A stretch of 53,157 nucleotides of DNA from a virus (Duplodnaviria > Caudoviricetes). The notes under the pieces are model-generated. The model had not been told where the DNA came from and made no database searches. It saw only the letters and a program-made list of their open reading frames with translations. The stretch is taken from positions 1 through 53,157 of IMG/VR virus record IMGVR_UViG_3300024433_000009, one strand, 5' to 3'. Each line of letters starts with the position of its first letter. Positions within the stretch are counted from its first letter, which is position 1. The position numbers were made by a program, and so were the translations under genes. Shown here one piece after another: positions 1 through 53,157 of the stretch.

Positions 1-143
1 AGGCTATTGATTTTTTTTCTCTTAGGTGAGAACTGCGAAAGCGGGTTCAGTTTAAATAAGTCTTTTTGTCTATTTTGAGATATGCCAGAAATCCGGGGAT
101 TATACAGCATTATTAGTCTTAAGGATCGACTTTCTGCACCATT
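1..143. repeat. Terminal overlap, copy 1 (circular assembly)
   Basis: 1-143 matches 53014-53157 except for one extra A in the T-run of the right copy. Confidence 0.95.
51..63 (+). promoter_or_regulatory. Putative late promoter motif TTTAAATAAGTCT
   Basis: AAGTCT starts 24 nt before ATG 82; the same spacing recurs before seven other late-region genes. Confidence 0.7.
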
Positions 144-2730
144 GCGCAAGGCAAACGCATCCCTCGATCAAGCAAAAGCAAAGATGGGGCGTGTCGGGCT
201 TGCAGTGAATACGCTAAAGACGAAAATGAGTGGTGCCGTGGGTGTTATAAAACAACACCAGATGGCTTTCGCGGCGCTTGGCGCAGCGTTCACGGCAATT
301 GGATATGGGGGTATGCGTATTCTCCTGGGGAGTGCGAAAGAATTAGAAAGCGTATTCGGGTATCTTGAAGCGCAAACTGGGGCACTTGGCGATGAATTGA
401 GCACACTGAAAGAAACCGTGGTGGCTCTGGCCCGGGTGAATAGTGATGCTTTTGGAGTAATAGGAGATACCATTGCCATAACTCGAAAGCGATTTGGCGA
501 ATTGGGTGATGAAACCACATCAGTAAATCAGATTTTTCTCGATTTCGCAAAAATAGCCAAAACGGATGCGGTTGCAAGCACTGAAGCATTGACAAAGATA
601 ATGAAAGCTTACGATATCCCAGCACAGGATGCCGTAAGGGTTACTGATTTATTATTGGGTGCACAAGCGAAATACAACATAAATAGTGCGAAAGTCAATA
701 GGGCATTGGGTGAGCAATCGGCGGCATTACGAATTTGGGGTATGAGTTTGGAAGAAAGTATCGGGTTGCTTTCGGCGATGGACACGGCAGGTATAGATAC
801 TTCACGCGCTTTGACGAGCTTAAAGACGGCGGCAAGCGAATTTGAAACACCAGAACAATTCTGGGAATATATGGAAGAACTTGCCATGATCGAGAGTTCC
901 GCAAAGCGAGCTGCCGCTGCTGAAGAGGTATTCGGAGCGAGTGCGGGTCCGGCAATGGCTCTGATGCTCGATGACGGTGTTGATGCAATGCGAAACTATA
1001 TCTTGACTGAAGACGAAGTAGCAGGAGCAACAAAGAAGGCAAGTACGATAATAGACGAAACACTTAGCGAGCAGCTTGGCATCTTAAAAAACAATCTGAA
1101 ACTTGTCTCTGCAGAAATGGGTAAGACTTTGGTGCCGATGCTCAAAATGGTGGGTGATATGGTATTGCATCTGTCAGATTTTTTCATGGGCTTACCAAAA
1201 GGCATAAAATTCGTTATCGCTGCGGTTGCTGGATTAGTAACGGCTCTCGCACTGGTGGCGGGTCCAGCATTGCTGATGATGGCTGCGCTTACGATGGCTG
1301 CACCGTCAATATTGGCAATCTTACCGGCATCATTATCTGCCGCTTACGGATTGGGCGGATTGTCCCTCATGCTAAAAACAGCAGCACTAAGCGTAAAGAC
1401 ATTCACATTGGCATTGATGACCAACCCCATCTTTTTGGCGCTTTTAGGCATCGTGGCGGCAATCTTGATCTTGCAGCACGCGTGGACGAAAAACTGGGGT
1501 GATATCCAAGGCAAAACAAAAAAGGTAATAGACTTCTTTAAGGGCGCGTTTGGTTGGGTAATGGAGAAGCTCAATGCAATAAAGAAGTTCCTGCCATTGT
1601 TATTCGGACCGATCGGTGCGATTTACATGGCGTTCAAGAATTGGGATAAGATAAAAGGCGTTCTCAGCAAAACGGGGAGCGCAATAAAGACGAAACTCGG
1701 TGATGCAGTGGATGAAGCGAAAGGAAAGATAGAAGGACTTACGAATGCATTCGCAAAGACAAAAACGGGAGGTATGATAATAGACATAGCGACAAAGGTA
1801 AAAACGGGTGATATCAAAGGCATATTGAAGGATATGGTCAAATTACCTTATGCACACATTGACGATATAACAAAGGGATTTGAAAATATAACAAATCGCA
1901 TAGGCGAAGTATTTGGAGCGGAGAACTTGGGCACGAAGATAACTGAGGGAATAAAGGGAATTAAAGATAAAATAAAAGAGAATATAGAAGGACTCACGAG
2001 CATATTCAGAGAAACAAAGACAGGAGAAATAGCGATAGACATAGCGACAAAGGTAAGAGAAGGCGATATAGCAGGCGTATTAAAAACCATGGTCATGTTG
2101 CCGCGAGCATATCTGGGCGACATTGCAGCGAGTTTTGAAGCGATAACGAACAGAATAGGTGAACTATTCGGCATAGAGAACTTAGGTACGGAGATAATAG
2201 AGGGCATAAGAGGGACAATGAACAGAATAAAGGACTCCTTCGGCGATCTAAAAGATATGTTCTTTGATGCGGGGGGCAATCTGATAAAGGCATTCGTTGA
2301 GGGCATAAAGGCTTTCGCAAATGCGCCGGTGGATGCGATAAAAGAGATAGGCAAAAGGATACGTGAATTCTTACCTTTTTCCGATTCACGCTTAGGTGCA
2401 TTGCGCGATTTAACCGCATCAGGGGGCAAACTCGTCTCGACATTTACAGAGGGCATGTTACAATTAAAACCCGAGTTAACATTGAAGATGGAGGAACTGT
2501 TTAAAGGGGTGCCCGTAATAGGCGAGGGAATAAGCAAACTGATGCCCGCACCTGCGGAAATGATCAGTTCAACATCAACTTCAATAACGAATGCATCGCA
2601 CAGCGAAGACAAACGAGTATCAATAAGTAAAATAGAACTGCACATAGACGGCGTGAGCAACAACGCGGAAGAGATAGGGGACACCGTGATACGGAGGATA
2701 AAACGGGAGTTTGAACGATATGGTATTTAA
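82..2730 (+). CDS. Tail tape measure protein
   Basis: 882 aa, helical and Ala/Gly-rich, TP901-like core, hydrophobic middle, W/F-spaced repeats; follows the tube and chaperone genes across the circular junction. Confidence 0.93.
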   Translation: MPEIRGLYSIISLKDRLSAPLRKANASLDQAKAKMGRVGLAVNTLKTKMSGAVGVIKQHQMAFAALGAAFTAIGYGGMRILLGSAKELESVFGYLEAQTGALGDELSTLKETVVALARVNSDAFGVIGDTIAITRKRFGELGDETTSVNQIFLDFAKIAKTDAVASTEALTKIMKAYDIPAQDAVRVTDLLLGAQAKYNINSAKVNRALGEQSAALRIWGMSLEESIGLLSAMDTAGIDTSRALTSLKTAASEFETPEQFWEYMEELAMIESSAKRAAAAEEVFGASAGPAMALMLDDGVDAMRNYILTEDEVAGATKKASTIIDETLSEQLGILKNNLKLVSAEMGKTLVPMLKMVGDMVLHLSDFFMGLPKGIKFVIAAVAGLVTALALVAGPALLMMAALTMAAPSILAILPASLSAAYGLGGLSLMLKTAALSVKTFTLALMTNPIFLALLGIVAAILILQHAWTKNWGDIQGKTKKVIDFFKGAFGWVMEKLNAIKKFLPLLFGPIGAIYMAFKNWDKIKGVLSKTGSAIKTKLGDAVDEAKGKIEGLTNAFAKTKTGGMIIDIATKVKTGDIKGILKDMVKLPYAHIDDITKGFENITNRIGEVFGAENLGTKITEGIKGIKDKIKENIEGLTSIFRETKTGEIAIDIATKVREGDIAGVLKTMVMLPRAYLGDIAASFEAITNRIGELFGIENLGTEIIEGIRGTMNRIKDSFGDLKDMFFDAGGNLIKAFVEGIKAFANAPVDAIKEIGKRIREFLPFSDSRLGALRDLTASGGKLVSTFTEGMLQLKPELTLKMEELFKGVPVIGEGISKLMPAPAEMISSTSTSITNASHSEDKRVSISKIELHIDGVSNNAEEIGDTVIRRIKREFERYGI

Positions 2731-2806
2731 AAAACAAACTAATAGTAAACTATGAACGAAACAATAAAAATGCATGAGAACGCATGTATGGGGGCTCTGA
2801 AATAGG

Positions 2807-3316
2807 ATGGCGGAAATGATTAGCTTGGGCGGAACGGAATTCAAAGTATTCCAAATAATCAACTTGAAAGAAAGCTTGGTAATTCCGAAGCATAAGGTAG
2901 AAGATGGCTACAACGTCTCTGACCATGGAGAAGAGCAACCGGCAGAATTCACAGTGGAATTGGAACTATTGAAGGATAGCGATGAGCCCGAAACATTAAA
3001 CGCACTTTTCGAAGCAAGGGAATTGCTTACGTTTATATCGGAACTTGGGATATTTGACGATATGGCAATTCAGGATAAGAGTTATACACAAGGGGGAAAT
3101 ATTTCAACTATAAAGGCATCCGTGCATCTGAAACAAATACGCAAAGCAGTGGCAAAAACGACAACGATAGAGCTGCCCATAACTGTCGCAGACACAGAAG
3201 TAAAGGGTGGCGCTACGGCAACGGAACCGAAGACAAAAGAAAACGAAGAGGCGAAGAGCGAAGAACCGGACGAAAACAAATCATGGGCAGAAACAATTTG
3301 GGGGTGGTTTTCATAA
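2807..3316 (+). CDS. Tail tube initiator / Dit-like baseplate protein
   Basis: Directly after the tape measure gene; HKVEDGYNVSDH...P motif typical of this family. Confidence 0.75.
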   Translation: MAEMISLGGTEFKVFQIINLKESLVIPKHKVEDGYNVSDHGEEQPAEFTVELELLKDSDEPETLNALFEARELLTFISELGIFDDMAIQDKSYTQGGNISTIKASVHLKQIRKAVAKTTTIELPITVADTEVKGGATATEPKTKENEEAKSEEPDENKSWAETIWGWFS

Positions 3317-3600
3317 TGGCAACCATCAACATATTGCCTTTTGATTTGGGAATAGGCTATCCACAAAAACAGAACGTGCTTATAGACGGCACAGCATACG
3401 AACTCTATTATAGAAGAAACGAACGCAACAATTTCGCAACACTCCGAATAACGAAAACAGATGGAACGATAGTAAGCAACCGAAAACTAACAAAGCAAAA
3501 CGCATTCGAGGTTAAAGAGCCGACTACGTTGGAACTGTTATTCACGCTATTTCCATATGAAGTTACGGAAGAGCAGGCGGAGGTTTGGGTGTTCGTATGA
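3316..3600 (+). CDS. Small baseplate protein (plug-like)
   Basis: TAATG coupling to the previous gene; PQKQNVLIDGTAYELYYRRN pattern; position in the module. Confidence 0.6.
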   Translation: MATINILPFDLGIGYPQKQNVLIDGTAYELYYRRNERNNFATLRITKTDGTIVSNRKLTKQNAFEVKEPTTLELLFTLFPYEVTEEQAEVWVFV

Positions 3601-4433
3601 CATCAATCTGGGGGCGCTATGTAGAATTGCAGATAGGGAGCGAAATATATACAAATGACAACTTTGATATTGAGTTCAACATAGAGAATACGACCGGAGC
3701 GGAGGCAGGCACCGCAGAGATAGCGATATACAATCTTGCGGATGTGACAAAAACAAAGATAAAAAAGGATGAACCCATTCAACTCAAAGCCGGATACGAA
3801 TCTTCGGGATACGGCATAATCTTCATAGGCAAAATAGACAAGAACTACGACAAGATTGAAGGAGCGGATGTTAAGACGGTGATAGAAGCGCTGGATGCGA
3901 TGAAAGACTTGCTCAAAGGAGAAAGCATAGTAAAATATAGTCCAAAAGGCACTTCGATATCAACGATAATCGAAGAGCTGTTTGGTGAAGCGGAAGTAGC
4001 GATAGGTACGATAGCGGACCCGGGCATAACGCTTGAGAACGATAGAACAGAGGAAGGCACGCCATACGCGATAGCGCAACGCTATGTCGAATACGCGAAT
4101 GGCGAAATTAAAAAGGCAACAGGCGAGGAGGGCAGTACATGGCGGATATATGTACGCAATAACACGGGTTTTTTTGTCGAAGGCGCTACGAAACTCATAG
4201 TAGAAGCGGTAGTTCTGTCCTCAAAGACAGGACTAATGGAAGCGGTAGAAGACAAGGACGAAGAGGCAGAGATAGAACTCCGGGTAAAAACATTGCTGCA
4301 ATGGAAGATAGCGGTGGACAGTATAGTCTCTTTGGAATCGAAACTGGCGACTGGGACTTATAAGGTTATAGAGTATAAGCATATTGGGAATGATAATAGC
4401 TATTATACCGAAGCGGGTTTAGGGGCGATATAA
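3597..4433 (+). CDS. Baseplate hub protein
   Basis: IAIYNL...IQLKAGY...IIFIGKI motifs of myovirus hub proteins. Confidence 0.8.
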   Translation: MTSIWGRYVELQIGSEIYTNDNFDIEFNIENTTGAEAGTAEIAIYNLADVTKTKIKKDEPIQLKAGYESSGYGIIFIGKIDKNYDKIEGADVKTVIEALDAMKDLLKGESIVKYSPKGTSISTIIEELFGEAEVAIGTIADPGITLENDRTEEGTPYAIAQRYVEYANGEIKKATGEEGSTWRIYVRNNTGFFVEGATKLIVEAVVLSSKTGLMEAVEDKDEEAEIELRVKTLLQWKIAVDSIVSLESKLATGTYKVIEYKHIGNDNSYYTEAGLGAI

Positions 4434-4614
4434 TAAAAAGTTTAATTGATTAAACTATTATTTAATTATCGAAAAGAAAATGTGCAAAGAAAAGATATTG
4501 GAGGAACTCAAGAATATAGACGAAGATAGTGACTATTTAGCGGGTAAAATAATGGGATTGGTTATTGCTGCGGGGTTGTGTGGATGCACACAGGAAGAGA
4601 TAAATAAAAACGTT

Positions 4615-5466
4615 CTATAATAATTGATTTCCCCAACTCATCCACTCTATTCGTTCCTTACGTGCAAACAGTTCTAAATATTTGCCATTCGGATACATCT
4701 TCTCGATAATCTCATAAAAGATGACGGGTTTTTCGCTATGTCGCTTTCTCGGGGCAAATATTGTAGAAGATGATCTGCTATCAGGGGGAGGAGGTTTGAT
4801 ATTGCCCCGTGTGGCAATAAATAAATGCTCATGTTGTGCCCGTGTATAATGTCCCGTGCCTATTCGATCTTTTATCCAGATGAGTTCGGATTTTATTGTA
4901 AATCCCCACGCTTCTATTACTTTCAATCCTTTTGTGACTTTTGAAAACGGTACCCATAAAAACAAAACTGCATTTTCGGCGGCGGGTATTTTCAGCGCGC
5001 ATATCTGCTCCACGGTCATTGTGGGGTAATGATTCTCAATCGCTCTGCTATGTGAAATCGTATAATCCTCATCCCAAGGCGGGTCAGCATAGACAACATT
5101 ATATTCCTCCTCATTCAAGCGATTAAACGAAGGTGTATGCGGGATCCGACATTCCGTCAAGATGCGCTTCACATCAGTTACATTTACATTTAGTCGTTGC
5201 CTTCCCCTTGTCTTTTCCGTCTTCTTTTGTTTTTGACGTTTTTCATTTAAGATAAGTATCTTACCTGTCGCTTTCCATCTTGTCTCGTCATCTCGTTCAT
5301 TGATAAGTGCATATAAGACGTTTTCGGAAGCTATCTCGCCTTTTAATGGCTCAATAAACTTCAGATAGTTATTCATTCTATCTAAGAACTTATTAATCTT
5401 CTTTGCTGTTTTAGGATATCTTTGTTCGTATCCCTTCCACTTTTCGTTAAAATCCTTGCAGTTCAT
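4615..5466 (-). CDS. MT-A70-family N6-adenine methyltransferase
   Basis: YADPPW, HYPTM, LFLWV, WGF, HSEKP, LELFAR and WGNQ motifs; start taken at MNCKDF, downstream of the structured leader. Confidence 0.92.
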   Translation of the reverse strand: MNCKDFNEKWKGYEQRYPKTAKKINKFLDRMNNYLKFIEPLKGEIASENVLYALINERDDETRWKATGKILILNEKRQKQKKTEKTRGRQRLNVNVTDVKRILTECRIPHTPSFNRLNEEEYNVVYADPPWDEDYTISHSRAIENHYPTMTVEQICALKIPAAENAVLFLWVPFSKVTKGLKVIEAWGFTIKSELIWIKDRIGTGHYTRAQHEHLFIATRGNIKPPPPDSRSSSTIFAPRKRHSEKPVIFYEIIEKMYPNGKYLELFARKERIEWMSWGNQLL

Positions 5467-5470
5467 TTCT

Positions 5471-5511
5471 GTCTCCCCGATAGACGGAGGGATGCGATCG
5501 GGGCGCATCCC
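5471..5511 (-). ncRNA. Putative kissing-loop RNA leader, copy A
   Basis: Minus strand GGGATGCG-ccccgat-CGCATCCC-tcc-GTCT-atcgggg-AGAC; the two loops are complementary; starts 30 nt after the first base of TTTATATA. Confidence 0.6.
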
Positions 5512-5573
5512 AAATATTTTTTTGTTTTTAGTCTATATAAAGTTTAAGTCAAAATAAAAAAGAGGCGATATAA

Positions 5574-6107
5574 ATGAACATAGTTGATAAGATCAAAAAA
5601 CTGGTGCACGAAAAAATCGGTGAGCTAAACACGTTCGATATTGGGAAGATAACAGACGCAAACAATCTGAGGCTACGATACAACGTCAAATTAAAGCATA
5701 AAATCGGAGGCAATGAGATAGAACTATTTAACGTGCCGATAGCGCCTTTTTGGTTCAATGCGGGCATGATTTTAATATCGCTCGACATAGACGATATAGT
5801 AGGCATCGCATTTTCAAACTACGAGCTCAAGCAGCAACTGAAAAACAAGGATATAACGGACGTGAACGAAGTTTTAAAATTCGACATGAATAATGCTATA
5901 ATAGTTTCTGGTGCGTTCACAGATGTCGATGAGATACCGAGCGAATTTGAAAATGGTGCAATACTGATAAAACACAAAGATGGCAACTACATAAAAATAA
6001 CAAGTGATGATATAATAACAGAACATAAATCCGGTGCATATATAAAGATAAACGTAAGTGGCGAAATAGCGATACACGGCTCAAAAGTGGACATAACGAA
6101 ACTATGA
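5574..6107 (+). CDS. Baseplate central spike (gpV/Gp138-like)
   Basis: N-terminal OB-like region (LFNVPIAP...DIVGIAF) and C-terminal beta-repeats (HKDGNYIKI, HKSGAYIKI). Confidence 0.8.
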   Translation: MNIVDKIKKLVHEKIGELNTFDIGKITDANNLRLRYNVKLKHKIGGNEIELFNVPIAPFWFNAGMILISLDIDDIVGIAFSNYELKQQLKNKDITDVNEVLKFDMNNAIIVSGAFTDVDEIPSEFENGAILIKHKDGNYIKITSDDIITEHKSGAYIKINVSGEIAIHGSKVDITKL

Positions 6108-6415
6108 GCGAACTAATAGCAGTAGAGAATGATACCGATACGTGTGGTGATTGCCACGAACCGCCGACTGGAGGCGGCACATATCCAATAACGCCGATAA
6201 CCTTGCAGGACTTTGTATTCGTTGATTCAAAACTTGTCGTGATAGATAACGAGGAGTTCTCAGCACATTGTCTTGCGAATACGAAGGCGACTACCCCACT
6301 ATTGCATATCGGGGGCGTAGCAGTATGCCGAAATGGGGATGTGTCTATATCTCAGGGATGTCACACGTTTAGTGGGATAGCAGTAGCGCAGCAGGACTTT
6401 GTCTTTTCTGAATGA
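6104..6415 (+). CDS. PAAR-like spike-tip protein
   Basis: 103 aa after the spike gene; Cys/His ligands and LHIGGVAVCRNGD motif. Confidence 0.65.
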   Translation: MSELIAVENDTDTCGDCHEPPTGGGTYPITPITLQDFVFVDSKLVVIDNEEFSAHCLANTKATTPLLHIGGVAVCRNGDVSISQGCHTFSGIAVAQQDFVFSE

Positions 6416-6448
6416 AGCTTTATATATCTAGAAACCAAACAATTAATA

Positions 6449-6488
6449 GGGATGTGCCACAACCACATCCCCGCCTGTTGTGGAGGCG
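6449..6488 (+). ncRNA. Putative kissing-loop RNA leader, copy B
   Basis: GGGATGTG-ccacaac-CACATCCC-CGCCT-gttgtgg-AGGCG; loops are complementary; starts 30 nt after the first base of TTTATATA (6419). Confidence 0.6.
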
Positions 6489-6561
6489 AAGATAAAAGCC
6501 ATGATGAAAAACAAGCTAATTGGATGGTATATTTAATAAGTCAATCTCTAATTTTATTGTT

Positions 6562-6915
6562 ATGGGGGATTTTGAATTTCAAAATGGGGACCTTATAATA
6601 AACGACCTGCATGAGATAACGACCGTAACGACAATCGCAGAGGTGAAACAAGATTTGGAGCACCGACTTTTATGCGTTAAAGGCTCCGACCCGTTCCATC
6701 TCGAATACGGCGTGCACTGGTTGAAAATCAAAAGAACGACATTCAATAAGGTTCTGATAGAGCACGAGATACGCAAAGCACTGAAGTCACATGATAGTGT
6801 GAAATCGATTGATAGCGTGGATATATCCGCGCCAGATTCAGAGCGTAAGATAACTATAACGGTACATATCACACTCAAATCAGAAGAAATCGTGACAGTA
6901 GAGGTGACAATATGA
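6562..6915 (+). CDS. Baseplate wedge / sheath initiator (gp25/GPW-like)
   Basis: QDLEHRL...KGSDPFHLEYG motif; precedes baseplate J; start set by the late motif 24 nt upstream. Confidence 0.8.
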   Translation: MGDFEFQNGDLIINDLHEITTVTTIAEVKQDLEHRLLCVKGSDPFHLEYGVHWLKIKRTTFNKVLIEHEIRKALKSHDSVKSIDSVDISAPDSERKITITVHITLKSEEIVTVEVTI

Positions 6916-8087
6916 GTGGTTATGGCGTAGTAGATCAGGGATTCGTAATAAAGCCTTACGATGCAATTCGAAGCAGTCTGGAGCAGTATGCAAAGCAATA
7001 TCTTGGTGACGATATTGCATTGGGCGTTGATTCGCGTTTTTCGCGTTTTCTCGATGCGATAAGTTACGATTTGGACGACATCTGGCAGCTCACCGAAGAC
7101 GTTTATAATTCTGCATATCTCGATTTCGCAATCGGCAACAGCCTTGACTTTTACGTTGCGGGATTAGGAGTTGTGCGAATTGCCGCAGTGAAGGCGAGTG
7201 GTAAAGTCACGTTCCACCGGGACGCTTCGGGCAATGAGATAGCGATTCCAAAAGGCACGCGCGTGGCGACTACGGACGAGACCATACGGTTCGAGACGAC
7301 CGAAGTGATCACGATGGTTGCTGCAGACACGGACGCAAGCGGGAACATAGAGGCGGTTCTTGCGAGTGCAAGTGGAAATGTAACGTCAAACATAATAACG
7401 GTCATTGTTGACACGATAAGCGGCATAGATTCTGTGAACAATACGGACCCAACAACGAAAGGAAGAGATAAGGAGACCGATGCGGAACTGAGACTACGAG
7501 TGAAGACTACCAGTGCAGCGGTAGGGGCAGGCACACTGGATGCGATACTTGCACGAGTACGCAGTGCGGAATACGTACCTGATATAGTCAGTGCGATAAT
7601 CGTGGAGAACGATACTTCGGGTAATGTCGGTGGTTTGCCCCCGCATTCGTTCATGATCACCGCATTCGGCGGTGAAGATAACGAGGTGGCGCAGGCGATA
7701 TGGGATACGAAACCCGCGGGGATCGAAAGCTCAGGTAATACGTTGGGATACGCGCTTGACATAAATGATGCTTCGCACAACATATATTTTGAACGTCCAA
7801 TTGAGGTTGACGTATCCGCAAATGTGGTTGTGACCACTGATGGTTCAGACGTATCAGGGAATGATATAAGAGATGCAGTAGTAGCATACATAAACGCCCT
7901 TGACATCGGTGGTAACGTGGTATATAATAGCGTGGTCGCCGCGGTAATGAGCATAGCTGGTGTTGTCGATGCGACCACGGTGCAAATAGCGAAGGTTGGT
8001 AGTGCATTCGGGACGTCAAACATAACGATAGCGGCAAACGAAATAGCACGCACTACGAATAATGATGTGGAGGTAACCATATCCTAA
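6912..8087 (+). CDS. Baseplate J/gp47-family wedge protein
   Basis: AIGNSLD, IPKGTRV, GRDKETDAELRLR and GLPPHS motifs. Confidence 0.93.
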   Translation: MSGYGVVDQGFVIKPYDAIRSSLEQYAKQYLGDDIALGVDSRFSRFLDAISYDLDDIWQLTEDVYNSAYLDFAIGNSLDFYVAGLGVVRIAAVKASGKVTFHRDASGNEIAIPKGTRVATTDETIRFETTEVITMVAADTDASGNIEAVLASASGNVTSNIITVIVDTISGIDSVNNTDPTTKGRDKETDAELRLRVKTTSAAVGAGTLDAILARVRSAEYVPDIVSAIIVENDTSGNVGGLPPHSFMITAFGGEDNEVAQAIWDTKPAGIESSGNTLGYALDINDASHNIYFERPIEVDVSANVVVTTDGSDVSGNDIRDAVVAYINALDIGGNVVYNSVVAAVMSIAGVVDATTVQIAKVGSAFGTSNITIAANEIARTTNNDVEVTIS

Positions 8088-8093
8088 AATAAG

Positions 8094-8735
8094 ATGAAGA
8101 TAGATAGTCTTGTTCCGGTGCTTTCAACGGCATTTCAGAAAGAGAAAGCTTCAAACAATTATAAGCTGCTCGGTACGGTATTGCGTGAATTAGAAGTCGT
8201 GGGCTATGGTGATGACGGTTATGGTTATGCACTCTGGGGCGGGGGCATTGAAGACATATTGCGCAGAGTAAAAGAAGCGCATTGGGTAGACTATGCAAGT
8301 GGTAAGAATCTCGAATACTATGCACAGCCCTTCGACATAACCAGAAATGCGGAGGAGACAGACGCACACTTCAGGATGCGTATAAAGCTGCAGTATCAGA
8401 AGCACATATCTCATGTGACCATAGACGAAATCAAACTGATTTGTGCTGCGATTCTATATACAAACACATTACGGGTGCTCATTGAGGACATCTATCCAGC
8501 TTCGTTTGATATCACAATATATCAGCAAGATTTGACAACAGGCGGGATCTCCGGTGCTGATTTTAAGATTTTGGCAAACGAAATAAAACCTGCTGCAGTG
8601 CAGATAACTACCTTAAAACAACTTGGTACATTCGAACATATGGGGATCGGTGATACGTCGGATAGCACGAAAGGATATAACAACATAGCAAATTCTAATC
8701 CTAATGGTGGGACGTATGCCGGACTAATACTTTAA
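8094..8735 (+). CDS. Baseplate wedge protein (gpI/gp48-like)
   Basis: Follows J; ASGKNLE...ETDAHFRMRI and IKPAAV motifs. Confidence 0.75.
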   Translation: MKIDSLVPVLSTAFQKEKASNNYKLLGTVLRELEVVGYGDDGYGYALWGGGIEDILRRVKEAHWVDYASGKNLEYYAQPFDITRNAEETDAHFRMRIKLQYQKHISHVTIDEIKLICAAILYTNTLRVLIEDIYPASFDITIYQQDLTTGGISGADFKILANEIKPAAVQITTLKQLGTFEHMGIGDTSDSTKGYNNIANSNPNGGTYAGLIL

Positions 8736-8763
8736 AGTCTTAACATAAACACAAAAAAGAAAG

Positions 8764-9117
8764 ATGAGCGAAAACACTCCGAATTTAGATTTAGCAAAAC
8801 CCGATAGAGGTGAAATAAATTGGGATAGTTCTCTAAATAGTAATTTTGACATATTAGATGCGTCATATGGTAATTTAGTTGCTTCTTCCTTATTTAATTT
8901 TTTTAAAGGTGCATCTAATTTCGCAGGTCCGAGTGGCAAAACAGTTACGCATAATCTCAATCTCGCGGATTACATACCTACAATCATTTCTACTTCTGAT
9001 GGCGGTGGTGCAATAGGCGAAATCTGGGTGACCGACATAGCGGCAAATTCATTCGTCATTCGAAACAGCGGTTCAGGAGTAACCGCATTCACATGGATCA
9101 TACTCGTTAAGACATAA
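8764..9117 (+). CDS. Small fibre-anchor/adaptor protein with shared C-terminal domain (copy 1)
   Basis: N-terminal TPNLDLAKP...W...LNSNFDILD anchor motif; C-terminal ~65 aa is homologous to the products of 41028 and 45883. Confidence 0.65.
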   Translation: MSENTPNLDLAKPDRGEINWDSSLNSNFDILDASYGNLVASSLFNFFKGASNFAGPSGKTVTHNLNLADYIPTIISTSDGGGAIGEIWVTDIAANSFVIRNSGSGVTAFTWIILVKT

Positions 9118-9174
9118 ATAAGGGGCGGTGGAATATGAAAGTGAGACTATTCTATACAGAGGGGGCAACCTAAA

Positions 9175-10383
9175 ATGGCGGTAACGCAGAAGAGTAAATG
9201 GGATAATGTAGGCACGGAAATACCTGCTGGACAGGCGAAATACGAAGTCGGTAAGCAGCCGATCGCAGAATACGACAACTGGATTAATTACAATCTTGCG
9301 AAGGACATAGAGAACATAATTGCAGATGTGATTAATAAGTTTAATGCGAATACCATATTGAAGGCGGATACAGATAATACGCCAATAGCGCTTACGATTG
9401 ACGAACAGAGAATACTTGGGAGAATCACCGGCGGAACTATCGCAGGATTAACGGCAGCGCAAATTAGGACGCTAATAAACGTAGAAGATGGTGCGACTAA
9501 GTATCCCGATACCGGTGAACAGGCTTTCTTGGATGCAGACCATACGAAGTTAGATGGCATCGCAACTGGTGCAAACAACTATTCGCATCCTTCTGCACCA
9601 CCATGTCAAGCAGCAACGGCAGCACAAACTGGTCATGCTACAGCAGCTCAGATATCAAAATTAAATAGTATAGAATCGGGAGCAACAGCCGATCAGACGA
9701 AAGCGGATATTGATGCGCTTGCCATCAATGCAGGGCAGGTGGACGGCATAGAAGGCTCAGCGATATTCAAGAAGGACGGTTCAGTAGCAATGACGGGCGA
9801 TTTAGATATGAGTTCCCAAGCATTTTATTCATCTGCATATCTCTATGCAAAAGCGGATTTCTATCCCGATAGTACTGCTAATAATAGATATTTGGGGGGT
9901 TCCGGAGCCAAATGGGGACATATCTACGGAGTTGTAGTCCACGAAGGTGATGTAGCATTTACAGAAAAAGAATGCGTTATCTGCGGAAAGAAATTCAAAC
10001 TTGGCGACAATCTCATTCTCAAAGTAATTCAGTTTGATGAGGAGACAGAAGAGCCGATGGCAATACCAATCCATGCAGAATGCGCAAGCAAGCATAAGAC
10101 GTTTACAAAGAAATACGCAATTAAAGAAGATTACGATGTATGGGATGAGGACAAAGGTGAAATAGTAACTCGGAAACGTAATAAGACCATTAAGAAGAAA
10201 ATAGTGAAGAAGAAGATTAAGCAAGGATATGAATTAGACACAACAACGAAGAAGTTCTGGAAAATGGAGGAGCAAGCAGATAAGATGGCAAGAGACAAGA
10301 TGGTGTCGAAGGTAGAAGCAACGGAAGACGTAGAAGAAGAGATAAGCGAAATAGTATATGAAGAGAAGGAGTTTGTAATATGA
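9175..10383 (+). CDS. Tail fibre protein
   Basis: KLDGIATGAN and KLNSIESGAT fibre repeats, DGSVAMTGDL motif; follows the baseplate genes. Confidence 0.8.
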   Translation: MAVTQKSKWDNVGTEIPAGQAKYEVGKQPIAEYDNWINYNLAKDIENIIADVINKFNANTILKADTDNTPIALTIDEQRILGRITGGTIAGLTAAQIRTLINVEDGATKYPDTGEQAFLDADHTKLDGIATGANNYSHPSAPPCQAATAAQTGHATAAQISKLNSIESGATADQTKADIDALAINAGQVDGIEGSAIFKKDGSVAMTGDLDMSSQAFYSSAYLYAKADFYPDSTANNRYLGGSGAKWGHIYGVVVHEGDVAFTEKECVICGKKFKLGDNLILKVIQFDEETEEPMAIPIHAECASKHKTFTKKYAIKEDYDVWDEDKGEIVTRKRNKTIKKKIVKKKIKQGYELDTTTKKFWKMEEQADKMARDKMVSKVEATEDVEEEISEIVYEEKEFVI

Positions 10384-10591
10384 ATTATATCGGATATGCA
10401 AGTGTCCAATAAACATCGTAACCCCTAATTAGCATGTCTGTGCGATTATTCTCGATACAGTAATAGCAAACACCGTTTCGCATACTAATTTTGTCATATT
10501 GCATCTATCACGGTCTCATGCGATTTGACCATTTTCGGATAATACACGTTATCTGTTTGGATAACAGAAGCTAAAGAAAAATACTACCTAT

Positions 10592-10608
10592 CGCAACTTT
10601 TATATACC
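10592..10608 (+). promoter_or_regulatory. Archaeal BRE/TATA promoter (early class)
   Basis: CGCAACTTTTATATACC; TATA box 30 nt before ATG 10629. Confidence 0.65.
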
Positions 10609-10628
10609 ATCTATCTGATATTACATAC

Positions 10629-10838
10629 ATGGCATATAGAAAAGAAGAGAAAAGCGAAGCGGAATTGGCGCATGAGTTTCGCGAACTCGCGCTAAAGCGG
10701 GGGATAACGGACAGGGAGGCATATTGGATATACCTCCACGTTCAGAAGATGCAGAAATACAATGCGAGTGAGAGGAGAATGTTGGAGGCAGATCAAGAGA
10801 TGAAAGTGTTGGAAAAGATGTTGCGAGGTGAGTTATAA
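10629..10838 (+). CDS. Hypothetical protein
   Basis: First ORF after the TATA box; ends with a GAGGTGA RBS for the next gene. Confidence 0.6.
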   Translation: MAYRKEEKSEAELAHEFRELALKRGITDREAYWIYLHVQKMQKYNASERRMLEADQEMKVLEKMLRGEL

Positions 10839-10840
10839 AA

Positions 10841-11029
10841 ATGGAAGAAATACTAAAAGGCACATATAGCGAACCAAGACATGTTCGCGCAGATGGAAGT
10901 GTAATATGGAGCATATGGCTCTTGGAGAAAAGCGGGCTGGTATCTGGCAATAGCGTTATAGCGAAAACAATCCCCAGCTCTGGAAAGATTGAGATAGAGC
11001 GACGCGAAAAGGTAGGGGGAGATGCATAA
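10841..11029 (+). CDS. AbrB/MazE-like DNA-binding protein
   Basis: RHVRADGSV...LLEKSGLVSG...GKIEIER swapped-hairpin pattern. Confidence 0.5.
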   Translation: MEEILKGTYSEPRHVRADGSVIWSIWLLEKSGLVSGNSVIAKTIPSSGKIEIERREKVGGDA

Positions 11030-11207
11030 TGCAAGCGCAATTCAAAGGGTGGCTGAAAAAGATTGACTGCCAGACATCGACAACAAAGCTAACAATCGAA
11101 GTAGATACAGAGAGAACGAAGCTTGATGAGATTAAGCAACTGCTTGAGACAGCCGTTGACATCAGCATTAGCGACAACCAGACCACCTTGGCGGAACATG
11201 GAGGTGA

Positions 11208-11450
11208 ATGATGGCCAAAAGCAACAACGTTCGCATCACAGAAGAAGCGCATCGGATTCTTGTAGAGAAGTCAGAGGAACACGACATGAGCATGAAAGAA
11301 GTTGCCAGCGAAGCGATTATAGCGTTATTCCGAAGAGAACACAGAGAACGAAGATTGTTTGCGGATTATCGGCGATATGGATTCGGGTTACTCGCTGAAG
11401 GTGCGATTGTGGGCGGACTCGTGATGTTCTTTTTAGGAGCAATAATATAA
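11208..11450 (+). CDS. RHH DNA-binding protein with C-terminal hydrophobic helix
   Basis: NNVRITEEAHRIL...SMKEVASEAI RHH pattern, then GAIVGGLVMFFLGAII. Confidence 0.6.
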   Translation: MMAKSNNVRITEEAHRILVEKSEEHDMSMKEVASEAIIALFRREHRERRLFADYRRYGFGLLAEGAIVGGLVMFFLGAII

Positions 11451-11451
11451 A

Positions 11452-11862
11452 TTGAAAAACGAAGAACGAACTAGAAAATACGGCAAAGAACAATATGAAA
11501 AATGGCAACAACAAATACAAATATGGAATAATAACAATCCAAAACAAATAAAACAATATCAACATGAAACATCCAGAAAAGGTGGAAAATATTATGAGGC
11601 ACACGAGCGATATGCTTCATCAGGGGTACAGCATCTCCGAAATTTGCTTAGAAGCAGTCACCGCCAGCATTATCGCCCATACAAACAAATAATAGCCCCA
11701 AAAAGCCAAATCCACCACGAATGGATACCAAGCACTGCAGATTACAGAGGGGCCGCCTTAGTCGAAGCGGACCAGCATATGCACGGATTCGTAGACGTTA
11801 TCCAAATTTTAGAAGGAAAAATAACACTATTGACGGAAGAAGAGGTTAGGAGTGCTTCTTAA
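11452..11862 (+). CDS. Putative HNH-like protein
   Basis: QIHHEW...LVEADQHMHG His pattern after a basic helical N-terminus; TTG start. Confidence 0.4.
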   Translation: MKNEERTRKYGKEQYEKWQQQIQIWNNNNPKQIKQYQHETSRKGGKYYEAHERYASSGVQHLRNLLRSSHRQHYRPYKQIIAPKSQIHHEWIPSTADYRGAALVEADQHMHGFVDVIQILEGKITLLTEEEVRSAS

Positions 11863-11863
11863 C

Positions 11864-12193
11864 ATGACAACTAAGCGTGCGTGGAAACTTTTAGAACAGC
11901 GCGTATGCGCAAAGTTTGGAGGGCGCAGAACGCCACTATCCGGCAGCAACAGTCAGCATGGCACCGCAGCGGATTGCATTGAAACGGATTATCCATGGCT
12001 CTATACTGAGATAAAGCTCCGAGCTTGCTTTCTGCATCATACCATATTCAAGCTTGTAGCGAAAGCAGCACAGAAAGAAGGCAAAACGCCTATTCTGGTT
12101 ACGCATGTGAAGAATGAAGCAAGCGAACTGGTCACGCTGAAAATTGAGGATTTCTTACAAATGGTGCGTTCGCGGAGGGAACAAGAAGAATGA
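11864..12193 (+). CDS. PD-(D/E)XK nuclease, Holliday-junction-resolvase-like
   Basis: WKLLEQRV...RTPLSG...ADC...YTEIKLR motif order. Confidence 0.75.
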   Translation: MTTKRAWKLLEQRVCAKFGGRRTPLSGSNSQHGTAADCIETDYPWLYTEIKLRACFLHHTIFKLVAKAAQKEGKTPILVTHVKNEASELVTLKIEDFLQMVRSRREQEE

Positions 12194-12534
12194 AAAACTT
12201 AGAAGAGAAATTGGATAAGGATTTTGAAAAGCTCCGGATAAAACCGCGGATATTTCATTTTGTCGGCGATAACCTTGTCTTTCCGTATGCAGGAATAACA
12301 ATAGTGAGCACCGCGAAATACTCAGATTACAAAAGAGTTCTGAAATACGTCAATCGTGCTATCGATCAAACCAGCTTTTCTGAATATCACAATACTGGAT
12401 TTCTAAAATTACGCCTAAATGATTCTACTTGGGGCGCTGCAATTTGCGATAAGCGTGATGTATTCAACCGCAGATTAGGACGGGTCATCGCAAAAGGAAG
12501 GTTGCTAAAACGACTAAGGGAAGAGGTGAAATAG
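12190..12534 (+). CDS. Conserved viral hypothetical protein
   Basis: GAAICDKRDVFNRRLGRVIAKGR resembles a widespread small phage family. Confidence 0.55.
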   Translation: MKNLEEKLDKDFEKLRIKPRIFHFVGDNLVFPYAGITIVSTAKYSDYKRVLKYVNRAIDQTSFSEYHNTGFLKLRLNDSTWGAAICDKRDVFNRRLGRVIAKGRLLKRLREEVK

Positions 12535-12668
12535 TGGAAATGGAGAGCCCATGTTTTTCGTGTGAACATATTCAGGGAAATAGATGCACCTTATACGGTC
12601 TTCCAATTTTACACGACAGCAGATTTTGCGATGGCTACAAGCGAAAGAAGGAGGGGAAATAGCAAAAA

Positions 12669-12917
12669 ATGAATGACACTCAACGCGAGATAATCCGCAT
12701 ATGTGAGTATATTGGAGACTCTGGATGGCTTTCTACGAATTATTTTACGCTAAGAATCAAAAAGACTGATGATATCATAGCAAAAAACCTAAAAATTCTT
12801 TTTGATGACGGCACCCTCGAAAGGAAAGCTGCAGGAAAACCCTGGCGTTATTATTATCACTTGAAAAGAAGCGGGAGAGAAATATCGATAAATGAAAAAA
12901 AAGGAAGTAGGAGGTGA
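12669..12917 (+). CDS. Winged-helix DNA-binding protein
   Basis: IAKNLKILFDDGTLER...YYYHL wing pattern. Confidence 0.55.
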   Translation: MNDTQREIIRICEYIGDSGWLSTNYFTLRIKKTDDIIAKNLKILFDDGTLERKAAGKPWRYYYHLKRSGREISINEKKGSRR

Positions 12918-13192
12918 AAAGGAGGTAAAATGAAATATGGGAGTAGAAAATTAGAAATAGGTGAAGAGGTTAGAATAGTAGATTTGGAGAACAATACTTT
13001 TATTAGTGCAAAATACCGTGGCGATATAGATATACACGGTGAGTTCGAGGGGGGGTTAGCTTTCTGTCGCGATACCCCCAAGTTTGAATTAGAAGATGGT
13101 AGTTTTAAATATGGTTATGAGTGTTGGTGGATTCCCGAGAAAGAAGCTGAACGAACTCGCCAATTTCTAAAAGAGAAGGGGGATATTTGACA

Positions 13193-13273
13193 ATGTTAGG
13201 AGAACCTATGATATTCGCAGTTGAAGGACACGTGGACATGATCCGAAATGGATTACAAGAAAAAAGCAAATGA
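13193..13273 (+). pseudogene. Truncated fragment resembling the N-terminus of the ASCH gene
   Basis: MIFAVEGHVDMIRNGL compared with MIFNIPGHIAMIQNGL at 14065; stops after ~26 codons. Confidence 0.45.
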
Positions 13274-13409
13274 GTTCATAGACATTTTAGAAGTGGCAAA
13301 ATGTTTAGATAGCAAAAAAAAGGAAAAGGTGAAGAAAAGAAGATGAAAGAATGTCCATATTGTAGAGTTGAAATGAAAACTGGGATCGTCCTTCTCAAGA
13401 CGGAAGAAA

Positions 13410-13565
13410 ATGATGAAACATAATATCACGGCAATGAATTACACCGGTATTTGCTTTCATTGCAAACAAGAACTCAAAACAGAGAAGGAGAAAGAACAAT
13501 GTTATTGTGAGCGGTGCTGGGAAAAATATACGGAAGAAATGAAAGATGGGAAAACTAATTCGTAG
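13410..13565 (+). CDS. Zinc-finger microprotein (51 aa)
   Basis: CFHC...CERC; clear paralog at 26507. Confidence 0.65.
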   Translation: MMKHNITAMNYTGICFHCKQELKTEKEKEQCYCERCWEKYTEEMKDGKTNS

Positions 13566-14064
13566 GAGAAGCGGACAAATGAAAAACATGAAAGATGCAA
13601 TAGAAGCGATAAAAGAGACAGCAGACAAAGAAGGCATTGTAGTGTACAACCCGATGAATCTAAAAGTCAATAAATATGATAGGATCGCATTGGAACTGAT
13701 AGAACAACTACAAGATTACTCTTTTGGCGAAGCGATAGAAATACTACAAACGGCAATATTCTGGCTAGTGCTACTCAATTCTATAAAGGCAGCGGATAAT
13801 GAAATTGACGAAAACAAAATCAAAAGCGGAGTGGTTCTGACAAAGGAAGAGAAAGAAGAAAAACGAAGAGACGAAATTCTTGACGAAAAATTAGAACGGA
13901 GAAGATATTAAGGCTAAAGGGCTAGATCAAAAAGGAAAAAGGTGAAGAAAAATGAAAGAATGCCCATATTGCGAAGGGATAGAAATGAAAAAAGCGGAAT
14001 GTGATACTCTCACACATGAATGCAGATACATCTGCCCTAATTGTGGATACGAGGATACAGAACA

Positions 14065-14454
14065 ATGATATTTAATATACCAGGGCATATTGCGATGATT
14101 CAAAATGGGTTATTCTGTGATAGATTGCGTAATTTTTGTCTTGGTATGATTGTAAAGACGCAAACCCGCAGATTAAACAGAGGCATATATCAAGTCGGTA
14201 AGGATTACGCAGTGCAGCGCAAACGAGGCGTGAAGGCAGAACCAGATATTAGGATAGTGATGGATAGGATATGGGAAGAACGAGAAGTCACCAACACAGT
14301 TCTTTCATACATATCAAAAGAAAATGCATGGGCAGAAGGAGGATACCAACCAGAAGAATATGAAAAAGTCTTTCGAGAACTCAATCCGAAATGGGACGGC
14401 TTTAGCAGATGGGCGTTTGAGTTCCATGCGATAAAATTAGGGGAGGTAGAATGA
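14065..14454 (+). CDS. ASCH/PUA-like domain protein
   Basis: KTQTRR motif, then AWAEGG...F...W. Confidence 0.7.
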   Translation: MIFNIPGHIAMIQNGLFCDRLRNFCLGMIVKTQTRRLNRGIYQVGKDYAVQRKRGVKAEPDIRIVMDRIWEEREVTNTVLSYISKENAWAEGGYQPEEYEKVFRELNPKWDGFSRWAFEFHAIKLGEVE

Positions 14455-14665
14455 TCTGCGAACTTATGGATTGCGAAAAGTGCATTCTCGAAGAGATAGA
14501 CAACAAAGAATCCAAACGAAACGACATCGCGATGACTTACGCCTTCTGCATATCTTCAAGAGAAAAGCCGAATTTTGGAAAGATAAACAGGGCGATAGTA
14601 CAGAGATGGAGCCGTAGCGGACTGGACTATATTAAGAGAAGAGCATGGAGGCAGGAGTTCCCAGA

Positions 14666-14968
14666 ATGACCGATGGCATCATAGAATTGGATAGCGAATT
14701 CGCCAGGGCGATCGGGTTCACAAGCGATAAGTTTGATGGATGGTTATGGAGACACAATAATTTTATCTTTATCTCGTTTATCCGGAGCAAACAGAAACGA
14801 CAAGGCAACTTCGGTAGGCTTCTTGATACCATTTTAGAGACAGGATCAAGAATAAAAGTTCCCACTCCTTCAGGGCTAATGAAAATAATCCTACAACGGA
14901 GAAGATTTAAGCAGACAGAAGAATATGATGAACTTATGCGACCAGTTGAAGTATGGGTTAGTCAATGA
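14666..14968 (+). CDS. GNAT-like protein
   Basis: FISFIRSKQKRQGNFGRLL resembles GNAT motif A. Confidence 0.5.
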   Translation: MTDGIIELDSEFARAIGFTSDKFDGWLWRHNNFIFISFIRSKQKRQGNFGRLLDTILETGSRIKVPTPSGLMKIILQRRRFKQTEEYDELMRPVEVWVSQ

Positions 14969-15101
14969 TTGAAGACCCCACACTTCACGGATTCGTTGCA
15001 CGCCTGCGAACCAAGTCCGAGCTCGAGGGGTTGACACATTTTGAGCGTAAGTATCTTGAGGCTGCGGAAAGGCGGGCGAGAAGAGAGGGCGATAAAGGAA
15101 G

Positions 15102-15299
15102 ATGAAAAATGGAATGGAAATGGAATGGATGTGTGACTGGTTTGTTTTGTTATGTGGGCTGGTGCAATGGTTAATACTTTTAATTGATGTGCTATTTATT
15201 CATGACTTCGAGGGTATGTATCAAGAGATTGTGATTGCTGCATCAGTATTTACTATTATGGGCGCTGTGATAATGGTGATATTTCATTTGGGGGAATAA
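15102..15299 (+). CDS. Small membrane protein
   Basis: Two hydrophobic segments. Confidence 0.5.
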   Translation: MKNGMEMEWMCDWFVLLCGLVQWLILLIDVLFIHDFEGMYQEIVIAASVFTIMGAVIMVIFHLGE

Positions 15300-15753
15300 A
15301 AATGGAATGGGAATGGGTAGACCGGTAAGTGAGCAGGGAAGAGAAGACTTAGAACTTGCAAAGAATTGGGGATGGTGCATTGCAATAGAGTTAGGCAAGG
15401 AGAAGGGGGACAAACAAATAAGGTACGCTGCCCTGCCTTCGAGTTCAGCGATGTAAGCTAATGTTTTATCTGTGGTTGATAGTTAGTATTAAAAAGGTTG
15501 TTTGGTTCGCATAGGTGGACTATGTGAAAGGCCGGTGCGGATTGGCGGGGTTGCTTTTAGAGGGGGGACGTTTTAGGAAAGGTTAAGAAGGAAAAGGTAT
15601 TTTAGGATAGGTAAAAGTAGCTATTTATATAGATAGCAATTTATCTCACTTTATCCGCTTCGTTTCCTATTTAAGGCATTATGCGCCCTTTTCGTTTTTC
15701 TCCTTTTCTTTGATTTTCGTCTTTTAGGCAGCCCCAACGAAACGAAAAAATAG

Positions 15754-15770
15754 AAAGCTTTATATACCCC
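15754..15770 (+). promoter_or_regulatory. Archaeal BRE/TATA promoter
   Basis: AAAGCTTTATATACCCC, identical to the copy at 21291. Confidence 0.7.
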
Positions 15771-15800
15771 TATAAATAATGCTATATCGGTGTATATAAG

Positions 15801-16037
15801 ATGAGAGAGAAAAAAGAGAAAGAGAAAGCAATAATGAGCTTCCATATTGAGAAGAAATATAAGGACAGAATAGAGGAGATAGCAAACAGTTTGAAAGGAG
15901 AGACCAAATCGGATGTGATAGAGGCGATATTAAATGCGTTCTTCACTGCGAATCCCGCGCCTATGGACATAGAGAAAAGCAGAGGGCTGGTAATAAAAAA
16001 GAGAAAAGAAAAGATTAGGGAGCTATGGGGCACATGA
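15801..16037 (+). CDS. CopG/RHH-type regulator
   Basis: IMSFHIEKKYKDRIEEIA...TKSDVIEAIL. Confidence 0.7.
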   Translation: MREKKEKEKAIMSFHIEKKYKDRIEEIANSLKGETKSDVIEAILNAFFTANPAPMDIEKSRGLVIKKRKEKIRELWGT

Positions 16038-16180
16038 ACAATGTAGTAAATAAAAAAAGAAATCCCCCCTTTTTGCCGGGGGGAGAAGCAATGAAGAGAG
16101 CCGAGGAAGGCTCATTTATTAAAAGATATATATACCATATAAAGTAATAAGACAAATCACAGTAAATATGGAAAAGAAAA

Positions 16181-17104
16181 ATGAAGAAAAAAGAGGAAGG
16201 AAGAGAAATTTTAGTAGAGAAAACCGACAACCAGCCACAACAATCTAAAATAGACAGAGAAGTAATCCGCGCAGCCAGAGTAATATACCAGCGAATTGTA
16301 GAAATAGTGAAGGAAGAAGACGACCTTACCCGCGAATATACCGCGCAGATAAAGCGGATGTTAGGGAAATACACAAATATATACGAATACCCGGATGGTT
16401 GGAGGGTATCAAAAATATTGCTCCCCGATCGCGCGACAACGTACGGAGAAGGATACCACAAAATCGCAATCGTAGAATCAACAGCCGAAACAGAACAGGG
16501 AGTCAGCGAAGCGATAAGAAGAGGGATAGAAGTAAAGACAAAATTAGAGAAATCACAAGTACACATCACCGCCGAAACGATTATCGTACTATCGCACAAC
16601 ATCTCTTTTGAAGTTGCGAACAAACTACGCGTTTTAATGAGCACTGCGCATCGGAAGATTTTCATTTATTCGGTGAAGAACGCAATCGGAGTAGCAAAGA
16701 ACGCACTAAAGAAGTTTGCCAATCTGTTCGCTATTAGGGCAAAAAAAATAAAGGAGTTACCAGGGGGCTTGAAAGAAGAGATGCAAACCTTGGCAGACAC
16801 ACTACAAAAGCGAGGAGAGCAGCTATTTAACTCGGTATCGCAACTCGCGAAAGCACTAAAAATAATAATCGTGCCTAAAAGAGAGCTCAGAAAAGCCAGA
16901 GATGCAGCATGGTTATATGCGGCGAAAGCAAGAGAATGGGGCGTTAAGGTTTGGATAACCCCAGAGGACTGGGATGACCTTGATGTAGTATATCAAAAGA
17001 TAAACACTGCCGCGCAACTGCAAGGGATAGACCTCTTTGAGATGGAACAAAGTGAATATAAAGCAGAAGCAAAACGGCGTTTGAATCAACTGAGCCCAGG
17101 ATAA
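16181..17104 (+). CDS. Hypothetical protein (307 aa), possibly restriction-endonuclease-like fold
   Basis: Long ORF; weak LLPDR...IAIVES pattern; lies next to the largest non-coding region. Confidence 0.55.
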   Translation: MKKKEEGREILVEKTDNQPQQSKIDREVIRAARVIYQRIVEIVKEEDDLTREYTAQIKRMLGKYTNIYEYPDGWRVSKILLPDRATTYGEGYHKIAIVESTAETEQGVSEAIRRGIEVKTKLEKSQVHITAETIIVLSHNISFEVANKLRVLMSTAHRKIFIYSVKNAIGVAKNALKKFANLFAIRAKKIKELPGGLKEEMQTLADTLQKRGEQLFNSVSQLAKALKIIIVPKRELRKARDAAWLYAAKAREWGVKVWITPEDWDDLDVVYQKINTAAQLQGIDLFEMEQSEYKAEAKRRLNQLSPG

Positions 17105-17296
17105 GCTAAAGAAAGAGAAACAGAAGAATGATAAAATCACGAGAAGGCGGAAGGTGGATGATTGGTGGGCATCGCTGGAGAAGATACAGAAATGGAAAGA
17201 AAGTATATATCAACAGGCATCTTCGGTTCAACTTTCTGCATGACAAATTCGCAGGAAGATTAACTTTTGAAAACTGGGATGAAAAAGGGAAAATAA

Positions 17297-18151
17297 ATGA
17301 TAGAAATAAGTAAAATAAGGTATTCGGAACTGAATCCGATAATGGCGATGCATCCAAATCCGCACATTCTTTTAGGACATGAGATATTCTGGCAGGAGAA
17401 AAGAGACGGCAGTAATATCGGCGCGTATCTGAACGAAGAAGATAATATCAACTTACGTAGCAGAAACATGGACATAGCGAGCGAAGACTTTCATATGATA
17501 TTCTTAGACACAGACGAAGCGGAGAACGTTAGAGAACTACTGATTTCAATGCGTGACGAATGGCATGATGAATGTGTTATCTTTGGCGAACTACTAACAA
17601 AAGGCAAATCACCAACCAGAACGGAATTACATGAGAAGAACGAATTTATCATTTTTGATGTCTGGTCCACTAAAATCAGCGGATTGATACCATACACTTT
17701 GGTATATCAGCACTGCTATCATTTTGGATTGCCTATTGTAGATTTATATGGAACATCACGGCATACAACACTTGAATCTTTATTAGCATTCCGGGATAAA
17801 ATTCTTAAAATAGCAAAAGAAACCGGTAGAGAAGGCACAGTCGGGAAGACCTTTGAAAAGAACACTAAATACAAATATTTCAAAGAAAAGTTAGATCTGC
17901 CTAAGCTCGAGAAGAAGCCGCGACATATTGAGGACGGAAAACCCCTATTGCCTCCCCTCCCCAAATCGGAAATATTGGGTGCATTGGACAAAGCTCTGGT
18001 GGATTTAGGTATGAGCGATTTTAAAGAAGTAAAAAAGGCGATGCCTCTATTTGCAGAATATGTCAGTGTGGAATGTAGAAAGCACAATTGCAGTAAACCG
18101 GAAGGTAACTTGTTTCAATATTATCGCGCAAAATTGGAGGATATGGTATGA
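17297..18151 (+). CDS. ATP-dependent RNA ligase-like nucleotidyltransferase
   Basis: Motif I EKRDGSN, III IFGEL, IIIa FIIFDV, IV EGTV, V YFKEK. Confidence 0.85.
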   Translation: MIEISKIRYSELNPIMAMHPNPHILLGHEIFWQEKRDGSNIGAYLNEEDNINLRSRNMDIASEDFHMIFLDTDEAENVRELLISMRDEWHDECVIFGELLTKGKSPTRTELHEKNEFIIFDVWSTKISGLIPYTLVYQHCYHFGLPIVDLYGTSRHTTLESLLAFRDKILKIAKETGREGTVGKTFEKNTKYKYFKEKLDLPKLEKKPRHIEDGKPLLPPLPKSEILGALDKALVDLGMSDFKEVKKAMPLFAEYVSVECRKHNCSKPEGNLFQYYRAKLEDMV

Positions 18152-18552
18152 GCGAGAAATGGGAGCGGTGGTCAAAAGAAGAACTCGCAATTCTCAAGGA
18201 GCACTATCCTATCTCGTCACGCGAAGTGGTTTTGGAATTGCTCCTTGGAAGAACATGGCGAGCCATCTGCAATACCGCGCAGAAACATGAAATACGCCGC
18301 CCGCGTTACGGCACCGTAAGAAGCACCGATTATCTCAAAAGTTTACATGACAAGCTCAGCACTGCGAGGCGCAATCGCACCGGTGGCTATGCGCCGTTTG
18401 CGGGCAATCACCATTCCGCAGATGCGAAATTGCGTATCTCAGTGAGCAATCTACACACGCGTGGGCATAGCATTGCGGAGATAGTAAGACGAAAAGGGAT
18501 TGCGGATGGGGACGTGAAGGGGATAATAAAAGAAAGGAGTAAGAAGAGATGA
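18148..18552 (+). CDS. DNA-binding protein (Myb/SANT-like repeat plus NUMOD3-like motif)
   Basis: WSKEELAIL...GRTWRAI and PFAGNHHSADAKLRIS. Confidence 0.6.
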   Translation: MSEKWERWSKEELAILKEHYPISSREVVLELLLGRTWRAICNTAQKHEIRRPRYGTVRSTDYLKSLHDKLSTARRNRTGGYAPFAGNHHSADAKLRISVSNLHTRGHSIAEIVRRKGIADGDVKGIIKERSKKR

Positions 18553-18776
18553 AATGTAGAGTTTGCGGAAGAGAAATAGGACTCTTCGGCTGGAACAAGC
18601 ATGTAGAACATCATAAACGAGAATACCTCAAAGCACTTGGAGAAAACTCGGTCATATGGTCACAGGTGGACTGGGAAGACGTGGTTCGATTCTTCAATCC
18701 GACAAATGCGAAACCCTCTTCGAAATACCAAAAACCTAAATTTGTAACACTTCAAAATTGGGAGAGTAAGAAATGA
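18549..18776 (+). CDS. C2H2-type zinc-finger protein
   Basis: CRVC...HVEHH. Confidence 0.55.
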   Translation: MKCRVCGREIGLFGWNKHVEHHKREYLKALGENSVIWSQVDWEDVVRFFNPTNAKPSSKYQKPKFVTLQNWESKK

Positions 18777-18826
18777 TGCAAGATGGAAAACGTATGGCGG
18801 GCGAGAAGGGAGGGCGATAAAGGAAG

Positions 18827-19234
18827 ATGAAATTAGAAGAACAAGTAACTTCGTTCGAATTGTCGAAGCGGCTGAAAGAGTTGGGGGCAAAGCAGGACAC
18901 CTTATTTTCGTGGATTGAATACACTGATGGAACTTTCCATGTGGAATTGACTAAGTGGGCTAAAAGTCAGTACTACGGGGGCATTGGGCGAAAAGAAAAA
19001 GAATTGTTTGCCGCCCTCACCGTTGCGGAACTCGGCGAGATGCTGCCCACTTTTTACACTTCATGGCGTACCGCTGATACATGGGCATGCGGTGATGAAT
19101 TGGACCAACACGGTGGCAAGGCATTCACGACAAAGACGGAAGCGGGTGCACGGGCTAAAATGCTGATCTGGCTCATTGAGAATAAATTAGTAGAGGGGGT
19201 GGAAAATGGGCAAATGCAACAAATGTGGACGTGA
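18827..19234 (+). CDS. Conserved viral hypothetical protein
   Basis: VTSFELSKRLKELG...ALTVAELGEMLP...ARAKMLIWL resembles a common phage family. Confidence 0.65.
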   Translation: MKLEEQVTSFELSKRLKELGAKQDTLFSWIEYTDGTFHVELTKWAKSQYYGGIGRKEKELFAALTVAELGEMLPTFYTSWRTADTWACGDELDQHGGKAFTTKTEAGARAKMLIWLIENKLVEGVENGQMQQMWT

Positions 19235-19961
19235 AAAAGTACCATATATCATAGATCCCGACATGGTTAAAGATTTTTGCCCGGAATGCGACGTGATACC
19301 TGGAGGAGCAGAACCCAGTGCACTGCCAACATTTTTAGCTATGATTACACCCAAGAAGAAGAAAAAATGAAATGAAAGGAAAAAATCAATACAAATTAGA
19401 AGAGTCTTGGATTAAAAGATTTGAAAACGAATGCAATGGAAGATGTGCGATTTTGCATTTAGAACGTTGTCCTCTATTTGAGAATGGCGAATGCCATTTC
19501 CCGGAAACGGATATGGCAAAAAGGCTTATCATTTCTTCTAAAACTTGGTATGAAATGACTTTAGAAATGGAAGACGATGAAGAATGAAAAAACGCAACAA
19601 ATGATGCCCACAGCCATCGCCATCGCCATAAAATCCGGCAGGCTAAAAGAGCTCACGCTCACGCAAGCGGAACGCTACAGCCGCAACGAGCAGATGCTGC
19701 AGCTCATGCGTGAAGATAGACTGAACATCAGGGCTTATTGGGATGAAGAGGAGAGAATAGTTAGGTTCGGGATAGGTGATGTAGAAACATGATTGATATT
19801 GTTGAAATCAAAGGCAAGAAGTTCATATTCATAGACGAAAACGCGTTTGGCTATCCGCCCACTTCCAGAGAAGCGCAACGAGAAGATGAAGAAAAACCTA
19901 TCTTTTACACACACTTTTCATTTTCAAAGCGTGAAAAAATAGGAGAACGAATGATGTACTA

Positions 19962-20261
19962 ATGAAAAATTTTCGCGAAGCAGTAAAGAGGAACCAAGAG
20001 AAACATGAAGGTTTGCATGTATTTCCCATATTGAAAGACACCATTCCAATAGAACGCGAGCCGGTAGATTTGGTTTGTTGCGACCGGCACGGCAAAGTTA
20101 CGCTTATTCGCGCAAGGGGAAATGGGCATGGAGGCAAGCTCAATCGCATGTCGATAATGCGACTGCAAGTGCTGGGAAAGAAATGTGGGGCCCGGGTATT
20201 GAATTCAAAAGTGAACGGTTCTAACGAAATATGCTTTGATATAATCTATGAAAGAAGATGA
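19962..20261 (+). CDS. Hjc-like protein with degenerate catalytic motif
   Basis: PVDLVCC...VTLIRAR in place of PDxxx...ExK. Confidence 0.4.
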   Translation: MKNFREAVKRNQEKHEGLHVFPILKDTIPIEREPVDLVCCDRHGKVTLIRARGNGHGGKLNRMSIMRLQVLGKKCGARVLNSKVNGSNEICFDIIYERR

Positions 20262-20373
20262 CAAAAAAGCAAGCTAAGCTGAAGAAGCAGCTATGGGATT
20301 TGTGGTCGCTATCAGATGGCGAGATAGGGGAGCAGCCGCCGAAAGAGGAGATGGAGTAGTGGAGGTAAATTAG

Positions 20374-21006
20374 ATGAAAATGTTAGATATATTCTGTGGA
20401 GCTGGCGGTGCAGCAATGGGACTGCATAGAGCGGGGCATGAAGTCATCGGAGTTGACATTAATTCACAGCCAAATTATCCTTTTGAATTTATACAAGCGG
20501 ATGCACTTACTTTTGATTTAGATGGCTACGATGCATATTGGGCAAGTCCACCATGCCAAGCATATACTTGGGCTTCCTCAAAAGCAAGAAATAGAGGTAA
20601 ATTTTATCTCGATTTAATACCAAAAATAAGAGAACATTTATTAGAAACAAGCAAACCATTTATAATAGAAAATGTCATCAGTGCACCAATTAGAAAGGAT
20701 TTACTTCTTTGTGGAACGATGTTTGGATTAAATATAATTAGACACAGACACTTTGAGATAGAAGGATTATCTATACCACAGCCATTACATCCTAAGCACA
20801 AGCCACCGATTATCATACAAACAAAAAATAATACTCTTGCGAAACGCAGTCAATATTGTTGTGTTGCGGGTTGCGGCGGTGACGGATGTAGTTTCAAATA
20901 TGAGGATTGGAAAAAGGCAATGAATATAAATTGGATGACCAAAAAAGAATTAATACAAGCAGTACCACCCGCCTATGCGCAATATATCGGGGGGTTTCTG
21001 AAATGA
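20374..21006 (+). CDS. DNA (cytosine-5)-methyltransferase
   Basis: Motif I DIFCGAGG, catalytic SPPCQ, ENV, RHR; short target-recognition region. Confidence 0.88.
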   Translation: MKMLDIFCGAGGAAMGLHRAGHEVIGVDINSQPNYPFEFIQADALTFDLDGYDAYWASPPCQAYTWASSKARNRGKFYLDLIPKIREHLLETSKPFIIENVISAPIRKDLLLCGTMFGLNIIRHRHFEIEGLSIPQPLHPKHKPPIIIQTKNNTLAKRSQYCCVAGCGGDGCSFKYEDWKKAMNINWMTKKELIQAVPPAYAQYIGGFLK

Positions 21007-21290
21007 GCGAGAACTGGAGCTAAAACAGAAATAGAGCAAGAGCAGACAACCTTAAATGAGCAGTCGACAATACAAAAAGCAGGATTCTAACAAAAGGACA
21101 ACACAGAAGAGCTGAACGAACTGACAGAAGAAACATTAGAGCAAACGATGGAAGCGCTAAACGCAGCAATGGTTATCGGGGACTACAAGAAATGTAACGA
21201 GTTATTGGACGTGCTTTCTCCGAGAACCCATTAGAAAACCTAAACATTTTAGGATTGCCTAACCAACTGCAATAATTTTTATAATAACCG

Positions 21291-21378
21291 AAAGCTTTAT
21301 ATACCCCTTCTTATATACATATACATATACATATACATATATATTATATAATATATAAGAAAAAAAAGGGGGGGGGGG
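21291..21378 (+). promoter_or_regulatory. TATA promoter followed by (ATATAC)4, a 20-bp AT palindrome and a G11 tract
   Basis: Read directly from the sequence upstream of ATG 21387. Confidence 0.65.
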
Positions 21379-21386
21379 AAAGAAAA

Positions 21387-22067
21387 ATGGAAAAGAAAGA
21401 AGCGGCGGAAGCCGCAGATTTGAAAAGTGTCCTGGAATATATCCAGGAACGCGAGGGGGACCTTGCAAGAGCTACCGAAAAACTCCGCACGAATGTGGAG
21501 AGAATAGCAAATATATTTGGGGAAAAGGAATATTGCCAGATATGCGGGCGACACGTTATGAGCAGTATTCACTTCCAGTATTGCGAAAGAAAAACCAATC
21601 GAGTTTTTGATGGGATACCCGAACAAATCGAAGGAGCAAAAATCGAATTGGTTTCGCCGGATTTTGATAGAGGACGATGGGGCGATCCAGAGCGCAAAGT
21701 ACATTATATCGAAGAACGCGAACACCACAAATTCATGCCAAAAATCTTCGTGAGCATCGAGGTCACCGATGACGAATCATTCTATGAAAGCGAAGACGAC
21801 GAAGGAGAAATCGAAAAATACTTCCTCACTACCCGGCAACATGACTTGGAAGTAGAAGTTTGCTATAGGGGTGAAGTCAGCTACTACGTTAAAATCGCGA
21901 ACCTACCAAGACAGGCACTGAAAGAACTTGTTCGGAGCGAGCGAATATCAAAATTTCTGGAAAAAGTAAGCAAGGGACTCGAAATAACAGGAAAGAACTA
22001 TGAAGAAGTCGCAGAAGTCGCAGAGCGGTTGGCAACCGTTCTGCCTCAACAAGGAGAGAAAAAATAA
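21387..22067 (+). CDS. Hypothetical protein (coiled coil plus CxxC...H)
   Basis: 226-aa ORF, first gene behind a strong promoter. Confidence 0.65.
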   Translation: MEKKEAAEAADLKSVLEYIQEREGDLARATEKLRTNVERIANIFGEKEYCQICGRHVMSSIHFQYCERKTNRVFDGIPEQIEGAKIELVSPDFDRGRWGDPERKVHYIEEREHHKFMPKIFVSIEVTDDESFYESEDDEGEIEKYFLTTRQHDLEVEVCYRGEVSYYVKIANLPRQALKELVRSERISKFLEKVSKGLEITGKNYEEVAEVAERLATVLPQQGEKK

Positions 22068-22068
22068 G

Positions 22069-22290
22069 ATGGTAACCGTATATCTGCCCAATGACATAAC
22101 GCTGGAATTGCTTATGTTAGCGGCAAAGGAAAACGAGGAATTGAAAATACAAGGTAAGAAGGCGAACATAACGGACGCTACGATAATATCGAGAATAGTC
22201 AAGGAGTGGTATCAGAAACGCATAGATGCGGGTAAAGCGCAAGTGGAATTATGGGAACGAGTAGCGCAGAGAAAGGAGGCGAAGCAATAA
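22069..22290 (+). CDS. RHH-like protein
   Basis: MVTVYLPNDI...ITDATIISRIVKEW. Confidence 0.5.
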   Translation: MVTVYLPNDITLELLMLAAKENEELKIQGKKANITDATIISRIVKEWYQKRIDAGKAQVELWERVAQRKEAKQ

Positions 22291-22291
22291 G

Positions 22292-22387
22292 ATGCTATGC
22301 AAAATATGCGGGAACGAATTGGAAAACGAAGACGAAGAAATGGATGGTATATGCGATGATTGCAGAGAGGATTTAGGAGAGATATAA
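22292..22387 (+). CDS. Zinc-finger microprotein (31 aa)
   Basis: MLCKICG...GICDDC; GGAGG RBS upstream. Confidence 0.55.
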   Translation: MLCKICGNELENEDEEMDGICDDCREDLGEI

Positions 22388-22542
22388 ATGGAAAGAAGAG
22401 GAGTAGGCGAGAACTCCCCTGTGATAAGATTAATCAGGGGAGTATATAAACGTTTTCGGAATGGCGGACCGAAAGCACGAGTTGGAGAAGAGAGCCTTAG
22501 CATTGTTGTCTTTGAAAAAGGAATAGTAAGGGAGGTAGCGGC

Positions 22543-23034
22543 ATGAGCGAAGAAGCAAAAAGAGATTGGAAAGCCCAGAGAATAGACGAATATATAAAAC
22601 TCGAAAATATAGTCACTACGGAAACACGGAAAATGGATACTGATCCAGACTTGGATATGTTGAGGCGGGAAAGAGCGAAATTAAACGAAATGATAGAATT
22701 GGGGCAAGGGCTATATATCAAGACAATCGAAGCGGCGCAGCAACAGCAAATAGGCATTAAATCCGAACTTGTTGAGAAGTGGGACATCGAAGAGAAGACT
22801 TTTGAATGCGCTGCGGGGACGGCGACATTGAGGACAACGCGGTCGTTGCACATCAAAAGCAAAGAGAAGCTGGTGGAATTCCTCGCAACGATACACAGAC
22901 TTCCCGATTTCATCAAGAGTTTCGAGACGGTCAAGCTCCGCAAGACAAAAGACGCTGGACTGTTGGGGGACGAGATAGCGACCTGGGACGAGAAAAAGAG
23001 CGTGGCGATAAAAATAGCGGAGGCAGAACAATGA
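22543..23034 (+). CDS. Gam/Gp157-like DNA end-protection protein
   Basis: Coiled coil, then KTFECAAGTATLRTT...FIK...VKL pattern. Confidence 0.5.
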   Translation: MSEEAKRDWKAQRIDEYIKLENIVTTETRKMDTDPDLDMLRRERAKLNEMIELGQGLYIKTIEAAQQQQIGIKSELVEKWDIEEKTFECAAGTATLRTTRSLHIKSKEKLVEFLATIHRLPDFIKSFETVKLRKTKDAGLLGDEIATWDEKKSVAIKIAEAEQ

Positions 23035-23579
23035 GCGAAAGCAATAAGTTAGCCATAGAGTTTTCGAATCTCAGTAAAAGCAGCCTGAGAACGGTCAAAC
23101 GGGAACTGAAGGAACTGATAGAAGATTATGCATGGAAGAAGATGGTAAGCGGCTGCATACAAGTCAGGGAGGACGAATAAGATGGTATCAGTACGTGAGA
23201 TGTTGGACATGAACATGGAAGAGCTCTGCAATCTCGCATTAAACAACCAATGGGATATGGAGCAATTACAGGCATGGAGCACATTCAAGATGGCACAATA
23301 TGTCGAAAAGAGCATACGAAAAGAGCATACGAAAAGAGGGGAAAGAACAATGAGCAAACAAAATGATTTAGAAGTTGCGACTGAGACATTGCTTAATGCG
23401 TTTGGGGGTACAAAAACGGACGATATGGGCTGCATCTTCTACATTTTCGATAAGAGCGAAAATGGAGGAGGCACGGGTTTCAGTACGCGAAACAGCGATA
23501 CAGGTGATGCCTTGGTTGCGATAAAACGAATCATGAAAAGGTTCAAAATCAATCAGAGCGCATTAATGGAGGCACTACA

Positions 23580-24542
23580 ATGATCGAACAGCAAGCAACC
23601 CCAACAGACGAAGATAAAGAAGAACAGGAATTGGAGGAGGCAGAAAAGGAATTTGCCGAAGAAATGGAGGGTGAGATTGAAGATACTGAAGAAATAGCCG
23701 AACAAAATCAGCAAATACTTGCGGCACTCGGATTCAAGCGATACGAAGACCCTGGCGTAATAAAATATGCCATCCGGGTGATGGACATAAAAATTGGCAT
23801 TACGTTCAACGAGGCCCACCCGCTCGGTAAGATATGGGCATATAAAATTCCTGAAGGCGACGAGGAAAAGGAATTTCTCAAGAATGGCGACCTGAATCAG
23901 CATCCACTGGTACAGAAATACAAATCCATCCAAGAAGGTAAAGAACCACTACCAGAAATAATCGTCACCGGTAAGATAATAGAAAAGCGAGGAAAAGCCA
24001 TCTTGATTCAGATTGAAGAAAACGGTGAATCAAAGCAGATATTCTTCGGGCAAGGCGCAGTAAAGAAGGATACGGAAGGCTATTTCATACCAGCGGGATT
24101 CAGCAATGCAACAAAAGAGCACGATGCGAAGATGGCGATACCGCGGGACATTAGATTGTCTGACTATAAAACGCAACTGGAGCAGGCTCCGGTAGCGGAC
24201 ACGACAAAAAAAGAAGAGGAAAAGGAAAGCAAAGAAAAAGCAGAACAAGGAACTGTCGCAGACAAAATACCGCACAAGGAACCAGTACCACTCGCAGAAG
24301 GCGAAAAGCTCACCGTAGATTACTATGTTAACCTAATCGGAGAAATCACCGAGAAGGTCAGAGCGGATGAACGGATTTCTGAGAGAGAGGCGGGCTATGC
24401 GATAAACATGGTATTCAATGCGATCACGAAGGACACGAGGGCGGCACTTATCGCAGAACTCAAAAACGGGATTAAGGAGGAGCTATATGACCGAAGAGGA
24501 ATGGCAAAGGGAAAGAGAACGCATCCGGGGGATGCAGAATAG
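23580..24542 (+). CDS. Hypothetical protein with very acidic N-terminus
   Basis: 320-aa ORF with RBS and ATGA coupling to the previous gene. Confidence 0.65.
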   Translation: MIEQQATPTDEDKEEQELEEAEKEFAEEMEGEIEDTEEIAEQNQQILAALGFKRYEDPGVIKYAIRVMDIKIGITFNEAHPLGKIWAYKIPEGDEEKEFLKNGDLNQHPLVQKYKSIQEGKEPLPEIIVTGKIIEKRGKAILIQIEENGESKQIFFGQGAVKKDTEGYFIPAGFSNATKEHDAKMAIPRDIRLSDYKTQLEQAPVADTTKKEEEKESKEKAEQGTVADKIPHKEPVPLAEGEKLTVDYYVNLIGEITEKVRADERISEREAGYAINMVFNAITKDTRAALIAELKNGIKEELYDRRGMAKGKRTHPGDAE

Positions 24543-24650
24543 GCACGTCAAAGAAGAAAGGAGTGGAAGGGAATGATAAACGCACAAAGAGAGGATATAT
24601 TAAGCAAGAGCCTTTTTATACCTCTTTTTCTTTTTTCCCTTTATTTGGTT

Positions 24651-24723
24651 GGGGGTGTAGCTCAGCCAGAAGAGCGGCAGTCTCCAGAACCGCAGGTCGT
24701 GAGTGCAAGTCTCACCTCCCCCA
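24651..24723 (+). tRNA. trnW: tRNA-Trp (CCA), intronless, with stem mismatches
   Basis: GGGGGTG-TA-GCTC/GAGC D arm, GCAGT-CTCCAGA-ACCGC anticodon arm, GTGAG-TGCAAGT-CTCAC T arm, CTCCCCC-A; TTTTTATA box upstream at 24613. Confidence 0.8.
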
Positions 24724-24782
24724 TAATCTAATACTTATAACCCAAACTACTAACAACTTTTCATTTTTCTTTAAGTAACCAC

Positions 24783-24822
24783 AACTTTTATATACCCTTA
24801 TTATAATAAGTATTATAAGGGG
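24783..24822 (+). promoter_or_regulatory. TATA promoter with downstream palindrome
   Basis: AACTTTTATATACCC followed by the 14-bp palindrome CTTATTATAATAAG. Confidence 0.6.
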
Positions 24823-25157
24823 ATAAAAACAAAATGCAAAAAAAGGGAACCGCGCAAAGGGGCGAGCGCGAAACAAAAAAGCCGGTAGAAAAGTGCTGCG
24901 GGCACATCCCTACGCTATGGGGATGCGAAGGCAGAAGGTGGGTATATGTGTGCCAAGTGTGCGGGGCAAGGCAATATAAGGAGGCGAGAGTATAAGATGG
25001 ACGAAGATAAAATTTTAGACGTGGTTTGGGATAACCACGAGGAGTGGACAGACAAACAAATCGGTACATTCGTAAGGAAGGCACTTACGGAAGACATAAC
25101 ACAAGAGGATTTAGAAAAGGAAATAGAAGCAGATGAAAGATGGAGGAGGCGAATATA

Positions 25158-25322
25158 ATGCCAGTAATGCATATCGCAGAGGATCTTAACGACCGAATGT
25201 TTGCACTGGGCTATACAAAAAGGGTTCAACGCATCGTATTTGTTAAAGAGGCGATACGTGAGCGGCTGGAACGTGAGGAGAGCGAGGCGGGGGCGATGAA
25301 CCCTCGCAAAATAAGGAGGTGA
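25158..25322 (+). CDS. RHH-like protein
   Basis: MPVMHIAEDL...FVKEAIRERLERE. Confidence 0.55.
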   Translation: MPVMHIAEDLNDRMFALGYTKRVQRIVFVKEAIRERLEREESEAGAMNPRKIRR

Positions 25323-26284
25323 GTGAGTAGGATGAGATCAGAAGAAATAGAAAAAGAAATGGAAGCATTTCTCGAAGAGGAGGGAGATGTAGACGATTAT
25401 ATCCCCATCCATGACGGGGAAATGATTGTCGGCGTAGTTCGAAAGAAAGATGTATCAAAGGTCTCTGATGCATCATACGGCGGCGCATGGATAGGAGTTG
25501 AGCGTTTGATTGGGTTCGTAGATTTCAATAAGCAAGGCATAGTGGTGGTCAATAACGGCGACTATAATTATGGCCGTGCTGACTACGTAGTCGATGAAAA
25601 CGAACAGAAGAGGTACGATAATGGAGAATTGATTTGGAACTCTCAGGATTGCCGTCTTGAAGAACCTGAAGAGGATGAAAGAGAGGAAGAAGGGTTGTGA
25701 GCGAGGTGGGGGCGATGAACCCCGCAACGGAATAAGAGGAGGGAAAAAGAAAAAAATGGATGAAACAGAAAAAGTAAACTTTGCTGACCGGACATGGAGA
25801 CAGGAACCAGTTCCAAGCGAAGAGGCTATAAGGGCAGAACAGGAAGCAGACGAGGAAGCGGACAGGCGCGATGCCGATGAGCAAGAAGAGGATTTCTACA
25901 ATGATTTTCACCAAACAGGCGGAGGTGATGAAGGACAATGATAACCTCTGATGATTTTGAAGAATGGCTCTTTGATAAAATAGACCCAAAGACAGACAAA
26001 TTTCCTAACATATTTTATTCCATATTGGCTCGATTGTGGTTCATACCGCATAACTTCATAGATAAATGGTATTACCGCATATTTGTACGTGGGAAATGCG
26101 CAATCAAAGGTTGCGAAGAACATTATAGTTGCGGAGGAAATTTACCTGATGATGTCTGTGAATGGTACTGCAAACGCTGTAACGCAGAAGGAATAAACCA
26201 TATCGTATATACGCACGAATTTTTTTATCCCGATACACCAGTACACAATTTCAAAGAGGTGTTAAGGGGGCGATGAATCCCGCG
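25281..26284 (+). repeat. Three dispersed GGGGGCGATGAAYCC hairpin repeats at gene junctions
   Basis: Copies at about 25281-25308, 25700-25727 and 26266-26284, each followed by a GGAGG RBS. Confidence 0.75.
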
Positions 26285-26506
26285 AAGGATAGGAGGCGAA
26301 TGAAAGAAGATGGCCATAGAAGAATTTGTTGAAGCATTGAAAGCGATAGCAGAGGATAGGGAAGTGATGATTCCCGCACAGATACATTTGAGGGGACAGA
26401 TAAACAGCATAATAGACTCATTGGGTGGACCAACGGCGACATACGAGTATTTTCGAAAAGTGCATGAAGCAAAAGCACCGATATATCCACTGGAGGCGAA
26501 ACTAAA

Positions 26507-26656
26507 ATGACAAAATTTAAAATCATCGCAACGGATTATATGGGCATATGCTTTCATTGCAAATGCAAACTCAAAACTGATAAGGAGAAGAAACAAGGGT
26601 ATTGCGAAGAATGCTGGGAACGATACACTGATGAAATGGAGGCAATTTATCAATGA
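26507..26656 (+). CDS. Zinc-finger microprotein (49 aa), paralog of 13410
   Basis: GICFHC...YCEECWERYT. Confidence 0.65.
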   Translation: MTKFKIIATDYMGICFHCKCKLKTDKEKKQGYCEECWERYTDEMEAIYQ

Positions 26657-27548
26657 AAACAAAAAACATCTTCATAGCTAGGTGCAGAGGCTGTGGCGAG
26701 CCGGTACTTATTTGGCAAGGCTCGCCAAGGGCCATCTGCCATAGATGTGGGCAACAACTCGCTAACATGCCGTATCGTGAACGAGAACAGGAAGGGTTGG
26801 GACAGTGGTTAGGAGGGCTAATATGAACATAAATGAAGAAGAAGCATGGACAATTTTCAGGGCATTGGGAGATGAAGACGGAGAAATAACAGAAGAAGAA
26901 GAAAAGCTTGAAAAGCGAATAAGACAAGAATTCCCAGCTATTAACGAGAAATTGAAAAAAAACGAACATCGGGATCATCTTTGGAAATATGAAGTTGAAA
27001 ATGACAAAAAAGTCAAAGAAGCAAGAGAAAGATCGAATCGACTGAACATGGAATCTCTCTATAGATTATTAGATGATCTCATGAAGGTTGCTTTTCCACC
27101 CGTTTTCTTTTCGCGCAGCTCCCTCGATGGACTATTAGATGATCTCATGAAGACAAAAAAAATGGTGTTGGATGAAATATTAGAAAAGGAGTACGCAAAA
27201 TGAGCGACATAGCAGAACTCCGCAAGCGAGCAATGCAAGACCCGCAAAGTCTGAGCGATGCGGAATGGAAGGAGATTCTTGCGTTTGCAGCTCCGAAGAA
27301 GGATTTTTACGACGAAGGCAATATAGCAAAAGTCAGCAGCTCGGGTCCGCAAAATAAACAGAGGAGGAAAGGGTGGTGGTGAAGGTGGACATATATCCGG
27401 CAACGTGCAGCATACGGATACGGTGCGACTCGCAGGCGGAACTCGACGACATCCACGATAAGCTGAAACGATTGATCGGCGAGGAGCACGTGCGCGAACA
27501 CGGCTATAATCGGTAAGCTTTATATGCTTGCCTTCTTTTTTATTTTTT

Positions 27549-27881
27549 ATGAAATTATATCTAAGGCATAAATTTGACGCTGCGCATTTCTTACCCGAAT
27601 ACAAAGGCAAATGCAGAAACTTACATGGACATACGTGGCTTGTTGAAATAGGGATTAAAAAACATTTAAAACCCGAAGAAGCAATGATTGCTGATTTCAC
27701 AGAGGTTAAACAAATAATAGATGAATTTGACCATAAATCCCTGAACGATTTTATGTATAATCCAACCGCAGAGAACATTGTTAGATATTTCTTAAATAAG
27801 CTTAAAGAGTTTGATGCAACCGTAAAGGTATGGGAATCTGAAGATTCGTGTATAGAAGGTAACACAGATGAAGATTTGTGA
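27549..27881 (+). CDS. queD: 6-carboxy-5,6,7,8-tetrahydropterin synthase
   Basis: FDAAH, CRNLHGH, PTAEN and WES motifs. Confidence 0.93.
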   Translation: MKLYLRHKFDAAHFLPEYKGKCRNLHGHTWLVEIGIKKHLKPEEAMIADFTEVKQIIDEFDHKSLNDFMYNPTAENIVRYFLNKLKEFDATVKVWESEDSCIEGNTDEDL

Positions 27882-28470
27882 GGTATTTGAAGCAATCCAA
27901 GGGGAAGGGGGTTTAACAGGAATGCCTATGCTATTCATTAGATTATCTGGCTGCAATCTTAACTGTGAATACTGCGATTCAAAATACCATGATTTAGATG
28001 GAAAAGAAACAAAGATAGGAGAACTCATAGAACGCATTAATCAATCAAATAAACAATATATATGCTGGACTGGTGGTGAACCAACACTCCAAATTTGTGA
28101 TATAAGCGAAGTTATTAAAGCAACCGTAAACAAATACCATGTACTTGAAACAAATGGCACACAACAAGGATTTGATGCCTCTCTATTCTATCATATTACA
28201 ATATCACCGAAAGACGAAAATACTGCAAAATACTGGCAACTTCGAAAAGACAATTCTGAAGATAACATTACAATTAAAGTAGTCACGGATTTACAAAGGA
28301 TAAATATGGATTTACTCAACTACGCAGACTATTTAATGCCTTTAACTACGTTCAATAACCAAGAGGATGAACAGATAAAAAGACGCGTATGGAATTACTG
28401 CATTAAACATAACTTTATTTACTCGCCACGATTACATATAGATATATGGGGTAACAAAAGATGCAAATAG
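27868..28470 (+). CDS. queE: 7-carboxy-7-deazaguanine synthase (radical SAM)
   Basis: IQGEG, CNLNCEYCD, TGGEP, LETNG, ISPK and SPRLH motifs. Confidence 0.95.
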   Translation: MKICEVFEAIQGEGGLTGMPMLFIRLSGCNLNCEYCDSKYHDLDGKETKIGELIERINQSNKQYICWTGGEPTLQICDISEVIKATVNKYHVLETNGTQQGFDASLFYHITISPKDENTAKYWQLRKDNSEDNITIKVVTDLQRINMDLLNYADYLMPLTTFNNQEDEQIKRRVWNYCIKHNFIYSPRLHIDIWGNKRCK

Positions 28471-28970
28471 AAATACCGGATGAATTGTTTAGCGCAGAGG
28501 AATTAAGGAATACGCCTGACCGTATTAAACGCTTCTTACAAGAATGGCAAAATAAAGACGACTTTAAATTCACTATGTTTGATAATCCGGGATACGACCA
28601 AATGATTCTTTTAAAATCAATTGAGTTTGGTTCTCTTTGCTCACATCATTTATTACCTTTTACGGGCTTCGCACATGTAGGTTATATCCCGGATAAGAAG
28701 ATATGTGGTATATCAAAACTCGCTCGGGTAGTTGATATGTTTGCATCACGTCCACAAGTGCAAGAACGGCTTACGCAACAGATAGCGGATTTTATTGTTC
28801 AGCAGTTAAACCCTATTGGTGTAATGGTTGTTTTGGAAGCGCAACACGAGTGTATGCGTATTCGCGGTGTTAAAAAGGCTAATTCTGTTATGGTAACGAG
28901 TGCGTTAAAGGGGTTATTTAAAAAAGACGAGAAGGCACGTTTAGAGTTTATGGGGTTAATAAGAAAATGA
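28461..28970 (+). CDS. folE: GTP cyclohydrolase I
   Basis: SLCSHHLLPF, GISKLAR, QVQERLT and HECMRIRG motifs. Confidence 0.96.
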   Translation: MQIEIPDELFSAEELRNTPDRIKRFLQEWQNKDDFKFTMFDNPGYDQMILLKSIEFGSLCSHHLLPFTGFAHVGYIPDKKICGISKLARVVDMFASRPQVQERLTQQIADFIVQQLNPIGVMVVLEAQHECMRIRGVKKANSVMVTSALKGLFKKDEKARLEFMGLIRK

Positions 28971-29296
28971 CAACTATATATGCAATTATACGAACGCAGT
29001 TTGAAGGAATACATAAATACCCAGATGCAAGTGGTAATGAAGATTTTCTTAAATATCCGCACAGGCATATTTTTCATGTAGAAATAAAAATAGAGCAGTT
29101 CCACGATAATCGTGATATAGAATACATTGCATTTAAACGGTGGCTCAACACGCTTTTAAGTAGTGATTTAGATTACAAATCTTGCGAAATGATTGCTAAT
29201 GAGGTAATAGATAAAATTAAAGCTAAATATCCTAACAGAAAGCTAATTGTTAAGGTGCTTGAGGATAACGAGAATGGAGCTGAGGTAAGCGCATGA
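28967..29296 (+). CDS. dpdL: QueD-like T-fold protein, DpdL-like (putative CDG decarboxylase)
   Basis: LKYPHRHIF fits the LxxxHRHxF signature I recall for DpdL; also SCEMIA and VLEDNENG. Confidence 0.7.
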   Translation: MTTIYAIIRTQFEGIHKYPDASGNEDFLKYPHRHIFHVEIKIEQFHDNRDIEYIAFKRWLNTLLSSDLDYKSCEMIANEVIDKIKAKYPNRKLIVKVLEDNENGAEVSA

Positions 29297-30216
29297 AAAT
29301 TTTTTATGCAGGTGCTGATGACAGCTATTGGAGCAATCGGATACTTGCAGGACTATCTTTGGATAATTCAAATAATCCGAATATCCTTACTACCTACTAT
29401 AAAATTCACGAGCATATAAATGCGGATTTTGAATACATTTATAAGCAGAGTTTATCCGACAATATTGATTGGATTGTTGATAGCGGGCTCTTTACAATGA
29501 TGTTTGGTGCGGGTAAGGGCAAACAATATAACGAAGATGATTTGTTAGAATATGCTAAAGGATATATTCAATTTATGAATAATATTAATTACAAACACAC
29601 CCTCATTGAGATGGATGTGCATAAAGTATTAGGTATATCGGCGCTCAACAAAATGCGTTCAATGTTTGAAAAGGATTGGGATATTGAACGCACTATATTT
29701 GTTTGGCATCTCGAAGAGGGGACAGAAGGGTTAATCGCACTCGCTAATAAATATCCTTATATCGCTATTTCTATCCCAGAATTACGTATTCTCGCAACTC
29801 GAAACAAGCAATCCGTTAAAACTATGCTTTATTCACTCTTTCATATTATTAGAAAAAATACAAAGGAATACCCTAAAATTCACTTACTCGGCTGTACGCA
29901 ATGGGATTTAATGATGAATAGTAATTATTACTCTGTGGATTCTACTGCGTGGATTTCTGGCGTTAAATATAATCAAGTTAAATGTTACCGGCACGGGGGA
30001 TTAATAGGTGCATCTTTGTATAGTAACGAATACAAAACATATCGACAGAAATATTATCCCTCTCTGGTTACTCTTTTAAGTGAAGGCATCCAAAAATATG
30101 GTAAATGTAAAATAAATAATTATTCAGTAAATGCCGCCTTACAAGCATTTTCTTTTCGCCAGATGGAAAACTATATAAACAACAGATTCTATTCAAATAA
30201 CGAACAAATAAAATGA
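29293..30216 (+). CDS. dpdA: TGT-fold DNA 7-deazaguanine transglycosylase, DpdA-like
   Basis: IVDSGLF, EMD, FVWH, IHLLGCT and SVDSTAW motifs; lies inside the que cluster. Confidence 0.8.
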   Translation: MKIFYAGADDSYWSNRILAGLSLDNSNNPNILTTYYKIHEHINADFEYIYKQSLSDNIDWIVDSGLFTMMFGAGKGKQYNEDDLLEYAKGYIQFMNNINYKHTLIEMDVHKVLGISALNKMRSMFEKDWDIERTIFVWHLEEGTEGLIALANKYPYIAISIPELRILATRNKQSVKTMLYSLFHIIRKNTKEYPKIHLLGCTQWDLMMNSNYYSVDSTAWISGVKYNQVKCYRHGGLIGASLYSNEYKTYRQKYYPSLVTLLSEGIQKYGKCKINNYSVNAALQAFSFRQMENYINNRFYSNNEQIK

Positions 30217-30806
30217 CTAAAATAGAAGACCTAAAAAAGAAAATAATCACATTCAAAGGGATCAACGTAGAGCTAAAAGGCGATTTAAAGCTATTTGCTA
30301 ACTACAAACTCATTCCTTTTGAACTACTCGTCAAAGCGGACTGGAATTACAAAATAGATAACGATAAACGTAAAGAGGATTTACTTCAGAACCTTAAACG
30401 TATTGGACAAGTAGAAAATATATTAGTACGTGAACTCGATACTGGTTATTACGAAGTCATTAACGGCAATCATCGTTATGATGTGTTTGCGGATATGGGT
30501 ACTCAATTTGTACTCTCCTATGATTTCGGGCATATATCAGATGCACAAGCTAAGCGTGTAGCAGTGGAAACGAACGAAACTAAATTTGAGGTAGATAATA
30601 TAAAACTTGCCGAGACAATTAAAGACATCACTCTTGAGTTCTCATTTGACGAGATAGAAATAACTATGCCTTTTACAATGCCTGAACTGGAGAATTTCGG
30701 TGAGCTATTAGAATTTAACTGGGATGAAATCAACAACAATCCTACGGATTCTGAGGAGGAAAAAGGGAAGAAAAATAAATGTCCTAAATGTGGATTTGAA
30801 TGGTGA
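30213..30806 (+). CDS. ParB/sulfiredoxin-fold protein with C-terminal zinc ribbon
   Basis: YEVINGNHRY motif; ends CPKCGFEW. Confidence 0.8.
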   Translation: MTKIEDLKKKIITFKGINVELKGDLKLFANYKLIPFELLVKADWNYKIDNDKRKEDLLQNLKRIGQVENILVRELDTGYYEVINGNHRYDVFADMGTQFVLSYDFGHISDAQAKRVAVETNETKFEVDNIKLAETIKDITLEFSFDEIEITMPFTMPELENFGELLEFNWDEINNNPTDSEEEKGKKNKCPKCGFEW

Positions 30807-31042
30807 TGTGCATAACAAATAAATAAAAAGTATTAAATATTAATAGCATTTAGAAAAAAAGAAAGGCCGAGAAAAGAGAGTAACGTAATATTTAATAAAT
30901 CCTGTGCTAAAAGAAAAGAATAAAATGTTTGCAAAACCCAAAGTAAAGCTGCGTATGAGAAGAAAAAGCTGGAGACAAATAAACATTAATTACGGTGCTT
31001 TTACTTATATATGCGATAGAACATTACAAAGAAGAAAGAAAA

Positions 31043-31684
31043 ATGGACTTCCCTGACTTAAACAGCATCGAAGATAAGCATTACATAGAACGAATCCACG
31101 TAGTAGCGATAACCTATCCGCACTTCTCAAAAAACTATCGCCGGTTCGTAACATGCCTTGCAGGACTCACAAAAGAAAACGAATGGCGGCGCATATATCC
31201 CGTGCCTGCGAAATGGATTGCTGAAACAGGAATAAGAAAGGGTGACGAAGTGGAATACCGCATTCGAGATGAACATCCTGAGCATCGTTACGAAAGCAGG
31301 AAGATACATACGGAAACGCTGAGGCTCACAGGTTCACATCGTAATATCAACTCATTCGATATTGAAACACTGAAACATGCGACCGAAACGGGTAAATCCA
31401 TCGCCGTCATAAAGCCCGCTATAATTGACATAAGCAAAAGATACAGGAAGATACCAGTAGATGCGCGTTCAAAGCGGGACTTTTATTCGCTTTCGTTGCC
31501 TCTCCACTACCCTTCTTTTTTGTTTCGCGATACTGACCTGAGCGTGCACAGAGCGTCTTGTGAGGATATGAATATTGTTCAGGGGCATGATTGGGAATTG
31601 CATGAGCTTAAAGACTCTATTTTTATCATGGGCACGCATTATCTTTTTAACACATGGCTTATCATATCTATTATTAACAAATAA
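31043..31684 (+). CDS. Hypothetical protein, possibly dual-OB-fold nucleic-acid-binding family
   Basis: TYP...S..Y...TCLAG...WRRIYPVP...HRYESRKI motif set. Confidence 0.55.
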   Translation: MDFPDLNSIEDKHYIERIHVVAITYPHFSKNYRRFVTCLAGLTKENEWRRIYPVPAKWIAETGIRKGDEVEYRIRDEHPEHRYESRKIHTETLRLTGSHRNINSFDIETLKHATETGKSIAVIKPAIIDISKRYRKIPVDARSKRDFYSLSLPLHYPSFLFRDTDLSVHRASCEDMNIVQGHDWELHELKDSIFIMGTHYLFNTWLIISIINK

Positions 31685-31705
31685 TTATCAATTCTTTCAT
31701 ATACA

Positions 31706-32116
31706 ATGGACAAAACGAAAAAGAAAAGGGGACAACCGGAAAAAGCATCTGTAAGAAAGATATTAGCAGCAATATCGGGAACTGGAGGATTAAAAACCGC
31801 CATCGCAATTAAACTCGGTGTGCATTATCGCACGGTCCTCAACTATGAAAAAAAATATGAAACCGTCAGGCAAGCAATAGGAGAAGAGACAGAAAAGATA
31901 CTTGATAAGTGTGAAAGCAATCTATTTCTACGGATTCAAGAAGGAGATGAAGATACAAGTAAGTGGGTTCTATCTCGTAAAGGCAAACAAAGGGGATACT
32001 CCGAAAAGATAGAGACTGAACAAAAAGGTTCTCTCAAGGTAGAACACACAGTCAAAATAGAGGACACAATAAAAAAATATAAAGGTGTGATAGATGAACT
32101 TGAGCAGCCGGATTAA
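31706..32116 (+). CDS. terS: Terminase small subunit
   Basis: HTH (IAIKLGVHYRTV), GKQRGYSEK motif; overlaps terL. Confidence 0.8.
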   Translation: MDKTKKKRGQPEKASVRKILAAISGTGGLKTAIAIKLGVHYRTVLNYEKKYETVRQAIGEETEKILDKCESNLFLRIQEGDEDTSKWVLSRKGKQRGYSEKIETEQKGSLKVEHTVKIEDTIKKYKGVIDELEQPD

Positions 32117-33428
32117 GCAGCGCATAGCGGAGTTTCAGGCGACTGTAATAGACAATTCCTACATACCACACGAACCAACCGAGAAGCAGGCGAAGTTCCT
32201 GTTACAATCAGATTGTCTCGAAGGTTTCTATGGCGGCGCAGCAGGAGGGGGAAAGAGCGATGCATTATTGATGGGCGCATTACAATATGTGACAATACCT
32301 GGATATTCGGCATTGCTACTTAGACGTACATATACCGACCTTGTATTGCCCGAGGCATTGATGGACCGCGCAACGGAATGGCTATCCCGCACAAATGCCG
32401 TCTGGCATGACAAAACAAAAGGGTGGGTATTTCCAAGCGGTGCGACATTGAGTTTTGGCTATCTCGAATCAGAACGGGACAAATTCCGATATCAAAGTGC
32501 AGCGTTTCAGTATATAGGATTTGATGAGGTCACACAGTTCACAGAAACACAATATAGTTATCTGTTTTCGCGGCTGCGCAGGTTAAAAGATACAAATATC
32601 CCAATACGGATGCGTTCCGCGAGTAATCCTGGGGACATAGGACATGAATGGGTTAAGGCACGTTATATAAAACCCTCCTTTGCAGATTTAAAGGAACAAA
32701 ACCGTTTTTTCATCTTTGCATTGTTAGAAGACAATCCCCATCTAGATCGAGAAGAATATGAAAAATCTCTTAACAAACTTGACCCGGTTACCCACGAGCA
32801 ACTCCGACACGGCAATTGGGACATAGCAATTGCGGGCAATATGTTCAAACGCGAATGGTTCGAGATTATTGACGCGGCACCGCAGTGCAATCGCCAGGTT
32901 CGATTCTGGGACATGGCGGCATCCGAGCGAAAAAAAGGAAAAGATCCTGATTGGACTGTCGGATGTTTACTCGCAGAAAAAGACGGAATATTTTACGTAA
33001 AAGACATTGTCAGATTTCAGAAGACACCGGCAGATACCGAAAATATCATTAAGCAAACTGCACAGATTGATGGCATAGAACCAAGGATATATATGGAGCA
33101 GGAACCTGGGGCAAGCGGAAAAATCGCGATAGATCATTATGCCCGTGAAATACTGAAAGGTTATTCGTTTGTCGGCATTCCCAGCACAGGTTCAAAAGTG
33201 ACGAGAGCGCAGCCGCTATCCGCAGCGGCACAGAATGGCAACGTAAAAATAGTCAATGGGATGTGGGTAAGCGACATGCTGTCGGAGGTCGTTTTGTTCC
33301 CCACTAAAGGGATACATGACGACATCGTAGATGCGATGAGCGGTGCGTTCAACCAACTAAATTTCAGTGGCAAGACGCCAGACGAACTCGGTTCTTTATT
33401 GGTTATGGGCGGAAAAACGAGAATATAA
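32094..33428 (+). CDS. terL: Terminase large subunit
   Basis: Walker A GGAAGGGKS, Walker B YIGFDE, ASNPG; nuclease residues WDMA and HDDIVDA. Confidence 0.96.
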   Translation: MNLSSRIKQRIAEFQATVIDNSYIPHEPTEKQAKFLLQSDCLEGFYGGAAGGGKSDALLMGALQYVTIPGYSALLLRRTYTDLVLPEALMDRATEWLSRTNAVWHDKTKGWVFPSGATLSFGYLESERDKFRYQSAAFQYIGFDEVTQFTETQYSYLFSRLRRLKDTNIPIRMRSASNPGDIGHEWVKARYIKPSFADLKEQNRFFIFALLEDNPHLDREEYEKSLNKLDPVTHEQLRHGNWDIAIAGNMFKREWFEIIDAAPQCNRQVRFWDMAASERKKGKDPDWTVGCLLAEKDGIFYVKDIVRFQKTPADTENIIKQTAQIDGIEPRIYMEQEPGASGKIAIDHYAREILKGYSFVGIPSTGSKVTRAQPLSAAAQNGNVKIVNGMWVSDMLSEVVLFPTKGIHDDIVDAMSGAFNQLNFSGKTPDELGSLLVMGGKTRI

Positions 33429-33458
33429 TTTAAGAAGTCTTACCGTTTCTCTGAAAGC

Positions 33459-34688
33459 ATGGATGAACAAACGGTAAAGGCGTCCCTTTCCGGACTCACA
33501 AGACGCAGCCTTAAAAACGTTCCTAAAGAATTCAAAATCGGCGATTTCGTCATCAGCAACGATAACATATTCACAAAATACCGGCAGTTAGGCAGCTTGG
33601 ATCTCGTTTCAGATGCATTGGAGAAAGCGAGTCTGGAGATGGCGAGCGGGTTTGAGATATACAGCGATAATGAGAGTGACGATATCAGCCCGTTGAACGA
33701 TTGGGGCGACACGGTTGATTTAGAAGGGCACATCCTCGCGGTGCTCCATGAGCTATTGGAGAAGGGCACCGTGGTCGTCTATACAGGGCAGTGGCGAAAC
33801 GACATAAAGGAATTAAGACTGTTGCCGATGGACTATGTGACGTTACTTCCAAAAGACGTCTCTGTTGGGTCTACGCCGTCCACGTTAATGATGGGCGACA
33901 TAGAGCGCGTAGTCGTGAACGAGAATTCGGTAACTGGTGATGTCACAAGGCAGATTCTTGACATAGACAAAGAAGTGATCATATATCGCTATAAGTATCG
34001 CGGGAACGTTTTTGAAGATATTATGAATCGTAACACATACGGGTTGTACGGTCGTAGCATACTGCACAATAAGGAATGGCGACTGGAATATTACTATGAC
34101 ATGCTCGAATCGTACAGAAAATACGTGCAGCGATACGGCTTTGGACGTTTGTTTTACAATTCTGGGGTGCTTGCGGAACTACTCAAGGCGGAAAGCTATG
34201 ACAAGTTCGTGGAGGTGCGGAACGCGATGAGTGCGAAGATGGAAGAACTTGCCGAGAATGAGGATATTTTAGGTGTCGGGATGGACGTCACTCAACTTGA
34301 CACGAATACCGGTTTGGACATACTGGGCATGAAAGAGTCTCTGGAAAAAGACATATACGCGTTGCTATTCGGTAGTGGAACTACGTCCGGGAAGGAGGCA
34401 GGCACAACCTACGCATCCGCATACGTAGTAGAGCAGAATCGGATACGCATACTGAACAGCTATCGCAGGCAGATGCGCATTCAATTGGAGAAACTGATCA
34501 GGAGACAAGCGGAGAATCTGGATATGCACAACGTTGAAAAAATACATGTTCGATTTGAGCAGCTCGATAAGGCACGGTACAGTGCGAAAGAGATTGCGGA
34601 ACTCTACACGGCGATGGTAATTGAAAAGGACGAGGCGCGAGAACTATTGGGTTTTGCGCCTCTGAATGAATTTGAAGAAGAGGAATGA
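33459..34688 (+). CDS. Portal protein
   Basis: 409 aa directly after terL; YGRSIL and C-terminal EARELLGF motifs. Confidence 0.8.
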   Translation: MDEQTVKASLSGLTRRSLKNVPKEFKIGDFVISNDNIFTKYRQLGSLDLVSDALEKASLEMASGFEIYSDNESDDISPLNDWGDTVDLEGHILAVLHELLEKGTVVVYTGQWRNDIKELRLLPMDYVTLLPKDVSVGSTPSTLMMGDIERVVVNENSVTGDVTRQILDIDKEVIIYRYKYRGNVFEDIMNRNTYGLYGRSILHNKEWRLEYYYDMLESYRKYVQRYGFGRLFYNSGVLAELLKAESYDKFVEVRNAMSAKMEELAENEDILGVGMDVTQLDTNTGLDILGMKESLEKDIYALLFGSGTTSGKEAGTTYASAYVVEQNRIRILNSYRRQMRIQLEKLIRRQAENLDMHNVEKIHVRFEQLDKARYSAKEIAELYTAMVIEKDEARELLGFAPLNEFEEEE

Positions 34689-35041
34689 CCAAAGAATATC
34701 TATTCGGAATGCTGAAGAGATACGCAAGCGAGATAAATGAGGCATTTGAAGAATATCACGCATCTATAGATCGTAGTGGTGCAATATTGCAGCTCAGAAT
34801 TTCTGAATCACAAAAACGAAAATGAAAACGAAAGTAGCATTTCGGAAGGGAACTGTTGAAATGAAAACGAAATATAGTTGGCATGTTAAGTGGCGGCAGT
34901 ATAATCCAATCAGTTGGCTATTGTGCTGGCTGTTCGAGCATTATTCGTGGGCGCCCGGAGTGTGGGCGTATGATCTGCATGATTTCTTTTGCCCTGTAGT
35001 GCAAGAAGCGAAAGAGGAATGGGATTCGAAAAAGGAAAACA

Positions 35042-35737
35042 ATGGATGTTGATATAACTCGCACAGCGGTACTTCGGCACGAATTCGAACGAGAGCTGAG
35101 AAAGCTTCCTGTAAACGCAGCGAAACGCATAAAGGCATTACTTGCAACGGGGTTAATAGGAGACGAAACTATTGCCGAGGTGCAGCACATAATCACACAA
35201 GAACTCGGAGCTAAAGAGGCACATAAAGTACTGAACAGATATTCGATGCTCTTCTGGAAGCGAGGCAGTGAATTCGCGTTAAGGCAGTTAAAACGTGCAG
35301 GATTAACGCTTGAGATACCATCTTATCTCGCGGTGATGGACGAGGAAACGCTTACCGCATTGAGGGCGATGCAGTTAGATCTTGTTACGGGTATGAGCGA
35401 GACAATGAAGAAGGACGTGGCTTTCCAACTACGAGAAGGAATGCTAAGAGGTGAGCATCCGACAAAGATAGCGGACAGGATAGCGGAAGTTGCACAGATA
35501 ACAAAGAATAAGGCGACAAGAATAGCACGGACCGAAGCGACTCGCGTATTCAATGAGGCAGCGAGCGACCGTTATAAGAAAGCGGGGATAGAGAAATTCA
35601 CCTGGACGGCAATAGGTGATGAACGAACTTGTGATATTTGCGACGGGTTAGATGGGCAAATCTTTTCAATAGGTTCACAAAAGCCTCCAATTCATGTAAA
35701 TTGCCGTTGTACGATAGTACCACTTATAGAGAAATAA
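35042..35737 (+). CDS. Head morphogenesis protein (SPP1 gp7 / Mu gpF family)
   Basis: RIARTE, DERTCDIC and PPIHVNCRC motifs. Confidence 0.93.
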   Translation: MDVDITRTAVLRHEFERELRKLPVNAAKRIKALLATGLIGDETIAEVQHIITQELGAKEAHKVLNRYSMLFWKRGSEFALRQLKRAGLTLEIPSYLAVMDEETLTALRAMQLDLVTGMSETMKKDVAFQLREGMLRGEHPTKIADRIAEVAQITKNKATRIARTEATRVFNEAASDRYKKAGIEKFTWTAIGDERTCDICDGLDGQIFSIGSQKPPIHVNCRCTIVPLIEK

Positions 35738-36221
35738 TAAGTTTATATAGCTTAGCTTAAATAGAATGAACATGATAACCATGCGTGTCGAAGTGGACAT
35801 AGCGGAGTACGTGGATACATTGCACGCACGCGAGGAGATAGCGAAACGCATTCATTCGCAGTTGGTAACTGCAAAATGGATAAAAAGCGTAAGGATTGTC
35901 TATGAATAAAGAAAAAGAACTATTCCCGGAAATGCAAATAGCGGCGAATGAAGAAGTGTATCAATTTAAGCAACATTTGAAGGAACGAAGGATAGCATAT
36001 GAAGGATTCGTGTGGATGGAGAAGCAATGGGCAGAGAATTATGAGGGGGACATAAGCGATGATTGAAATATGGATATGCAACAATTGTGGCTTTGAAGCG
36101 ATTGATATGGCATTCTATAAGCGTAATTCAATAATAGGAATATGCCCGAAATGCAATTCAAACGACGATATAAAAATCCGCGAGGACCAGAGTTGGAAGA
36201 AAAATTGGGGGAGGGAAAGCA

Positions 36222-36644
36222 ATGATTAAATCAGCATTAATGAATAATGAAATGGAAGTAGAGAAACATATCATGGATTTATTGAAACTTGAAGCATCAC
36301 AAATTTTTAAAGGGCACGCGTTAAAAAATTTGTCTATTGAGAAGTATTACAATGAGATATTAGATGCGTTAACATACCGATTGTGGACAATGGTTCCTGT
36401 TGAACACATGAAAAGCGCAACACATGAATTTGTTGTTAGTTATCCGATTTCATGGTGGCAAATGTTCAAAGAACAATATTTCCCGAGATGCTTAAAAAGC
36501 CACTTTCCTATTAAATATAAGACAAAGAAAAAGACGGTAAAATTTGATGCTTATGCACTATATCCTAAAATGCCAAGGATATTTGAATGTGGGGATTATA
36601 ACCAGATAATAATGACAAGGGAGGATGAAGAAGAATGGAAATAG
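36222..36644 (+). CDS. Hypothetical protein
   Basis: 140-aa ORF with RBS; PISWWQMFK motif. Confidence 0.55.
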   Translation: MIKSALMNNEMEVEKHIMDLLKLEASQIFKGHALKNLSIEKYYNEILDALTYRLWTMVPVEHMKSATHEFVVSYPISWWQMFKEQYFPRCLKSHFPIKYKTKKKTVKFDAYALYPKMPRIFECGDYNQIIMTREDEEEWK

Positions 36645-37070
36645 AAGAGGCGAGACGCATAAAGAAGGAAACGGAAACAAAGATTTTAAAGTTGCTTAGT
36701 GAGTTTGAGAGCATAACAAAACTTGAAGTCAATAGTGTCTCGTTAGCGCATATTCAGCCGGTTGTTATGCCGCGTTTTGTTAGCGGAGTTGAATTGGAGT
36801 GTTTGGTGAAATGACAAAAATAGATAGAATGCCTCGCGATCTCGGTATTATATCGAAAGACAACATAGCAAATGCACAAAAAAAACATAATAACTTGGGC
36901 GATAAAAGTCAAGGCGACACTTCCTATTTTTCATCATTCCAAATCACGGCGATTCCGATGTATAAAATGCGGACAGATCAACGAATGGAAACGTGGAGAA
37001 ATGATACGGAAATGCGAATGTGGAAAAATGCATGTGAGGCTGTTAGGATTACCAAAACCAAAATAAAGTT

Positions 37071-37430
37071 TCATCTCTCTTTCCTTTTCATGTGACTCTC
37101 TATTCGTTTCACGCGTTCCATAAGCTCCGCATTGAACGGATTGATGTTCCTTGTTATGTACTCGTTTTCAAACTTCCAGAAACCTACACGTTCATCAAGC
37201 CATCCAAGAGTATATTCGGCGATCTTCTTGATAATTACTATGACTGGCAGCCACAACGGCGATATGACAATTCCAAGCAAACCCTTGATAGCAAATAGAT
37301 ATACCGTACCTTCCAATATATCCCTGCCCATATCGGTCACTTGCGATATGAGTCCGCTTCCGCGTCCAGTACGGAGCACATACTTCGCTAATCCTTCTGC
37401 GACTTTCCTTTTTCCCTTTTTTAGTGTCAT
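37071..37430 (-). CDS. Putative membrane protein
   Basis: Hydrophobic central segment; 3 nt from the upstream minus-strand ORF. Confidence 0.6.
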   Translation of the reverse strand: MTLKKGKRKVAEGLAKYVLRTGRGSGLISQVTDMGRDILEGTVYLFAIKGLLGIVISPLWLPVIVIIKKIAEYTLGWLDERVGFWKFENEYITRNINPFNAELMERVKRIESHMKRKER

Positions 37431-37433
37431 TTA

Positions 37434-38015
37434 TCAGTACTCCTTGATGTTTATCTTCTCGCCTTCAGTCAGCGGTATTCCATCCGGATAGTTTTCCTGC
37501 ATCCATGTATAGAATTCGTTTATCGTTGCGAAGTCCCGCGCACGATAAAAGACATCTTCTTTGTTGAGCCCCAGCTTAATCTGCTTGCACTTGCGCATGA
37601 ATACATCCTTATATCCCTTTTCGTGACTGTAATATGTGCTGATGATATGTTCTGCAAACGCGTCAAGCTTCTGCAATCGTTCATCTTCATATATGAAGAT
37701 GTTCTTGTCATATTGCTTCTGCAACCACAAGTGTGCGAAGTCTATTGCTTTTAGTATTGCTTTCTTAATTATCGTTTGAAAGAACATCCCTTTCTGCTTA
37801 TCAGTATAACAATTATGCTTAAATCCTTCCCGACTGTCATTGCCTGTTCTGACAAACTGTGCCATCTGAGACGGTGAAAGCCAGAATTCAGGATTATATC
37901 CGAACTCCTGGACTCTTTTCGCGAATTCCTTGACCGATATACGTCCTGCCTTGAACTTTCTGAGTAGCGCGTCTAAATTCTTGTTTTTTGGGACCACGAT
38001 CTTTTGTTTTTTCAT
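37434..38015 (-). CDS. Hypothetical protein
   Basis: 193 aa; TTTTTATA about 30 nt upstream on the minus strand. Confidence 0.65.
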   Translation of the reverse strand: MKKQKIVVPKNKNLDALLRKFKAGRISVKEFAKRVQEFGYNPEFWLSPSQMAQFVRTGNDSREGFKHNCYTDKQKGMFFQTIIKKAILKAIDFAHLWLQKQYDKNIFIYEDERLQKLDAFAEHIISTYYSHEKGYKDVFMRKCKQIKLGLNKEDVFYRARDFATINEFYTWMQENYPDGIPLTEGEKINIKEY

Positions 38016-38051
38016 TATATGTTTAAAAAGTCTATTACGCTATAAAAAGAC

Positions 38052-39374
38052 ATGCCATACGATACGATAACTGATTTGCCCGAATCCATACAAAAGGCAT
38101 TGCCTAAGCATGCCCAAGAAATATTCTTATCCGCTTTTAATGCGAGCTGGGCAGGCACGTGCAAAGATCGTCCTGATAGAGAAGCATGTGCAAATATGAT
38201 CGCATGGGCTGCCGTAAAACGAGATTATAAAAAGGAAGACGACAAATGGATAGCAAAAGCAGCGGAGGAAGAGCCATTGATAATTGAAGGTGATCTCCCC
38301 GTGGGTCTCATAAATAAGAATGGCTGGGGAATTCCCGATTCTGACGTTGAAAACGTAACAAATTCATTGAAAAATGCGGTCGTTCGTATATGTAATAGAG
38401 GTAAGGATGAACATACATGTGATGACGCGGGCGACCCTTATTCGGAAATCGGCAAGATATTGAATGCAAAAAAAAATGATGACAATATTAGAGTAAAAGT
38501 GGCTATAATGGATCGTCGAGCAGCACAGAAAATTAGAGATGGAGTTTGGGGTGATAAATGGAGTCCATACGGTCATGTAGAGAGCCTTCAAAATGGTTGG
38601 ACACATGGTTTGAATATTGAATCTCTTACTTTGGTTCAGAAGCCTGCATGGGAAGATGCGACATTCAATATCTCGGCAAGTGCGGAAGGCGTAACTCTCG
38701 AACTGCCTTTAATAAGTCTTTTCGCTAATGATGCAAATAAAGGGGAGGATTCAAAAAAGGAAAAAGGAAATATGGGAGAAGAAGATAAAAAGACCTTCAC
38801 ATCGGATGACGTTGATAAAACGGTGAAAGCGGCAGTGGATAAAGCCATCAAGGAGACGCAGGACAAGGCAAAAGAGGATACTGATAAAGCAGTAAAGGCG
38901 GCTCTGGAAAGCAAAGAAATGATAACGAAGACGGATGCGGACAAGATGGTGAAGGCGGCATTGGAAGAGAAGGCGAACAAAGAAGGCGACAAGAAAGAGA
39001 AAGAGAAAGAAACATACACAAAGGACGAGCTTGATACGAAGATAAAAGCATCAGTAGAACAAGCAATAACGCAGACAAAGGACGACATAGAACGCGAACA
39101 TCTGGCAGCTTCAATAACTGACGTGCTTGTGAATGCAGGTGTTATCGAGGAAATTGACCGTGAGAAACAATCGGAAAACATGAAAGCGGGTTCAAGTGAA
39201 GTACTACGTCAAATGCTTGAGAACGTCACGGCGATAGATACGAAACTCAAAGAAACGGTAAAAGCTGCGGCAGAACACGGGAAGAATATACAGTTTCCAC
39301 TAACGACAAATGGCGGTAGTGGCGCTTACGATTGGGACCCGGTGAAGGGAGTGTTTACGGAGGTGAAGCAGTAG
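38052..39374 (+). CDS. ChaB-domain prohead protease/scaffold fusion
   Basis: N-terminal ChaB motif (DLPESIQKALPKHAQEIFLSAFN...AWAAVK), protease-like core (NKNGW...H...WS...SLTLVQKPA), coiled-coil C-terminus. Confidence 0.8.
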   Translation: MPYDTITDLPESIQKALPKHAQEIFLSAFNASWAGTCKDRPDREACANMIAWAAVKRDYKKEDDKWIAKAAEEEPLIIEGDLPVGLINKNGWGIPDSDVENVTNSLKNAVVRICNRGKDEHTCDDAGDPYSEIGKILNAKKNDDNIRVKVAIMDRRAAQKIRDGVWGDKWSPYGHVESLQNGWTHGLNIESLTLVQKPAWEDATFNISASAEGVTLELPLISLFANDANKGEDSKKEKGNMGEEDKKTFTSDDVDKTVKAAVDKAIKETQDKAKEDTDKAVKAALESKEMITKTDADKMVKAALEEKANKEGDKKEKEKETYTKDELDTKIKASVEQAITQTKDDIEREHLAASITDVLVNAGVIEEIDREKQSENMKAGSSEVLRQMLENVTAIDTKLKETVKAAAEHGKNIQFPLTTNGGSGAYDWDPVKGVFTEVKQ

Positions 39375-39375
39375 T

Positions 39376-39852
39376 ATGGCTGCGCAAGTAGGTTTCAGGA
39401 AGATATTGAACGACGTGATAGATGGTCCGTCACTGGTGGAACGGTTGAAGGTGGATTTGAACACAGCAGTAACAAATATGAAACCCGGCAGACTGGTAAA
39501 GAAAGGTGCAACGGATTATGATGCTTCGATGAATGGTGCATGGGATATTTCCAATAACGCTCCGATAGGCTGGCTAGGATACGAGAAAGCAAACGCAAAC
39601 TTCAAACCTACGACAATAGATACGGCTTATGCTGCGGGCGATGAAGTTCCGGTGCATAATGGTAGCGGCTTCAGAGTTAGAGCGCGACTCGCGAGCGGTC
39701 AGAATCTTGCAAAAGGCAGGGTTGTAACAGCAGCGGCGGACGGAGAGATAACAGCCGGAACCATCGGCACAAATGACATAGTCGCGAGAATGGCAGAATC
39801 CGTGAATGCCGGCGGCGGCGCAGCGGATGCATGGGTGATAAGCGAAATATAG
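39376..39852 (+). CDS. Head decoration/cement protein
   Basis: Lies between the scaffold and capsid genes; small, Ala/Gly-rich beta protein. Confidence 0.7.
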   Translation: MAAQVGFRKILNDVIDGPSLVERLKVDLNTAVTNMKPGRLVKKGATDYDASMNGAWDISNNAPIGWLGYEKANANFKPTTIDTAYAAGDEVPVHNGSGFRVRARLASGQNLAKGRVVTAAADGEITAGTIGTNDIVARMAESVNAGGGAADAWVISEI

Positions 39853-39865
39853 GAGGACAAAAGAA

Positions 39866-40774
39866 ATGGTAAACGCATTAGCTAATTTAGGAAAAAGTTG
39901 GGACAAAGACATCGTCCCGGTATTACATGCGCAGACTCTTGCGAGGAAGTTGATACCGCGATCAGTATTAAGCGGCAAGGGACTTGGTATGACTTCCGTG
40001 GAGACACGAGCATACACGGCAACCGCAGGTGCAGTAATCAACTACGAGATAATACAGGATAACGAGGAAAAGGTGGACGTCACTGCGAAGACCTTGAAAA
40101 TACCCGTGCAGCAAGATGACAGAACGATAATGCGGAGGACTTGGGAATCGTACATACTGCATGGCACCCCACTTGATAATGACATGGCACTGGATATGGT
40201 AGCGAATATTGCGGCGCAGGAGGATGCGTTGGTGATAAACGGCTGGAAGCCGGATGGCACGAACTACGAACTCAAAGGTATGTTTCAAGTAGCAAATAAC
40301 ACATATGCCGGGTCCGATTTCGCCACTTACGGTAACACGATAAAAGCGGTGGCCGCGGGATTGGCATTACTCAGAACGGATAAGATATATAGTGCCGGCT
40401 ACAATCTCATATTAACGCCGACACAGTATGCCGAACTCGAAGCGAGCGAATCGACAACGGGAAAGGCGGAATATGATCGCGTACTGGCAATGCTAAACAG
40501 AAACGCCCCGGGCAATCCCGGCGTGATATACGAATCAACAAGTCTATCAGACGCTAGCGCAAACTGCGGCATTATTTCACCAGCAGCAACACCGGCGAAC
40601 AGGCGTTTCTTCGATCTTGTGATAGCGGCAGAGCCATTCCATGACTTATGGATTGCCGGTTCGCAGAAGACCGGGGATATACATGTGAGACAGCTTGGCG
40701 CTATGGTGCCACGGTTTAAGCATCTGAACAGTAGCAATAAGGACAACTGTATCTGCACGCTTACGGGGGTATAA
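39866..40774 (+). CDS. Major capsid protein (HK97 fold)
   Basis: 302 aa; ARKLIP...AAQEDALVINGW...GYNLILTPTQY; canonical position. Confidence 0.88.
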   Translation: MVNALANLGKSWDKDIVPVLHAQTLARKLIPRSVLSGKGLGMTSVETRAYTATAGAVINYEIIQDNEEKVDVTAKTLKIPVQQDDRTIMRRTWESYILHGTPLDNDMALDMVANIAAQEDALVINGWKPDGTNYELKGMFQVANNTYAGSDFATYGNTIKAVAAGLALLRTDKIYSAGYNLILTPTQYAELEASESTTGKAEYDRVLAMLNRNAPGNPGVIYESTSLSDASANCGIISPAATPANRRFFDLVIAAEPFHDLWIAGSQKTGDIHVRQLGAMVPRFKHLNSSNKDNCICTLTGV

Positions 40775-40815
40775 AACCGTCTTTTTTTATGAAGGCGGGT
40801 TAGCATTTTTTTATT
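40775..40815 (+). terminator. Putative terminator/attenuator after the capsid gene
   Basis: CCGTCTT...AAGGCGG stem with T-tracts. Confidence 0.45.
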
Positions 40816-40825
40816 GAGGTGAAAA

Positions 40826-41023
40826 ATGAAATTAAAATGCACGATTGGAACTCAAAATCTCAGTGATGGTAGAATATACAAAGAAGGCGATGAATATGAA
40901 CTTGACGATGAGGCAACAGCACGAATGCTAATTGGATTCGGGTACGCAATTGAAATTAAGCTCCCTGAAGTGGTTGAACCTGTCGTGGAAACAACAAAAC
41001 GTGAGACGATAAGGAGAAGATAA
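40826..41023 (+). CDS. Small head-associated protein
   Basis: GAGGTGA RBS; YKEGDEYEL...ARMLIGFGYA pattern common after capsid genes. Confidence 0.6.
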   Translation: MKLKCTIGTQNLSDGRIYKEGDEYELDDEATARMLIGFGYAIEIKLPEVVEPVVETTKRETIRRR

Positions 41024-41027
41024 AGAT

Positions 41028-41426
41028 ATGCCAAACGGAGTGACGACAAACTATTCGTTCAAGAAACAGCAGTTAGGGCATCCTACAAGGGATACAGACT
41101 TGGGTGACAATCTCGACTTGATTGATACGACAATCAAAACACGTGCAGATGCGATAACCAGTCTCGAAGATGCAAGCGCCAATCATACTATTGCTATCAA
41201 TACGATGCATACCGATGGTTCAAGCAACTTTGCAGGCCCTGGAGGAGTAACAATAACGCATAATCTAAATCTTAGCGATTATGACGTCTCCATAAAACCA
41301 TCTGCAGACGGCGGCGGCGCAATTGGCGAATGGTGGGTAACGGATATGGCAGTAAACAGTTTCGTGGTGCGGAATAGTGGTTCGGGCGTAACTGCATTCA
41401 CGTGGATAATCCATAATAGGACATAA
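41028..41426 (+). CDS. Fibre-anchor/adaptor protein with shared C-terminal domain (copy 2)
   Basis: TTNYSFKK...GDNLDLID anchor motif, a coiled coil, then the shared domain. Confidence 0.7.
   Translation: MPNGVTTNYSFKKQQLGHPTRDTDLGDNLDLIDTTIKTRADAITSLEDASANHTIAINTMHTDGSSNFAGPGGVTITHNLNLSDYDVSIKPSADGGGAIGEWWVTDMAVNSFVVRNSGSGVTAFTWIIHNRT
41259..41424 (+). repeat. 166-bp direct repeat, left copy
   Basis: Identical to 45997-46162. Confidence 0.95.
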
Positions 41427-41435
41427 AAAAGAAAA

Positions 41436-41750
41436 ATGACAGCGATAACCAGATCGGGCTCCAAAATAATGGTTGGAGCGATGGAACATGAAGGCAAAAG
41501 TATAGCGGAGCAGACCTTCAACATAAAAGGTCATGAAGGTGAACGAATCAGAGTCTATATTGGTAATGACGACAAATATACGATTGAAAGCAGACCAACA
41601 CAGAAACTACTGATCTGCGAACTCGACATCCCTAAAAAGGAATATGTGCATACGAAAACGACAGAGAAAGATGAGAATGGAGAATACATCATAGAAACGA
41701 AAGAGAAGGATTTGAGGCTGGAAAAGATAGAAATGAAAGAATATTTCTAA
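41436..41750 (+). CDS. Small protein upstream of the DGR target (possible adaptor/chaperone)
   Basis: ELDIPKKEY motif; position. Confidence 0.6.
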   Translation: MTAITRSGSKIMVGAMEHEGKSIAEQTFNIKGHEGERIRVYIGNDDKYTIESRPTQKLLICELDIPKKEYVHTKTTEKDENGEYIIETKEKDLRLEKIEMKEYF

Positions 41751-41781
41751 CTAAAACTAAAAGAGGTGTAATAAAAACAAA

Positions 41782-43134
41782 ATGACAGAAGATTTGAGTT
41801 TAAGCGGATTGAGAAATAGATTCAATCAATTGAACGATTTGAATGAGAACTTCGTGGAATTCTCGCGTAAAGCGACAAGCGGATTCGCTGATGCCTCCGG
41901 CAATCCATATTATGACGTAGGATTCAGAAATGGCGTGTTGATAGGTGGCTGCTGGCTTGCGAAATATCCCATGAGTCATCTTGATGCCACGCCAAAAGCG
42001 CAGGGCACATCGCCCATACCTGTCTCGCAGCCACACGTACCCGCATGGACAACTGTGAACTGGCAGCAGGCGCTTGAAGCTTGCAGACTGATGAACAGAA
42101 GCGATGAGCAAGCATTGGCAAAGGCTTACGTTTCTGGTGGCGGTATCGACGCCCTCGGAGCGGATATGAATGGCTATCATTATGTCTTGATTGATACCGA
42201 TGCGCATTTTCTTGAACTTGCTGTGGGCAATCATATTGAGCTTTCACATCCGCTCAGTGCAGCCGAAGCGGCTGCAATGAATACAAACAACTACGACAAT
42301 GCGATCCACACTAATACGACGACCGCGCCAACGGTGCGTTTAGGCAGCTCAAATCAATGGTTAGAGGGGGATACCATTATCTATGAACGCAAAGTGGCTA
42401 AATTCGACCAAGTGAACAAGAAAATATTCCTTACTGTTGCACTACCCACAAATGCGCTTGGTGTTGCGGACATAACGCCAAAATCAGGCGACAGCGTAAG
42501 CGTCAGGAAATATGACCTTGCAGGACTCGAAGAGTGGGCTGCCATCAAGTTAGAATGTGCAATGCAGGCAAAAGCTGCGTCACCGTTTGGCGCAGATGGA
42601 TATCCAAAAGGAAACAACTATTATGGCAGAGATTCTGCTGATGTAGACGAATGGAAATATTACGGCGATAACGACCCGACTTACACTGCCGCTGGACATC
42701 CAATTTATAAAGTTCTGTGTGGGTCCGGACCCGACTCGTGGTTCCATAACAACAACCGCAAGACAGGTGTATGGTGCTACAATGGAAATATATGGGACTG
42801 GATAAACGCGAAGGTATATGATGGAAAGATACAGGCAGGATATCCTGGAGAGGGGCATCAATTTCCTGATGCGAATAATTATGTAGCAACAATAGAAGCA
42901 GCATCAGCACTATGTGGGACTAAAGACCTGGCATTGCCAATAACGGTCGGCGCTACATGCGCACAATTTGGTGGCGACTACGGATATCTCAGTAAAACAT
43001 CCTATCCAGGCGATCGGGCTGTCCTCGTCGGCGGCGGCTGCCACGATACCGGTGGTGCGGGGGTCTTCTATACGGGTATCGACTGTACGCCTGACGGTAC
43101 GGACGTGGACGTCGGTTTCCGTGCGGCCTTGTAA
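41782..43134 (+). CDS. DGR target protein, C-type-lectin (FGE/Mtd-like) fold, probable receptor-binding protein
   Basis: WLAKY, VNWQQALEAC, EEWAA, NGNIWDW and C-terminal GG...GFR motifs; carries the VR. Confidence 0.9.
   Translation: MTEDLSLSGLRNRFNQLNDLNENFVEFSRKATSGFADASGNPYYDVGFRNGVLIGGCWLAKYPMSHLDATPKAQGTSPIPVSQPHVPAWTTVNWQQALEACRLMNRSDEQALAKAYVSGGGIDALGADMNGYHYVLIDTDAHFLELAVGNHIELSHPLSAAEAAAMNTNNYDNAIHTNTTTAPTVRLGSSNQWLEGDTIIYERKVAKFDQVNKKIFLTVALPTNALGVADITPKSGDSVSVRKYDLAGLEEWAAIKLECAMQAKAASPFGADGYPKGNNYYGRDSADVDEWKYYGDNDPTYTAAGHPIYKVLCGSGPDSWFHNNNRKTGVWCYNGNIWDWINAKVYDGKIQAGYPGEGHQFPDANNYVATIEAASALCGTKDLALPITVGATCAQFGGDYGYLSKTSYPGDRAVLVGGGCHDTGGAGVFYTGIDCTPDGTDVDVGFRAAL
43016..43130 (+). 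repeat. DGR variable repeat (VR)
   Basis: 115 nt, colinear with TR; 21 mismatches, all opposite TR adenines. Confidence 0.97.
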
Positions 43135-43240
43135 CCGTCAAATCGAAAGGACGAAAACGAGCGCATGAAAAAAAAAATATAGTCATGGAGGGAAAAAACA
43201 AAAAAGAACTACATGATAAGGTTTGAACAAGAATAAGTCG

Positions 43241-43355
43241 GGGCTGTCCTCGTCGGCGGCAACTACAACAATACCGGTAATGCGGGAGTCTTCTATACGA
43301 ATATCAACAATACGCCTGACAATACGAACGTAAACATCAGTTTCCGTGCAGCCTT
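43241..43355 (+). ncRNA. DGR template repeat (TR)
   Basis: Non-coding, AAC/AAT-rich copy of VR lying between the target and RT genes. Confidence 0.97.
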
Positions 43356-43501
43356 TCTCAACACTTGCTTCTCATATATACGTTTGGGTTACGGAAGCAA
43401 GTGCATCCTGTTCAAATCTTGGTCAATAGTACCGAATATAAAAAAGATACGCTGAATTAGTAGCGCGCGATGTGAACATTCAGCAAGATAACCCAACCAA
43501 A

Positions 43502-44527
43502 ATGAAAACTTATAAATACCTGTATGAACAGATATGCACAAAAAAGAACATCTGTAAAGCCTATCGGAAGGCGCAACTGGGCAAGCGAAACAAATTCTAT
43601 GTGCGGAAGTTTGAGTCAAACATCCTCGATAATATCGAGCAACTGCATCAAGAGCTCATAGATGAAACTTGGATGCCCTTGCCATATAAACAATTCATTG
43701 CTTACGAACCAAAGGAGCGATTAATCCGGGCACCCCAGTTTAGGGATAGAGTCGTGCATCATGCTTTAGTGCAAGTTCTGAAACCTATCTATGAACCAAT
43801 ATTCATTTACGATAGTTATGCGAGCCTAAAAGATAAAGGCACTCTGGCTGCTGTGAAGAGGCTTACGCAAATCATTAGAAGAGATTGTGATAATACTTTC
43901 ATTTTTCATGGTGACATCCGTAAGTTCTTTGATAACATCAATCACGAAATCCTAATCCGTATTTTAAGAGAGAAAATAGCAGACGAACGAGTAATAAATC
44001 TCATTCGTAAAATCCTAACCAATCAAGGCATCTCTCTTGGCGTAACCTTAGGCAACTACACGAGTCAGTGGTTTGCAAATATCTATTTGAACGAACTAGA
44101 TTATTACGCCAAACACGAGTTAAAAGTAAAGCATTATATCCGGTTCATGGATGATTTCTTGCTACTCTCAGATTCCAAGAGGCAATTACATGATTGGAAG
44201 CACAAAGTCAAAGACTTCATAAACGAAGAGCTCAAGCTCGAACTGCATCCGGTAAAACAGCAAATATTCCCAACTAATACGGGCATAGATTTCCTGGGAT
44301 ATACTATTTGGAAGGATCACAAAAAACTAAGAAGAAGAAATGTTGAGCGATTCACAAGCAGGCTAAAAAAATACGATAAAGCACTCGCGATAACGCCCTT
44401 CACGGAGGCATCTCTGATGAGTTGGAAAGGATATTCTATACACGCAGACGCTTTTGGATTGACAAAGCAATTGCATGATTTGCATCCGGCAATGCAAGCA
44501 TTTGCCTTGGAGAAATACACCGATTGA
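43502..44527 (+). CDS. DGR reverse transcriptase
   Basis: KERLIRAPQFRDRVVHHAL, GDIRKFF, LGNYTSQWFANIYL (DGR-type SQ motif), RFMDD and IDFLGY. Confidence 0.96.
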   Translation: MKTYKYLYEQICTKKNICKAYRKAQLGKRNKFYVRKFESNILDNIEQLHQELIDETWMPLPYKQFIAYEPKERLIRAPQFRDRVVHHALVQVLKPIYEPIFIYDSYASLKDKGTLAAVKRLTQIIRRDCDNTFIFHGDIRKFFDNINHEILIRILREKIADERVINLIRKILTNQGISLGVTLGNYTSQWFANIYLNELDYYAKHELKVKHYIRFMDDFLLLSDSKRQLHDWKHKVKDFINEELKLELHPVKQQIFPTNTGIDFLGYTIWKDHKKLRRRNVERFTSRLKKYDKALAITPFTEASLMSWKGYSIHADAFGLTKQLHDLHPAMQAFALEKYTD

Positions 44528-44530
44528 AAT

Positions 44531-44827
44531 ATGACAGAAGATTATCACCATTTCAGTGACTTCGCCGATATACGACCACAGTTTGAAGGCGAGAAGAAGA
44601 AGATTACTGAAATACTGAATAAGGAAATACTCATTCTTAACTTTCGCGTAGGTAATAGCAAGTACAAAGACAAGAAATATCTTACGTTGCATTTTGAGTT
44701 GGACAGCGAAAAATACATCGTATTCTCGGGGTCAGATGTTCTGATGGAGCAGGCTCAAGAGTATGCAGAGCAAATGCCTTACTATACGGCTATTGTGCAA
44801 CGGGGCAATTATTACACAATGACATAG
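44531..44827 (+). CDS. Small RT-linked protein, candidate non-Avd DGR accessory factor
   Basis: Starts 3 nt after the RT stop; beta-rich FEGEKKKI...ILNKEI...FSGS.VL...YYT pattern, not a four-helix bundle. Confidence 0.65.
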   Translation: MTEDYHHFSDFADIRPQFEGEKKKITEILNKEILILNFRVGNSKYKDKKYLTLHFELDSEKYIVFSGSDVLMEQAQEYAEQMPYYTAIVQRGNYYTMT

Positions 44828-45131
44828 GTTTATTTATATAGTAAGAAAACCAAATTAATACCAAATGATGAATACAGAAGAGAAAACATACGCAATCCCA
44901 ACCTTGGAAGAACAAGAGGAGGTTGAACCATTATTTAAAAGATTTCCTACACACACCAAACCACTTTTTAGAAAAGGAGGATGGTGGCACGTCGGAACAT
45001 ACGCCAGCTCCTTGAAACTCTTGAACGATATATAATCTTTCTTTAAGTCCTTTAAACATATCAACAAATATGATATATAGTGATGTCGGCGGTAGCGGGA
45101 TAATGACATCGGGAGACGTGATGGGACATTA

Positions 45132-45878
45132 ATGTTTAAAATAAACGAATCGGTTGAATTTAAATTGTATCTTCTTAATACTGACGGCCAACCGGCCACA
45201 GGTGCCACAGTTACAAGTACGGTTTACGATGAATCAGATAGTTCTTTTAATAATCCTTCGGTTACTGAAATTGGTAGCACAGGACTATATACTGCTGCAT
45301 TTACACCCGATGCTGCTGGTGAATGGACAATTGTTTTTGCATGTAGTAGTCCAGTAGCAAGGCGGGCGTATACAATACAAGTCGGTAAAGGAGTGGAAGC
45401 AGCTATCGAAACTAAAGTAGATAATATTGCAACAAAAACAGAACAAGATACATCATTCAACTCAGTATTAGCAGATATCGATTCAAAAGTCACAGGCAAA
45501 CAGCAAATAGCCATAACTACCGAAGACTTGAACCAAACAGCAGCTACTTACGATTTGTTCACAGGAACTACACAAGATGTACTCTTGGAGAGTTTACTTA
45601 TCCGGATGCCCGATATAGCTGCTGGTGGAGCTCTAACATCAATCTCGATACAGACGGATGATACCACACCGCAAGTGCTTATCTCTGCTGCTGATGGTGC
45701 AGTCGCAAACCTTACCGCAGAAGCGCAACTCGCATGGCAGAACTTTAATGCACCTATTCTCATAAAGGTGGGTACGAAAGTTCAACTTACTATTGCAGGT
45801 GGAGCACATGGTGTCGCTTATGTTTGCGATATAGTGGTAAAGACAAGAGCAGTTACAAGCGGAGGATACTTGGGATAA
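45132..45878 (+). CDS. Virion structural protein with Ig-like N-terminus
   Basis: VTEIGSTGLYTAAFTPDAAGEW pattern, coiled-coil linker, beta-rich C-terminus. Confidence 0.6.
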   Translation: MFKINESVEFKLYLLNTDGQPATGATVTSTVYDESDSSFNNPSVTEIGSTGLYTAAFTPDAAGEWTIVFACSSPVARRAYTIQVGKGVEAAIETKVDNIATKTEQDTSFNSVLADIDSKVTGKQQIAITTEDLNQTAATYDLFTGTTQDVLLESLLIRMPDIAAGGALTSISIQTDDTTPQVLISAADGAVANLTAEAQLAWQNFNAPILIKVGTKVQLTIAGGAHGVAYVCDIVVKTRAVTSGGYLG

Positions 45879-45882
45879 TAAA

Positions 45883-46164
45883 ATGGCAGTAGCAAAGAAC
45901 GGGGTATTTGAAATAAAAGCGGAAAATATACCAGTGGATGAAATACATGCCGAAGGCTCAAATAACTTCGCAGGTAGCGGCGGGGTAACGATATCCCATA
46001 ATCTAAATCTTAGCGATTATGACGTCTCCATAAAACCATCTGCAGACGGCGGCGGCGCAATTGGCGAATGGTGGGTAACGGATATGGCAGTAAACAGTTT
46101 CGTGGTGCGGAATAGTGGTTCGGGCGTAACTGCATTCACGTGGATAATCCATAATAGGACATGA
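45883..46164 (+). CDS. Adaptor protein with shared C-terminal domain (copy 3)
   Basis: The last 55 codons are identical to those of 41028. Confidence 0.7.
   Translation: MAVAKNGVFEIKAENIPVDEIHAEGSNNFAGSGGVTISHNLNLSDYDVSIKPSADGGGAIGEWWVTDMAVNSFVVRNSGSGVTAFTWIIHNRT
45997..46162 (+). repeat. 166-bp direct repeat, right copy
   Basis: Identical to 41259-41424. Confidence 0.95.
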
Positions 46165-46282
46165 AGATCGTAAACGTTCTTTTTAATAGATTACAAAAAT
46201 ACTTAAAAAATTAAAACAATATACTTAAAGAAGTTATCATAAATAATGAAGAAGGTTATTAAGATATAGGTGGGAAAAACAA

Positions 46283-46606
46283 ATGTCTCGAGCAACACAT
46301 ATAACCCAAGTGGCTGAAGAAACGTTTTTCAGTGGTGGTACGCCAGAGCAGGTGAATGTGTTTTCAGTGGCTTGTTCTGATATTTTCGACAAGGCGGTGG
46401 ATGCAGCGAGCCCACGAGAGATGACAATCAATATTAGCGCTGAAGACACCTTGAAAGGTGCGGATACGGTAATTACGAATATCGAGTTTTTGTGTTCCAC
46501 ATTAGACATGTTAAAGGAGTTGGATGCGTCCACGTGGTTTGAACTAATCGAAGGCAAAAAGATATTCACGGCGCAGGGAAAGACGCTAATATTCAAAGCA
46601 GTATGA
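46283..46606 (+). CDS. Hypothetical protein
   Basis: 107-aa ORF behind an AT-rich intergenic region. Confidence 0.5.
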   Translation: MSRATHITQVAEETFFSGGTPEQVNVFSVACSDIFDKAVDAASPREMTINISAEDTLKGADTVITNIEFLCSTLDMLKELDASTWFELIEGKKIFTAQGKTLIFKAV

Positions 46607-46640
46607 ATTAAATATAAAGTCTTTCATCTTCTTCTTTCTT

Positions 46641-47165
46641 ATGAACGGAATAAAAAGTGGATTCACGGTTGGCGGCGTATTTGAGGTCGAATGCTATGAC
46701 AAGGACGGCAATCTGAAGTGGATAGATAAGGCGCACAATCTGTGGGTTCAGCAAGGGCTAGAATATCTACTAACGAAGATATTCAAGAATAGCGCACCAA
46801 GCGACCCTCTGTATGTGAGCTTGGTAAAGACAACGCTTCCCGTGACGGATTCGTCAATGAATGACAACGGAACGACATGGTACGAGGCGACTGAATATGA
46901 TGAGGCAACCCGGCGGGAGTTCGTGGATGGTGCTATTACTGGGACTACGACAAAGCAATTGGACAATAATGCAAGTAAGGCAGTGTTCACAATAAGCGCC
47001 ACAGTCACGTTAAAAGGTGCGTTCTTGACTACGGATAGCTCGAAAAATGGAGTGATAGGTACTCTGCTTTGTGCCGTGGCATTCACGGAGGGCGACCGCT
47101 CAGTGCTCGATAACGACGTAGTAAACGTGAAATACACCGTAGGAAGCACAGACGACGGGGCTTAA
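46641..47165 (+). CDS. Virion structural protein
   Basis: FEVECYDKDG...HNLWVQQG...DVVNVKY pattern; late motif 24 nt upstream. Confidence 0.65.
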   Translation: MNGIKSGFTVGGVFEVECYDKDGNLKWIDKAHNLWVQQGLEYLLTKIFKNSAPSDPLYVSLVKTTLPVTDSSMNDNGTTWYEATEYDEATRREFVDGAITGTTTKQLDNNASKAVFTISATVTLKGAFLTTDSSKNGVIGTLLCAVAFTEGDRSVLDNDVVNVKYTVGSTDDGA

Positions 47166-47183
47166 TCTTTCCGGTGTTGAAGG

Positions 47184-47495
47184 ATGTTAGAACCAGACAG
47201 GACTATTAAGCAGCCGCATGAACGAGAATACATAACGGTTGAGTTTGCGAACCGATTGCCAGAAGGCGATTCAATTATCAACATCACAGAATGCAAATGT
47301 TATGACGGTAATACTGACGTTACTGCCGCGATGATTGAAGCGGCAATCGTAGATGCATCTACAAACGTTGTGTTTTGGCTTAGAGGCGGCACGGCGGGAA
47401 AGACATATCACGTAACGATAAAAGTGCAAGGTGCATCCGGCTATAAAGTCGAAGAGGATCTGATAATAATCATACGAGAACGGGGGCACGCATAG
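47184..47495 (+). CDS. Virion structural protein (fibre adaptor-like)
   Basis: KQPHERE...FWLRGGTAGKTYHVT...EED pattern. Confidence 0.6.
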   Translation: MLEPDRTIKQPHEREYITVEFANRLPEGDSIINITECKCYDGNTDVTAAMIEAAIVDASTNVVFWLRGGTAGKTYHVTIKVQGASGYKVEEDLIIIIRERGHA

Positions 47496-47497
47496 GA

Positions 47498-47893
47498 ATG
47501 GCATACACGACACCTGGAGATATAAGGATACTAATAGACACCTCGGTTGATAATATTGTCATAGAGAGCATCATTGACATAGTGGATACGGACATAGACG
47601 ACCTACTTGCGGAAAAGGGATTGTCGGTCAGCGAGCCCACGTCTGCGAAGATTAAAAAATCAAGCAAATATACTGCATGCGCGCGCATATTAACCCGCGA
47701 TTGGGCTGGAGGTACAACACCGGACACACACAAGATAGGCGAGTTCAGCCAAAAATCCGGGATACAAGAGCAAATAGCGGCATTCGAAGCGAAGGGTGAG
47801 AAGGCAATTCAGGACTACATACACGAGCAGAAAAAGGGCGATTATCCTGAAATATTTGAGATTATCGAAAATAAGACGAATACGAATCTGTAA
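47498..47893 (+). CDS. Head-tail connector/adaptor
   Basis: MAYTTPGDIR start, helical body, HKIGEFS motif. Confidence 0.75.
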   Translation: MAYTTPGDIRILIDTSVDNIVIESIIDIVDTDIDDLLAEKGLSVSEPTSAKIKKSSKYTACARILTRDWAGGTTPDTHKIGEFSQKSGIQEQIAAFEAKGEKAIQDYIHEQKKGDYPEIFEIIENKTNTNL

Positions 47894-47895
47894 AA

Positions 47896-48141
47896 ATGGA
47901 ACTCGACAAGGACACATTGGAAAAGATAATCGAAACCAACATCACATGCAAGCATATACTACGGCGGTTGGAGCAGGGCGAGAAGCGGTTCAATAGTCAT
48001 GACAAGCGAATACAAAAACTCGAACAGCAGCAACAGTTGTTAGTGGGAAAATTCGCGATGTTCATAATGGCTATCGGCGGCATAGTGACAATAATATTCA
48101 ATGCGCTTATATGGGGATGGCTCAAAATAACGGGTAAGTAA
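47896..48141 (+). CDS. XhlA/holin-like membrane protein
   Basis: Coiled coil HDKRIQKLE followed by one transmembrane helix. Confidence 0.55.
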   Translation: MELDKDTLEKIIETNITCKHILRRLEQGEKRFNSHDKRIQKLEQQQQLLVGKFAMFIMAIGGIVTIIFNALIWGWLKITGK

Positions 48142-48180
48142 GTAGATAGATATATAAGGTCTATGTGCGCTTAAATAATC

Positions 48181-48399
48181 ATGGCATCACAAGAAGAGGT
48201 TTTGGAAGCGTTGAAGGCGATGGACGGTAGTGGGAATATAAAGGATTTAAAAGCCTACTTTGGTATTTCAGAATATAAGGGTAGTTCATGGGTGCCTCAA
48301 CGCTTGACTGCATTGGAGAGAAAGGGGGAGATCGAGCGGATTATATTGGATAACGGCAAAACGAGATACGTGATAAAAGGGGGAATAAGGAGAACATGA
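48181..48399 (+). CDS. Winged-helix DNA-binding protein
   Basis: VPQRLTALERKGEIER...RYVI. Confidence 0.65.
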   Translation: MASQEEVLEALKAMDGSGNIKDLKAYFGISEYKGSSWVPQRLTALERKGEIERIILDNGKTRYVIKGGIRRT

Positions 48400-48833
48400 A
48401 CTGGAAAAACAAACTCATGCAAATACTGGCTCTTCTCATAGCACGCCTGTTCTGGAATCCGCTCTTCATCACGAAAGACGCAAGAGAAATAATCAAATCG
48501 CATTTCGGGATGGAACAAAACATATTTCTCGCAGACGTGCAGTACAAAACAGTGACTCGTGATCTTGTTCAACGTTTTCTCGATGTCGACCCTCTTGATA
48601 TGGAAAAATGGAGGAAGGAGAGCTTCGATTGCGATGACTTCGCGTTTCAGCTTTTCGCGCGATTCAAATACGTTTTCCGGGGTGCGGCATTCGGAGTTTG
48701 CTGGATTGTGAATCCACCACATGCGGTCAATTTCTTTATCGATTCTTCATTTAAAGTGTGGATGGTGGAGCCACAAACGGATGACATTTTTAAAAAGCGA
48801 CGTGATTGGCAGATTTGGTTTGTTGTGATGTAA
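48396..48833 (+). CDS. Papain/transglutaminase-like cysteine protease (agglutinin C-terminal-like)
   Basis: FDCDDFA, HAVNFF and VEPQ give a Cys-His-Glu triad pattern. Confidence 0.7.
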   Translation: MNWKNKLMQILALLIARLFWNPLFITKDAREIIKSHFGMEQNIFLADVQYKTVTRDLVQRFLDVDPLDMEKWRKESFDCDDFAFQLFARFKYVFRGAAFGVCWIVNPPHAVNFFIDSSFKVWMVEPQTDDIFKKRRDWQIWFVVM

Positions 48834-48846
48834 CAAAGAGAAGAAA

Positions 48847-49173
48847 ATGAGCTTCGATAAAATCCTCGCACGGAAAGGGCAATCGATGTCGCAAATAGAA
48901 ATAGTCCGCACAAATATCGGCGGCTATATGGACACGTCACACAACACAACGGCGATAACCGCAATACTACAGCCTCTGAGCTCGGAAGAACGGTTATTCT
49001 GGTCGGATGTGGGCATAACAAAAGCGATGCTGAAATTATATTCCGATGCTTCAATGAATGTGGGCGACAAAATAACGTTGAATAATCAGGATTATACGGT
49101 GGCAAGCGTGGACAATCACAAGGACGTAAAGACGGGTGGCTATTGGAAAGTTATAGTGGAGAAACACGGATGA
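48847..49173 (+). CDS. Head-closure protein
   Basis: AILQPLS...GDKITLNNQDYTV beta-barrel pattern; position. Confidence 0.7.
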   Translation: MSFDKILARKGQSMSQIEIVRTNIGGYMDTSHNTTAITAILQPLSSEERLFWSDVGITKAMLKLYSDASMNVGDKITLNNQDYTVASVDNHKDVKTGGYWKVIVEKHG

Positions 49174-49264
49174 ACACTAATTTGATTCTCTGGTTTTGGG
49201 TACCTTATTCTCTTGCGTTTGCTGTATTGTTTCTTATCCTTGTGGTGCTTATTTTATAAGACAA

Positions 49265-49708
49265 ATGACCGTAAAGGACACTAATCATATCCCTAAATTA
49301 CTGAACGAGCTAAAAGGGGAAAAGGAACGCATACTGCGGAAAGCCGGGGCATTCATGGAAGGTGCAATAAAGAACAAGATAACCGAAGGCGATCCTGCAT
49401 GGAAACCGCTATCGCCAGTGACGATAGCGCGCAAGAAGAGCAGTAAACCACTTAAGGATACCGGAACGATGCGCAACGCCGTGACGCATAAACCGGAACT
49501 CGAGAAGGACAGAGTTCTTGTGGGCGTGTTCTCGCTGAGCGGTGAAGAAGACCGCGTAAGCATCGCATACACACATGAGTTTGGCAGCCCGAAACGAAGA
49601 ATCCCGCGCAGAAGTTTTTTGCGTACCAGTTTCGACGAAAAAAAGGAAGATGCCGCAAAACTAATAGAAAATGAAGTGAATAAAACGATTTCAAGATATT
49701 CAAAATAA
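49265..49708 (+). CDS. Neck / virion morphogenesis protein (Mu gpG-like)
   Basis: WKPLSPVTIARK...PLKDTG...HEFG...IPRRSFLR. Confidence 0.88.
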   Translation: MTVKDTNHIPKLLNELKGEKERILRKAGAFMEGAIKNKITEGDPAWKPLSPVTIARKKSSKPLKDTGTMRNAVTHKPELEKDRVLVGVFSLSGEEDRVSIAYTHEFGSPKRRIPRRSFLRTSFDEKKEDAAKLIENEVNKTISRYSK

Positions 49709-49745
49709 CCGCTTTATTTTTAAGTCTTATTCCCTTTTTGCTTTT

Positions 49746-50297
49746 ATGCTTGAACATCTCATCTTTTCCGAACTCTGGACTAAATTGGACGCCAGCGCAA
49801 ACGAAATATTCGCATATTCGCCCACGCCGACCGTTGCGATATATCGCTCAGATCAATTGATAGAAAATTTCGCATATCCAGCTCTGTTCATCGGCTTTCT
49901 CGACCCCGTTGTGGATCCGCTGAACACGCCTTTGAACGAGATAATGGGGATACGCTTGGTTGACGCTTCGGGCAATGACGCAAGCGGCAACGATCCGAGT
50001 GCGAACATAGATTATACAAAGGGCATTGTGGTTCGGCAGTCCATAGACCTTCTGCTTTATGACAACGATATAAAGAGAGTTGCCACACTTCAGAACCAAC
50101 TATTTCTGTGGCTGAAACAGCATCTCGCGCTTACAAATGTCACGATATTTGATATATTGCCACCGTTGGCGCTTGACTTTACTGAGGATACGTATGTATA
50201 TAAAAGGAATATAGAAATCGTTTGTAAGTATGCTATGTCATGGCAAGAAATAATCACTACGATAGAGACATTCGATTATACTTTGGAAACTAAATAG
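49746..50297 (+). CDS. Tail terminator / completion protein
   Basis: Lies between the neck and sheath genes; YPAL motif. Confidence 0.6.
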   Translation: MLEHLIFSELWTKLDASANEIFAYSPTPTVAIYRSDQLIENFAYPALFIGFLDPVVDPLNTPLNEIMGIRLVDASGNDASGNDPSANIDYTKGIVVRQSIDLLLYDNDIKRVATLQNQLFLWLKQHLALTNVTIFDILPPLALDFTEDTYVYKRNIEIVCKYAMSWQEIITTIETFDYTLETK

Positions 50298-50406
50298 CAT
50301 CATTCGCTCTTAAAACATTTAAAACAAAAACTTCCGCATCCTCTCGCTTTAAATCCGTTCCTCTACCGAATAGTTATTTAATAAGTCTTTTTTCAAATAT
50401 ATTTTC

Positions 50407-51495
50407 ATGCCAACAATAGACGAATCAATCACTATAAACTTAAAAGATGCTACAGGCGCAGTCGTTTCTGAGACATATGGCGAGATAATTGTTATAGGTG
50501 AGCACACCAGTGACACGAGCTACAATCACGTTGATACGTGCTATTCACAAGCGGAGGTGGAGGCTATATACGGTGAGGGATCCCCGATATCAAAAGCGAC
50601 TGCGAAGATATTCGCACAGGGGGTCGCGCATGTCAAGACAGTAAACGTATATGACGGTTCTGTAAATCAATATGCCACCGTACTTGCCGCATTACTTAGT
50701 GAGAACGTTGATCACGACATCATAGTGCCTACGATAGATGCTTCGGACAACAGCATGAATGCCTATTTAGTCGCACATGCGAACACGAATCATATACTGC
50801 TCGTGTGCCCTTCGCGAGGGAGTGCAGCGACCGTCACATCAAATATTACAGCATTGACTCCAAGCGAATACGTGTACGCGATAGTGCATGATGCGAGCGC
50901 GAACTATACCGCAGGCGAGCTGGCGGGTGCGATAGCGGGCGTCATCGGTCTGCTCAATCCGTGGATACCGCCAGAATGGGTTACCGTTTCCGGCATCGCA
51001 GCGAGTGGATATACGCAGTCGCAGATAAAGGCACTTGAAGAGCATACTTCGCATCCGATGAACACGGTGATCAAGGTGGTCTCATCCGAGATTTCTGCGG
51101 GATTAGCAATGACGCCCGCTAAATATGTGGACATCGCAAGAACGAAGATATACCTTTCCACGGAGATAAAAAACGCGTTGATCAATCTGAAATACCAGCT
51201 TGCGAACAAGGGCAAGAAGATACCTTATGAACCACGCGGGATAGAGATGGTGAAGGCGACAATCGAGAAGATATTGCGGACAAACCAATCCACGAGCACA
51301 CGCACGTTGGCAATACGAGCGGATGGACTGACGTCAGATGGCGAGGTCGATCCAGGATTCACGGTTTTGATGCCGCAGTGGGACAGCATATCGGCAAGCG
51401 ACAAGTCAAGCAGAATACTCCAGAACATAGAGGTGGAAGTGTTTTTGAGCGGTGCAATCTCGAAGATAACGCTGGATTTGATTATAAGTTTGTAA
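50407..51495 (+). CDS. Tail sheath protein
   Basis: KYVDIAR, KIPYEPRGI, DKSSRIL and LSGAI motifs of contractile sheaths. Confidence 0.9.
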   Translation: MPTIDESITINLKDATGAVVSETYGEIIVIGEHTSDTSYNHVDTCYSQAEVEAIYGEGSPISKATAKIFAQGVAHVKTVNVYDGSVNQYATVLAALLSENVDHDIIVPTIDASDNSMNAYLVAHANTNHILLVCPSRGSAATVTSNITALTPSEYVYAIVHDASANYTAGELAGAIAGVIGLLNPWIPPEWVTVSGIAASGYTQSQIKALEEHTSHPMNTVIKVVSSEISAGLAMTPAKYVDIARTKIYLSTEIKNALINLKYQLANKGKKIPYEPRGIEMVKATIEKILRTNQSTSTRTLAIRADGLTSDGEVDPGFTVLMPQWDSISASDKSSRILQNIEVEVFLSGAISKITLDLIISL

Positions 51496-51510
51496 ATGAG
51501 GTGACAAAAA

Positions 51511-51918
51511 ATGAGCGAAAACGAATATCGGATAAAGGACTTGCATATCTTCGTTGATGGGGTGGAACTGGAGAACATCGCACCGGACTGCTCGATTGGA
51601 CCCGTTGACGAAGGGGACAGAGTCAGGCACGTAAAGGACATAACCGAAAAGACGGTTGCAGTGGCGATTACAGAGAACGATGATGGTGAAGGGAGTATTA
51701 AACTTGTTCAAAGTTCTCCGTCTAATGCAATCCTACGTGGATTCCGGGATGCAAAGAAAGCGGTACAGGTGGTATATACATATGATGACAGTAAGGCCAC
51801 GCAATGGGTCCGTATATCAGTAGATAATTGTTATTTCCAACGTGGTGTTACTACACCTTCGGCAGAAGGCGAAATCAGAGAATGGAACTTCAAGGGAACA
51901 AATTATAAAGAAGCATAA
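51511..51918 (+). CDS. Tail tube protein
   Basis: Follows the sheath; GSIKLVQSSPSN and REWNF motifs. Confidence 0.85.
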   Translation: MSENEYRIKDLHIFVDGVELENIAPDCSIGPVDEGDRVRHVKDITEKTVAVAITENDDGEGSIKLVQSSPSNAILRGFRDAKKAVQVVYTYDDSKATQWVRISVDNCYFQRGVTTPSAEGEIREWNFKGTNYKEA

Positions 51919-51945
51919 AAAGTTAGATATACCATCCATAAAAAC

Positions 51946-52248
51946 ATGAAAGACAAAATTGAAATTAATGGAAGGGAGTTTCAGCTAAAGAAGCCTGGAG
52001 AATATCATATAATCAAAGCTTACGGGACCGAATCCAAGGACATGGCAGACATTCTACGCGATCTGATCATGATTTGCATTGAAGAGCCAAAACTGACTGC
52101 GGAGGAGGTCGAGGGCATGGATGGCTTTTTACATCTCAGCTTGCAGGTTTTAGAATTTGTGGAAAAAAATTTTCGGGAGCTCAGCGAGGATGCTTATTTG
52201 AAGAAGCGAACCGAGCAGCTATTAAAAAAGAAGTCGAAAGCGAAATAG
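51946..52248 (+). CDS. Tail assembly chaperone (G)
   Basis: Follows the tube gene; CIEEPKLT motif; slippery sites near the 3' end. Confidence 0.75.
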   Translation: MKDKIEINGREFQLKKPGEYHIIKAYGTESKDMADILRDLIMICIEEPKLTAEEVEGMDGFLHLSLQVLEFVEKNFRELSEDAYLKKRTEQLLKKKSKAK

Positions 52249-52427
52249 GGCTATATGTGTTATCGAAGGAACTGCATATTGACCTCGACGAAATAAAAGA
52301 CAATTGGTCATTAAAGAAGATAATCTCATGGAGCTATGCCTTGCGATTGATCCATAAAGAGATTGAGAATGCAACGCATGGCACGACAAGAACAAGCGAA
52401 AAGAAGAATAGGTATGTGTTCAAATAA
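52224..52427 (+). CDS. -1 frameshift extension of the tail assembly chaperone (GT)
   Basis: Open -1 frame with no ATG, entered via A AAA AAG at 52224 (alternatives at 52164 and 52167). Confidence 0.6.
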   Translation, partial: KKEVESEIGLYVLSKELHIDLDEIKDNWSLKKIISWSYALRLIHKEIENATHGTTRTSEKKNRYVFK

Positions 52428-52430
52428 TTT

Positions 52431-52479
52431 ATGGTAGTTTTATGGTAAGCCTTTATATAGGCATGGTAATTATATGGTA
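52431..52479 (+). promoter_or_regulatory. TATA box flanked by four ATGGTA direct repeats (putative operator)
   Basis: ATGGTA at 52431, 52442, 52463 and 52474 around TTTATATA at 52452. Confidence 0.65.
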
Positions 52480-52493
52480 ATTAGTGATGAAAA

Positions 52494-52766
52494 ATGCCAG
52501 GCGAAGGGTACAAAAGTTTGGGAGTAAGTGAAGGCATATATGACCTATTAAAAGCGGAAAAATATGAAGGGGAAAGCTTTTCGAGAGTTATAGGGAGAAT
52601 ATATGTCGTGTTCAAAGAGAGGCAGCAACACTTTGGAAAAGGGGGCGGGGCGGATTTGATGACAAAAGAGGATTTTGACAAGGCAATAAAGGAGTTGGAA
52701 AACGACATAAGTGTGGCGGTCAGAGATGCGGTAAAGGAAGCCATTACAGAGATGAAAAGATATTAA
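52494..52766 (+). CDS. Archaeal VapB/RHH antitoxin-like DNA-binding protein
   Basis: KSLGVSEGIYDLLKAEKYEGESFSRVIGRI. Confidence 0.75.
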   Translation: MPGEGYKSLGVSEGIYDLLKAEKYEGESFSRVIGRIYVVFKERQQHFGKGGGADLMTKEDFDKAIKELENDISVAVRDAVKEAITEMKRY

Positions 52767-52834
52767 AGAAGGAAAACGGAGAAGAATATCTGAAAGAAAG
52801 CGAATAATAAAAAATTTAGGAGGTGAATAAGAAC

Positions 52835-53023
52835 ATGGAACCACAAAAAGTGCAGTTAGACAGGACAGAAGAAGGAAATCAAACGGCAAATCTCATTGCC
52901 TTCACATTGATCTTTTTTGGCATCTTGTTGTGCATCACCCTGATTGGGTTGCCACTTGGGATACCTATGATTTTGTTTGGGTGGTACATAATGAGAAACG
53001 TAAAGAAGAGGAGAGGCTATTGA
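52835..53023 (+). CDS. Small membrane protein
   Basis: GGAGGTGA RBS; GILLCITLIGLPLGIPMILFG helical hairpin. Confidence 0.7.
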   Translation: MEPQKVQLDRTEEGNQTANLIAFTLIFFGILLCITLIGLPLGIPMILFGWYIMRNVKKRRGY

Positions 53024-53157
53024 TTTTTTTATCTCTTAGGTGAGAACTGCGAAAGCGGGTTCAGTTTAAATAAGTCTTTTTGTCTATTTTGAGATATGCC
53101 AGAAATCCGGGGATTATACAGCATTATTAGTCTTAAGGATCGACTTTCTGCACCATT
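53014..53157. repeat. Terminal overlap, copy 2
   Basis: Repeats 1-143, including the start of the tape measure gene. Confidence 0.95.

What the first reader, a model, noticed from the sequence alone, without database searches (positions are those of the whole stretch)
5471..6488. Two copies of a covarying kissing-loop RNA element at transcript 5' ends
Seen: copy A (minus strand, 5511-5471) is GGGAUGCG[ccccgau]CGCAUCCC-ucc-GUCU[aucgggg]AGAC. Copy B (plus strand, 6449-6488) is GGGAUGUG[ccacaac]CACAUCCC-CGCCU[guugugg]AGGCG. In each copy the two 7-nt loops are perfectly complementary. The loops differ between copies at 3 of 7 positions with pairing preserved, and both stems also covary. Both start exactly 30 nt after the first T of a TTTATATA box. 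Stem 2 overlaps a GGAG(G) RBS-like sequence just before an ATG (the MT-A70 gene for A, an 11-codon ORF at 6501 for B). Inference: a structured leader or small RNA controlling translation or stability. I do not recognise it as a known family.
Basis: partly seen in the sequence, partly recalled or inferred. Interest (0 to 1): 0.8.

Follow-up and report, generated by a model that had tools for sequence, protein, structure and literature searches.

The report
Twin-hairpin leader RNA hiding the ribosome site
Two short folded RNA leaders in this probably archaeal tailed virus belong to an uncatalogued family otherwise found before selfish nuclease genes of bacterial phages; two hairpin tips pair with each other and help cover the ribosome-binding site, most likely to keep translation low.

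Summary
Copies A (5511-5471, minus) and B (6449-6488, plus) each have an 8-bp hairpin with a 7-nt loop. A 4-5-bp hairpin follows, and its 7-nt loop is the exact reverse complement of the first loop.

They are not a private pair. I found 17 distinct elements of the same build: A, B and 15 in uncultured bacterial phages. Shuffled genomes gave none (0 hits in 20 sets). All three helices covary. GGAG always straddles loop 2 and stem 2. An ATG follows within about 1-10 nt in every copy except B.

In the bacterial phages, 11 of the 12 downstream proteins I scanned are GIY-YIG, HNH or EndoVII nucleases. Here, A leads an MT-A70 DNA methyltransferase. B leads only an 11-codon ORF.

Rfam 15 has no match, and four literature searches found no description. 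This scan had already noted the same leader on other DNA (e1-6001539, e1-6120016).

Best reading: a promoter-proximal leader that throttles translation by hiding the Shine-Dalgarno sequence. Caveat: linkers of 0-6 nt mean the three helices cannot all be intact within one molecule. No transcript data exist. An archaeal host is likely but unproven.

The parts
5534..5541 (-). TTTATATA box (archaeal TATA-like) of leader A. Its first T is 30 nt before the first G of the leader.
5471..5511 (-). Leader A, whole element. Stem 1: 5511-5504 pairs with 5496-5489. Loop 1: 5503-5497. Linker UCC: 5488-5486. Stem 2: 5485-5482 pairs with 5474-5471. Loop 2: 5481-5475.
   Evidence: CM R2 scores 56.7 bits, but A was one of the four seeds of R2.
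5497..5503 (-). Loop 1 of A, CCCCGAU. It is the exact complement of loop 2.
5475..5481 (-). Loop 2 of A, AUCGGGG.
5473..5476 (-). Shine-Dalgarno GGAG of A. GG is the end of loop 2 and AG is the start of the 3' strand of stem 2. The ATG follows after 6 nt.
4615..5466 (-). MT-A70 DNA methyltransferase gene led by A (ATG at 5466). An in-frame upstream ATG at 5508 lies inside stem 1.
6419..6426 (+). TTTATATA box of leader B. Its first T is 30 nt before the first G.
6449..6488 (+). Leader B, whole element. Stem 1: 6449-6456 pairs with 6464-6471. Loop 1: 6457-6463. No linker. Stem 2: 6472-6476 pairs with 6484-6488. Loop 2: 6477-6483.
   Evidence: CM R2 scores 29.1 bits, E=2e-4, and B was not a seed.
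6482..6486 (+). Shine-Dalgarno-like GGAGG of B, straddling loop 2 and stem 2.
6501..6536 (+). 11-codon ORF (MMKNKLIGWYI, then stop), 14 nt after GGAGG. The stretch 6482/6488-6536 recurs in other contigs of runs X1 and X2 in a different context.
6452..6598 (+). 48-codon ORF opened by the ATG inside stem 1 of B. No homologue was found, so it is probably not a gene.

Best explanation
A and B are two members of a widespread, uncatalogued class of promoter-proximal mRNA leaders of tailed viruses.

The transcript begins with a stable G-rich hairpin (S1, 7-10 bp, 7-nt loop CCNNNNN). A weak hairpin follows (S2, 3-6 bp). Its 7-nt loop is the exact complement of loop 1 (helix K). Its 3' strand together with the last two loop bases spells the Shine-Dalgarno GGAG. 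The CC of loop 1 and the CU that ends the 5' strand of S2 together form a split anti-Shine-Dalgarno sequence (CU|CC). The ribosome-binding site is therefore base-paired by K, by S2, or by both, and translation of the downstream gene is held low. The 5'-terminal hairpin probably also protects the mRNA end.

The leader travels with its own promoter in front of accessory or selfish genes. In bacterial phages these are GIY-YIG, HNH and EndoVII homing-type nucleases. Here the genes are an MT-A70 DNA methyltransferase (A) and an orphan position with only an 11-codon ORF (B).

Shown: the architecture, its recurrence, the covariation of S1, K and S2, the invariant GGAG, and the position before start codons.

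Inferred: transcription start at the first G, repression of translation, and which of the helices coexist.
For: 1. Exact anatomy of A and B. They are the only two such loci in the window.
2. The family has 17 distinct members. There are 15 sense-strand hits in six virus genomes, against 0 in 20 shuffled sets, plus L308:3275 and L311:3310. The first relatives were found through a stem-1 pattern (L056). Independent ones came through homologues of its downstream protein, and these have different stem and loop sequences (L305, L309).
3. A covariance model that encodes only S1 and S2 (R2) found 14 matches at E<=0.018 in 364 kb. Nine of the 10 non-seed matches show 7/7 Watson-Crick loop-loop pairing in fixed alignment columns. 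The tenth (L340:4520) is 7/7 when read directly.
4. Pair counts on all 21 matches at E<=5:
   - 97.2% of cells are paired, against 74.0% in shuffles and 46-52% when the partner column is slid.
   - 15 of 19 pairs change on both sides.
   - In K, 5 of 7 pairs covary, and the other two are the invariant CC:GG.
   - 0 of 500 shuffles reach any of the five measures.
5. GGAG is invariant in the 9-member alignment. An ATG follows S2 within about 1-10 nt in 16 of 17 members.
6. G-U pairs occur in all three helices (8 cells). This fits sense-strand RNA rather than DNA.
7. Energetics: S1 is -11 to -16 kcal/mol, S2 is -0.2 to -7.5, and the K duplex is -5.4 to -11.2.
8. Eleven of 12 scanned downstream proteins of bacterial-phage members are nucleases. 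RBS-hiding RNA structures are the documented control of T-even homing-endonuclease genes (PMC2988022, section 12, passages read).
9. Promoter context:
   - TTTATATA begins 30 nt before both window elements.
   - Nine of 22 TTTAWATA boxes in the window have an ATG starting 30-33 nt after the first T, against about 1.7 expected.
   - No sigma-70-like site adjoins A or B.
   - In the bacterial members, sigma-70-type boxes end 5-17 nt before S1.
Against: 1. No RNA data exist. No RNA run holds this DNA, so the start sites and even transcription are inferred.
2. Geometry (my estimate, not a tool result). A coaxial S1-K-S2 stack is about 20 bp, or about 55 A. Linkers are 0-6 nt in 15 of 17 members, 3 nt in A and 0 nt in B. 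S1, K and S2 therefore cannot all be intact in one molecule. A simple picture in which the kiss buries the whole Shine-Dalgarno sequence in cis fails for A and B.
3. B has no convincing gene. The nearest ATG is 14 nt from GGAGG and opens only 11 codons. The next real gene (6562) has its own promoter-like motif.
4. For A, the predicted fold is not better than shuffles (z = -1.0 to -1.3), and a competing helix (UCCG:CGGG) replaces S2.
5. Orthologous loci of this virus's own relatives could not be fetched.
6. None of 64 MT-A70 homologue loci carries such a leader. A is therefore a one-off combination.
7. Repression itself is untested in any member.
Confidence: 0.6

Rival explanations
1. Intermolecular kissing. 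Loop 1 of one mRNA pairs with loop 2 of another, and vice versa. This gives antiparallel dimers or head-to-tail chains in which S1, K and S2 are all intact and the whole GGAG is buried. Repression would then grow with the concentration of the message, acting as a copy-number brake.
For: - This is the only arrangement in which all three covarying helices coexist with linkers of 0-6 nt (geometry is my inference).
- Strict 7-nt loops paired over all 7 nt match the known intermolecular ColE1 RNA I/RNA II and TAR-TAR* type complexes (recalled knowledge).
- Loop pairs differ between co-resident leaders: 12 of 12 leaders in the four genomes with more than one copy.
- A and B would cross-pair poorly, with 1-3 mismatches of 7 (read).
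Against: - No experimental support.
- Distinct loops within a genome are expected by chance about a quarter of the time (my rough estimate).
- Two leaders of G006 differ by one loop base only.
- mRNA concentrations in infected cells may be too low.
- An alternating cis pseudoknot explains the same covariation.
Confidence: 0.17
2. A regulated switch rather than a constant throttle. The leader toggles between the two-hairpin form and the S1+K pseudoknot. The trigger would be a protein (for example the encoded enzyme or a viral factor), temperature, or transcription from a second, internal start. Translation would then be turned on at a set time, as with the late-promoter bypass of T4 I-TevI.
For: - Two mutually exclusive cis states are implied by geometry.
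- K and S2 have comparable stabilities in several members.
- The T4 precedent is timed release by truncated late transcripts (PMC2988022 section 12).
Against: - The linker and loops have no conserved unpaired nucleotides or ligand-pocket-like core.
- No internal promoter motif was seen in the 40-55-nt leaders.
- The downstream proteins belong to unrelated families, which argues against autoregulation by a common protein.
Confidence: 0.1
3. Mainly an mRNA stability or processing element. It would be a 5'-terminal hairpin that blocks 5'-end-dependent decay, or a nuclease entry site, with the ribosome-site overlap secondary.
For: - S1 is strong (-11 to -16 kcal/mol).
- By promoter spacing, S1 starts at or within about 10 nt of the predicted transcript start in both the window and the bacterial members.
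Against: - It does not explain exact 7/7 loop complementarity or the invariant placement of GGAG across the loop 2/S2 junction.
Confidence: 0.06
4. A DNA-level or coding feature. Candidates are a palindromic operator (GGGATGYG-N7-CRCATCCC), a terminator for opposite-strand transcription, a recombination site, or the 5' end of leaderless ORFs starting at the ATG of GGGATG.
For: - The terminator-like scan flags stem 1 on the opposite strand of both copies.
- A T-rich run follows A on the plus strand.
- The ATG at 5508 is in frame with MT-A70, and the ATG at 6452 opens 48 codons.
- ATGs 30-33 nt after TATA-like boxes are common in this genome.
Against: - Stem-1 sequence is not conserved across the family, while pairing is.
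- G-U pairs favour sense RNA.
- The ATG in stem 1 is absent from most members, and in L056 it opens only 3 codons.
- The 48-codon ORF has no homologue and no family.
- Loop complementarity is not explained by protein binding.
Confidence: 0.05

Closest known systems
RBS-sequestering leader hairpins of T-even phage homing-endonuclease genes (I-TevI, I-TevII, I-TevIII, segB, Aeh1 mobE); review PMC2988022, section 12, passages read
   Same: A short structured leader directly upstream of an accessory or selfish gene pairs the Shine-Dalgarno sequence and limits translation. In the bacterial members of this family the genes are likewise free-standing nucleases.
   Different: The T4 cases are single stable hairpins, released by a late promoter inside the structure. 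Here the Shine-Dalgarno sequence is split between a weak hairpin and a 7-bp loop-loop helix with an upstream 5'-terminal hairpin. The promoter lies outside the structure, and no internal promoter was seen. There is no sequence similarity.
Loop-loop (kissing) complexes with fully complementary 7-nt loops: ColE1 RNA I/RNA II; TAR-TAR* (recalled, not read here)
   Same: Two hairpins whose 7-nt loops pair over their whole length. Loop size is strictly kept.
   Different: Those are intermolecular antisense pairs. Here both loops lie on one mRNA 0-10 nt apart, and the pairing includes half of a ribosome-binding site.
Two-hairpin/pseudoknot translational operators: E. coli rpsO (S15) leader and T4 gene 32 leader (recalled; the gene 32 pseudoknot is mentioned in PMC10690425, passage read)
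   Same: A 5' leader in which the loop of a first hairpin can pair with sequence at the ribosome-binding site. This gives alternative hairpin and pseudoknot states.
   Different: Those operators are bound by the encoded protein and are gene-specific. Here the same fold precedes unrelated proteins, and the partner of loop 1 is itself a hairpin loop.
The same leader noted earlier by this scan on other DNA (e1-6001539, e1-6120016, e1-5993461; AI notes)
   Same: A twin hairpin with exactly complementary loop tips over the RBS, in multiple copies per phage. I re-derived it independently on G001 and G003-G006.
   Different: Those cases are bacterial soil phages with nuclease cargo. Here the virus has archaeal-type promoter spacing, the cargo is a methyltransferase, and one copy is an orphan.

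Membership tests
Twin-hairpin kissing/SD leader of phage accessory-gene cassettes (uncatalogued) | 5' hairpin of 7-10 bp, G-rich 5' strand, closing G-C pair, 7-nt loop beginning CC | tested here: met
   A: GGGAUGCG/CGCAUCCC with loop CCCCGAU. B: GGGAUGUG/CACAUCCC with loop CCACAAC. The same holds in 16 of 17 members; one has a CU loop start.
Twin-hairpin kissing/SD leader of phage accessory-gene cassettes (uncatalogued) | Second hairpin 0-10 nt downstream whose 7-nt loop is the exact reverse complement of loop 1 | tested here: met
   A and B are both 7/7. Nine of 10 non-seed CM hits are 7/7 in fixed columns, and the tenth is 7/7 when read directly. K covaries at 5 of 7 pairs.
Twin-hairpin kissing/SD leader of phage accessory-gene cassettes (uncatalogued) | GGAG straddling the loop 2/stem 2 junction, with a start codon within about 10 nt after stem 2 | tested here: inconclusive
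   GGAG is present in both copies and invariant in the 9-member alignment. A has its ATG 4 nt after stem 2 (met). B has its first ATG 12 nt after stem 2, and it opens only 11 codons (not met).
Twin-hairpin kissing/SD leader of phage accessory-gene cassettes (uncatalogued) | Cargo is a homing-type nuclease | tested here: not met
   A leads MT-A70 (Pfam 1.8e-28; PHROG DNA methyltransferase). B has no cargo. In bacterial phages, 11 of 12 scanned cargos are nucleases. Nuclease cargo is therefore typical but not defining.
Any Rfam 15 family | Covariance-model match at or near the gathering score | tested here: not met
   Window at gathering threshold: only a tRNA. Window 5350-6650 at E<=10: two unrelated weak hits elsewhere. 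Eight member loci at E<=1: no hit over the elements.
T-even HEG RBS hairpins | The Shine-Dalgarno sequence lies inside one very stable hairpin, and a late promoter inside the structure gives truncated, translatable transcripts | tested here: not met
   S2 alone is weak (-0.2 to -7.5 kcal/mol). No promoter-like site lies inside the leaders. The definition is taken from PMC2988022 section 12.
Archaeal promoter with transcript start at the element | TATA box TTTAWATA centred about 26-27 nt upstream of the start; start mapped experimentally | tested here: inconclusive
   The spacing is met for both copies and is shared by 9 of 22 boxes with an ATG at +30 to +33. No RNA run was available.
Intramolecular kissing-loop tertiary contact | Both stems and the loop-loop helix formed at once in one molecule | not testable with these tools
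   There is no 3D RNA modelling here. My geometric estimate says a linker of at least 7 nt is needed. A has 3 and B has 0.

The most novel reading that the evidence does not exclude
The twin complementary loops are an intermolecular code. Identical messages kiss head-to-tail or as antiparallel dimers, so translation of a risky accessory gene is shut off as its own mRNA accumulates. Each leader carries a private loop pair to avoid cross-talk.

In addition, the same portable RNA device works in both bacterial and archaeal viruses, because it targets only the shared Shine-Dalgarno/anti-Shine-Dalgarno step. That would make it a rare cis-regulatory RNA class spanning two domains of life.
Probability: 0.15. 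Interest if true: 0.85.

Novelty: new variant of a known kind. Interest (0 to 1): 0.66.

Why it matters
- It defines a compact (40-55 nt), highly covarying RNA device that is absent from Rfam and, as far as four full-text searches show, from the literature. It appears to control selfish or accessory genes across many tailed viruses.
- This window widens the device in two ways. The cargo is a DNA methyltransferase rather than a nuclease. The virus has archaeal-type promoters, a psiM2-like terminase and an archaeal-type tRNA-Trp. If that holds, this would be one of few cis-regulatory RNA architectures shared by bacterial and archaeal viruses.
- The strict 7-nt loop pairs form a natural library of orthogonal kissing pairs that could serve as tunable translation throttles.
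- The steric puzzle (three covarying helices that cannot coexist in cis) makes the cis-versus-trans question directly testable.

Tried and rejected
**Searches that found nothing new**
- The stem-1 pattern was scanned in three collections:
  - Viral contigs: 28 loci;
- Only one true relative turned up, the L056/L061/L111/L113 locus. The other 7/7 loop matches (L074, L187, L240) have wrong spacing, a mismatched stem, or a terminator-like context, and are at chance level. Both large scans were truncated, so absence elsewhere is not shown.
It found nothing new.
- Relatives of the window virus:
  - the spike protein has no relative in viral contigs;
  - baseplate J has only 29-42% relatives;
  - the gp25-like family has none in viral contigs or genome contigs;
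  - blastn against INPHARED gave no match.
- Orthologous copies of A and B could therefore not be examined.

**RNA evidence and read laying**
- No RNA holder was listed.
- Laying contigs of X1 and X2 gave only DNA variants.
- The X2 junction 4446/5556, which would delete the MT-A70 cassette, has sides of only 20-23 nt. I do not count it as evidence.

**Host**
- MCP and portal have no INPHARED match.
- The Atlas lists only 'Viruses'.
- psiM2 shares only the terminase and has no leader copy.
- One of 401 genomes of the phylum of G008 has a weak MCP match, which is uninformative.

**Ideas rejected**
- Invertible segment between the inverted copies: rejected because the cores differ.
- Coding of the 48-codon ORF: rejected.
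- MT-A70-linked leader: rejected, with 0 of 64 loci carrying one.

**Literature limit**
- PMC10690425 lists more than 10,000 candidate viral RNAs. Its supplementary tables were not open to me, and they may contain this motif. The main text has no passage on it.
Full report
**What is there**

The window is the whole record. It is 53,157 bp in one contig with 42% G+C, and the last 143 nt repeat the first 143 nt at 134 of 143 positions. It encodes a contractile-tail virus:
- tape measure, Dit-like protein, hub, gp25-like protein and baseplate J;
- T4-type large terminase, Mu-F-like protein, an HK97/encapsulin-fold capsid protein, a reverse transcriptase, and 7-deazaguanine genes.

Copy A lies on the minus strand (5511-5471). 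It sits 4 nt before the ATG (5466) of an MT-A70 DNA methyltransferase. That gene is the only minus-strand gene inside the baseplate module.

Copy B lies on the plus strand (6449-6488). It sits between a small cysteine-rich ORF (6104-6415) and the gp25-like gene (6562-6915).

Each copy is preceded by TTTATATA, whose first T is 30 nt upstream.

**Is it more than chance?**

- A scan for 'stem, 7-nt loop, stem, short linker, stem, complementary loop, stem' finds only these two loci in the window. This holds even when one loop mismatch is allowed. The remaining hits are a TA repeat and one weak hit.
- The same scan over six virus genomes (352 kb, both strands) gives 15 sense-strand elements. It gives none in 20 dinucleotide-shuffled sets.
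- About 1.9 Mb of unrelated loci collected by pattern scans gave two doubtful GC-rich hits.

**It is a family**

A stem-1 pattern scan of IMG/VR gave 28 loci, about what chance predicts. One of them (L056, also seen as L061) had the whole architecture with a new loop pair. It lies after a TTGACA-17-TAGAGT promoter and before a 192-aa HNH-like gene.

Homologues of that protein then led to L305 (72% identity) and L309 (61%). Their leaders have different stem-1 and loop sequences but the same geometry.

Scanning whole records showed several copies per phage: G001 has 3, G005 has 3, G006 has 4, G003 has 2 and G004 has 1. There are two more in L308 and L311. Together with A and B this makes 17 distinct elements carrying 14 different loop-1 sequences.

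Two decayed or variant copies were also seen:
- G005:3641 is broken inside loop 2, next to a tRNA gene.
- G006:60246 has 6-nt loops with one mismatch.

**Covariation**

Model R2 was built from four members and encodes only the two hairpins. It found 14 matches at E<=0.018 in 364 kb. B was not in the seed.

Of the 10 non-seed matches, 9 show 7/7 Watson-Crick loop-loop pairing in fixed alignment columns. The tenth is 7/7 when read directly; its stem 2 borrows one loop base.

I counted pairs on all 21 matches at E<=5, with nothing dropped and with the loop-loop helix written as a pseudoknot:
- 97.2% of 326 cells are paired. Shuffles give 74.0 +/- 1.5%, and slid partners give 46-52%.
- 15 of 19 pairs change on both sides.
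- 0 of 500 shuffles reach any of the five measures.
- Stem 1 covaries at 8 of 8 pairs, the loop-loop helix at 5 of 7, and stem 2 at 2 of 4.
- The two invariant loop pairs are CC:GG.

The alignment was fitted to stems 1 and 2, so those counts lean toward the model. The loop-loop helix was not modelled.

**The ribosome-binding site**

GGAG is invariant in the 9-member alignment. Across the 17 members, 15 read GGAG at the loop 2/stem 2 junction, one reads AGGAG (L305) and one reads GGGG (G005:8462). Its two Gs are the last bases of loop 2, paired to the CC that opens loop 1. Its AG opens the 3' strand of stem 2, paired to the CU that ends the 5' strand. The RNA thus carries a split anti-Shine-Dalgarno sequence.

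An ATG follows stem 2 within about 1-10 nt in 16 of 17 members. B is the exception, at 12 nt.

Stem 1 is strong (-11 to -16 kcal/mol). Stem 2 is weak (-0.2 to -7.5). The 7-bp loop duplex is worth -5.4 to -11.2.

**Cargo**

Twelve downstream proteins of bacterial-phage members were scanned. Eleven hit GIY-YIG/NUMOD3, HNH or Endonuclease VII families. One (G005:8505) hit only weak zinc-ribbon models. Three were not scanned: G001:11099 looks EndoVII-like by eye, and two are cut by locus ends.

In the window the cargo of A is MT-A70. None of 64 MT-A70 homologue loci from IMG/VR (177 kb) carries such a leader. The leader is therefore a portable module, not a methyltransferase feature.

B has no proper cargo:
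- The 11-codon ORF at 6501 is 14 nt from GGAGG.
- The 48-codon ORF that starts at the ATG inside stem 1 has no homologue and no family.
- The stretch 6482/6488-6536 recurs in other contigs of runs X1 and X2 with different flanks. It may be a separate small conserved module.
- B may be an orphan leader left after loss of its gene, or the leader of a micro-ORF. I cannot tell which.

**Where transcripts start (inferred)**

No RNA run holds this DNA. The case for a start at the first G is as follows:
- TTTAWATA occurs 22 times, and TTTATATA alone occurs 16 times against 4.1 expected.
- Nine of the 22 boxes have an ATG beginning 30-33 nt after the first T, where about 1.7 are expected. The count is 8 of 21 if the terminal duplicate is counted once.
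- Those genes lack a Shine-Dalgarno sequence, while internal genes have GGAGG.
- No sigma-70-like site adjoins A or B.

This is the archaeal pattern of a TATA box about 27 nt upstream of leaderless starts (established knowledge, recalled).

**Host**

- The large terminase's best INPHARED hits are Methanobacterium phages psiM2 and psiM100 (49%), just ahead of Gordonia phages (45-46%).
- The encoded tRNA-Trp has G1-C72, A73 and G37. By a recalled identity rule this is the archaeal/eukaryal type, not the bacterial type.

I put an archaeal host at about 70%. It is not shown.

The other family members have bacterial promoters. TTGACA-17-TAGAGT/TAAGAT or TGnTATACT ends 5-17 nt before stem 1. The leader is therefore promoter-proximal in both settings.

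**How it most likely works, and the puzzle**

The simplest reading is a built-in translational throttle. The Shine-Dalgarno sequence is paired, so the 30S subunit rarely binds. This suits nucleases and a DNA-modifying enzyme whose excess is harmful. It matches the documented RBS-hiding structures of T-even homing-endonuclease genes (PMC2988022, section 12).

However, a coaxial stack of stem 1 (8 bp), the loop-loop helix (7 bp) and stem 2 (4-6 bp) is about 55 A long. The linker that must span it is 0 nt in B, 3 nt in A, and at most 6 nt in 15 of 17 members. This geometry is my estimate and not a tool result.

There are two ways out:
1. Within one molecule, the RNA alternates between two hairpins and an H-type pseudoknot (stem 1 plus the loop-loop helix, with the 5-15 nt before loop 2 crossing the groove of stem 1). 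Each state hides half of GGAG.
2. The loops pair between molecules. This lets all three helices form and buries GGAG completely.

I favour the first at roughly 3:1, but nothing here decides it.

**Known or new**

- Rfam 15 has no match at gathering score, at E<=10 over 5350-6650, or at E<=1 over eight member loci.
- Full-text searches found no description:
  - homing endonuclease + kissing + ribosome binding site + phage gave 0 papers;
  - loop-loop + Shine-Dalgarno + pseudoknot + endonuclease + phage gave 0 papers;
  - two broader searches listed nothing relevant by title or abstract.
- A catalogue of more than 10,000 candidate viral RNAs (PMC10690425) has no passage on it in the main text. 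I could not open its supplements.
- This scan had already noted the same leader in bacterial soil phages (e1-6001539, e1-6120016, e1-5993461). I re-derived it independently before reading those notes.

What this window adds is a non-nuclease cargo, an orphan copy, and a probably archaeal virus.

**Verdict**

This is a real, covarying, uncatalogued leader RNA. It is a new structural variant of the known principle of hiding the ribosome-binding site. Its exact mechanism (cis switch versus trans kiss) and its use in an archaeal setting remain open.

Noticed in passing
window 1-143 and 53015-53157: The last 143 nt repeat the first 143 nt at 134 of 143 positions. The differences lie at a T run near the start. 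The record is therefore a complete circular or terminally redundant genome of about 53.0 kb.
   Followed up: partly
window 6482-6536: A segment of about 50 nt (GGAGG, spacer and the 11-codon ORF MMKNKLIGWYI) is held by other contigs of runs X1 and X2 with unrelated flanks on both sides. It may be a small conserved mobile module or micro-gene.
   Followed up: partly
window 5938-6633: A minor variant contig in the source run (depth about 9 against about 44) replaces this 694-nt stretch with 1078 other letters. The stretch covers the spike C-terminus, the small Cys-rich ORF, leader B and the gp25 start. The replacement sequence could not be fetched.
   Followed up: no
window 4446/5556: One X2 contig joins 4446 to 5556 and skips the whole promoter-leader-MT-A70 cassette. 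The flanking matches are only 20-23 nt, so this is a weak hint that the cassette is an insertion.
   Followed up: no
window 24650-24724: The tRNA-Trp (CCA) has G1-C72, discriminator A73 and G37. By a recalled rule this is the archaeal/eukaryal identity set. It also has a U6-U67 mismatch and an unusual T-loop, UGCAAGU.
   Followed up: partly
window, 22 sites (e.g. 51, 10599, 35742, 44833, 30179 minus): TTTAWATA boxes have an ATG 30-33 nt after the first T in 9 of 22 cases. Several follow a GAAAGC-like upstream element. This is a methanogen-style BRE/TATA promoter pattern with leaderless starts.
   Followed up: partly
G005 (L332:1205-1464; L329 and L332 throughout): The 83-kb bacterial phage G005 carries a large tRNA array. 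It also has a sub-threshold bacterial RNase P RNA match (84.9 bits against a gathering score of 100), directly upstream of one leader copy.
   Followed up: no
G001:18060, G006:71490, G003:2620, G005:8440 and G005:3620 (approximate): A 12-nt near-palindrome (TTGTAGCTACAA, or variants such as TTGTACGTACAA) lies 4-8 nt upstream of five leaders. It may be a phage-specific promoter or operator.
   Followed up: no
G005:3641-3700: This is a broken leader. Stem 1 and loop 1 are intact, and loop 2 matches for 4 nt before diverging into a tRNA gene. It is a relic of a lost cassette.
   Followed up: partly
L187:2567, L167:2501, L077:2778: Three unrelated bacterial contigs share a longer motif: a GGGATGCGCCGCTGCCGCATCCC hairpin followed by ...GGTCAGGGAGGAG.... 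This may be another conserved RNA. It is not part of this family.
   Followed up: no

Follow-up and report, generated by a model that had tools for sequence, protein, structure and literature searches.

A tailed virus that very probably infects archaea carries a cassette of six genes (27549-30806) which, in the reading we favour by a modest lean, would enable it to place 2'-deoxy-7-deazaguanosine (dDG) in its own DNA. The cassette lies in the window, by which we mean the whole stretch of 53,157 nucleotides that was analysed (IMG/VR record IMGVR_UViG_3300024433_000009). Cassettes of this kind are already known from bacterial viruses and have not yet been reported for an archaeal virus. A more ambitious statement, to which we give slightly less than an even chance, is that this would be the first DpdL-type (dDG) system in a virus of methane-metabolising archaea, a mobile six-gene cassette drawn from the bacteriophage pool, with a transglycosylase clade dedicated to the DpdL product and working with a small ParB-like NTPase.

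The original prediction had listed queD, queE, folE, a second T-fold gene with the motif LKYPHRHIF and a TGT-fold gene between 27549 and 30216, with overlapping starts and stops. All five were recovered at these positions, and the overlaps between successive genes, from queD to the TGT-fold gene, are 14, 10, 4 and 4 nt. The inventory was, however, one gene short, as a ParB-like gene that overlaps the TGT-fold gene by 4 nt had been missed; it belongs to the same, presumably translationally coupled, unit as the five upstream genes (Table 1). A sharp drop in GC begins at the candidate TATA box. A TATAAT-like word is also present near this box, at ~27495-27500. Since the ends of the record overlap (126 nt exactly, ~143 nt with one indel), the viral genome is probably complete. 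The cassette DNA gave no DNA-level match among 50,697 phage records.

Table 1. Features of the cassette region, in coordinates of the window
Feature	Position	Strand	Remarks
Possible archaeal TATA box TTTATATG	27511..27518	+	~31 nt upstream of the queD ATG; motif resemblance only
queD, 6-carboxytetrahydropterin (CPH4) synthase, 110 aa	27549..27881	+	CxxxHGH motif (CRNLHGH)
queE, radical-SAM 7-carboxy-7-deazaguanine (CDG) synthase, 200 aa	27868..28470	+	CxxxCxxC (CNLNCEYC)
folE, GTP cyclohydrolase I (type I), 169 aa	28461..28970	+	PF01227 1.6e-58
dpdL, QueD-like T-fold protein, 109 aa, proposed CDG decarboxylase	28967..29296	+	LKYPHRHIF (LxxxHRHxF)
dpdA, candidate TGT-fold DNA transglycosylase, 307 aa	29293..30216	+	phrog_887 'queuine tRNA-ribosyltransferase' 9.2e-23
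ParB-like protein, 197 aa	30213..30806	+	NGNHR motif; C-terminal CPKC; phrog_723 3.4e-18

FolE, QueD and QueE belong to families with an established pathway from GTP to 7-carboxy-7-deazaguanine. QueD matched Pfam PTPS (PF01242, 3.6e-26), phrog_2389 (2.6e-16) and NCBIfam TIGR03367 (90.1 bits, above the cut-off of 89.25). For QueE, radical SAM PF04055 (1.3e-08) exceeded the Pfam cut-off and phrog_2076 'QueE-like' covered residues 2-198 (1.7e-30), while its top NCBIfam matches were five QueE models, every one under its cut-off. FolE scored 185.6 bits with TIGR00063 (cut-off 181.6), and its weak match to PF14489 (0.0026, below cut-off) is the sole QueF-family match among the ORFs scanned. The absence of QueC and QueF noted in the original prediction is borne out: a six-frame PF06508 search of the whole record gave 0 matches to QueC, with the control positive in 13 of 14 genomes, and QueC, QueF and ArcS were not found among the 69 ORFs scanned with Pfam.

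On sequence grounds the second T-fold protein is assigned to the DpdL family, in which the signature LxxxHRHxF replaces the CxxxHGH of QueD (Cui et al. 2023, PMC10516641). The motif and the proposed role, decarboxylation of CDG to 7-deazaguanine, had both been given correctly in the original prediction; the role is a proposal in that paper, where two dpdL/dpdA pairs expressed in E. coli yielded no dDG. LKYPHRHIF spans residues 28-36 of the protein, where QueD of the window has CRNLHGH instead, and L28, H32, R33 and F36 are invariant across 36 relatives. The protein matched phrog_17812 at 3.9e-22 and PTPS at merely 0.0077. As had been suspected, it resembles phage DpdL-type proteins over its full length, with 40% identity to YP_009609725.1 of ACP17 and 46% to QIG70625.1 of RHph_I1_18, both entered under DpdL in Data S1 (Cui et al. 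2023), and 47% to an ORF of PA5oct that was not matched to its Data S1 accession. A tblastn search with DpdL matched 24 phage records, six of which have a DpdL in Data S1, and for two of these six phages the match is exactly the protein listed as DpdL. The AF2 model (pLDDT 95.1) has PTPS and QueD as best PDB folds (TM 0.77-0.82), among them PTPS 2dj6 (E 2.5e-5) and E. coli QueD 4ntk (TM 0.82). The gene is encoded beside dpdA, folE, queD and queE in a record devoid of QueC, and QueC is likewise absent from 27 of the 27 DpdL-encoding genomes in Data S1.

The TGT-fold protein is identified as DpdA solely from its fold, its PHROG match and its context. Its AF2 model (pLDDT 94.3) aligned with 269 residues of Z. 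mobilis TGT (Z 17.9, rmsd 3.8), indicating a TGT-type TIM barrel, and with bDpdA 7ui4 at a Foldseek E of 4e-5. No family of Pfam, NCBIfam or PADLOC matched, PHROG 887 being the one match, and a profile of its clade found 0 PDB sequences at E <= 10. Across 57 clade members D63 (in DSGLF), D108 and D216 never vary; they follow in the same order as the active-site residues Asp95, Asp130 and Asp256 of bDpdA (PMC10164549) and may be inferred to be their equivalents. Placement within the DpdA subfamilies is more intricate. The protein is 39% identical over its full length (E 1.1e-56) to QDP49443.1, a DpdA3 in Data S1; the clade profile matches DpdA3 of RHph_I1_18 (E 0.057) and one DpdA2 (E 0.012) only weakly, the comparisons with these two and with a neighbouring ORF of PA5oct being weak or null. 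Foldseek (BFVD) gave E 1.2e-4 for the DpdA3 of phiST as against 4e-9 for a DpdA1-like protein (phage Sonali), and the proteins reached by tblastn are DpdA1-like rather than DpdA3. These comparisons tentatively place the clade nearer to DpdA1-like proteins, though a member is filed as DpdA3. Its relatives are 86-100% viral, and the transglycosylase appears to belong to a virus-only clade coupled to DpdL. The virus-only clade and the ParB-like neighbour support the prediction that it acts on DNA and not on tRNA.

The ParB-like protein matched PF02195 at 6e-4, below the cut-off, and G85 and R88 of its NGNHR motif are invariant in 23 sequences. With 197 aa it is small beside DpdB, for which a dimer mass of 80-95 kDa is given (PMC10164549). 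No PADLOC model named DpdA or DpdB matched it, and neither DpdB sequence membership nor the C-terminal helical domain of DpdB was found in it. By analogy, it is likely an NTPase or DNA-loading helper of DpdA, in a DpdB-like role.

Support for this pairing of enzymes comes from a scan of IMG/VR. With a single DpdA protein as query nothing was found, and an alignment-based scan recovered 80 other viral loci with this DpdA clade, a redundant tally that collapses to 31 clusters at 70% identity, one of them comprising 32 loci. DpdL adjoins DpdA in 77 of the 80 loci, the remainder being two loci cut at a contig edge and one without DpdL, and 72 of the 74 ORFs found by phmmer contain LxxxHRHxF. QueC occurs in none of the 80 whole records (0/20 among those at least 90% complete). 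A ParB-like homologue lies directly 3' of dpdA in 30 loci (19 of the 31 clusters), and some gut-phage contigs have the DpdA clade with DpdL alone. The near-obligate association suggests that DpdL makes the substrate of DpdA, and together with the lack of QueC it forms the strongest genomic support so far for the proposed role of DpdL. It also offers a compact enzyme pair for biochemistry (109 aa and 307 aa), plus the 197-aa ParB-like protein.

In the proposed mechanism, viral FolE, QueD and QueE would convert GTP to CDG, and DpdL, in which Leu replaces the catalytic Cys and HRH replaces HGH, would strip the carboxyl group to yield 7-deazaguanine, as proposed in the literature. DpdA would then swap guanine for 7-deazaguanine in double-stranded viral DNA after replication, possibly helped by the ParB-like protein, by analogy with the ParB-fold ATPase DpdB that accompanies bacterial DpdA. 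Virion DNA would then contain dDG, and restriction enzymes that read guanine from its N7 side should be blocked. Among phages, modification of DNA with 7-deazaguanines is a major strategy against restriction.

Other products would also be compatible with parts of this gene set. DpdA might insert CDG itself, leaving 2'-deoxy-7-carboxy-7-deazaguanosine (dCDG) in the DNA; the DpdL-like protein would then be a T-fold partner, either without catalytic activity or with a different one, or a decarboxylase that acts only after insertion. Such a product has been found in the archaeal virus STSV-2, and DpdL activity could not be demonstrated in E. coli (Cui et al. 2023, PMC10516641); yet the cultured DpdL phages phiST, phi19:2 and phi13:1 had dDG with CDG undetected (PMC10516641), DpdL and this DpdA clade are both missing from STSV-2 according to Data S1, and the DpdL-DpdA pairing points to DpdL as the supplier of substrate, so that we regard dCDG as unlikely. 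About equally improbable is a division of labour in which the viral enzymes boost CDG, a host QueC converts it to preQ0 and DpdA gives dPreQ0 or a derivative, the role of DpdL being unrelated. Strong full-length QueC (best E <= 6e-40) is indeed present in 49 of the 68 genomes of the likely host order, and ANME-1 viruses have been reported with QueCDEF genes (PMC9894754), but the viral records with this DpdA clade pair it with DpdL and never with QueC, the gut-phage contigs have DpdL alone, and the 27 DpdL-encoding genomes of Data S1 have no QueC. Less probable still is that viral DNA is left unmodified and the genes form an auxiliary metabolic set altering host tRNA (archaeosine-type) or pterin/deazapurine pools. 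The fold is that of a tRNA-guanine transglycosylase, and metagenome papers usually annotate such genes as metabolic helpers. Against this, DpdA consists of no more than a 307-aa catalytic barrel, 86-100% of its relatives are viral and the clade is in 0 of the 68 genomes of the likely host order, its gene is coupled to that of a ParB-like protein of DNA-binding type at 30 of 80 loci, and in all viruses tested DpdA is a marker of DNA modification, as argued by Cui et al. (PMC10516641).

A different kind of doubt concerns the host, as the virus could be a bacteriophage, one more uncultured DpdL phage, with its archaeal signals as binning artefacts. TerL is 58-66% identical to proteins labelled as Bacteroidota, Proteobacteria or Pigmentiphaga MAGs, two capsid relatives bear bacterial labels (WOR-3, 64%; Nitrospiraceae, 55%), and all 24 DpdL matches in cultured phages are to bacterial phages. 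TerL was dropped as a host marker, its best cultured match being Methanobacterium phage psiM2 at 49%, yet with the higher identities to bacterial-labelled proteins. The WOR-3 contig, however, is only 3 kb long, whereas the best capsid match, at 85% identity, is an NCBI protein labelled Ca. Methanospirareceae archaeon (an ANME-1-family MAG), and of six capsid relatives found in species-representative genomes, five belong to archaeal MAGs. One of these lies in a provirus, at 73 kb of a 123.8-kb Methanosarcinales contig, the two ends of which between them carry the methanogenesis genes FwdB and HdrA2 and an archaeal TrpE. Six genomes of the likely host order (68 genomes, 47 with McrA) contain stretches of 0.3-1.5 kb that are 66-76% identical to the window, and one 26-kb MAG contig has 11 proteins in common with it. 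The tRNA-Trp of the window, called by ARAGORN and Rfam while an MFE fold gave no cloverleaf, agrees at G1-C72, A73 and G37 with its counterparts in two genomes of that order and has no match by blastn to the E. coli collection; it is judged from these positions to be of archaeal type. The evidence rests on MAG bins, and on balance a bacteriophage seems improbable: as originally predicted, the virus very probably infects archaea. The likely hosts are methane metabolisers from the range between ANME-1/Methanophagales and Methanosarcinales. Capsid and portal gave no tblastn match among the 50,697 phage records. Short DNA matches at ~21283-21353, 25731-25778 and 30889-30935 recur in many genomes and were set aside as low-complexity rather than counted as spacers; an example is a match of 36 nt at 97% in one genome, at positions matched in many genomes.

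The impression that the block is AT-rich, which had suggested import, holds on measurement. The six cassette genes have a GC of 0.336-0.382, whereas the 63 other genes average 0.431 (sd 0.038), with just one of them below 0.36 (Mann-Whitney p 8.5e-5); overall the cassette has 35% GC against 43% for other genes, its GC3 is 0.27-0.34 against 0.44, and of all 2668-nt segments of the record the one poorest in GC starts at 28401. The nearest cassette relatives are in contigs of 27-33% GC with TerL merely 24-35% identical, and this occurrence in unrelated low-GC viruses argues that the cassette was imported horizontally from a wider, mostly low-GC viral gene pool. Within the capsid lineage, only one of 49 viral records has any DpdA relative; a distant one (E 6e-30), in a complete 55-kb record, comes without DpdL, which counts against the favoured reading. 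The DpdA clade is absent from five archaeal genomes with capsid relatives. FolE-I, too, is absent from all 68 genomes of the likely host order. The suggestion that the virus diverts flux from the host archaeosine route does not fit with this, nor with viral FolE, QueD and QueE starting from GTP.

If the dDG reading is true, it would carry this chemistry across the domain boundary, into a virus of ANME-1-like archaea, and show that whole modification cassettes pass between viruses of bacteria and those of archaea. A role of restriction pressure in shaping the viruses of the uncultured archaea that feed on seafloor methane would likewise be suggested. Under the more ambitious statement, ParB-fold helpers would be a general requirement of DNA transglycosylases, viral and bacterial alike. 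On the practical side, restriction-based and nanopore studies of environmental viromes can be biased where the DNA is of the dDG type.

For archaeal viruses, only the preQ1 type (haloviruses, DpdA4) and traces of dCDG (STSV-2) are reported in the literature consulted. HVTV-1, HCTV-1 and HCTV-5 (DpdA4, FolE, QueD, QueE, QueC, QueF; dPreQ1) are likewise archaeal tailed viruses with 7-deazaguanine DNA (PMC10516641), but they have QueC and QueF and no DpdL (Data S1), and their DpdA4 (DUF6610) is the most distant from DpdA of the window (HCTV-1, Foldseek E 2e-2). The ANME-1 viruses of Laso-Perez et al. 2023 (PMC9894754) have the same presumed host group, are head-tailed and carry deazaguanine genes, but are reported with QueC and QueF; in the main text of that paper, no discussion of 'DNA modification', queuosine or archaeosine was found. 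The Dpd system of Salmonella Montevideo similarly sets a TGT-fold DNA transglycosylase next to a ParB-superfamily protein, DpdB, whose ATP hydrolysis is required for base exchange (PMC10164549). It differs in inserting preQ0 as part of a restriction system, and the ParB-like protein of the window is half the size of DpdB, with NGNHR in place of DGQQR, the NTP-binding motif of DpdB (PMC10164549).

Closer counterparts are found among viruses with DpdL. In Faecalibacterium phage Roos (PP479939.1), orf77-orf78 include the closest cultured DpdA relative (42.5% over 54%) with a DpdL-like gene directly upstream; this is a gut phage of bacteria, its annotation calls both genes hypothetical, and homologues of FolE, QueD and QueE were not found near the DpdL/DpdA pair in related gut-virus contigs. 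'Prokaryotic dsDNA virus sp.' GCA_009652915.1 (QDP49443.1-QDP49447.1) has a DpdA of the same clade (39%) with FolE, QueD, QueE and DpdL and no QueC (Data S1), although it is an uncultured marine virus known from genes alone, and its enzyme is filed as DpdA3. Cellulophaga phage phiST differs in its bacterial host, in a DpdA3 that is just a fold-level relative and in its absence from the tblastn matches of the window's DpdL and DpdA, and PMC10516641 reports no ParB-like partner for it; nevertheless it has the same five functions (FolE, QueD, QueE, DpdL, DpdA3) and the same LxxxHRHxF, equally lacks QueC, and represents the sole type of system in which dDG has been measured (PMC10516641).

A cassette of six plus-strand genes (27549-30806), with successive stop/start overlaps of 14, 10, 4, 4 and 4 nt, was found ahead of the terminase genes (see the table). 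The original prediction described the first five of these genes, as found here, and lacked the sixth, ParB-like gene. Judged by sequence, QueD, QueE and FolE are unremarkable enzymes of the 7-carboxy-7-deazaguanine (CDG) pathway. The reading towards which we lean, if only slightly, is that in an archaeal host GTP would be converted to CDG by FolE, QueD and QueE, a pathway established for these families; that DpdL would decarboxylate CDG to 7-deazaguanine, as proposed in the literature; and that DpdA, a TGT-fold DNA transglycosylase helped by the ParB-like protein, would, we infer, swap guanine in the viral DNA for 7-deazaguanine after replication, giving 2'-deoxy-7-deazaguanosine (dDG).

Coordinates of the cassette genes and of other features of the viral genome
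Feature	Position	Strand	Evidence
QueD	first gene of cassette	+	PF01242 3.6e-26; TIGR03367 90.1 bits (cut-off 89.25); motif CRNLHGH
QueE	second gene of cassette	+	radical SAM 1.3e-08; phrog_2076 1.7e-30; CNLNCEYC; under all NCBIfam QueE cut-offs
FolE	third gene of cassette	+	PF01227 1.6e-58; TIGR00063 over its cut-off
DpdL (second T-fold gene), predicted	28967-29296	+	109 aa; LKYPHRHIF; phrog_17812 3.9e-22; PTPS model 0.0077
DpdA (TGT-fold gene), predicted	29293-30216	+	307 aa; phrog_887 'queuine tRNA-ribosyltransferase' 9.2e-23
ParB-like gene	30213-30806	+	197 aa; phrog_723 3.4e-18; PF02195 6e-4, under cut-off
TerL	32094-33428
tRNA-Trp (CCA)	24651-24723
DGR, whole	41782-44827
DGR VR	43016-43130		3' end of 450-aa gene
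DGR TR	43241-43355
DGR reverse transcriptase	43472-44527		PF00078 3.9e-26
Direct repeat, 223 nt	41205-41427 and 45943-46165		92% identity
MT-A70 adenine methyltransferase candidate	4615-5508	-	2.1e-28
C5-cytosine methylase-like short ORF	20374-21006	+	2.4e-06
VapB-type antitoxin-like ORF	52494-52766		PF02697 4.3e-07
RNA-ligase-family ORF	17297-18151		PF09414 2.4e-12

DpdL is described as a QueD paralogue and proposed CDG decarboxylase in which the signature LxxxHRHxF replaces CxxxHGH; dDG was found in the Cellulophaga phages phiST, phi19:2 and phi13:1, and E. coli expressing dpdL together with dpdA, either the phiST or the ACP17 pair, made no dDG (PMC10516641). A tblastn search with the window DpdL matched 24 phage records, with bacterial hosts throughout. 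Six of these phages (ACP17, RHph_I1_18, PA5oct, BUDD, BCSR5 and Ahp1_CNU-2021) have a DpdL entry in the genome and gene sheet of that study (Data S1, PMC10516641), and for ACP17 (YP_009609725.1) and RHph_I1_18 (QIG70625.1) the match lies inside the listed DpdL itself. Over full-length alignments the window protein is 40% identical to that of ACP17, 46% to that of RHph_I1_18 and 47% to that of PA5oct, with common blocks around HRH, DR(D/E)IE, SCEM and EDxENGA; in the same alignment C...HGH-type motifs are retained in the window QueD and two phage QueDs. Its AF2 model is a T-fold (pLDDT 95.1), for which PTPS and E. coli QueD are the best solved structures (TM 0.77-0.82). The protein, called DpdL-like from its motif in the original prediction, is thus upheld, by the motif and by its identity to these three phage proteins, as a DpdL family member of predicted activity. 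Against a set of 1.84 billion, a profile of 36 relatives matched 3204 cluster representatives at E <= 1e-3, of which 2864 reached E <= 1e-10; the family is therefore large. In many of the matched proteins (P0366, P0379, P0384, P0396, P0401 and others), which are 260-370 aa in length, the DpdL domain occupies one end, and this suggests fusions with another domain.

A collection of 5.8 billion proteins yielded 258 relatives for the window DpdA at E <= 1e-3, and none of these relatives carries a Pfam domain. Neither the protein nor its clade matched any Pfam or NCBIfam family, PADLOC likewise gave no match for the clade, and the clade profile matched no PDB sequence at E <= 10; at the sequence level the clade is set apart from known families. 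In an alignment of 57 sequences, D63-S-G-x-F67, E106, D108, H139, H197-L-L-G and D216 are invariant or nearly so. The AF2 model is a TGT barrel (pLDDT 94.3, pTM 0.92) that aligns with Z. mobilis TGT at Z 17.9 over 269 residues, and its Foldseek matches include the bacterial DNA preQ0 insertase DpdA (7ui4, E 4e-5). The invariant catalytic or binding aspartates of the bacterial enzyme are Asp95, Asp130 and Asp256 (PMC10164549); the clade likewise has three invariant aspartates in the same order, which may be their equivalents. One clade member, P0031, is QDP49443.1, which is filed as DpdA3 in a genome that also holds FolE, QueD, QueE and DpdL (Data S1, PMC10516641). Searches by tblastn with this or the window protein reached DpdA1-like proteins (phage Sonali, the Pseudomonas phage Iggy 'DpdA' and 9g-like phages) and did not reach phiST, RHph_I1_18 or PA5oct; profile comparison with one DpdA3 and one DpdA2 was weak (E 0.057 and 0.012); and BFVD matches ranked Sonali (4e-9) before nt-1 (DpdA2, 7.8e-5), phiST (DpdA3, 1.2e-4) and HCTV-1 (DpdA4, 2e-2). 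These three results point away from DpdA3. By fold and context the window protein is regarded as a DpdA of predicted activity, and no subfamily is given.

An alignment-based scan of IMG/VR with DpdA gave 211 relatives, and the best 80 of the 211 loci were analysed. A DpdL-like ORF was detected by phmmer within 6 kb of dpdA in 74 of these 80 loci, and three more came from an HMM of 36 DpdLs, so that 77 of the 80 are paired; of the other loci, two have dpdA right at the edge of the contig, and L081 has no DpdL in the locus. Exact LxxxHRHxF is present in 72 of the 74 ORFs (one exception is cut by the contig end, the other reads FLKHPHRN), and CxxxHGH is found in 19/19 QueD-like ORFs and in none of the DpdL-like ones. 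Searches of whole records recovered DpdL in 49 of 50 of the 80, and QueC in none (0/50 and 0/30, hence 0/80; 0/20 among records at least 90% complete). Homologues of FolE, QueE and QueD occur in 39, 36 and 19 of the loci. The loci are redundant, forming 31 clusters at 70% DpdA identity; the largest consists of 32 gut-type loci with DpdL and DpdA alone. Counted per cluster, DpdL is present in 28/31 (prior to the HMM rescue), a ParB-like gene in 19/31 and FolE/QueE in 26/31. QueC is also missing from 27/27 DpdL genomes of Data S1 as listed there (PMC10516641).

A ParB-like homologue lies directly 3' of dpdA in 30 of the same best 80 loci, with 48-54% identity in the nearest ones, and W44, N45, R73, E81, G85 and R88 are invariant in 23 sequences. 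In bacteria, preQ0 insertion into DNA by DpdA depends on DpdB, a ParB-fold ATPase with the motif DGQQR (PMC10164549), and a ParB-superfamily ORF beside a phage DpdA-like gene has been proposed as a dpdB homologue (PMC6392294). The window protein is much smaller than bacterial DpdB, reads NGNHR (residues 84-88) instead of DGQQR and matched no PADLOC model named DpdB; membership of the DpdB family was rejected on its size and this PADLOC result. By analogy, it may play a DpdB-like role, loading or clamping the transglycosylase on DNA in an NTP-driven manner.

As to the host, no relatives of the capsid and portal proteins were found among 50,697 cultured-phage records. Among named capsid relatives in a large protein collection, the best (85% identity) and a second one (58%) are labelled Ca. 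Methanospirareceae archaeon, a family within the order Ca. Methanophagales (ANME-1); others carry the labels WOR-3 bacterium (64%; contig of 3 kb), Nitrospiraceae (55%) and Methanosarcina (42%). Archaeal MAGs account for five of the six capsid relatives obtained in a scan of 185,579 species genomes: one titled uncultured Halobacteria archaeon (66%), two Methanolobus (58%), one Methanosarcinales (50%) and one Nitrosotalea (37%). In the Methanosarcinales MAG the capsid gene occupies 73.1-74.0 kb of a 123.8-kb contig whose two ends carry FwdB (523 bits), HdrA2 (1353 bits), TrpD, archaeal-type TrpE, RNase HII and HsdR. By gene content this copy is a provirus integrated into an archaeal chromosome. 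The order of the 'uncultured Halobacteria' MAG, the likely host order, has 68 species genomes, 47 with McrA; a 26-kb contig of this MAG (L085) has 11 window proteins in common (capsid 66%, DGR target 85%, RT 81%), and six of the 68 genomes hold 0.3-1.5 kb stretches of 66-76% identity to window 20001-40000. The viral tRNA-Trp aligns with tRNA-Trp of two genomes of this order, with G1-C72, discriminator A73 and G37 in common, and blastn against 5,426 E. coli genomes gave no match for it. Bacterial tRNA-Trp has A1-U72, G73 and A37, and the viral features appear archaeal in type. An archaeal host is very probable; a bacterial host, a question separate from the chemistry, would fit the two bacterial capsid labels and the hosts of the DpdL-bearing phages and is unlikely.

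TerL was also tried as a host marker and was not informative. The tRNA-Trp has an unusual T loop, UGCAAGU, with two stem mismatches, and the word TTTTTATA lies ~31-38 nt upstream of it. Short matches (24-80 nt, 80-100% identity), found in many genomes of the McrA-bearing order, accumulate at 21283-21353, 25731-25778 and 30889-30935, one being 36 nt at 97% in contig C120 of genome G108; they are probably low-complexity sequence and, less probably, CRISPR spacers.

A six-frame search of the whole record with PF06508 found no QueC, the same search being positive in 13/14 control genomes, and Pfam scans of the 69 ORFs found no QueC, QueF or ArcS; the sole QueF-family match is a weak PF14489 match of FolE itself (0.0026, under cut-off). 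The absence of queC and queF noted from the sequence alone therefore stands. The record carries the class 'linear', and CheckV puts its completeness at 54%. Its ends (1-143 and 53014-53157) repeat: the last 126 nt equal positions 18-143 exactly, and the preceding 17 nt are likewise repeated with one indel in a T run, for a total match of ~143 nt. Because the ends repeat and the tail genes overrun the record end and resume at its start, the record is probably a circularly assembled, essentially complete genome of ~53 kb, and the absence of QueC is therefore not due to a missing piece. A host enzyme could supply the function, QueC being present in 49/68 genomes of the likely host order, and the DNA would then carry dPreQ0; we regard this as improbable. 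The near-constant presence of DpdL, and the lack of QueC, in the clade is as expected if DpdL, not QueC, uses CDG and DpdA takes the DpdL product. Direct insertion of CDG by DpdA, giving 2'-deoxy-7-carboxy-7-deazaguanosine (dCDG), is likewise improbable. A role in tRNA or metabolism alone is very improbable.

The cassette, which the original prediction took to be AT-rich and imported, differs in composition as claimed: its genes have GC 0.336-0.382 and GC3 0.27-0.34 vs averages of 0.431 and 0.442 for the 63 other genes, only one of which falls below GC 0.36. Type I FolE was found in 0/68 genomes of the likely host order (control positive in 11/14), and the DpdA clade in 0/68. The nearest cassette relatives lie on contigs with a GC content of 27-33%, and the TerL of these contigs is no more than 24-35% identical to that of the window; the kinship covers the cassette and not the virus. 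The capsid lineage of the window is represented by 52 IMG/VR records, of which 49 were searched for DpdA relatives and only one had any: G182, a complete 55.5-kb record (that of locus L134), has a more distant relative at 26734-27435 (E 6.1e-30) and no DpdL at E <= 1e-3. Composition, absence from the likely host order and relatives in unrelated contigs indicate import of the cassette into the virus.

Elsewhere the genome carries a canonical diversity-generating retroelement (DGR), in which 21/21 TR/VR differences are at TR adenines; the first DGR described in a putative ANME virus was that of ANMV-1 (PMC4372165). The 223-nt direct repeat flanks the DGR on both sides and is shared by two small genes (41028-41426 and 45883-46164) in their 3' parts, with substitutions that are not adenine-specific. 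With MT-A70 and C5-cytosine methylase candidates in addition to the cassette, the virus may stack several anti-restriction marks.

In comparison with known systems, the literature consulted places no DpdL or dDG in an archaeal virus. In Data S1 (PMC10516641), DpdL is listed solely with bacterial or uncultured viruses, and archaeal viruses solely with DpdA4, QueC and QueF, or with DpdA and ArcS. Papers on ANME-1 (PMC9894754) and cold-seep viruses name QueCDEF, FolE, QueC and QueD as auxiliary genes. Every part of the cassette comes from a known family, and the gene set FolE, QueD, QueE, DpdL and DpdA is already present in an uncultured virus of Data S1; what is added here is the probable archaeal host, evidence that the cassette was transferred, and the statistics on DpdL and QueC across the clade.

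What the first reader, a model, noticed from the sequence alone, without database searches (positions are those of the whole stretch)
41782..44827. Complete diversity-generating retroelement in an archaeal virus
Seen: the order is target(VR)-TR-RT-small ORF. VR 43016-43130 and TR 43241-43355 align without gaps over 115 nt. All 21 differences fall at TR adenines (21 of 33), mostly in AAC/AAT codons at the lectin C-terminus. This is the established signature of mutagenic retrohoming (Bordetella BPP-1; archaeal precedent ANMV-1). Archaeal viral DGRs are rarely described, and this one has several non-canonical traits listed separately.
Basis: partly seen in the sequence, partly recalled or inferred. 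Interest (0 to 1): 0.9.

Follow-up and report, generated by a model that had tools for sequence, protein, structure and literature searches.

The report
ANMV-1-type retroelement in a tailed virus
This is a genuine, intact diversity-generating retroelement that rewrites the tip of a viral binding protein, but it is the same cassette already published from the archaeal virus ANMV-1, here carried by a different virus and accompanied by a small, unnamed helper-like gene.

Summary
VR 43016-43130 and TR 43241-43355 align without gaps over 115 nt. All 21 differences lie at TR adenines (21 of 33 A; 0 of 82 non-A; P 7e-15). The RT groups with DGR RTs, not group II introns (tree split 100/100). The target's C-terminal half is homologous to TaqVP, a solved DGR lectin-fold protein.

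It is not a new kind. The block 41293-44724 is 73.7% identical in DNA to the DGR of ANMV-1 (Paul et al. 2015): target 81%, RT 77%, small ORF 61% in protein. The two viruses' TerL and capsid are not detectably related, so the cassette is a shared module. An archaeal (ANME-1-type) host is probable, not proven.

What I add:
- The 98-aa ORF after the RT belongs to a large family (904 cluster representatives). Members sit beside a DGR RT in 38 of 40 loci and are fused to an RT in 4 of 4 long forms. The model is OB-like and unrelated to Avd.
- The A-to-G bias tracks Tyr at the Brt-184 position (65% vs 35% G), not FMDD.

Current activity could not be tested, because only assembled contigs were available. 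The scan had noted this DGR only on this same window.

The parts
41028..41426 (+). 132-aa protein whose C-terminal fibre-type domain (41205-41427) is copy 1 of the direct repeat that brackets the cassette; similarity to ANMV-1 starts inside it at 41293
   Evidence: 223-nt repeat at 92% identity with a 166-nt identical core (41259-41424); 62% aa identity to the ANMV-1 'capsid tail fiber' ORF
41436..41750 (+). 104-aa conserved ORF directly upstream of the target; it travels with the cassette
   Evidence: 56% identity to ANMV-1, 69% to L008, 64-70% to L048/L018/L049; no Pfam, PHROG or NCBIfam family
41782..43134 (+). DGR target gene, an adtA homologue of 450 aa; the C-terminal half is an FGE-type C-type-lectin domain by homology
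   Evidence: 81% identity, full length, to 'DGR target protein adtA [ANMV-1 virus]'; family profile against 5vf4 TaqVP, E 6.7e-25, profile positions 222-445; 5VF4 is TaqVP, CLec fold; phrog_5302 tail protein, C-terminus
43016..43130 (+). Variable repeat (VR), the last 38 codons of the target
43182..43190 (+). GTCATGGAG motif in the VR-TR spacer, invariant in the window, L002, ANMV-1 and L008; role unknown
43218..43229 (+). 5' arm of a long-range helix enclosing TR (pairs with 43409-43420)
   Evidence: 12 pairs; L008 keeps 3 through changes on both sides and breaks 3; only 4 sequences, so weak
43241..43355 (+). Template repeat (TR), non-coding, 33 adenines, 10 AAY codons in the VR frame
   Evidence: no start codon opens this frame in the window
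43362..43403 (+). Hairpin just 3' of TR (43362-43372 pairs with 43393-43403)
   Evidence: 11 pairs; L008 keeps 3 through changes on both sides; weak (4 sequences)
43409..43420 (+). 3' arm of the long-range helix enclosing TR
43502..44527 (+). DGR reverse transcriptase, 341 aa, with motifs LGNYTSQ and FMDD
44531..44827 (+). 98-aa OB-fold-like protein, candidate non-Avd accessory factor; starts one codon after the RT stop, in the same frame
45943..46165 (+). Copy 2 of the bracketing direct repeat (C-terminal domain of the 93-aa ORF 45883-46164)

Best explanation
The region is an intact ANMV-1-type diversity-generating retroelement in a contractile-tailed virus of about 53 kb whose host is most likely an ANME-1/Methanophagales-type archaeon.

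Mechanism, inferred by homology to the Bordetella BPP-1 system:
- A transcript spanning TR, probably folded by the helix that pairs its flanks, is copied by the RT.
- The RT misincorporates opposite template adenines.
- The cDNA replaces VR at the 3' end of the target gene. This rewrites up to 20 codons of the ligand-binding face of a lectin-fold protein encoded among capsid and fibre genes.

The RT's partner is not Avd. It is most likely the 98-aa OB-like protein encoded directly after it.

Shown here: the repeat anatomy, the RT class, homology of the target to a solved DGR variable protein, identity with the ANMV-1 cassette, lineage-wide hypervariability at exactly the TR-adenine codons, and obligate linkage of the small protein to DGR RTs.

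Inferred: present-day activity, the host, the role of the small protein, and that Tyr in LGNYTSQ causes the G-rich spectrum.
For: Repeats:
- All 21 differences are at TR adenines and 0 of 82 non-A positions differ. Cassette DNA differs by 20-26% between relatives. So VR was copied from TR recently.

RT:
- RVT_1 E 3.9e-26.
- Best solved relative is 8ub7, which matches BPP-1 Brt (E 2.5e-55).
- It carries the DGR signature [I/V/L]GxxxSQ (motif as defined in PMC7826257; seen).
- The tree separates 24 DGR RTs from 4 group II RTs with 100/100 support.

Target:
- 81% identical to ANMV-1 AdtA.
- The family profile hits TaqVP at E 6.7e-25 across the VR-bearing half.

Lineage-level diversification:
- In 43 full-length homologues, the 20 codons with a TR adenine at position 1 or 2 have 2.19 bits of entropy. 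The other 19 VR codons have 0.52 bits and the remaining 411 residues 0.49 bits (MWU P 1e-10).

Same cassette as ANMV-1:
- A single blastn block, window 41293-44724, matches KP703175.1 32928-36299 at 73.7% with the same gene order.

Small ORF:
- Conserved.
- Beside a DGR RT in 38 of 40 loci; the 2 exceptions lie at contig ends.
- Both gene orders occur: 16 RT-then-small and 13 small-then-RT among the 29 new loci with an RT.
- 4 of 4 long forms are RT fusions.

Host:
- Closest named capsid relative (85%) and another (58%) are labelled Ca. Methanospirareceae, order Methanophagales.
- TerL is closest to the methanogen viruses psiM2 and psiM100.
- Cassette-region DNA occurs in 4 of 68 genomes of the order of an archaeal MAG, against 1 of 24 (the seed only) in the order of a WOR-3 MAG.
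- The tRNA-Trp has G1-C72 and A73. That this is the archaeal identity set is recalled, not from a call.
Against: - No within-population VR variation could be examined. All four runs laid were assembled contigs, and the contig of the probable source run spans VR with no difference.
- No significant hairpin follows VR (z 0.23), and no clear IMH/IMH* pair was defined.
- No Avd homologue exists in the record.
- The full-length target model failed (pLDDT 40), so the lectin fold rests on sequence homology.
- Host labels conflict: capsid or cassette relatives also sit in MAGs labelled WOR-3, Nitrospiraceae and Bacteroides.
- No TATA-binding protein was found and no CRISPR spacer match was found.
- The 4/68 versus 1/24 contrast is not statistically significant.
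- Cassettes on three contigs of close relatives are decayed: an IS insertion in L018, and RT deletion in L063 and L064, which are probably one virus binned twice. So loss is common in this lineage.
Confidence: 0.78

Rival explanations
1. The element is structurally intact but currently silent: a recently used DGR that no longer diversifies in this population.
For: The only contig of the probable source run that spans VR shows no difference. Cassettes on three contigs of close relatives have lost TR/RT or RT. PMC8632793 (passage) cites Roux et al. for activity differing between phage-associated and cellular DGRs.
Against: Contigs drop minor variants, so they cannot show monomorphism. Target, RT and small ORF are all open and full length. 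Zero non-A mismatches in 115 nt argues for recent homing.
Confidence: 0.2
2. The virus infects a bacterium (for example a WOR-3-type organism), and the archaeal labels come from mis-binned viral contigs.
For: Capsid relatives at 64-65% and a cassette relative at 73-83% lie in a WOR-3 MAG. The small-ORF family is common in bacterial MAGs. TerL is only slightly closer to methanogen viruses (49%) than to Gordonia phages (45-46%). No TBP was found. The RT of the Methanosarcinales-labelled virus vir525 is the tree sister of one from a MAG labelled Bacteroides, so labels are shaky.
Against: The nearest named capsid relative (85%) and another are ANME-1-family MAGs. Four independent MAGs of one archaeal order carry cassette-region DNA, against only the seed MAG, on contigs of 1.3 and 3 kb, in the bacterial order. 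The tRNA-Trp has G1-C72/A73 (identity rule recalled). The cassette is shared at 74% DNA identity with ANMV-1, for which Paul et al. argued an archaeal host from a TBP gene and ANME-like genes (PMC4372165 passages).
Confidence: 0.15
3. The 98-aa ORF is an ordinary phage gene, for example a single-strand-binding protein, that merely rides next to DGR RTs and has no role in retrohoming.
For: Fold matches are to generic OB folds at Z 4-6.5, below the tool's stated noise level of about 7-8. The window's copy is acidic (pI 5.3), unlike Avd (9.55).
Against: Linkage holds across very different genomes: archaeal-virus type, phage contigs, and Ca. Enterousia, Bacteroides and proteobacterial MAGs. It also survives rearrangement of gene order, including the slot between VR and TR. 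Four of 4 long family members are RT fusions. No family member was seen away from an RT except at contig ends.
Confidence: 0.2
4. The A-to-G excess reflects selection on the displayed residues (Gly, Asp) rather than a property of the RT.
For: Codon 445 is Gly in all 43 homologues although TR encodes AGT, so some A-to-G changes are fixed by selection. VRs are single selected snapshots. The loci with Tyr at position 184 fall into few clades and include near-duplicates.
Against: The bias tracks one RT residue across different targets: 65% G in 20 loci with Tyr against 35% in 10 loci with Leu or Gln, with almost no overlap (minimum 0.44, maximum 0.48). Five loci with the same accessory and YCDD but Leu at 184 show no bias. 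Three synonymous third-position changes in the window are also A to G. Handa et al. report that bRT L184A shifts misincorporation towards cytosine (PMC7826257 passage).
Confidence: 0.3

Closest known systems
ANMV-1 virus DGR (adtA-TR-RT; GenBank KP703175.1; Paul et al. 2015, PMC4372165)
   Same: Same cassette: one collinear DNA block at 73.7% identity. Target 81%, RT 77%, small ORF 61%, upstream 104-aa ORF 56% identical. Same order, 114/115-nt repeats, short VR-TR spacer, no Avd homologue.
   Different: Different virus backbone: no TerL, capsid, portal or sheath similarity at E 1e-5, and a capsid HMM finds nothing in ANMV-1. The window has FMDD where ANMV-1 has YMDD. G share is 19 of 21 here against 9 of 17 there. 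No TBP gene here. The ORF annotated between target and RT in ANMV-1 is TR read in the VR frame, and it has no start codon here.
Bordetella phage BPP-1 DGR (mtd-avd-TR-brt)
   Same: Adenine-specific TR/VR pair, VR at the 3' end of a receptor-binding protein gene, RT of the same clade (35% identity, E 4e-52), [I/V/L]GxxxSQ motif.
   Different: BPP-1 has avd between VR and TR (422 nt spacing). Here the spacing is 110 nt, with no Avd homologue. Brt has L184 and a T-rich spectrum (4 G, 3 C, 11 T), against Y184 and 19 G, 1 C, 1 T here.
Avd (accessory variability determinant; PF05635 / TIGR02436)
   Same: Small protein encoded inside the cassette. In 13 of the 29 new loci with an RT the small ORF lies upstream of the RT, and in L009, L046 and L047 it sits between VR and TR, where BPP-1's record has bbp7.
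   Different: No homology (hhalign probability 0.09%). The model is a beta barrel plus one helix, whereas Avd is as I recall a helical bundle. Not consistently basic: 5.3 here, family means 7.5 and 8.1, Avd 9.55.
TaqVP, Thermus aquaticus DGR variable protein (PDB 5VF4)
   Same: Homologous over the C-terminal half including the VR (E 6.7e-25), with shared GNVWEW-type and C-terminal GxRxA motifs. Solved FGE-type CLec fold (PMC6328139 passages).
   Different: The N-terminal ~220 residues of the window's target have no solved relative and modelled poorly.
Caudoviricetes sp. vir525 DGR (BK063673.1; host given as Methanosarcinales)
   Same: Target-TR-RT-small ORF order; the small ORF is a family member (E 1e-29); Y184; G-rich spectrum, 10 of 15.
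   Different: RT only 39% identical and in the other RT subclade; YCDD; unrelated target.

Membership tests
Diversity-generating retroelement | Two nearby repeats whose differences fall at adenines of the non-coding copy (TR) | tested here: met
   21 of 21 differences at TR adenines, 0 of 82 at other bases, P 6.7e-15
Diversity-generating retroelement | RT of the DGR clade with the [I/V/L]GxxxSQ motif | tested here: met
   LGNYTSQ; Brt E 2.5e-55; DGR RTs against group II RTs split 100/100
Diversity-generating retroelement | VR at the 3' end of a target ORF with a C-type-lectin (or Ig) fold | tested here: met
   VR is the last 38 codons. The family profile hits TaqVP (5VF4, CLec fold) at E 6.7e-25 over positions 222-445. 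The structure prediction itself failed.
Diversity-generating retroelement | Avd accessory gene (present in 74% of DGRs in Wu et al., so not obligatory) | tested here: not met
   No PF05635 or TIGR02436 match at E<=1 in the whole record. The record has 143-nt terminal repeats, so it is probably complete. Small ORF against Avd: probability 0.09%.
Diversity-generating retroelement | IMH/IMH* at the repeat 3' ends and a GC-rich hairpin downstream of VR | tested here: inconclusive
   Homology ends at ...GCCTT in both copies. No significant fold downstream of VR (z 0.23). Only short conserved motifs in the spacer.
Diversity-generating retroelement | Observed diversification confined to TR-adenine positions | tested here: inconclusive
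   Across 43 homologues, variability is concentrated at TR-adenine codons (2.19 against 0.49 bits). Within-population variation for this genome was not testable because only contigs were served.
ANMV-1-type DGR cassette | Collinear homology of fibre domain, 104-aa ORF, adtA, TR, RT and 98-aa ORF | tested here: met
   One blastn block at 73.7% over 3.4 kb; every ORF matches in order
Group II intron RT / maturase | Score above the NCBIfam TIGR04416 cut-off; clusters with group II RTs | tested here: not met
   156.7 bits against a cut-off of 300; separated from 4 RTs that pass the cut-off by a 100/100 branch
Archaeal virus | Host link by archaeal transcription genes, spacer matches or provirus context | tested here: inconclusive
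   No TBP and no spacer-like match. Indirect support from capsid relatives in Methanophagales MAGs, TerL, 4 of 68 against 1 of 24 genomes and the tRNA-Trp acceptor stem. Conflicting bacterial labels.
Known non-Avd DGR accessory classes (HRDC, MSL, CH1) | HRDC domain; MutS-like, 112-283 aa; CH1, 160-169 aa with pI about 4.7 (Wu et al., PMC5758913 passages) | tested here: not met
   98 aa with no Pfam, NCBIfam or PHROG family. The size is outside the MSL and CH1 ranges. PAG1-4 of Wu et al. are only in supplements, which I could not read.

The most novel reading that the evidence does not exclude
The 98-aa OB-fold-like protein is an unrecognised fifth class of DGR accessory factor. It replaces Avd in a large lineage of DGRs spread over archaeal viruses, phages and bacteria (904 cluster representatives at 50% identity). 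It would work as a nucleic-acid-binding partner of the RT and is sometimes fused to it. Within this lineage, a Tyr at the Brt-184 position of the [I/L]GNYxSQ motif would tune adenine mutagenesis towards C misincorporation, giving a G-rich repertoire enriched in Gly and Asp. Many DGRs filed as having 'no accessory gene' would then have one.
Probability: 0.4. Interest if true: 0.7.

Novelty: new member of a known kind. Interest (0 to 1): 0.42.

Why it matters
As a DGR in a probable archaeal virus it adds a second, probably complete genome context to the single well-known case, ANMV-1. It also shows that the cassette moves as a module between viruses whose structural genes are not detectably related.

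The more useful outcome concerns mechanism. How DGRs without Avd work has been open since Wu et al. (2018) reported a quarter of DGRs without it. This locus points to a specific, widespread, RT-linked and sometimes RT-fused small protein that can be tested directly. It also points to one RT residue that may set the mutational spectrum, which matters for anyone using DGR RTs as targeted mutagenesis tools.

Tried and rejected
Read-level test of VR variation. The run search found 5 runs, all kept as Logan contigs, and I laid 4 of them. Contigs cannot show minor alleles. In runs X2 and X3, which hold relatives, contigs stop at or near the VR and depth drops there.

Complex prediction of RT with the small protein: no verdict (score 0.00, mark 0.32). 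It is neither for nor against binding.

Full-length target structure: mean pLDDT 40, so no fold search was run on it. I used a sequence profile against solved structures instead.

Pfam on the target's C-terminal 210 residues at E<=10: nothing.

Hairpin downstream of VR: not supported.

Rfam on 41000-46000 and 52000-53157: no match.

Attachment-site idea: several archaeal genomes weakly match window ~52770-52860. The stretch is purine-rich and no tRNA lies at the matched sites. Rejected as low-complexity chance matches.

Capsid protein in the orders of the two conflicting MAGs: 2 of 68 against 1 of 24, seeds included. Uninformative.

FMDD as the cause of the G bias: rejected. FMDD also occurs in the unrelated DGR RTs of L003 (not in the spectrum table) and L007 (G share 0.44). 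ANMV-1 (YMDD) and the YCDD loci with Tyr at 184 are also G-rich.

'Small ORF causes the G bias': rejected. Five loci with the small ORF but Leu at 184 are unbiased.

The ANMV-1 ORF 34834-35028, probably the 'Avd' arrow in Fig. 1b of Paul et al. (I saw only the legend), is TR read in the VR frame.

A first regular-expression pass at the RT motif missed most RTs. It was replaced by an alignment.

Literature:
- The search for '8UB7' found nothing.
- 'OB-fold' with DGR accessory found one unrelated paper.
- 'Avd-independent' found only Wu et al..
- I read passages, not whole texts, of PMC4372165, PMC5758913, PMC8632793, PMC7826257, PMC6328139, PMC8144416 and bioRxiv 2024.11.15.621889.
- Supplements were closed. 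Wu et al.'s Table S1/S3 (PAG1-4) and the data tables of Roux et al. may already list this ORF family or this contig.

Rows dropped or not independent:
- L012's RT stretch has 2 stops and was left out of alignment A5.
- L010 is the same contig as L002 and was counted once.
- L034/L035, L036/L037 and L043-L045 have identical RT scores and are not independent.
- For L028 I summed its two VR pairs.

Full report
OBSERVATION. The repeat pair is exactly as described. VR 43016-43130 and TR 43241-43355 align without gaps over 115 nt with 21 differences. Every difference is at a TR adenine: 21 of 33 adenines changed and 0 of 82 other positions, with a hypergeometric P of 6.7e-15. TR read in the VR frame holds 10 AAY codons. 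All 10 are changed in VR, and they account for 15 of the 21 substitutions. VR forms the last 38 codons of a 450-aa ORF (41782-43134). TR is intergenic, an RT ORF follows, and a 98-aa ORF starts one codon after the RT stop. The complete absence of non-adenine differences matters. The cassette differs by 20-26% in DNA between related viruses, so VR must have been rewritten from TR recently.

THE RT.
- It matches Pfam RVT_1 at E 3.9e-26.
- Its best solved relative is 8ub7 chain A at E 2.5e-55. Group II intron and retron RTs score about 1e-22. I matched 8ub7 to BPP-1 Brt by finding a stretch of its printed alignment inside the translated brt gene.
- The NCBIfam group II model scores 156.7 bits against a cut-off of 300.
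- I built a maximum-likelihood tree of 28 RTs: 18 from loci with the small ORF, 6 other DGR RTs including Brt, and 4 group II RTs that pass the NCBIfam cut-off.
- The tree puts all 24 DGR RTs on one side of a 100/100 branch. The window sits in a 99/97 clade with L002, ANMV-1, L008 and L054.
- The RT carries LGNYTSQ, the DGR signature [I/V/L]GxxxSQ as given in PMC7826257, and it has FMDD instead of YMDD.

THE TARGET.
- No Pfam or NCBIfam model matches it.
- The homologue search returned 52 proteins. One is named 'DGR target protein adtA [ANMV-1 virus]', 81% identical over the full length.
- A profile of 47 family members hits one solved structure strongly: 5vf4 at E 6.7e-25 over profile positions 222-445, which include the VR.
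- 5VF4 is TaqVP, the Thermus aquaticus DGR variable protein with an FGE-type C-type-lectin fold (PMC6328139 passages).
- My own structure prediction of the full protein failed (pLDDT 40), so the fold assignment rests on this homology and on the modelling of AdtA by Paul et al.
- Across 43 full-length homologues at 72-100% identity, the 20 codons with a TR adenine at position 1 or 2 have a mean entropy of 2.19 bits. The 19 other VR codons have 0.52 bits and the remaining 411 residues 0.49 bits.
- The scaffold VGG...AGVF...GFRAAL is fixed.
- This is lineage-level evidence that the mechanism operates. It is not evidence for this genome today.

IT IS THE ANMV-1 CASSETTE.
- In 50,697 phage records the region has one real DNA match: ANMV-1 (KP703175.1), as a single block of 3.4 kb at 73.7% identity (window 41293-44724).
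- The annotated ANMV-1 locus has the same order: fibre-domain gene, a ~100-aa ORF, adtA, RT, and an unnamed 297-nt ORF starting just after the RT.
- Protein identities are 81% (target), 77% (RT), 61% (small ORF) and 56% (upstream ORF).
- The ORF that GenBank annotates between adtA and the RT (34834-35028, pI 9.9) is TR read in the VR frame. In the window that frame has no start codon.
- Paul et al. (PMC4372165, passages read) described the ANMV-1 DGR, modelled AdtA on Mtd, argued for an archaeal host, and noted relatives in other seeps.
- The finding is therefore a new member of a published kind.

A SHARED MODULE.
- Outside the cassette the two viruses share only a few small genes.
- TerL, portal, capsid and sheath give no tblastn hit at E 1e-5. 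A capsid HMM built from 115 homologues finds nothing in ANMV-1 at E<=10.
- By contrast, two MAG contigs (G001:C1 and G002:C275) repeat the window's own layout from the gene before the capsid gene through to the target.
- In the window the cassette plus three downstream ORFs is bracketed by a 223-nt direct repeat at 92% identity with a 166-nt identical core. The repeat encodes the C-terminal fibre-type domain of two small proteins, and a third, diverged copy ends the gene at 8764-9117.
- Recombination at this shared domain is a plausible route for moving the module. That is inference.
- The cassette also decays. In L018 the TR and most of the RT are replaced by a resolvase gene plus a gene with a Cas12f1-like TNB domain, which looks like an IS607-type element.
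- In L063 and L064 the RT and all but 31 codons of the small ORF are gone, while VR and TR remain.

THE SMALL ORF.
- It has 24 relatives at 49-80% identity, all of 97-101 aa.
- A profile search of 1.84 billion representatives finds 904 at E<=1e-3 and 350 at E<=1e-10. Nearly all of the 150 listed are 90-110 aa.
- I examined 40 loci carrying a member: 8 in the first set (window, L002, L008, L009, L011, L012, ANMV-1, vir525), 31, and L054.
- A DGR-type RT lies alongside on the same strand in 38. In the other two (L031, L038) the contig ends where the RT would be.
- Of the 31 new loci, 18 also gave an adenine-specific repeat pair with my simple finder.
- Gene order varies: 16 loci have RT then small ORF, and 13 have small ORF then RT. 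In L009, L046 and L047 the small ORF sits between VR and TR, the slot that bbp7 occupies in BPP-1's record.
- Of the 10 longest proteins I scanned, the 4 above 300 aa are all RVT_1 followed by the small domain. The other 6 (133-233 aa) have no Pfam family.
- In the window and L002 the small ORF is in the RT's frame, one codon after its stop.
- The AlphaFold model (pLDDT 84.7) is a five-stranded barrel with one helix. Fold matches are almost all OB folds (SSB, PriB, RPA, Teb1), but at Z 4-6.5, below the tool's noise guide.
- The atlas gives only unnamed viral clusters, and a phage SSB family as a sub-threshold lead.
- It is unrelated to Avd (hhalign probability 0.09%). No Avd model matches anywhere in the record.
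- It is not consistently basic: pI 5.3 here and family means of 7.5 and 8.1, against 9.55 for Avd.
- The family is not archaeal-specific. Members at 35-44% identity lie in MAGs labelled Ca. Enterousia, Bacteroides, proteobacteria and Clostridia.
- Wu et al. list four accessory classes (Avd, HRDC, MSL, CH1) whose sizes or domains do not fit. They also list 29% of DGRs with no accessory.
- A 2021 review repeats the four classes. The main text of Roux et al. never mentions accessory genes.
- I therefore think the family is undescribed as a DGR component. I could not read the supplements where Wu et al. list four minor candidates.

THE G BIAS.
- Nineteen of the 21 substitutions are A to G.
- Across 30 loci with a scored TR/VR pair, I read the residue aligned to Brt L184.
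- 20 loci with Tyr ([I/L]GNYxSQ) have 249 of 382 substitutions to G (65%; lowest locus 0.44).
- 10 loci with Leu or Gln have 57 of 161 (35%; highest locus 0.48). Fisher P is 2.6e-10 on sites and Mann-Whitney P is 8.9e-6 on loci.
- Five loci with the small ORF and YCDD but Leu at 184 are unbiased. FMDD occurs on both sides of the divide. So neither the accessory nor FMDD explains the bias.
[quoted passage not shown] In the coding strand that is A to G.
- Caveats: the Tyr loci fall into few clades and include near-duplicates. VRs are selected snapshots. Codon 445 is always Gly although TR encodes Ser.

HOST AND GENOME.
- The record encodes a tape measure protein, baseplate J, tail sheath, TerL and an HK97-type capsid protein.
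- Its first 143 nt repeat at its end (99.3% identity, one indel in a T run). So it is probably a complete ~53.0 kb genome, despite the 'linear, 54%' label.
- For an archaeal host:
  - The nearest named capsid relatives are in Ca. Methanospirareceae, order Methanophagales (85% and 58%).
  - TerL is nearest to psiM2 and psiM100.
  - Cassette-region DNA is in 4 of 68 genomes of the order of an archaeal MAG, against only the seed genome of 24 in a WOR-3 order.
  - The tRNA-Trp has G1-C72 and A73 by canonical numbering (the identity rule is recalled).
  - The cassette is shared with ANMV-1.
- Against: bacterial MAG labels, no TBP and no spacer match.
- I put the archaeal host at about 0.8.

OTHER CASSETTE FEATURES. 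A consensus fold of four relatives recovers a 12-bp helix pairing the TR flanks (43218-43229 with 43409-43420) and an 11-bp hairpin after TR. L008 supplies three double changes in each. With four sequences this is weak. It fits the requirement for flanking RNA reported for BPP-1, which I saw only in the abstract of bioRxiv 2023.10.23.563531 in the listing. No hairpin after VR is supported.

VERDICT. This is a real, intact DGR of the published ANMV-1 type in a different, probably archaeal, tailed virus. The locus does expose two testable leads of wider interest: an RT-linked OB-like accessory family, and a candidate determinant of the mutational spectrum.

Noticed in passing
window 1-143 and 53014-53157: The record's first 143 nt recur at its end (99.3% identity, one indel in a T run). 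The genome is therefore probably complete and circularly permuted or terminally redundant (~53.0 kb), although it is labelled linear and 54% complete.
   Followed up: partly
window 41205-41427, 45943-46165, 8917-9118: A 223-nt direct repeat (92% identity, 166-nt identical core at 41259-41424 / 45997-46162) brackets the DGR cassette plus three ORFs. It encodes the same C-terminal fibre-type domain on two small proteins. A third copy at 67% identity ends the gene at 8764-9117.
   Followed up: partly
L018 2984-4771 (G001 contig C1): In a close relative (target 85% identical) the TR and most of the RT are replaced by two opposite-strand genes: a resolvase-domain protein and a protein with a Cas12f1-like TNB domain. 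This looks like an IS607-type insertion, so that DGR is dead.
   Followed up: yes
L063 and L064 (G041:C102, G060:C128): Another relative, binned in two MAGs, keeps VR and TR but has lost the RT and all but the last 31 codons of the small ORF.
   Followed up: partly
window 24651-24723: By canonical numbering (U8 at 24658, A14 at 24664) the tRNA-Trp has G1-C72 and discriminator A73, one base off ARAGORN's coordinates. As I recall this is the archaeal/eukaryal identity set. There is a U-U mismatch at 6-67 and no encoded CCA.
   Followed up: partly
window 44525-44533; L002 1629-1637: The RT stop codon and the small ORF's ATG are in the same frame, one codon apart. Read-through of that single stop would give an RT-small fusion like the natural fusions P0216, P0257 and P0321. 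ANMV-1 has the two genes in different frames.
   Followed up: no
window 43114-43116 (codon 445): TR encodes AGT (Ser) but all 43 target homologues have Gly at this position, so this TR adenine is always read out as G: a selected or obligatory change.
   Followed up: no
L016 (vir525) and L023: The RT of the Methanosarcinales-labelled virus vir525 is the 100/99-supported sister (short branches) of one on a contig of a MAG labelled Bacteroides sp. Host and bin labels in this DGR lineage are unreliable.
   Followed up: no
L034/L035, L036/L037, L044/L045: Pairs of viral contigs with identical RT HMM scores carry different VRs against the same-length TR (for example 23 against 20 adenine substitutions). 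This suggests active diversification in those relatives. L034 has 23 of 23 changes to G.
   Followed up: no
window 38052-39374: The 440-aa protein upstream of the capsid gene starts with a ChaB domain (E 3e-15). The ANMV-1 gene of the same length and position is annotated as prohead protease but shows no detectable similarity.
   Followed up: no
window 11452-11862, 12190-12534, 18148-18552, 47875-48141: These small ORFs of unknown function are the only genes besides the cassette and the fibre domain that the window clearly shares with ANMV-1 (phmmer E 1e-36 to 1e-8; two further matches are marginal at E 1e-5 or weaker). The pattern is a mosaic that fits a common gene pool.
   Followed up: no
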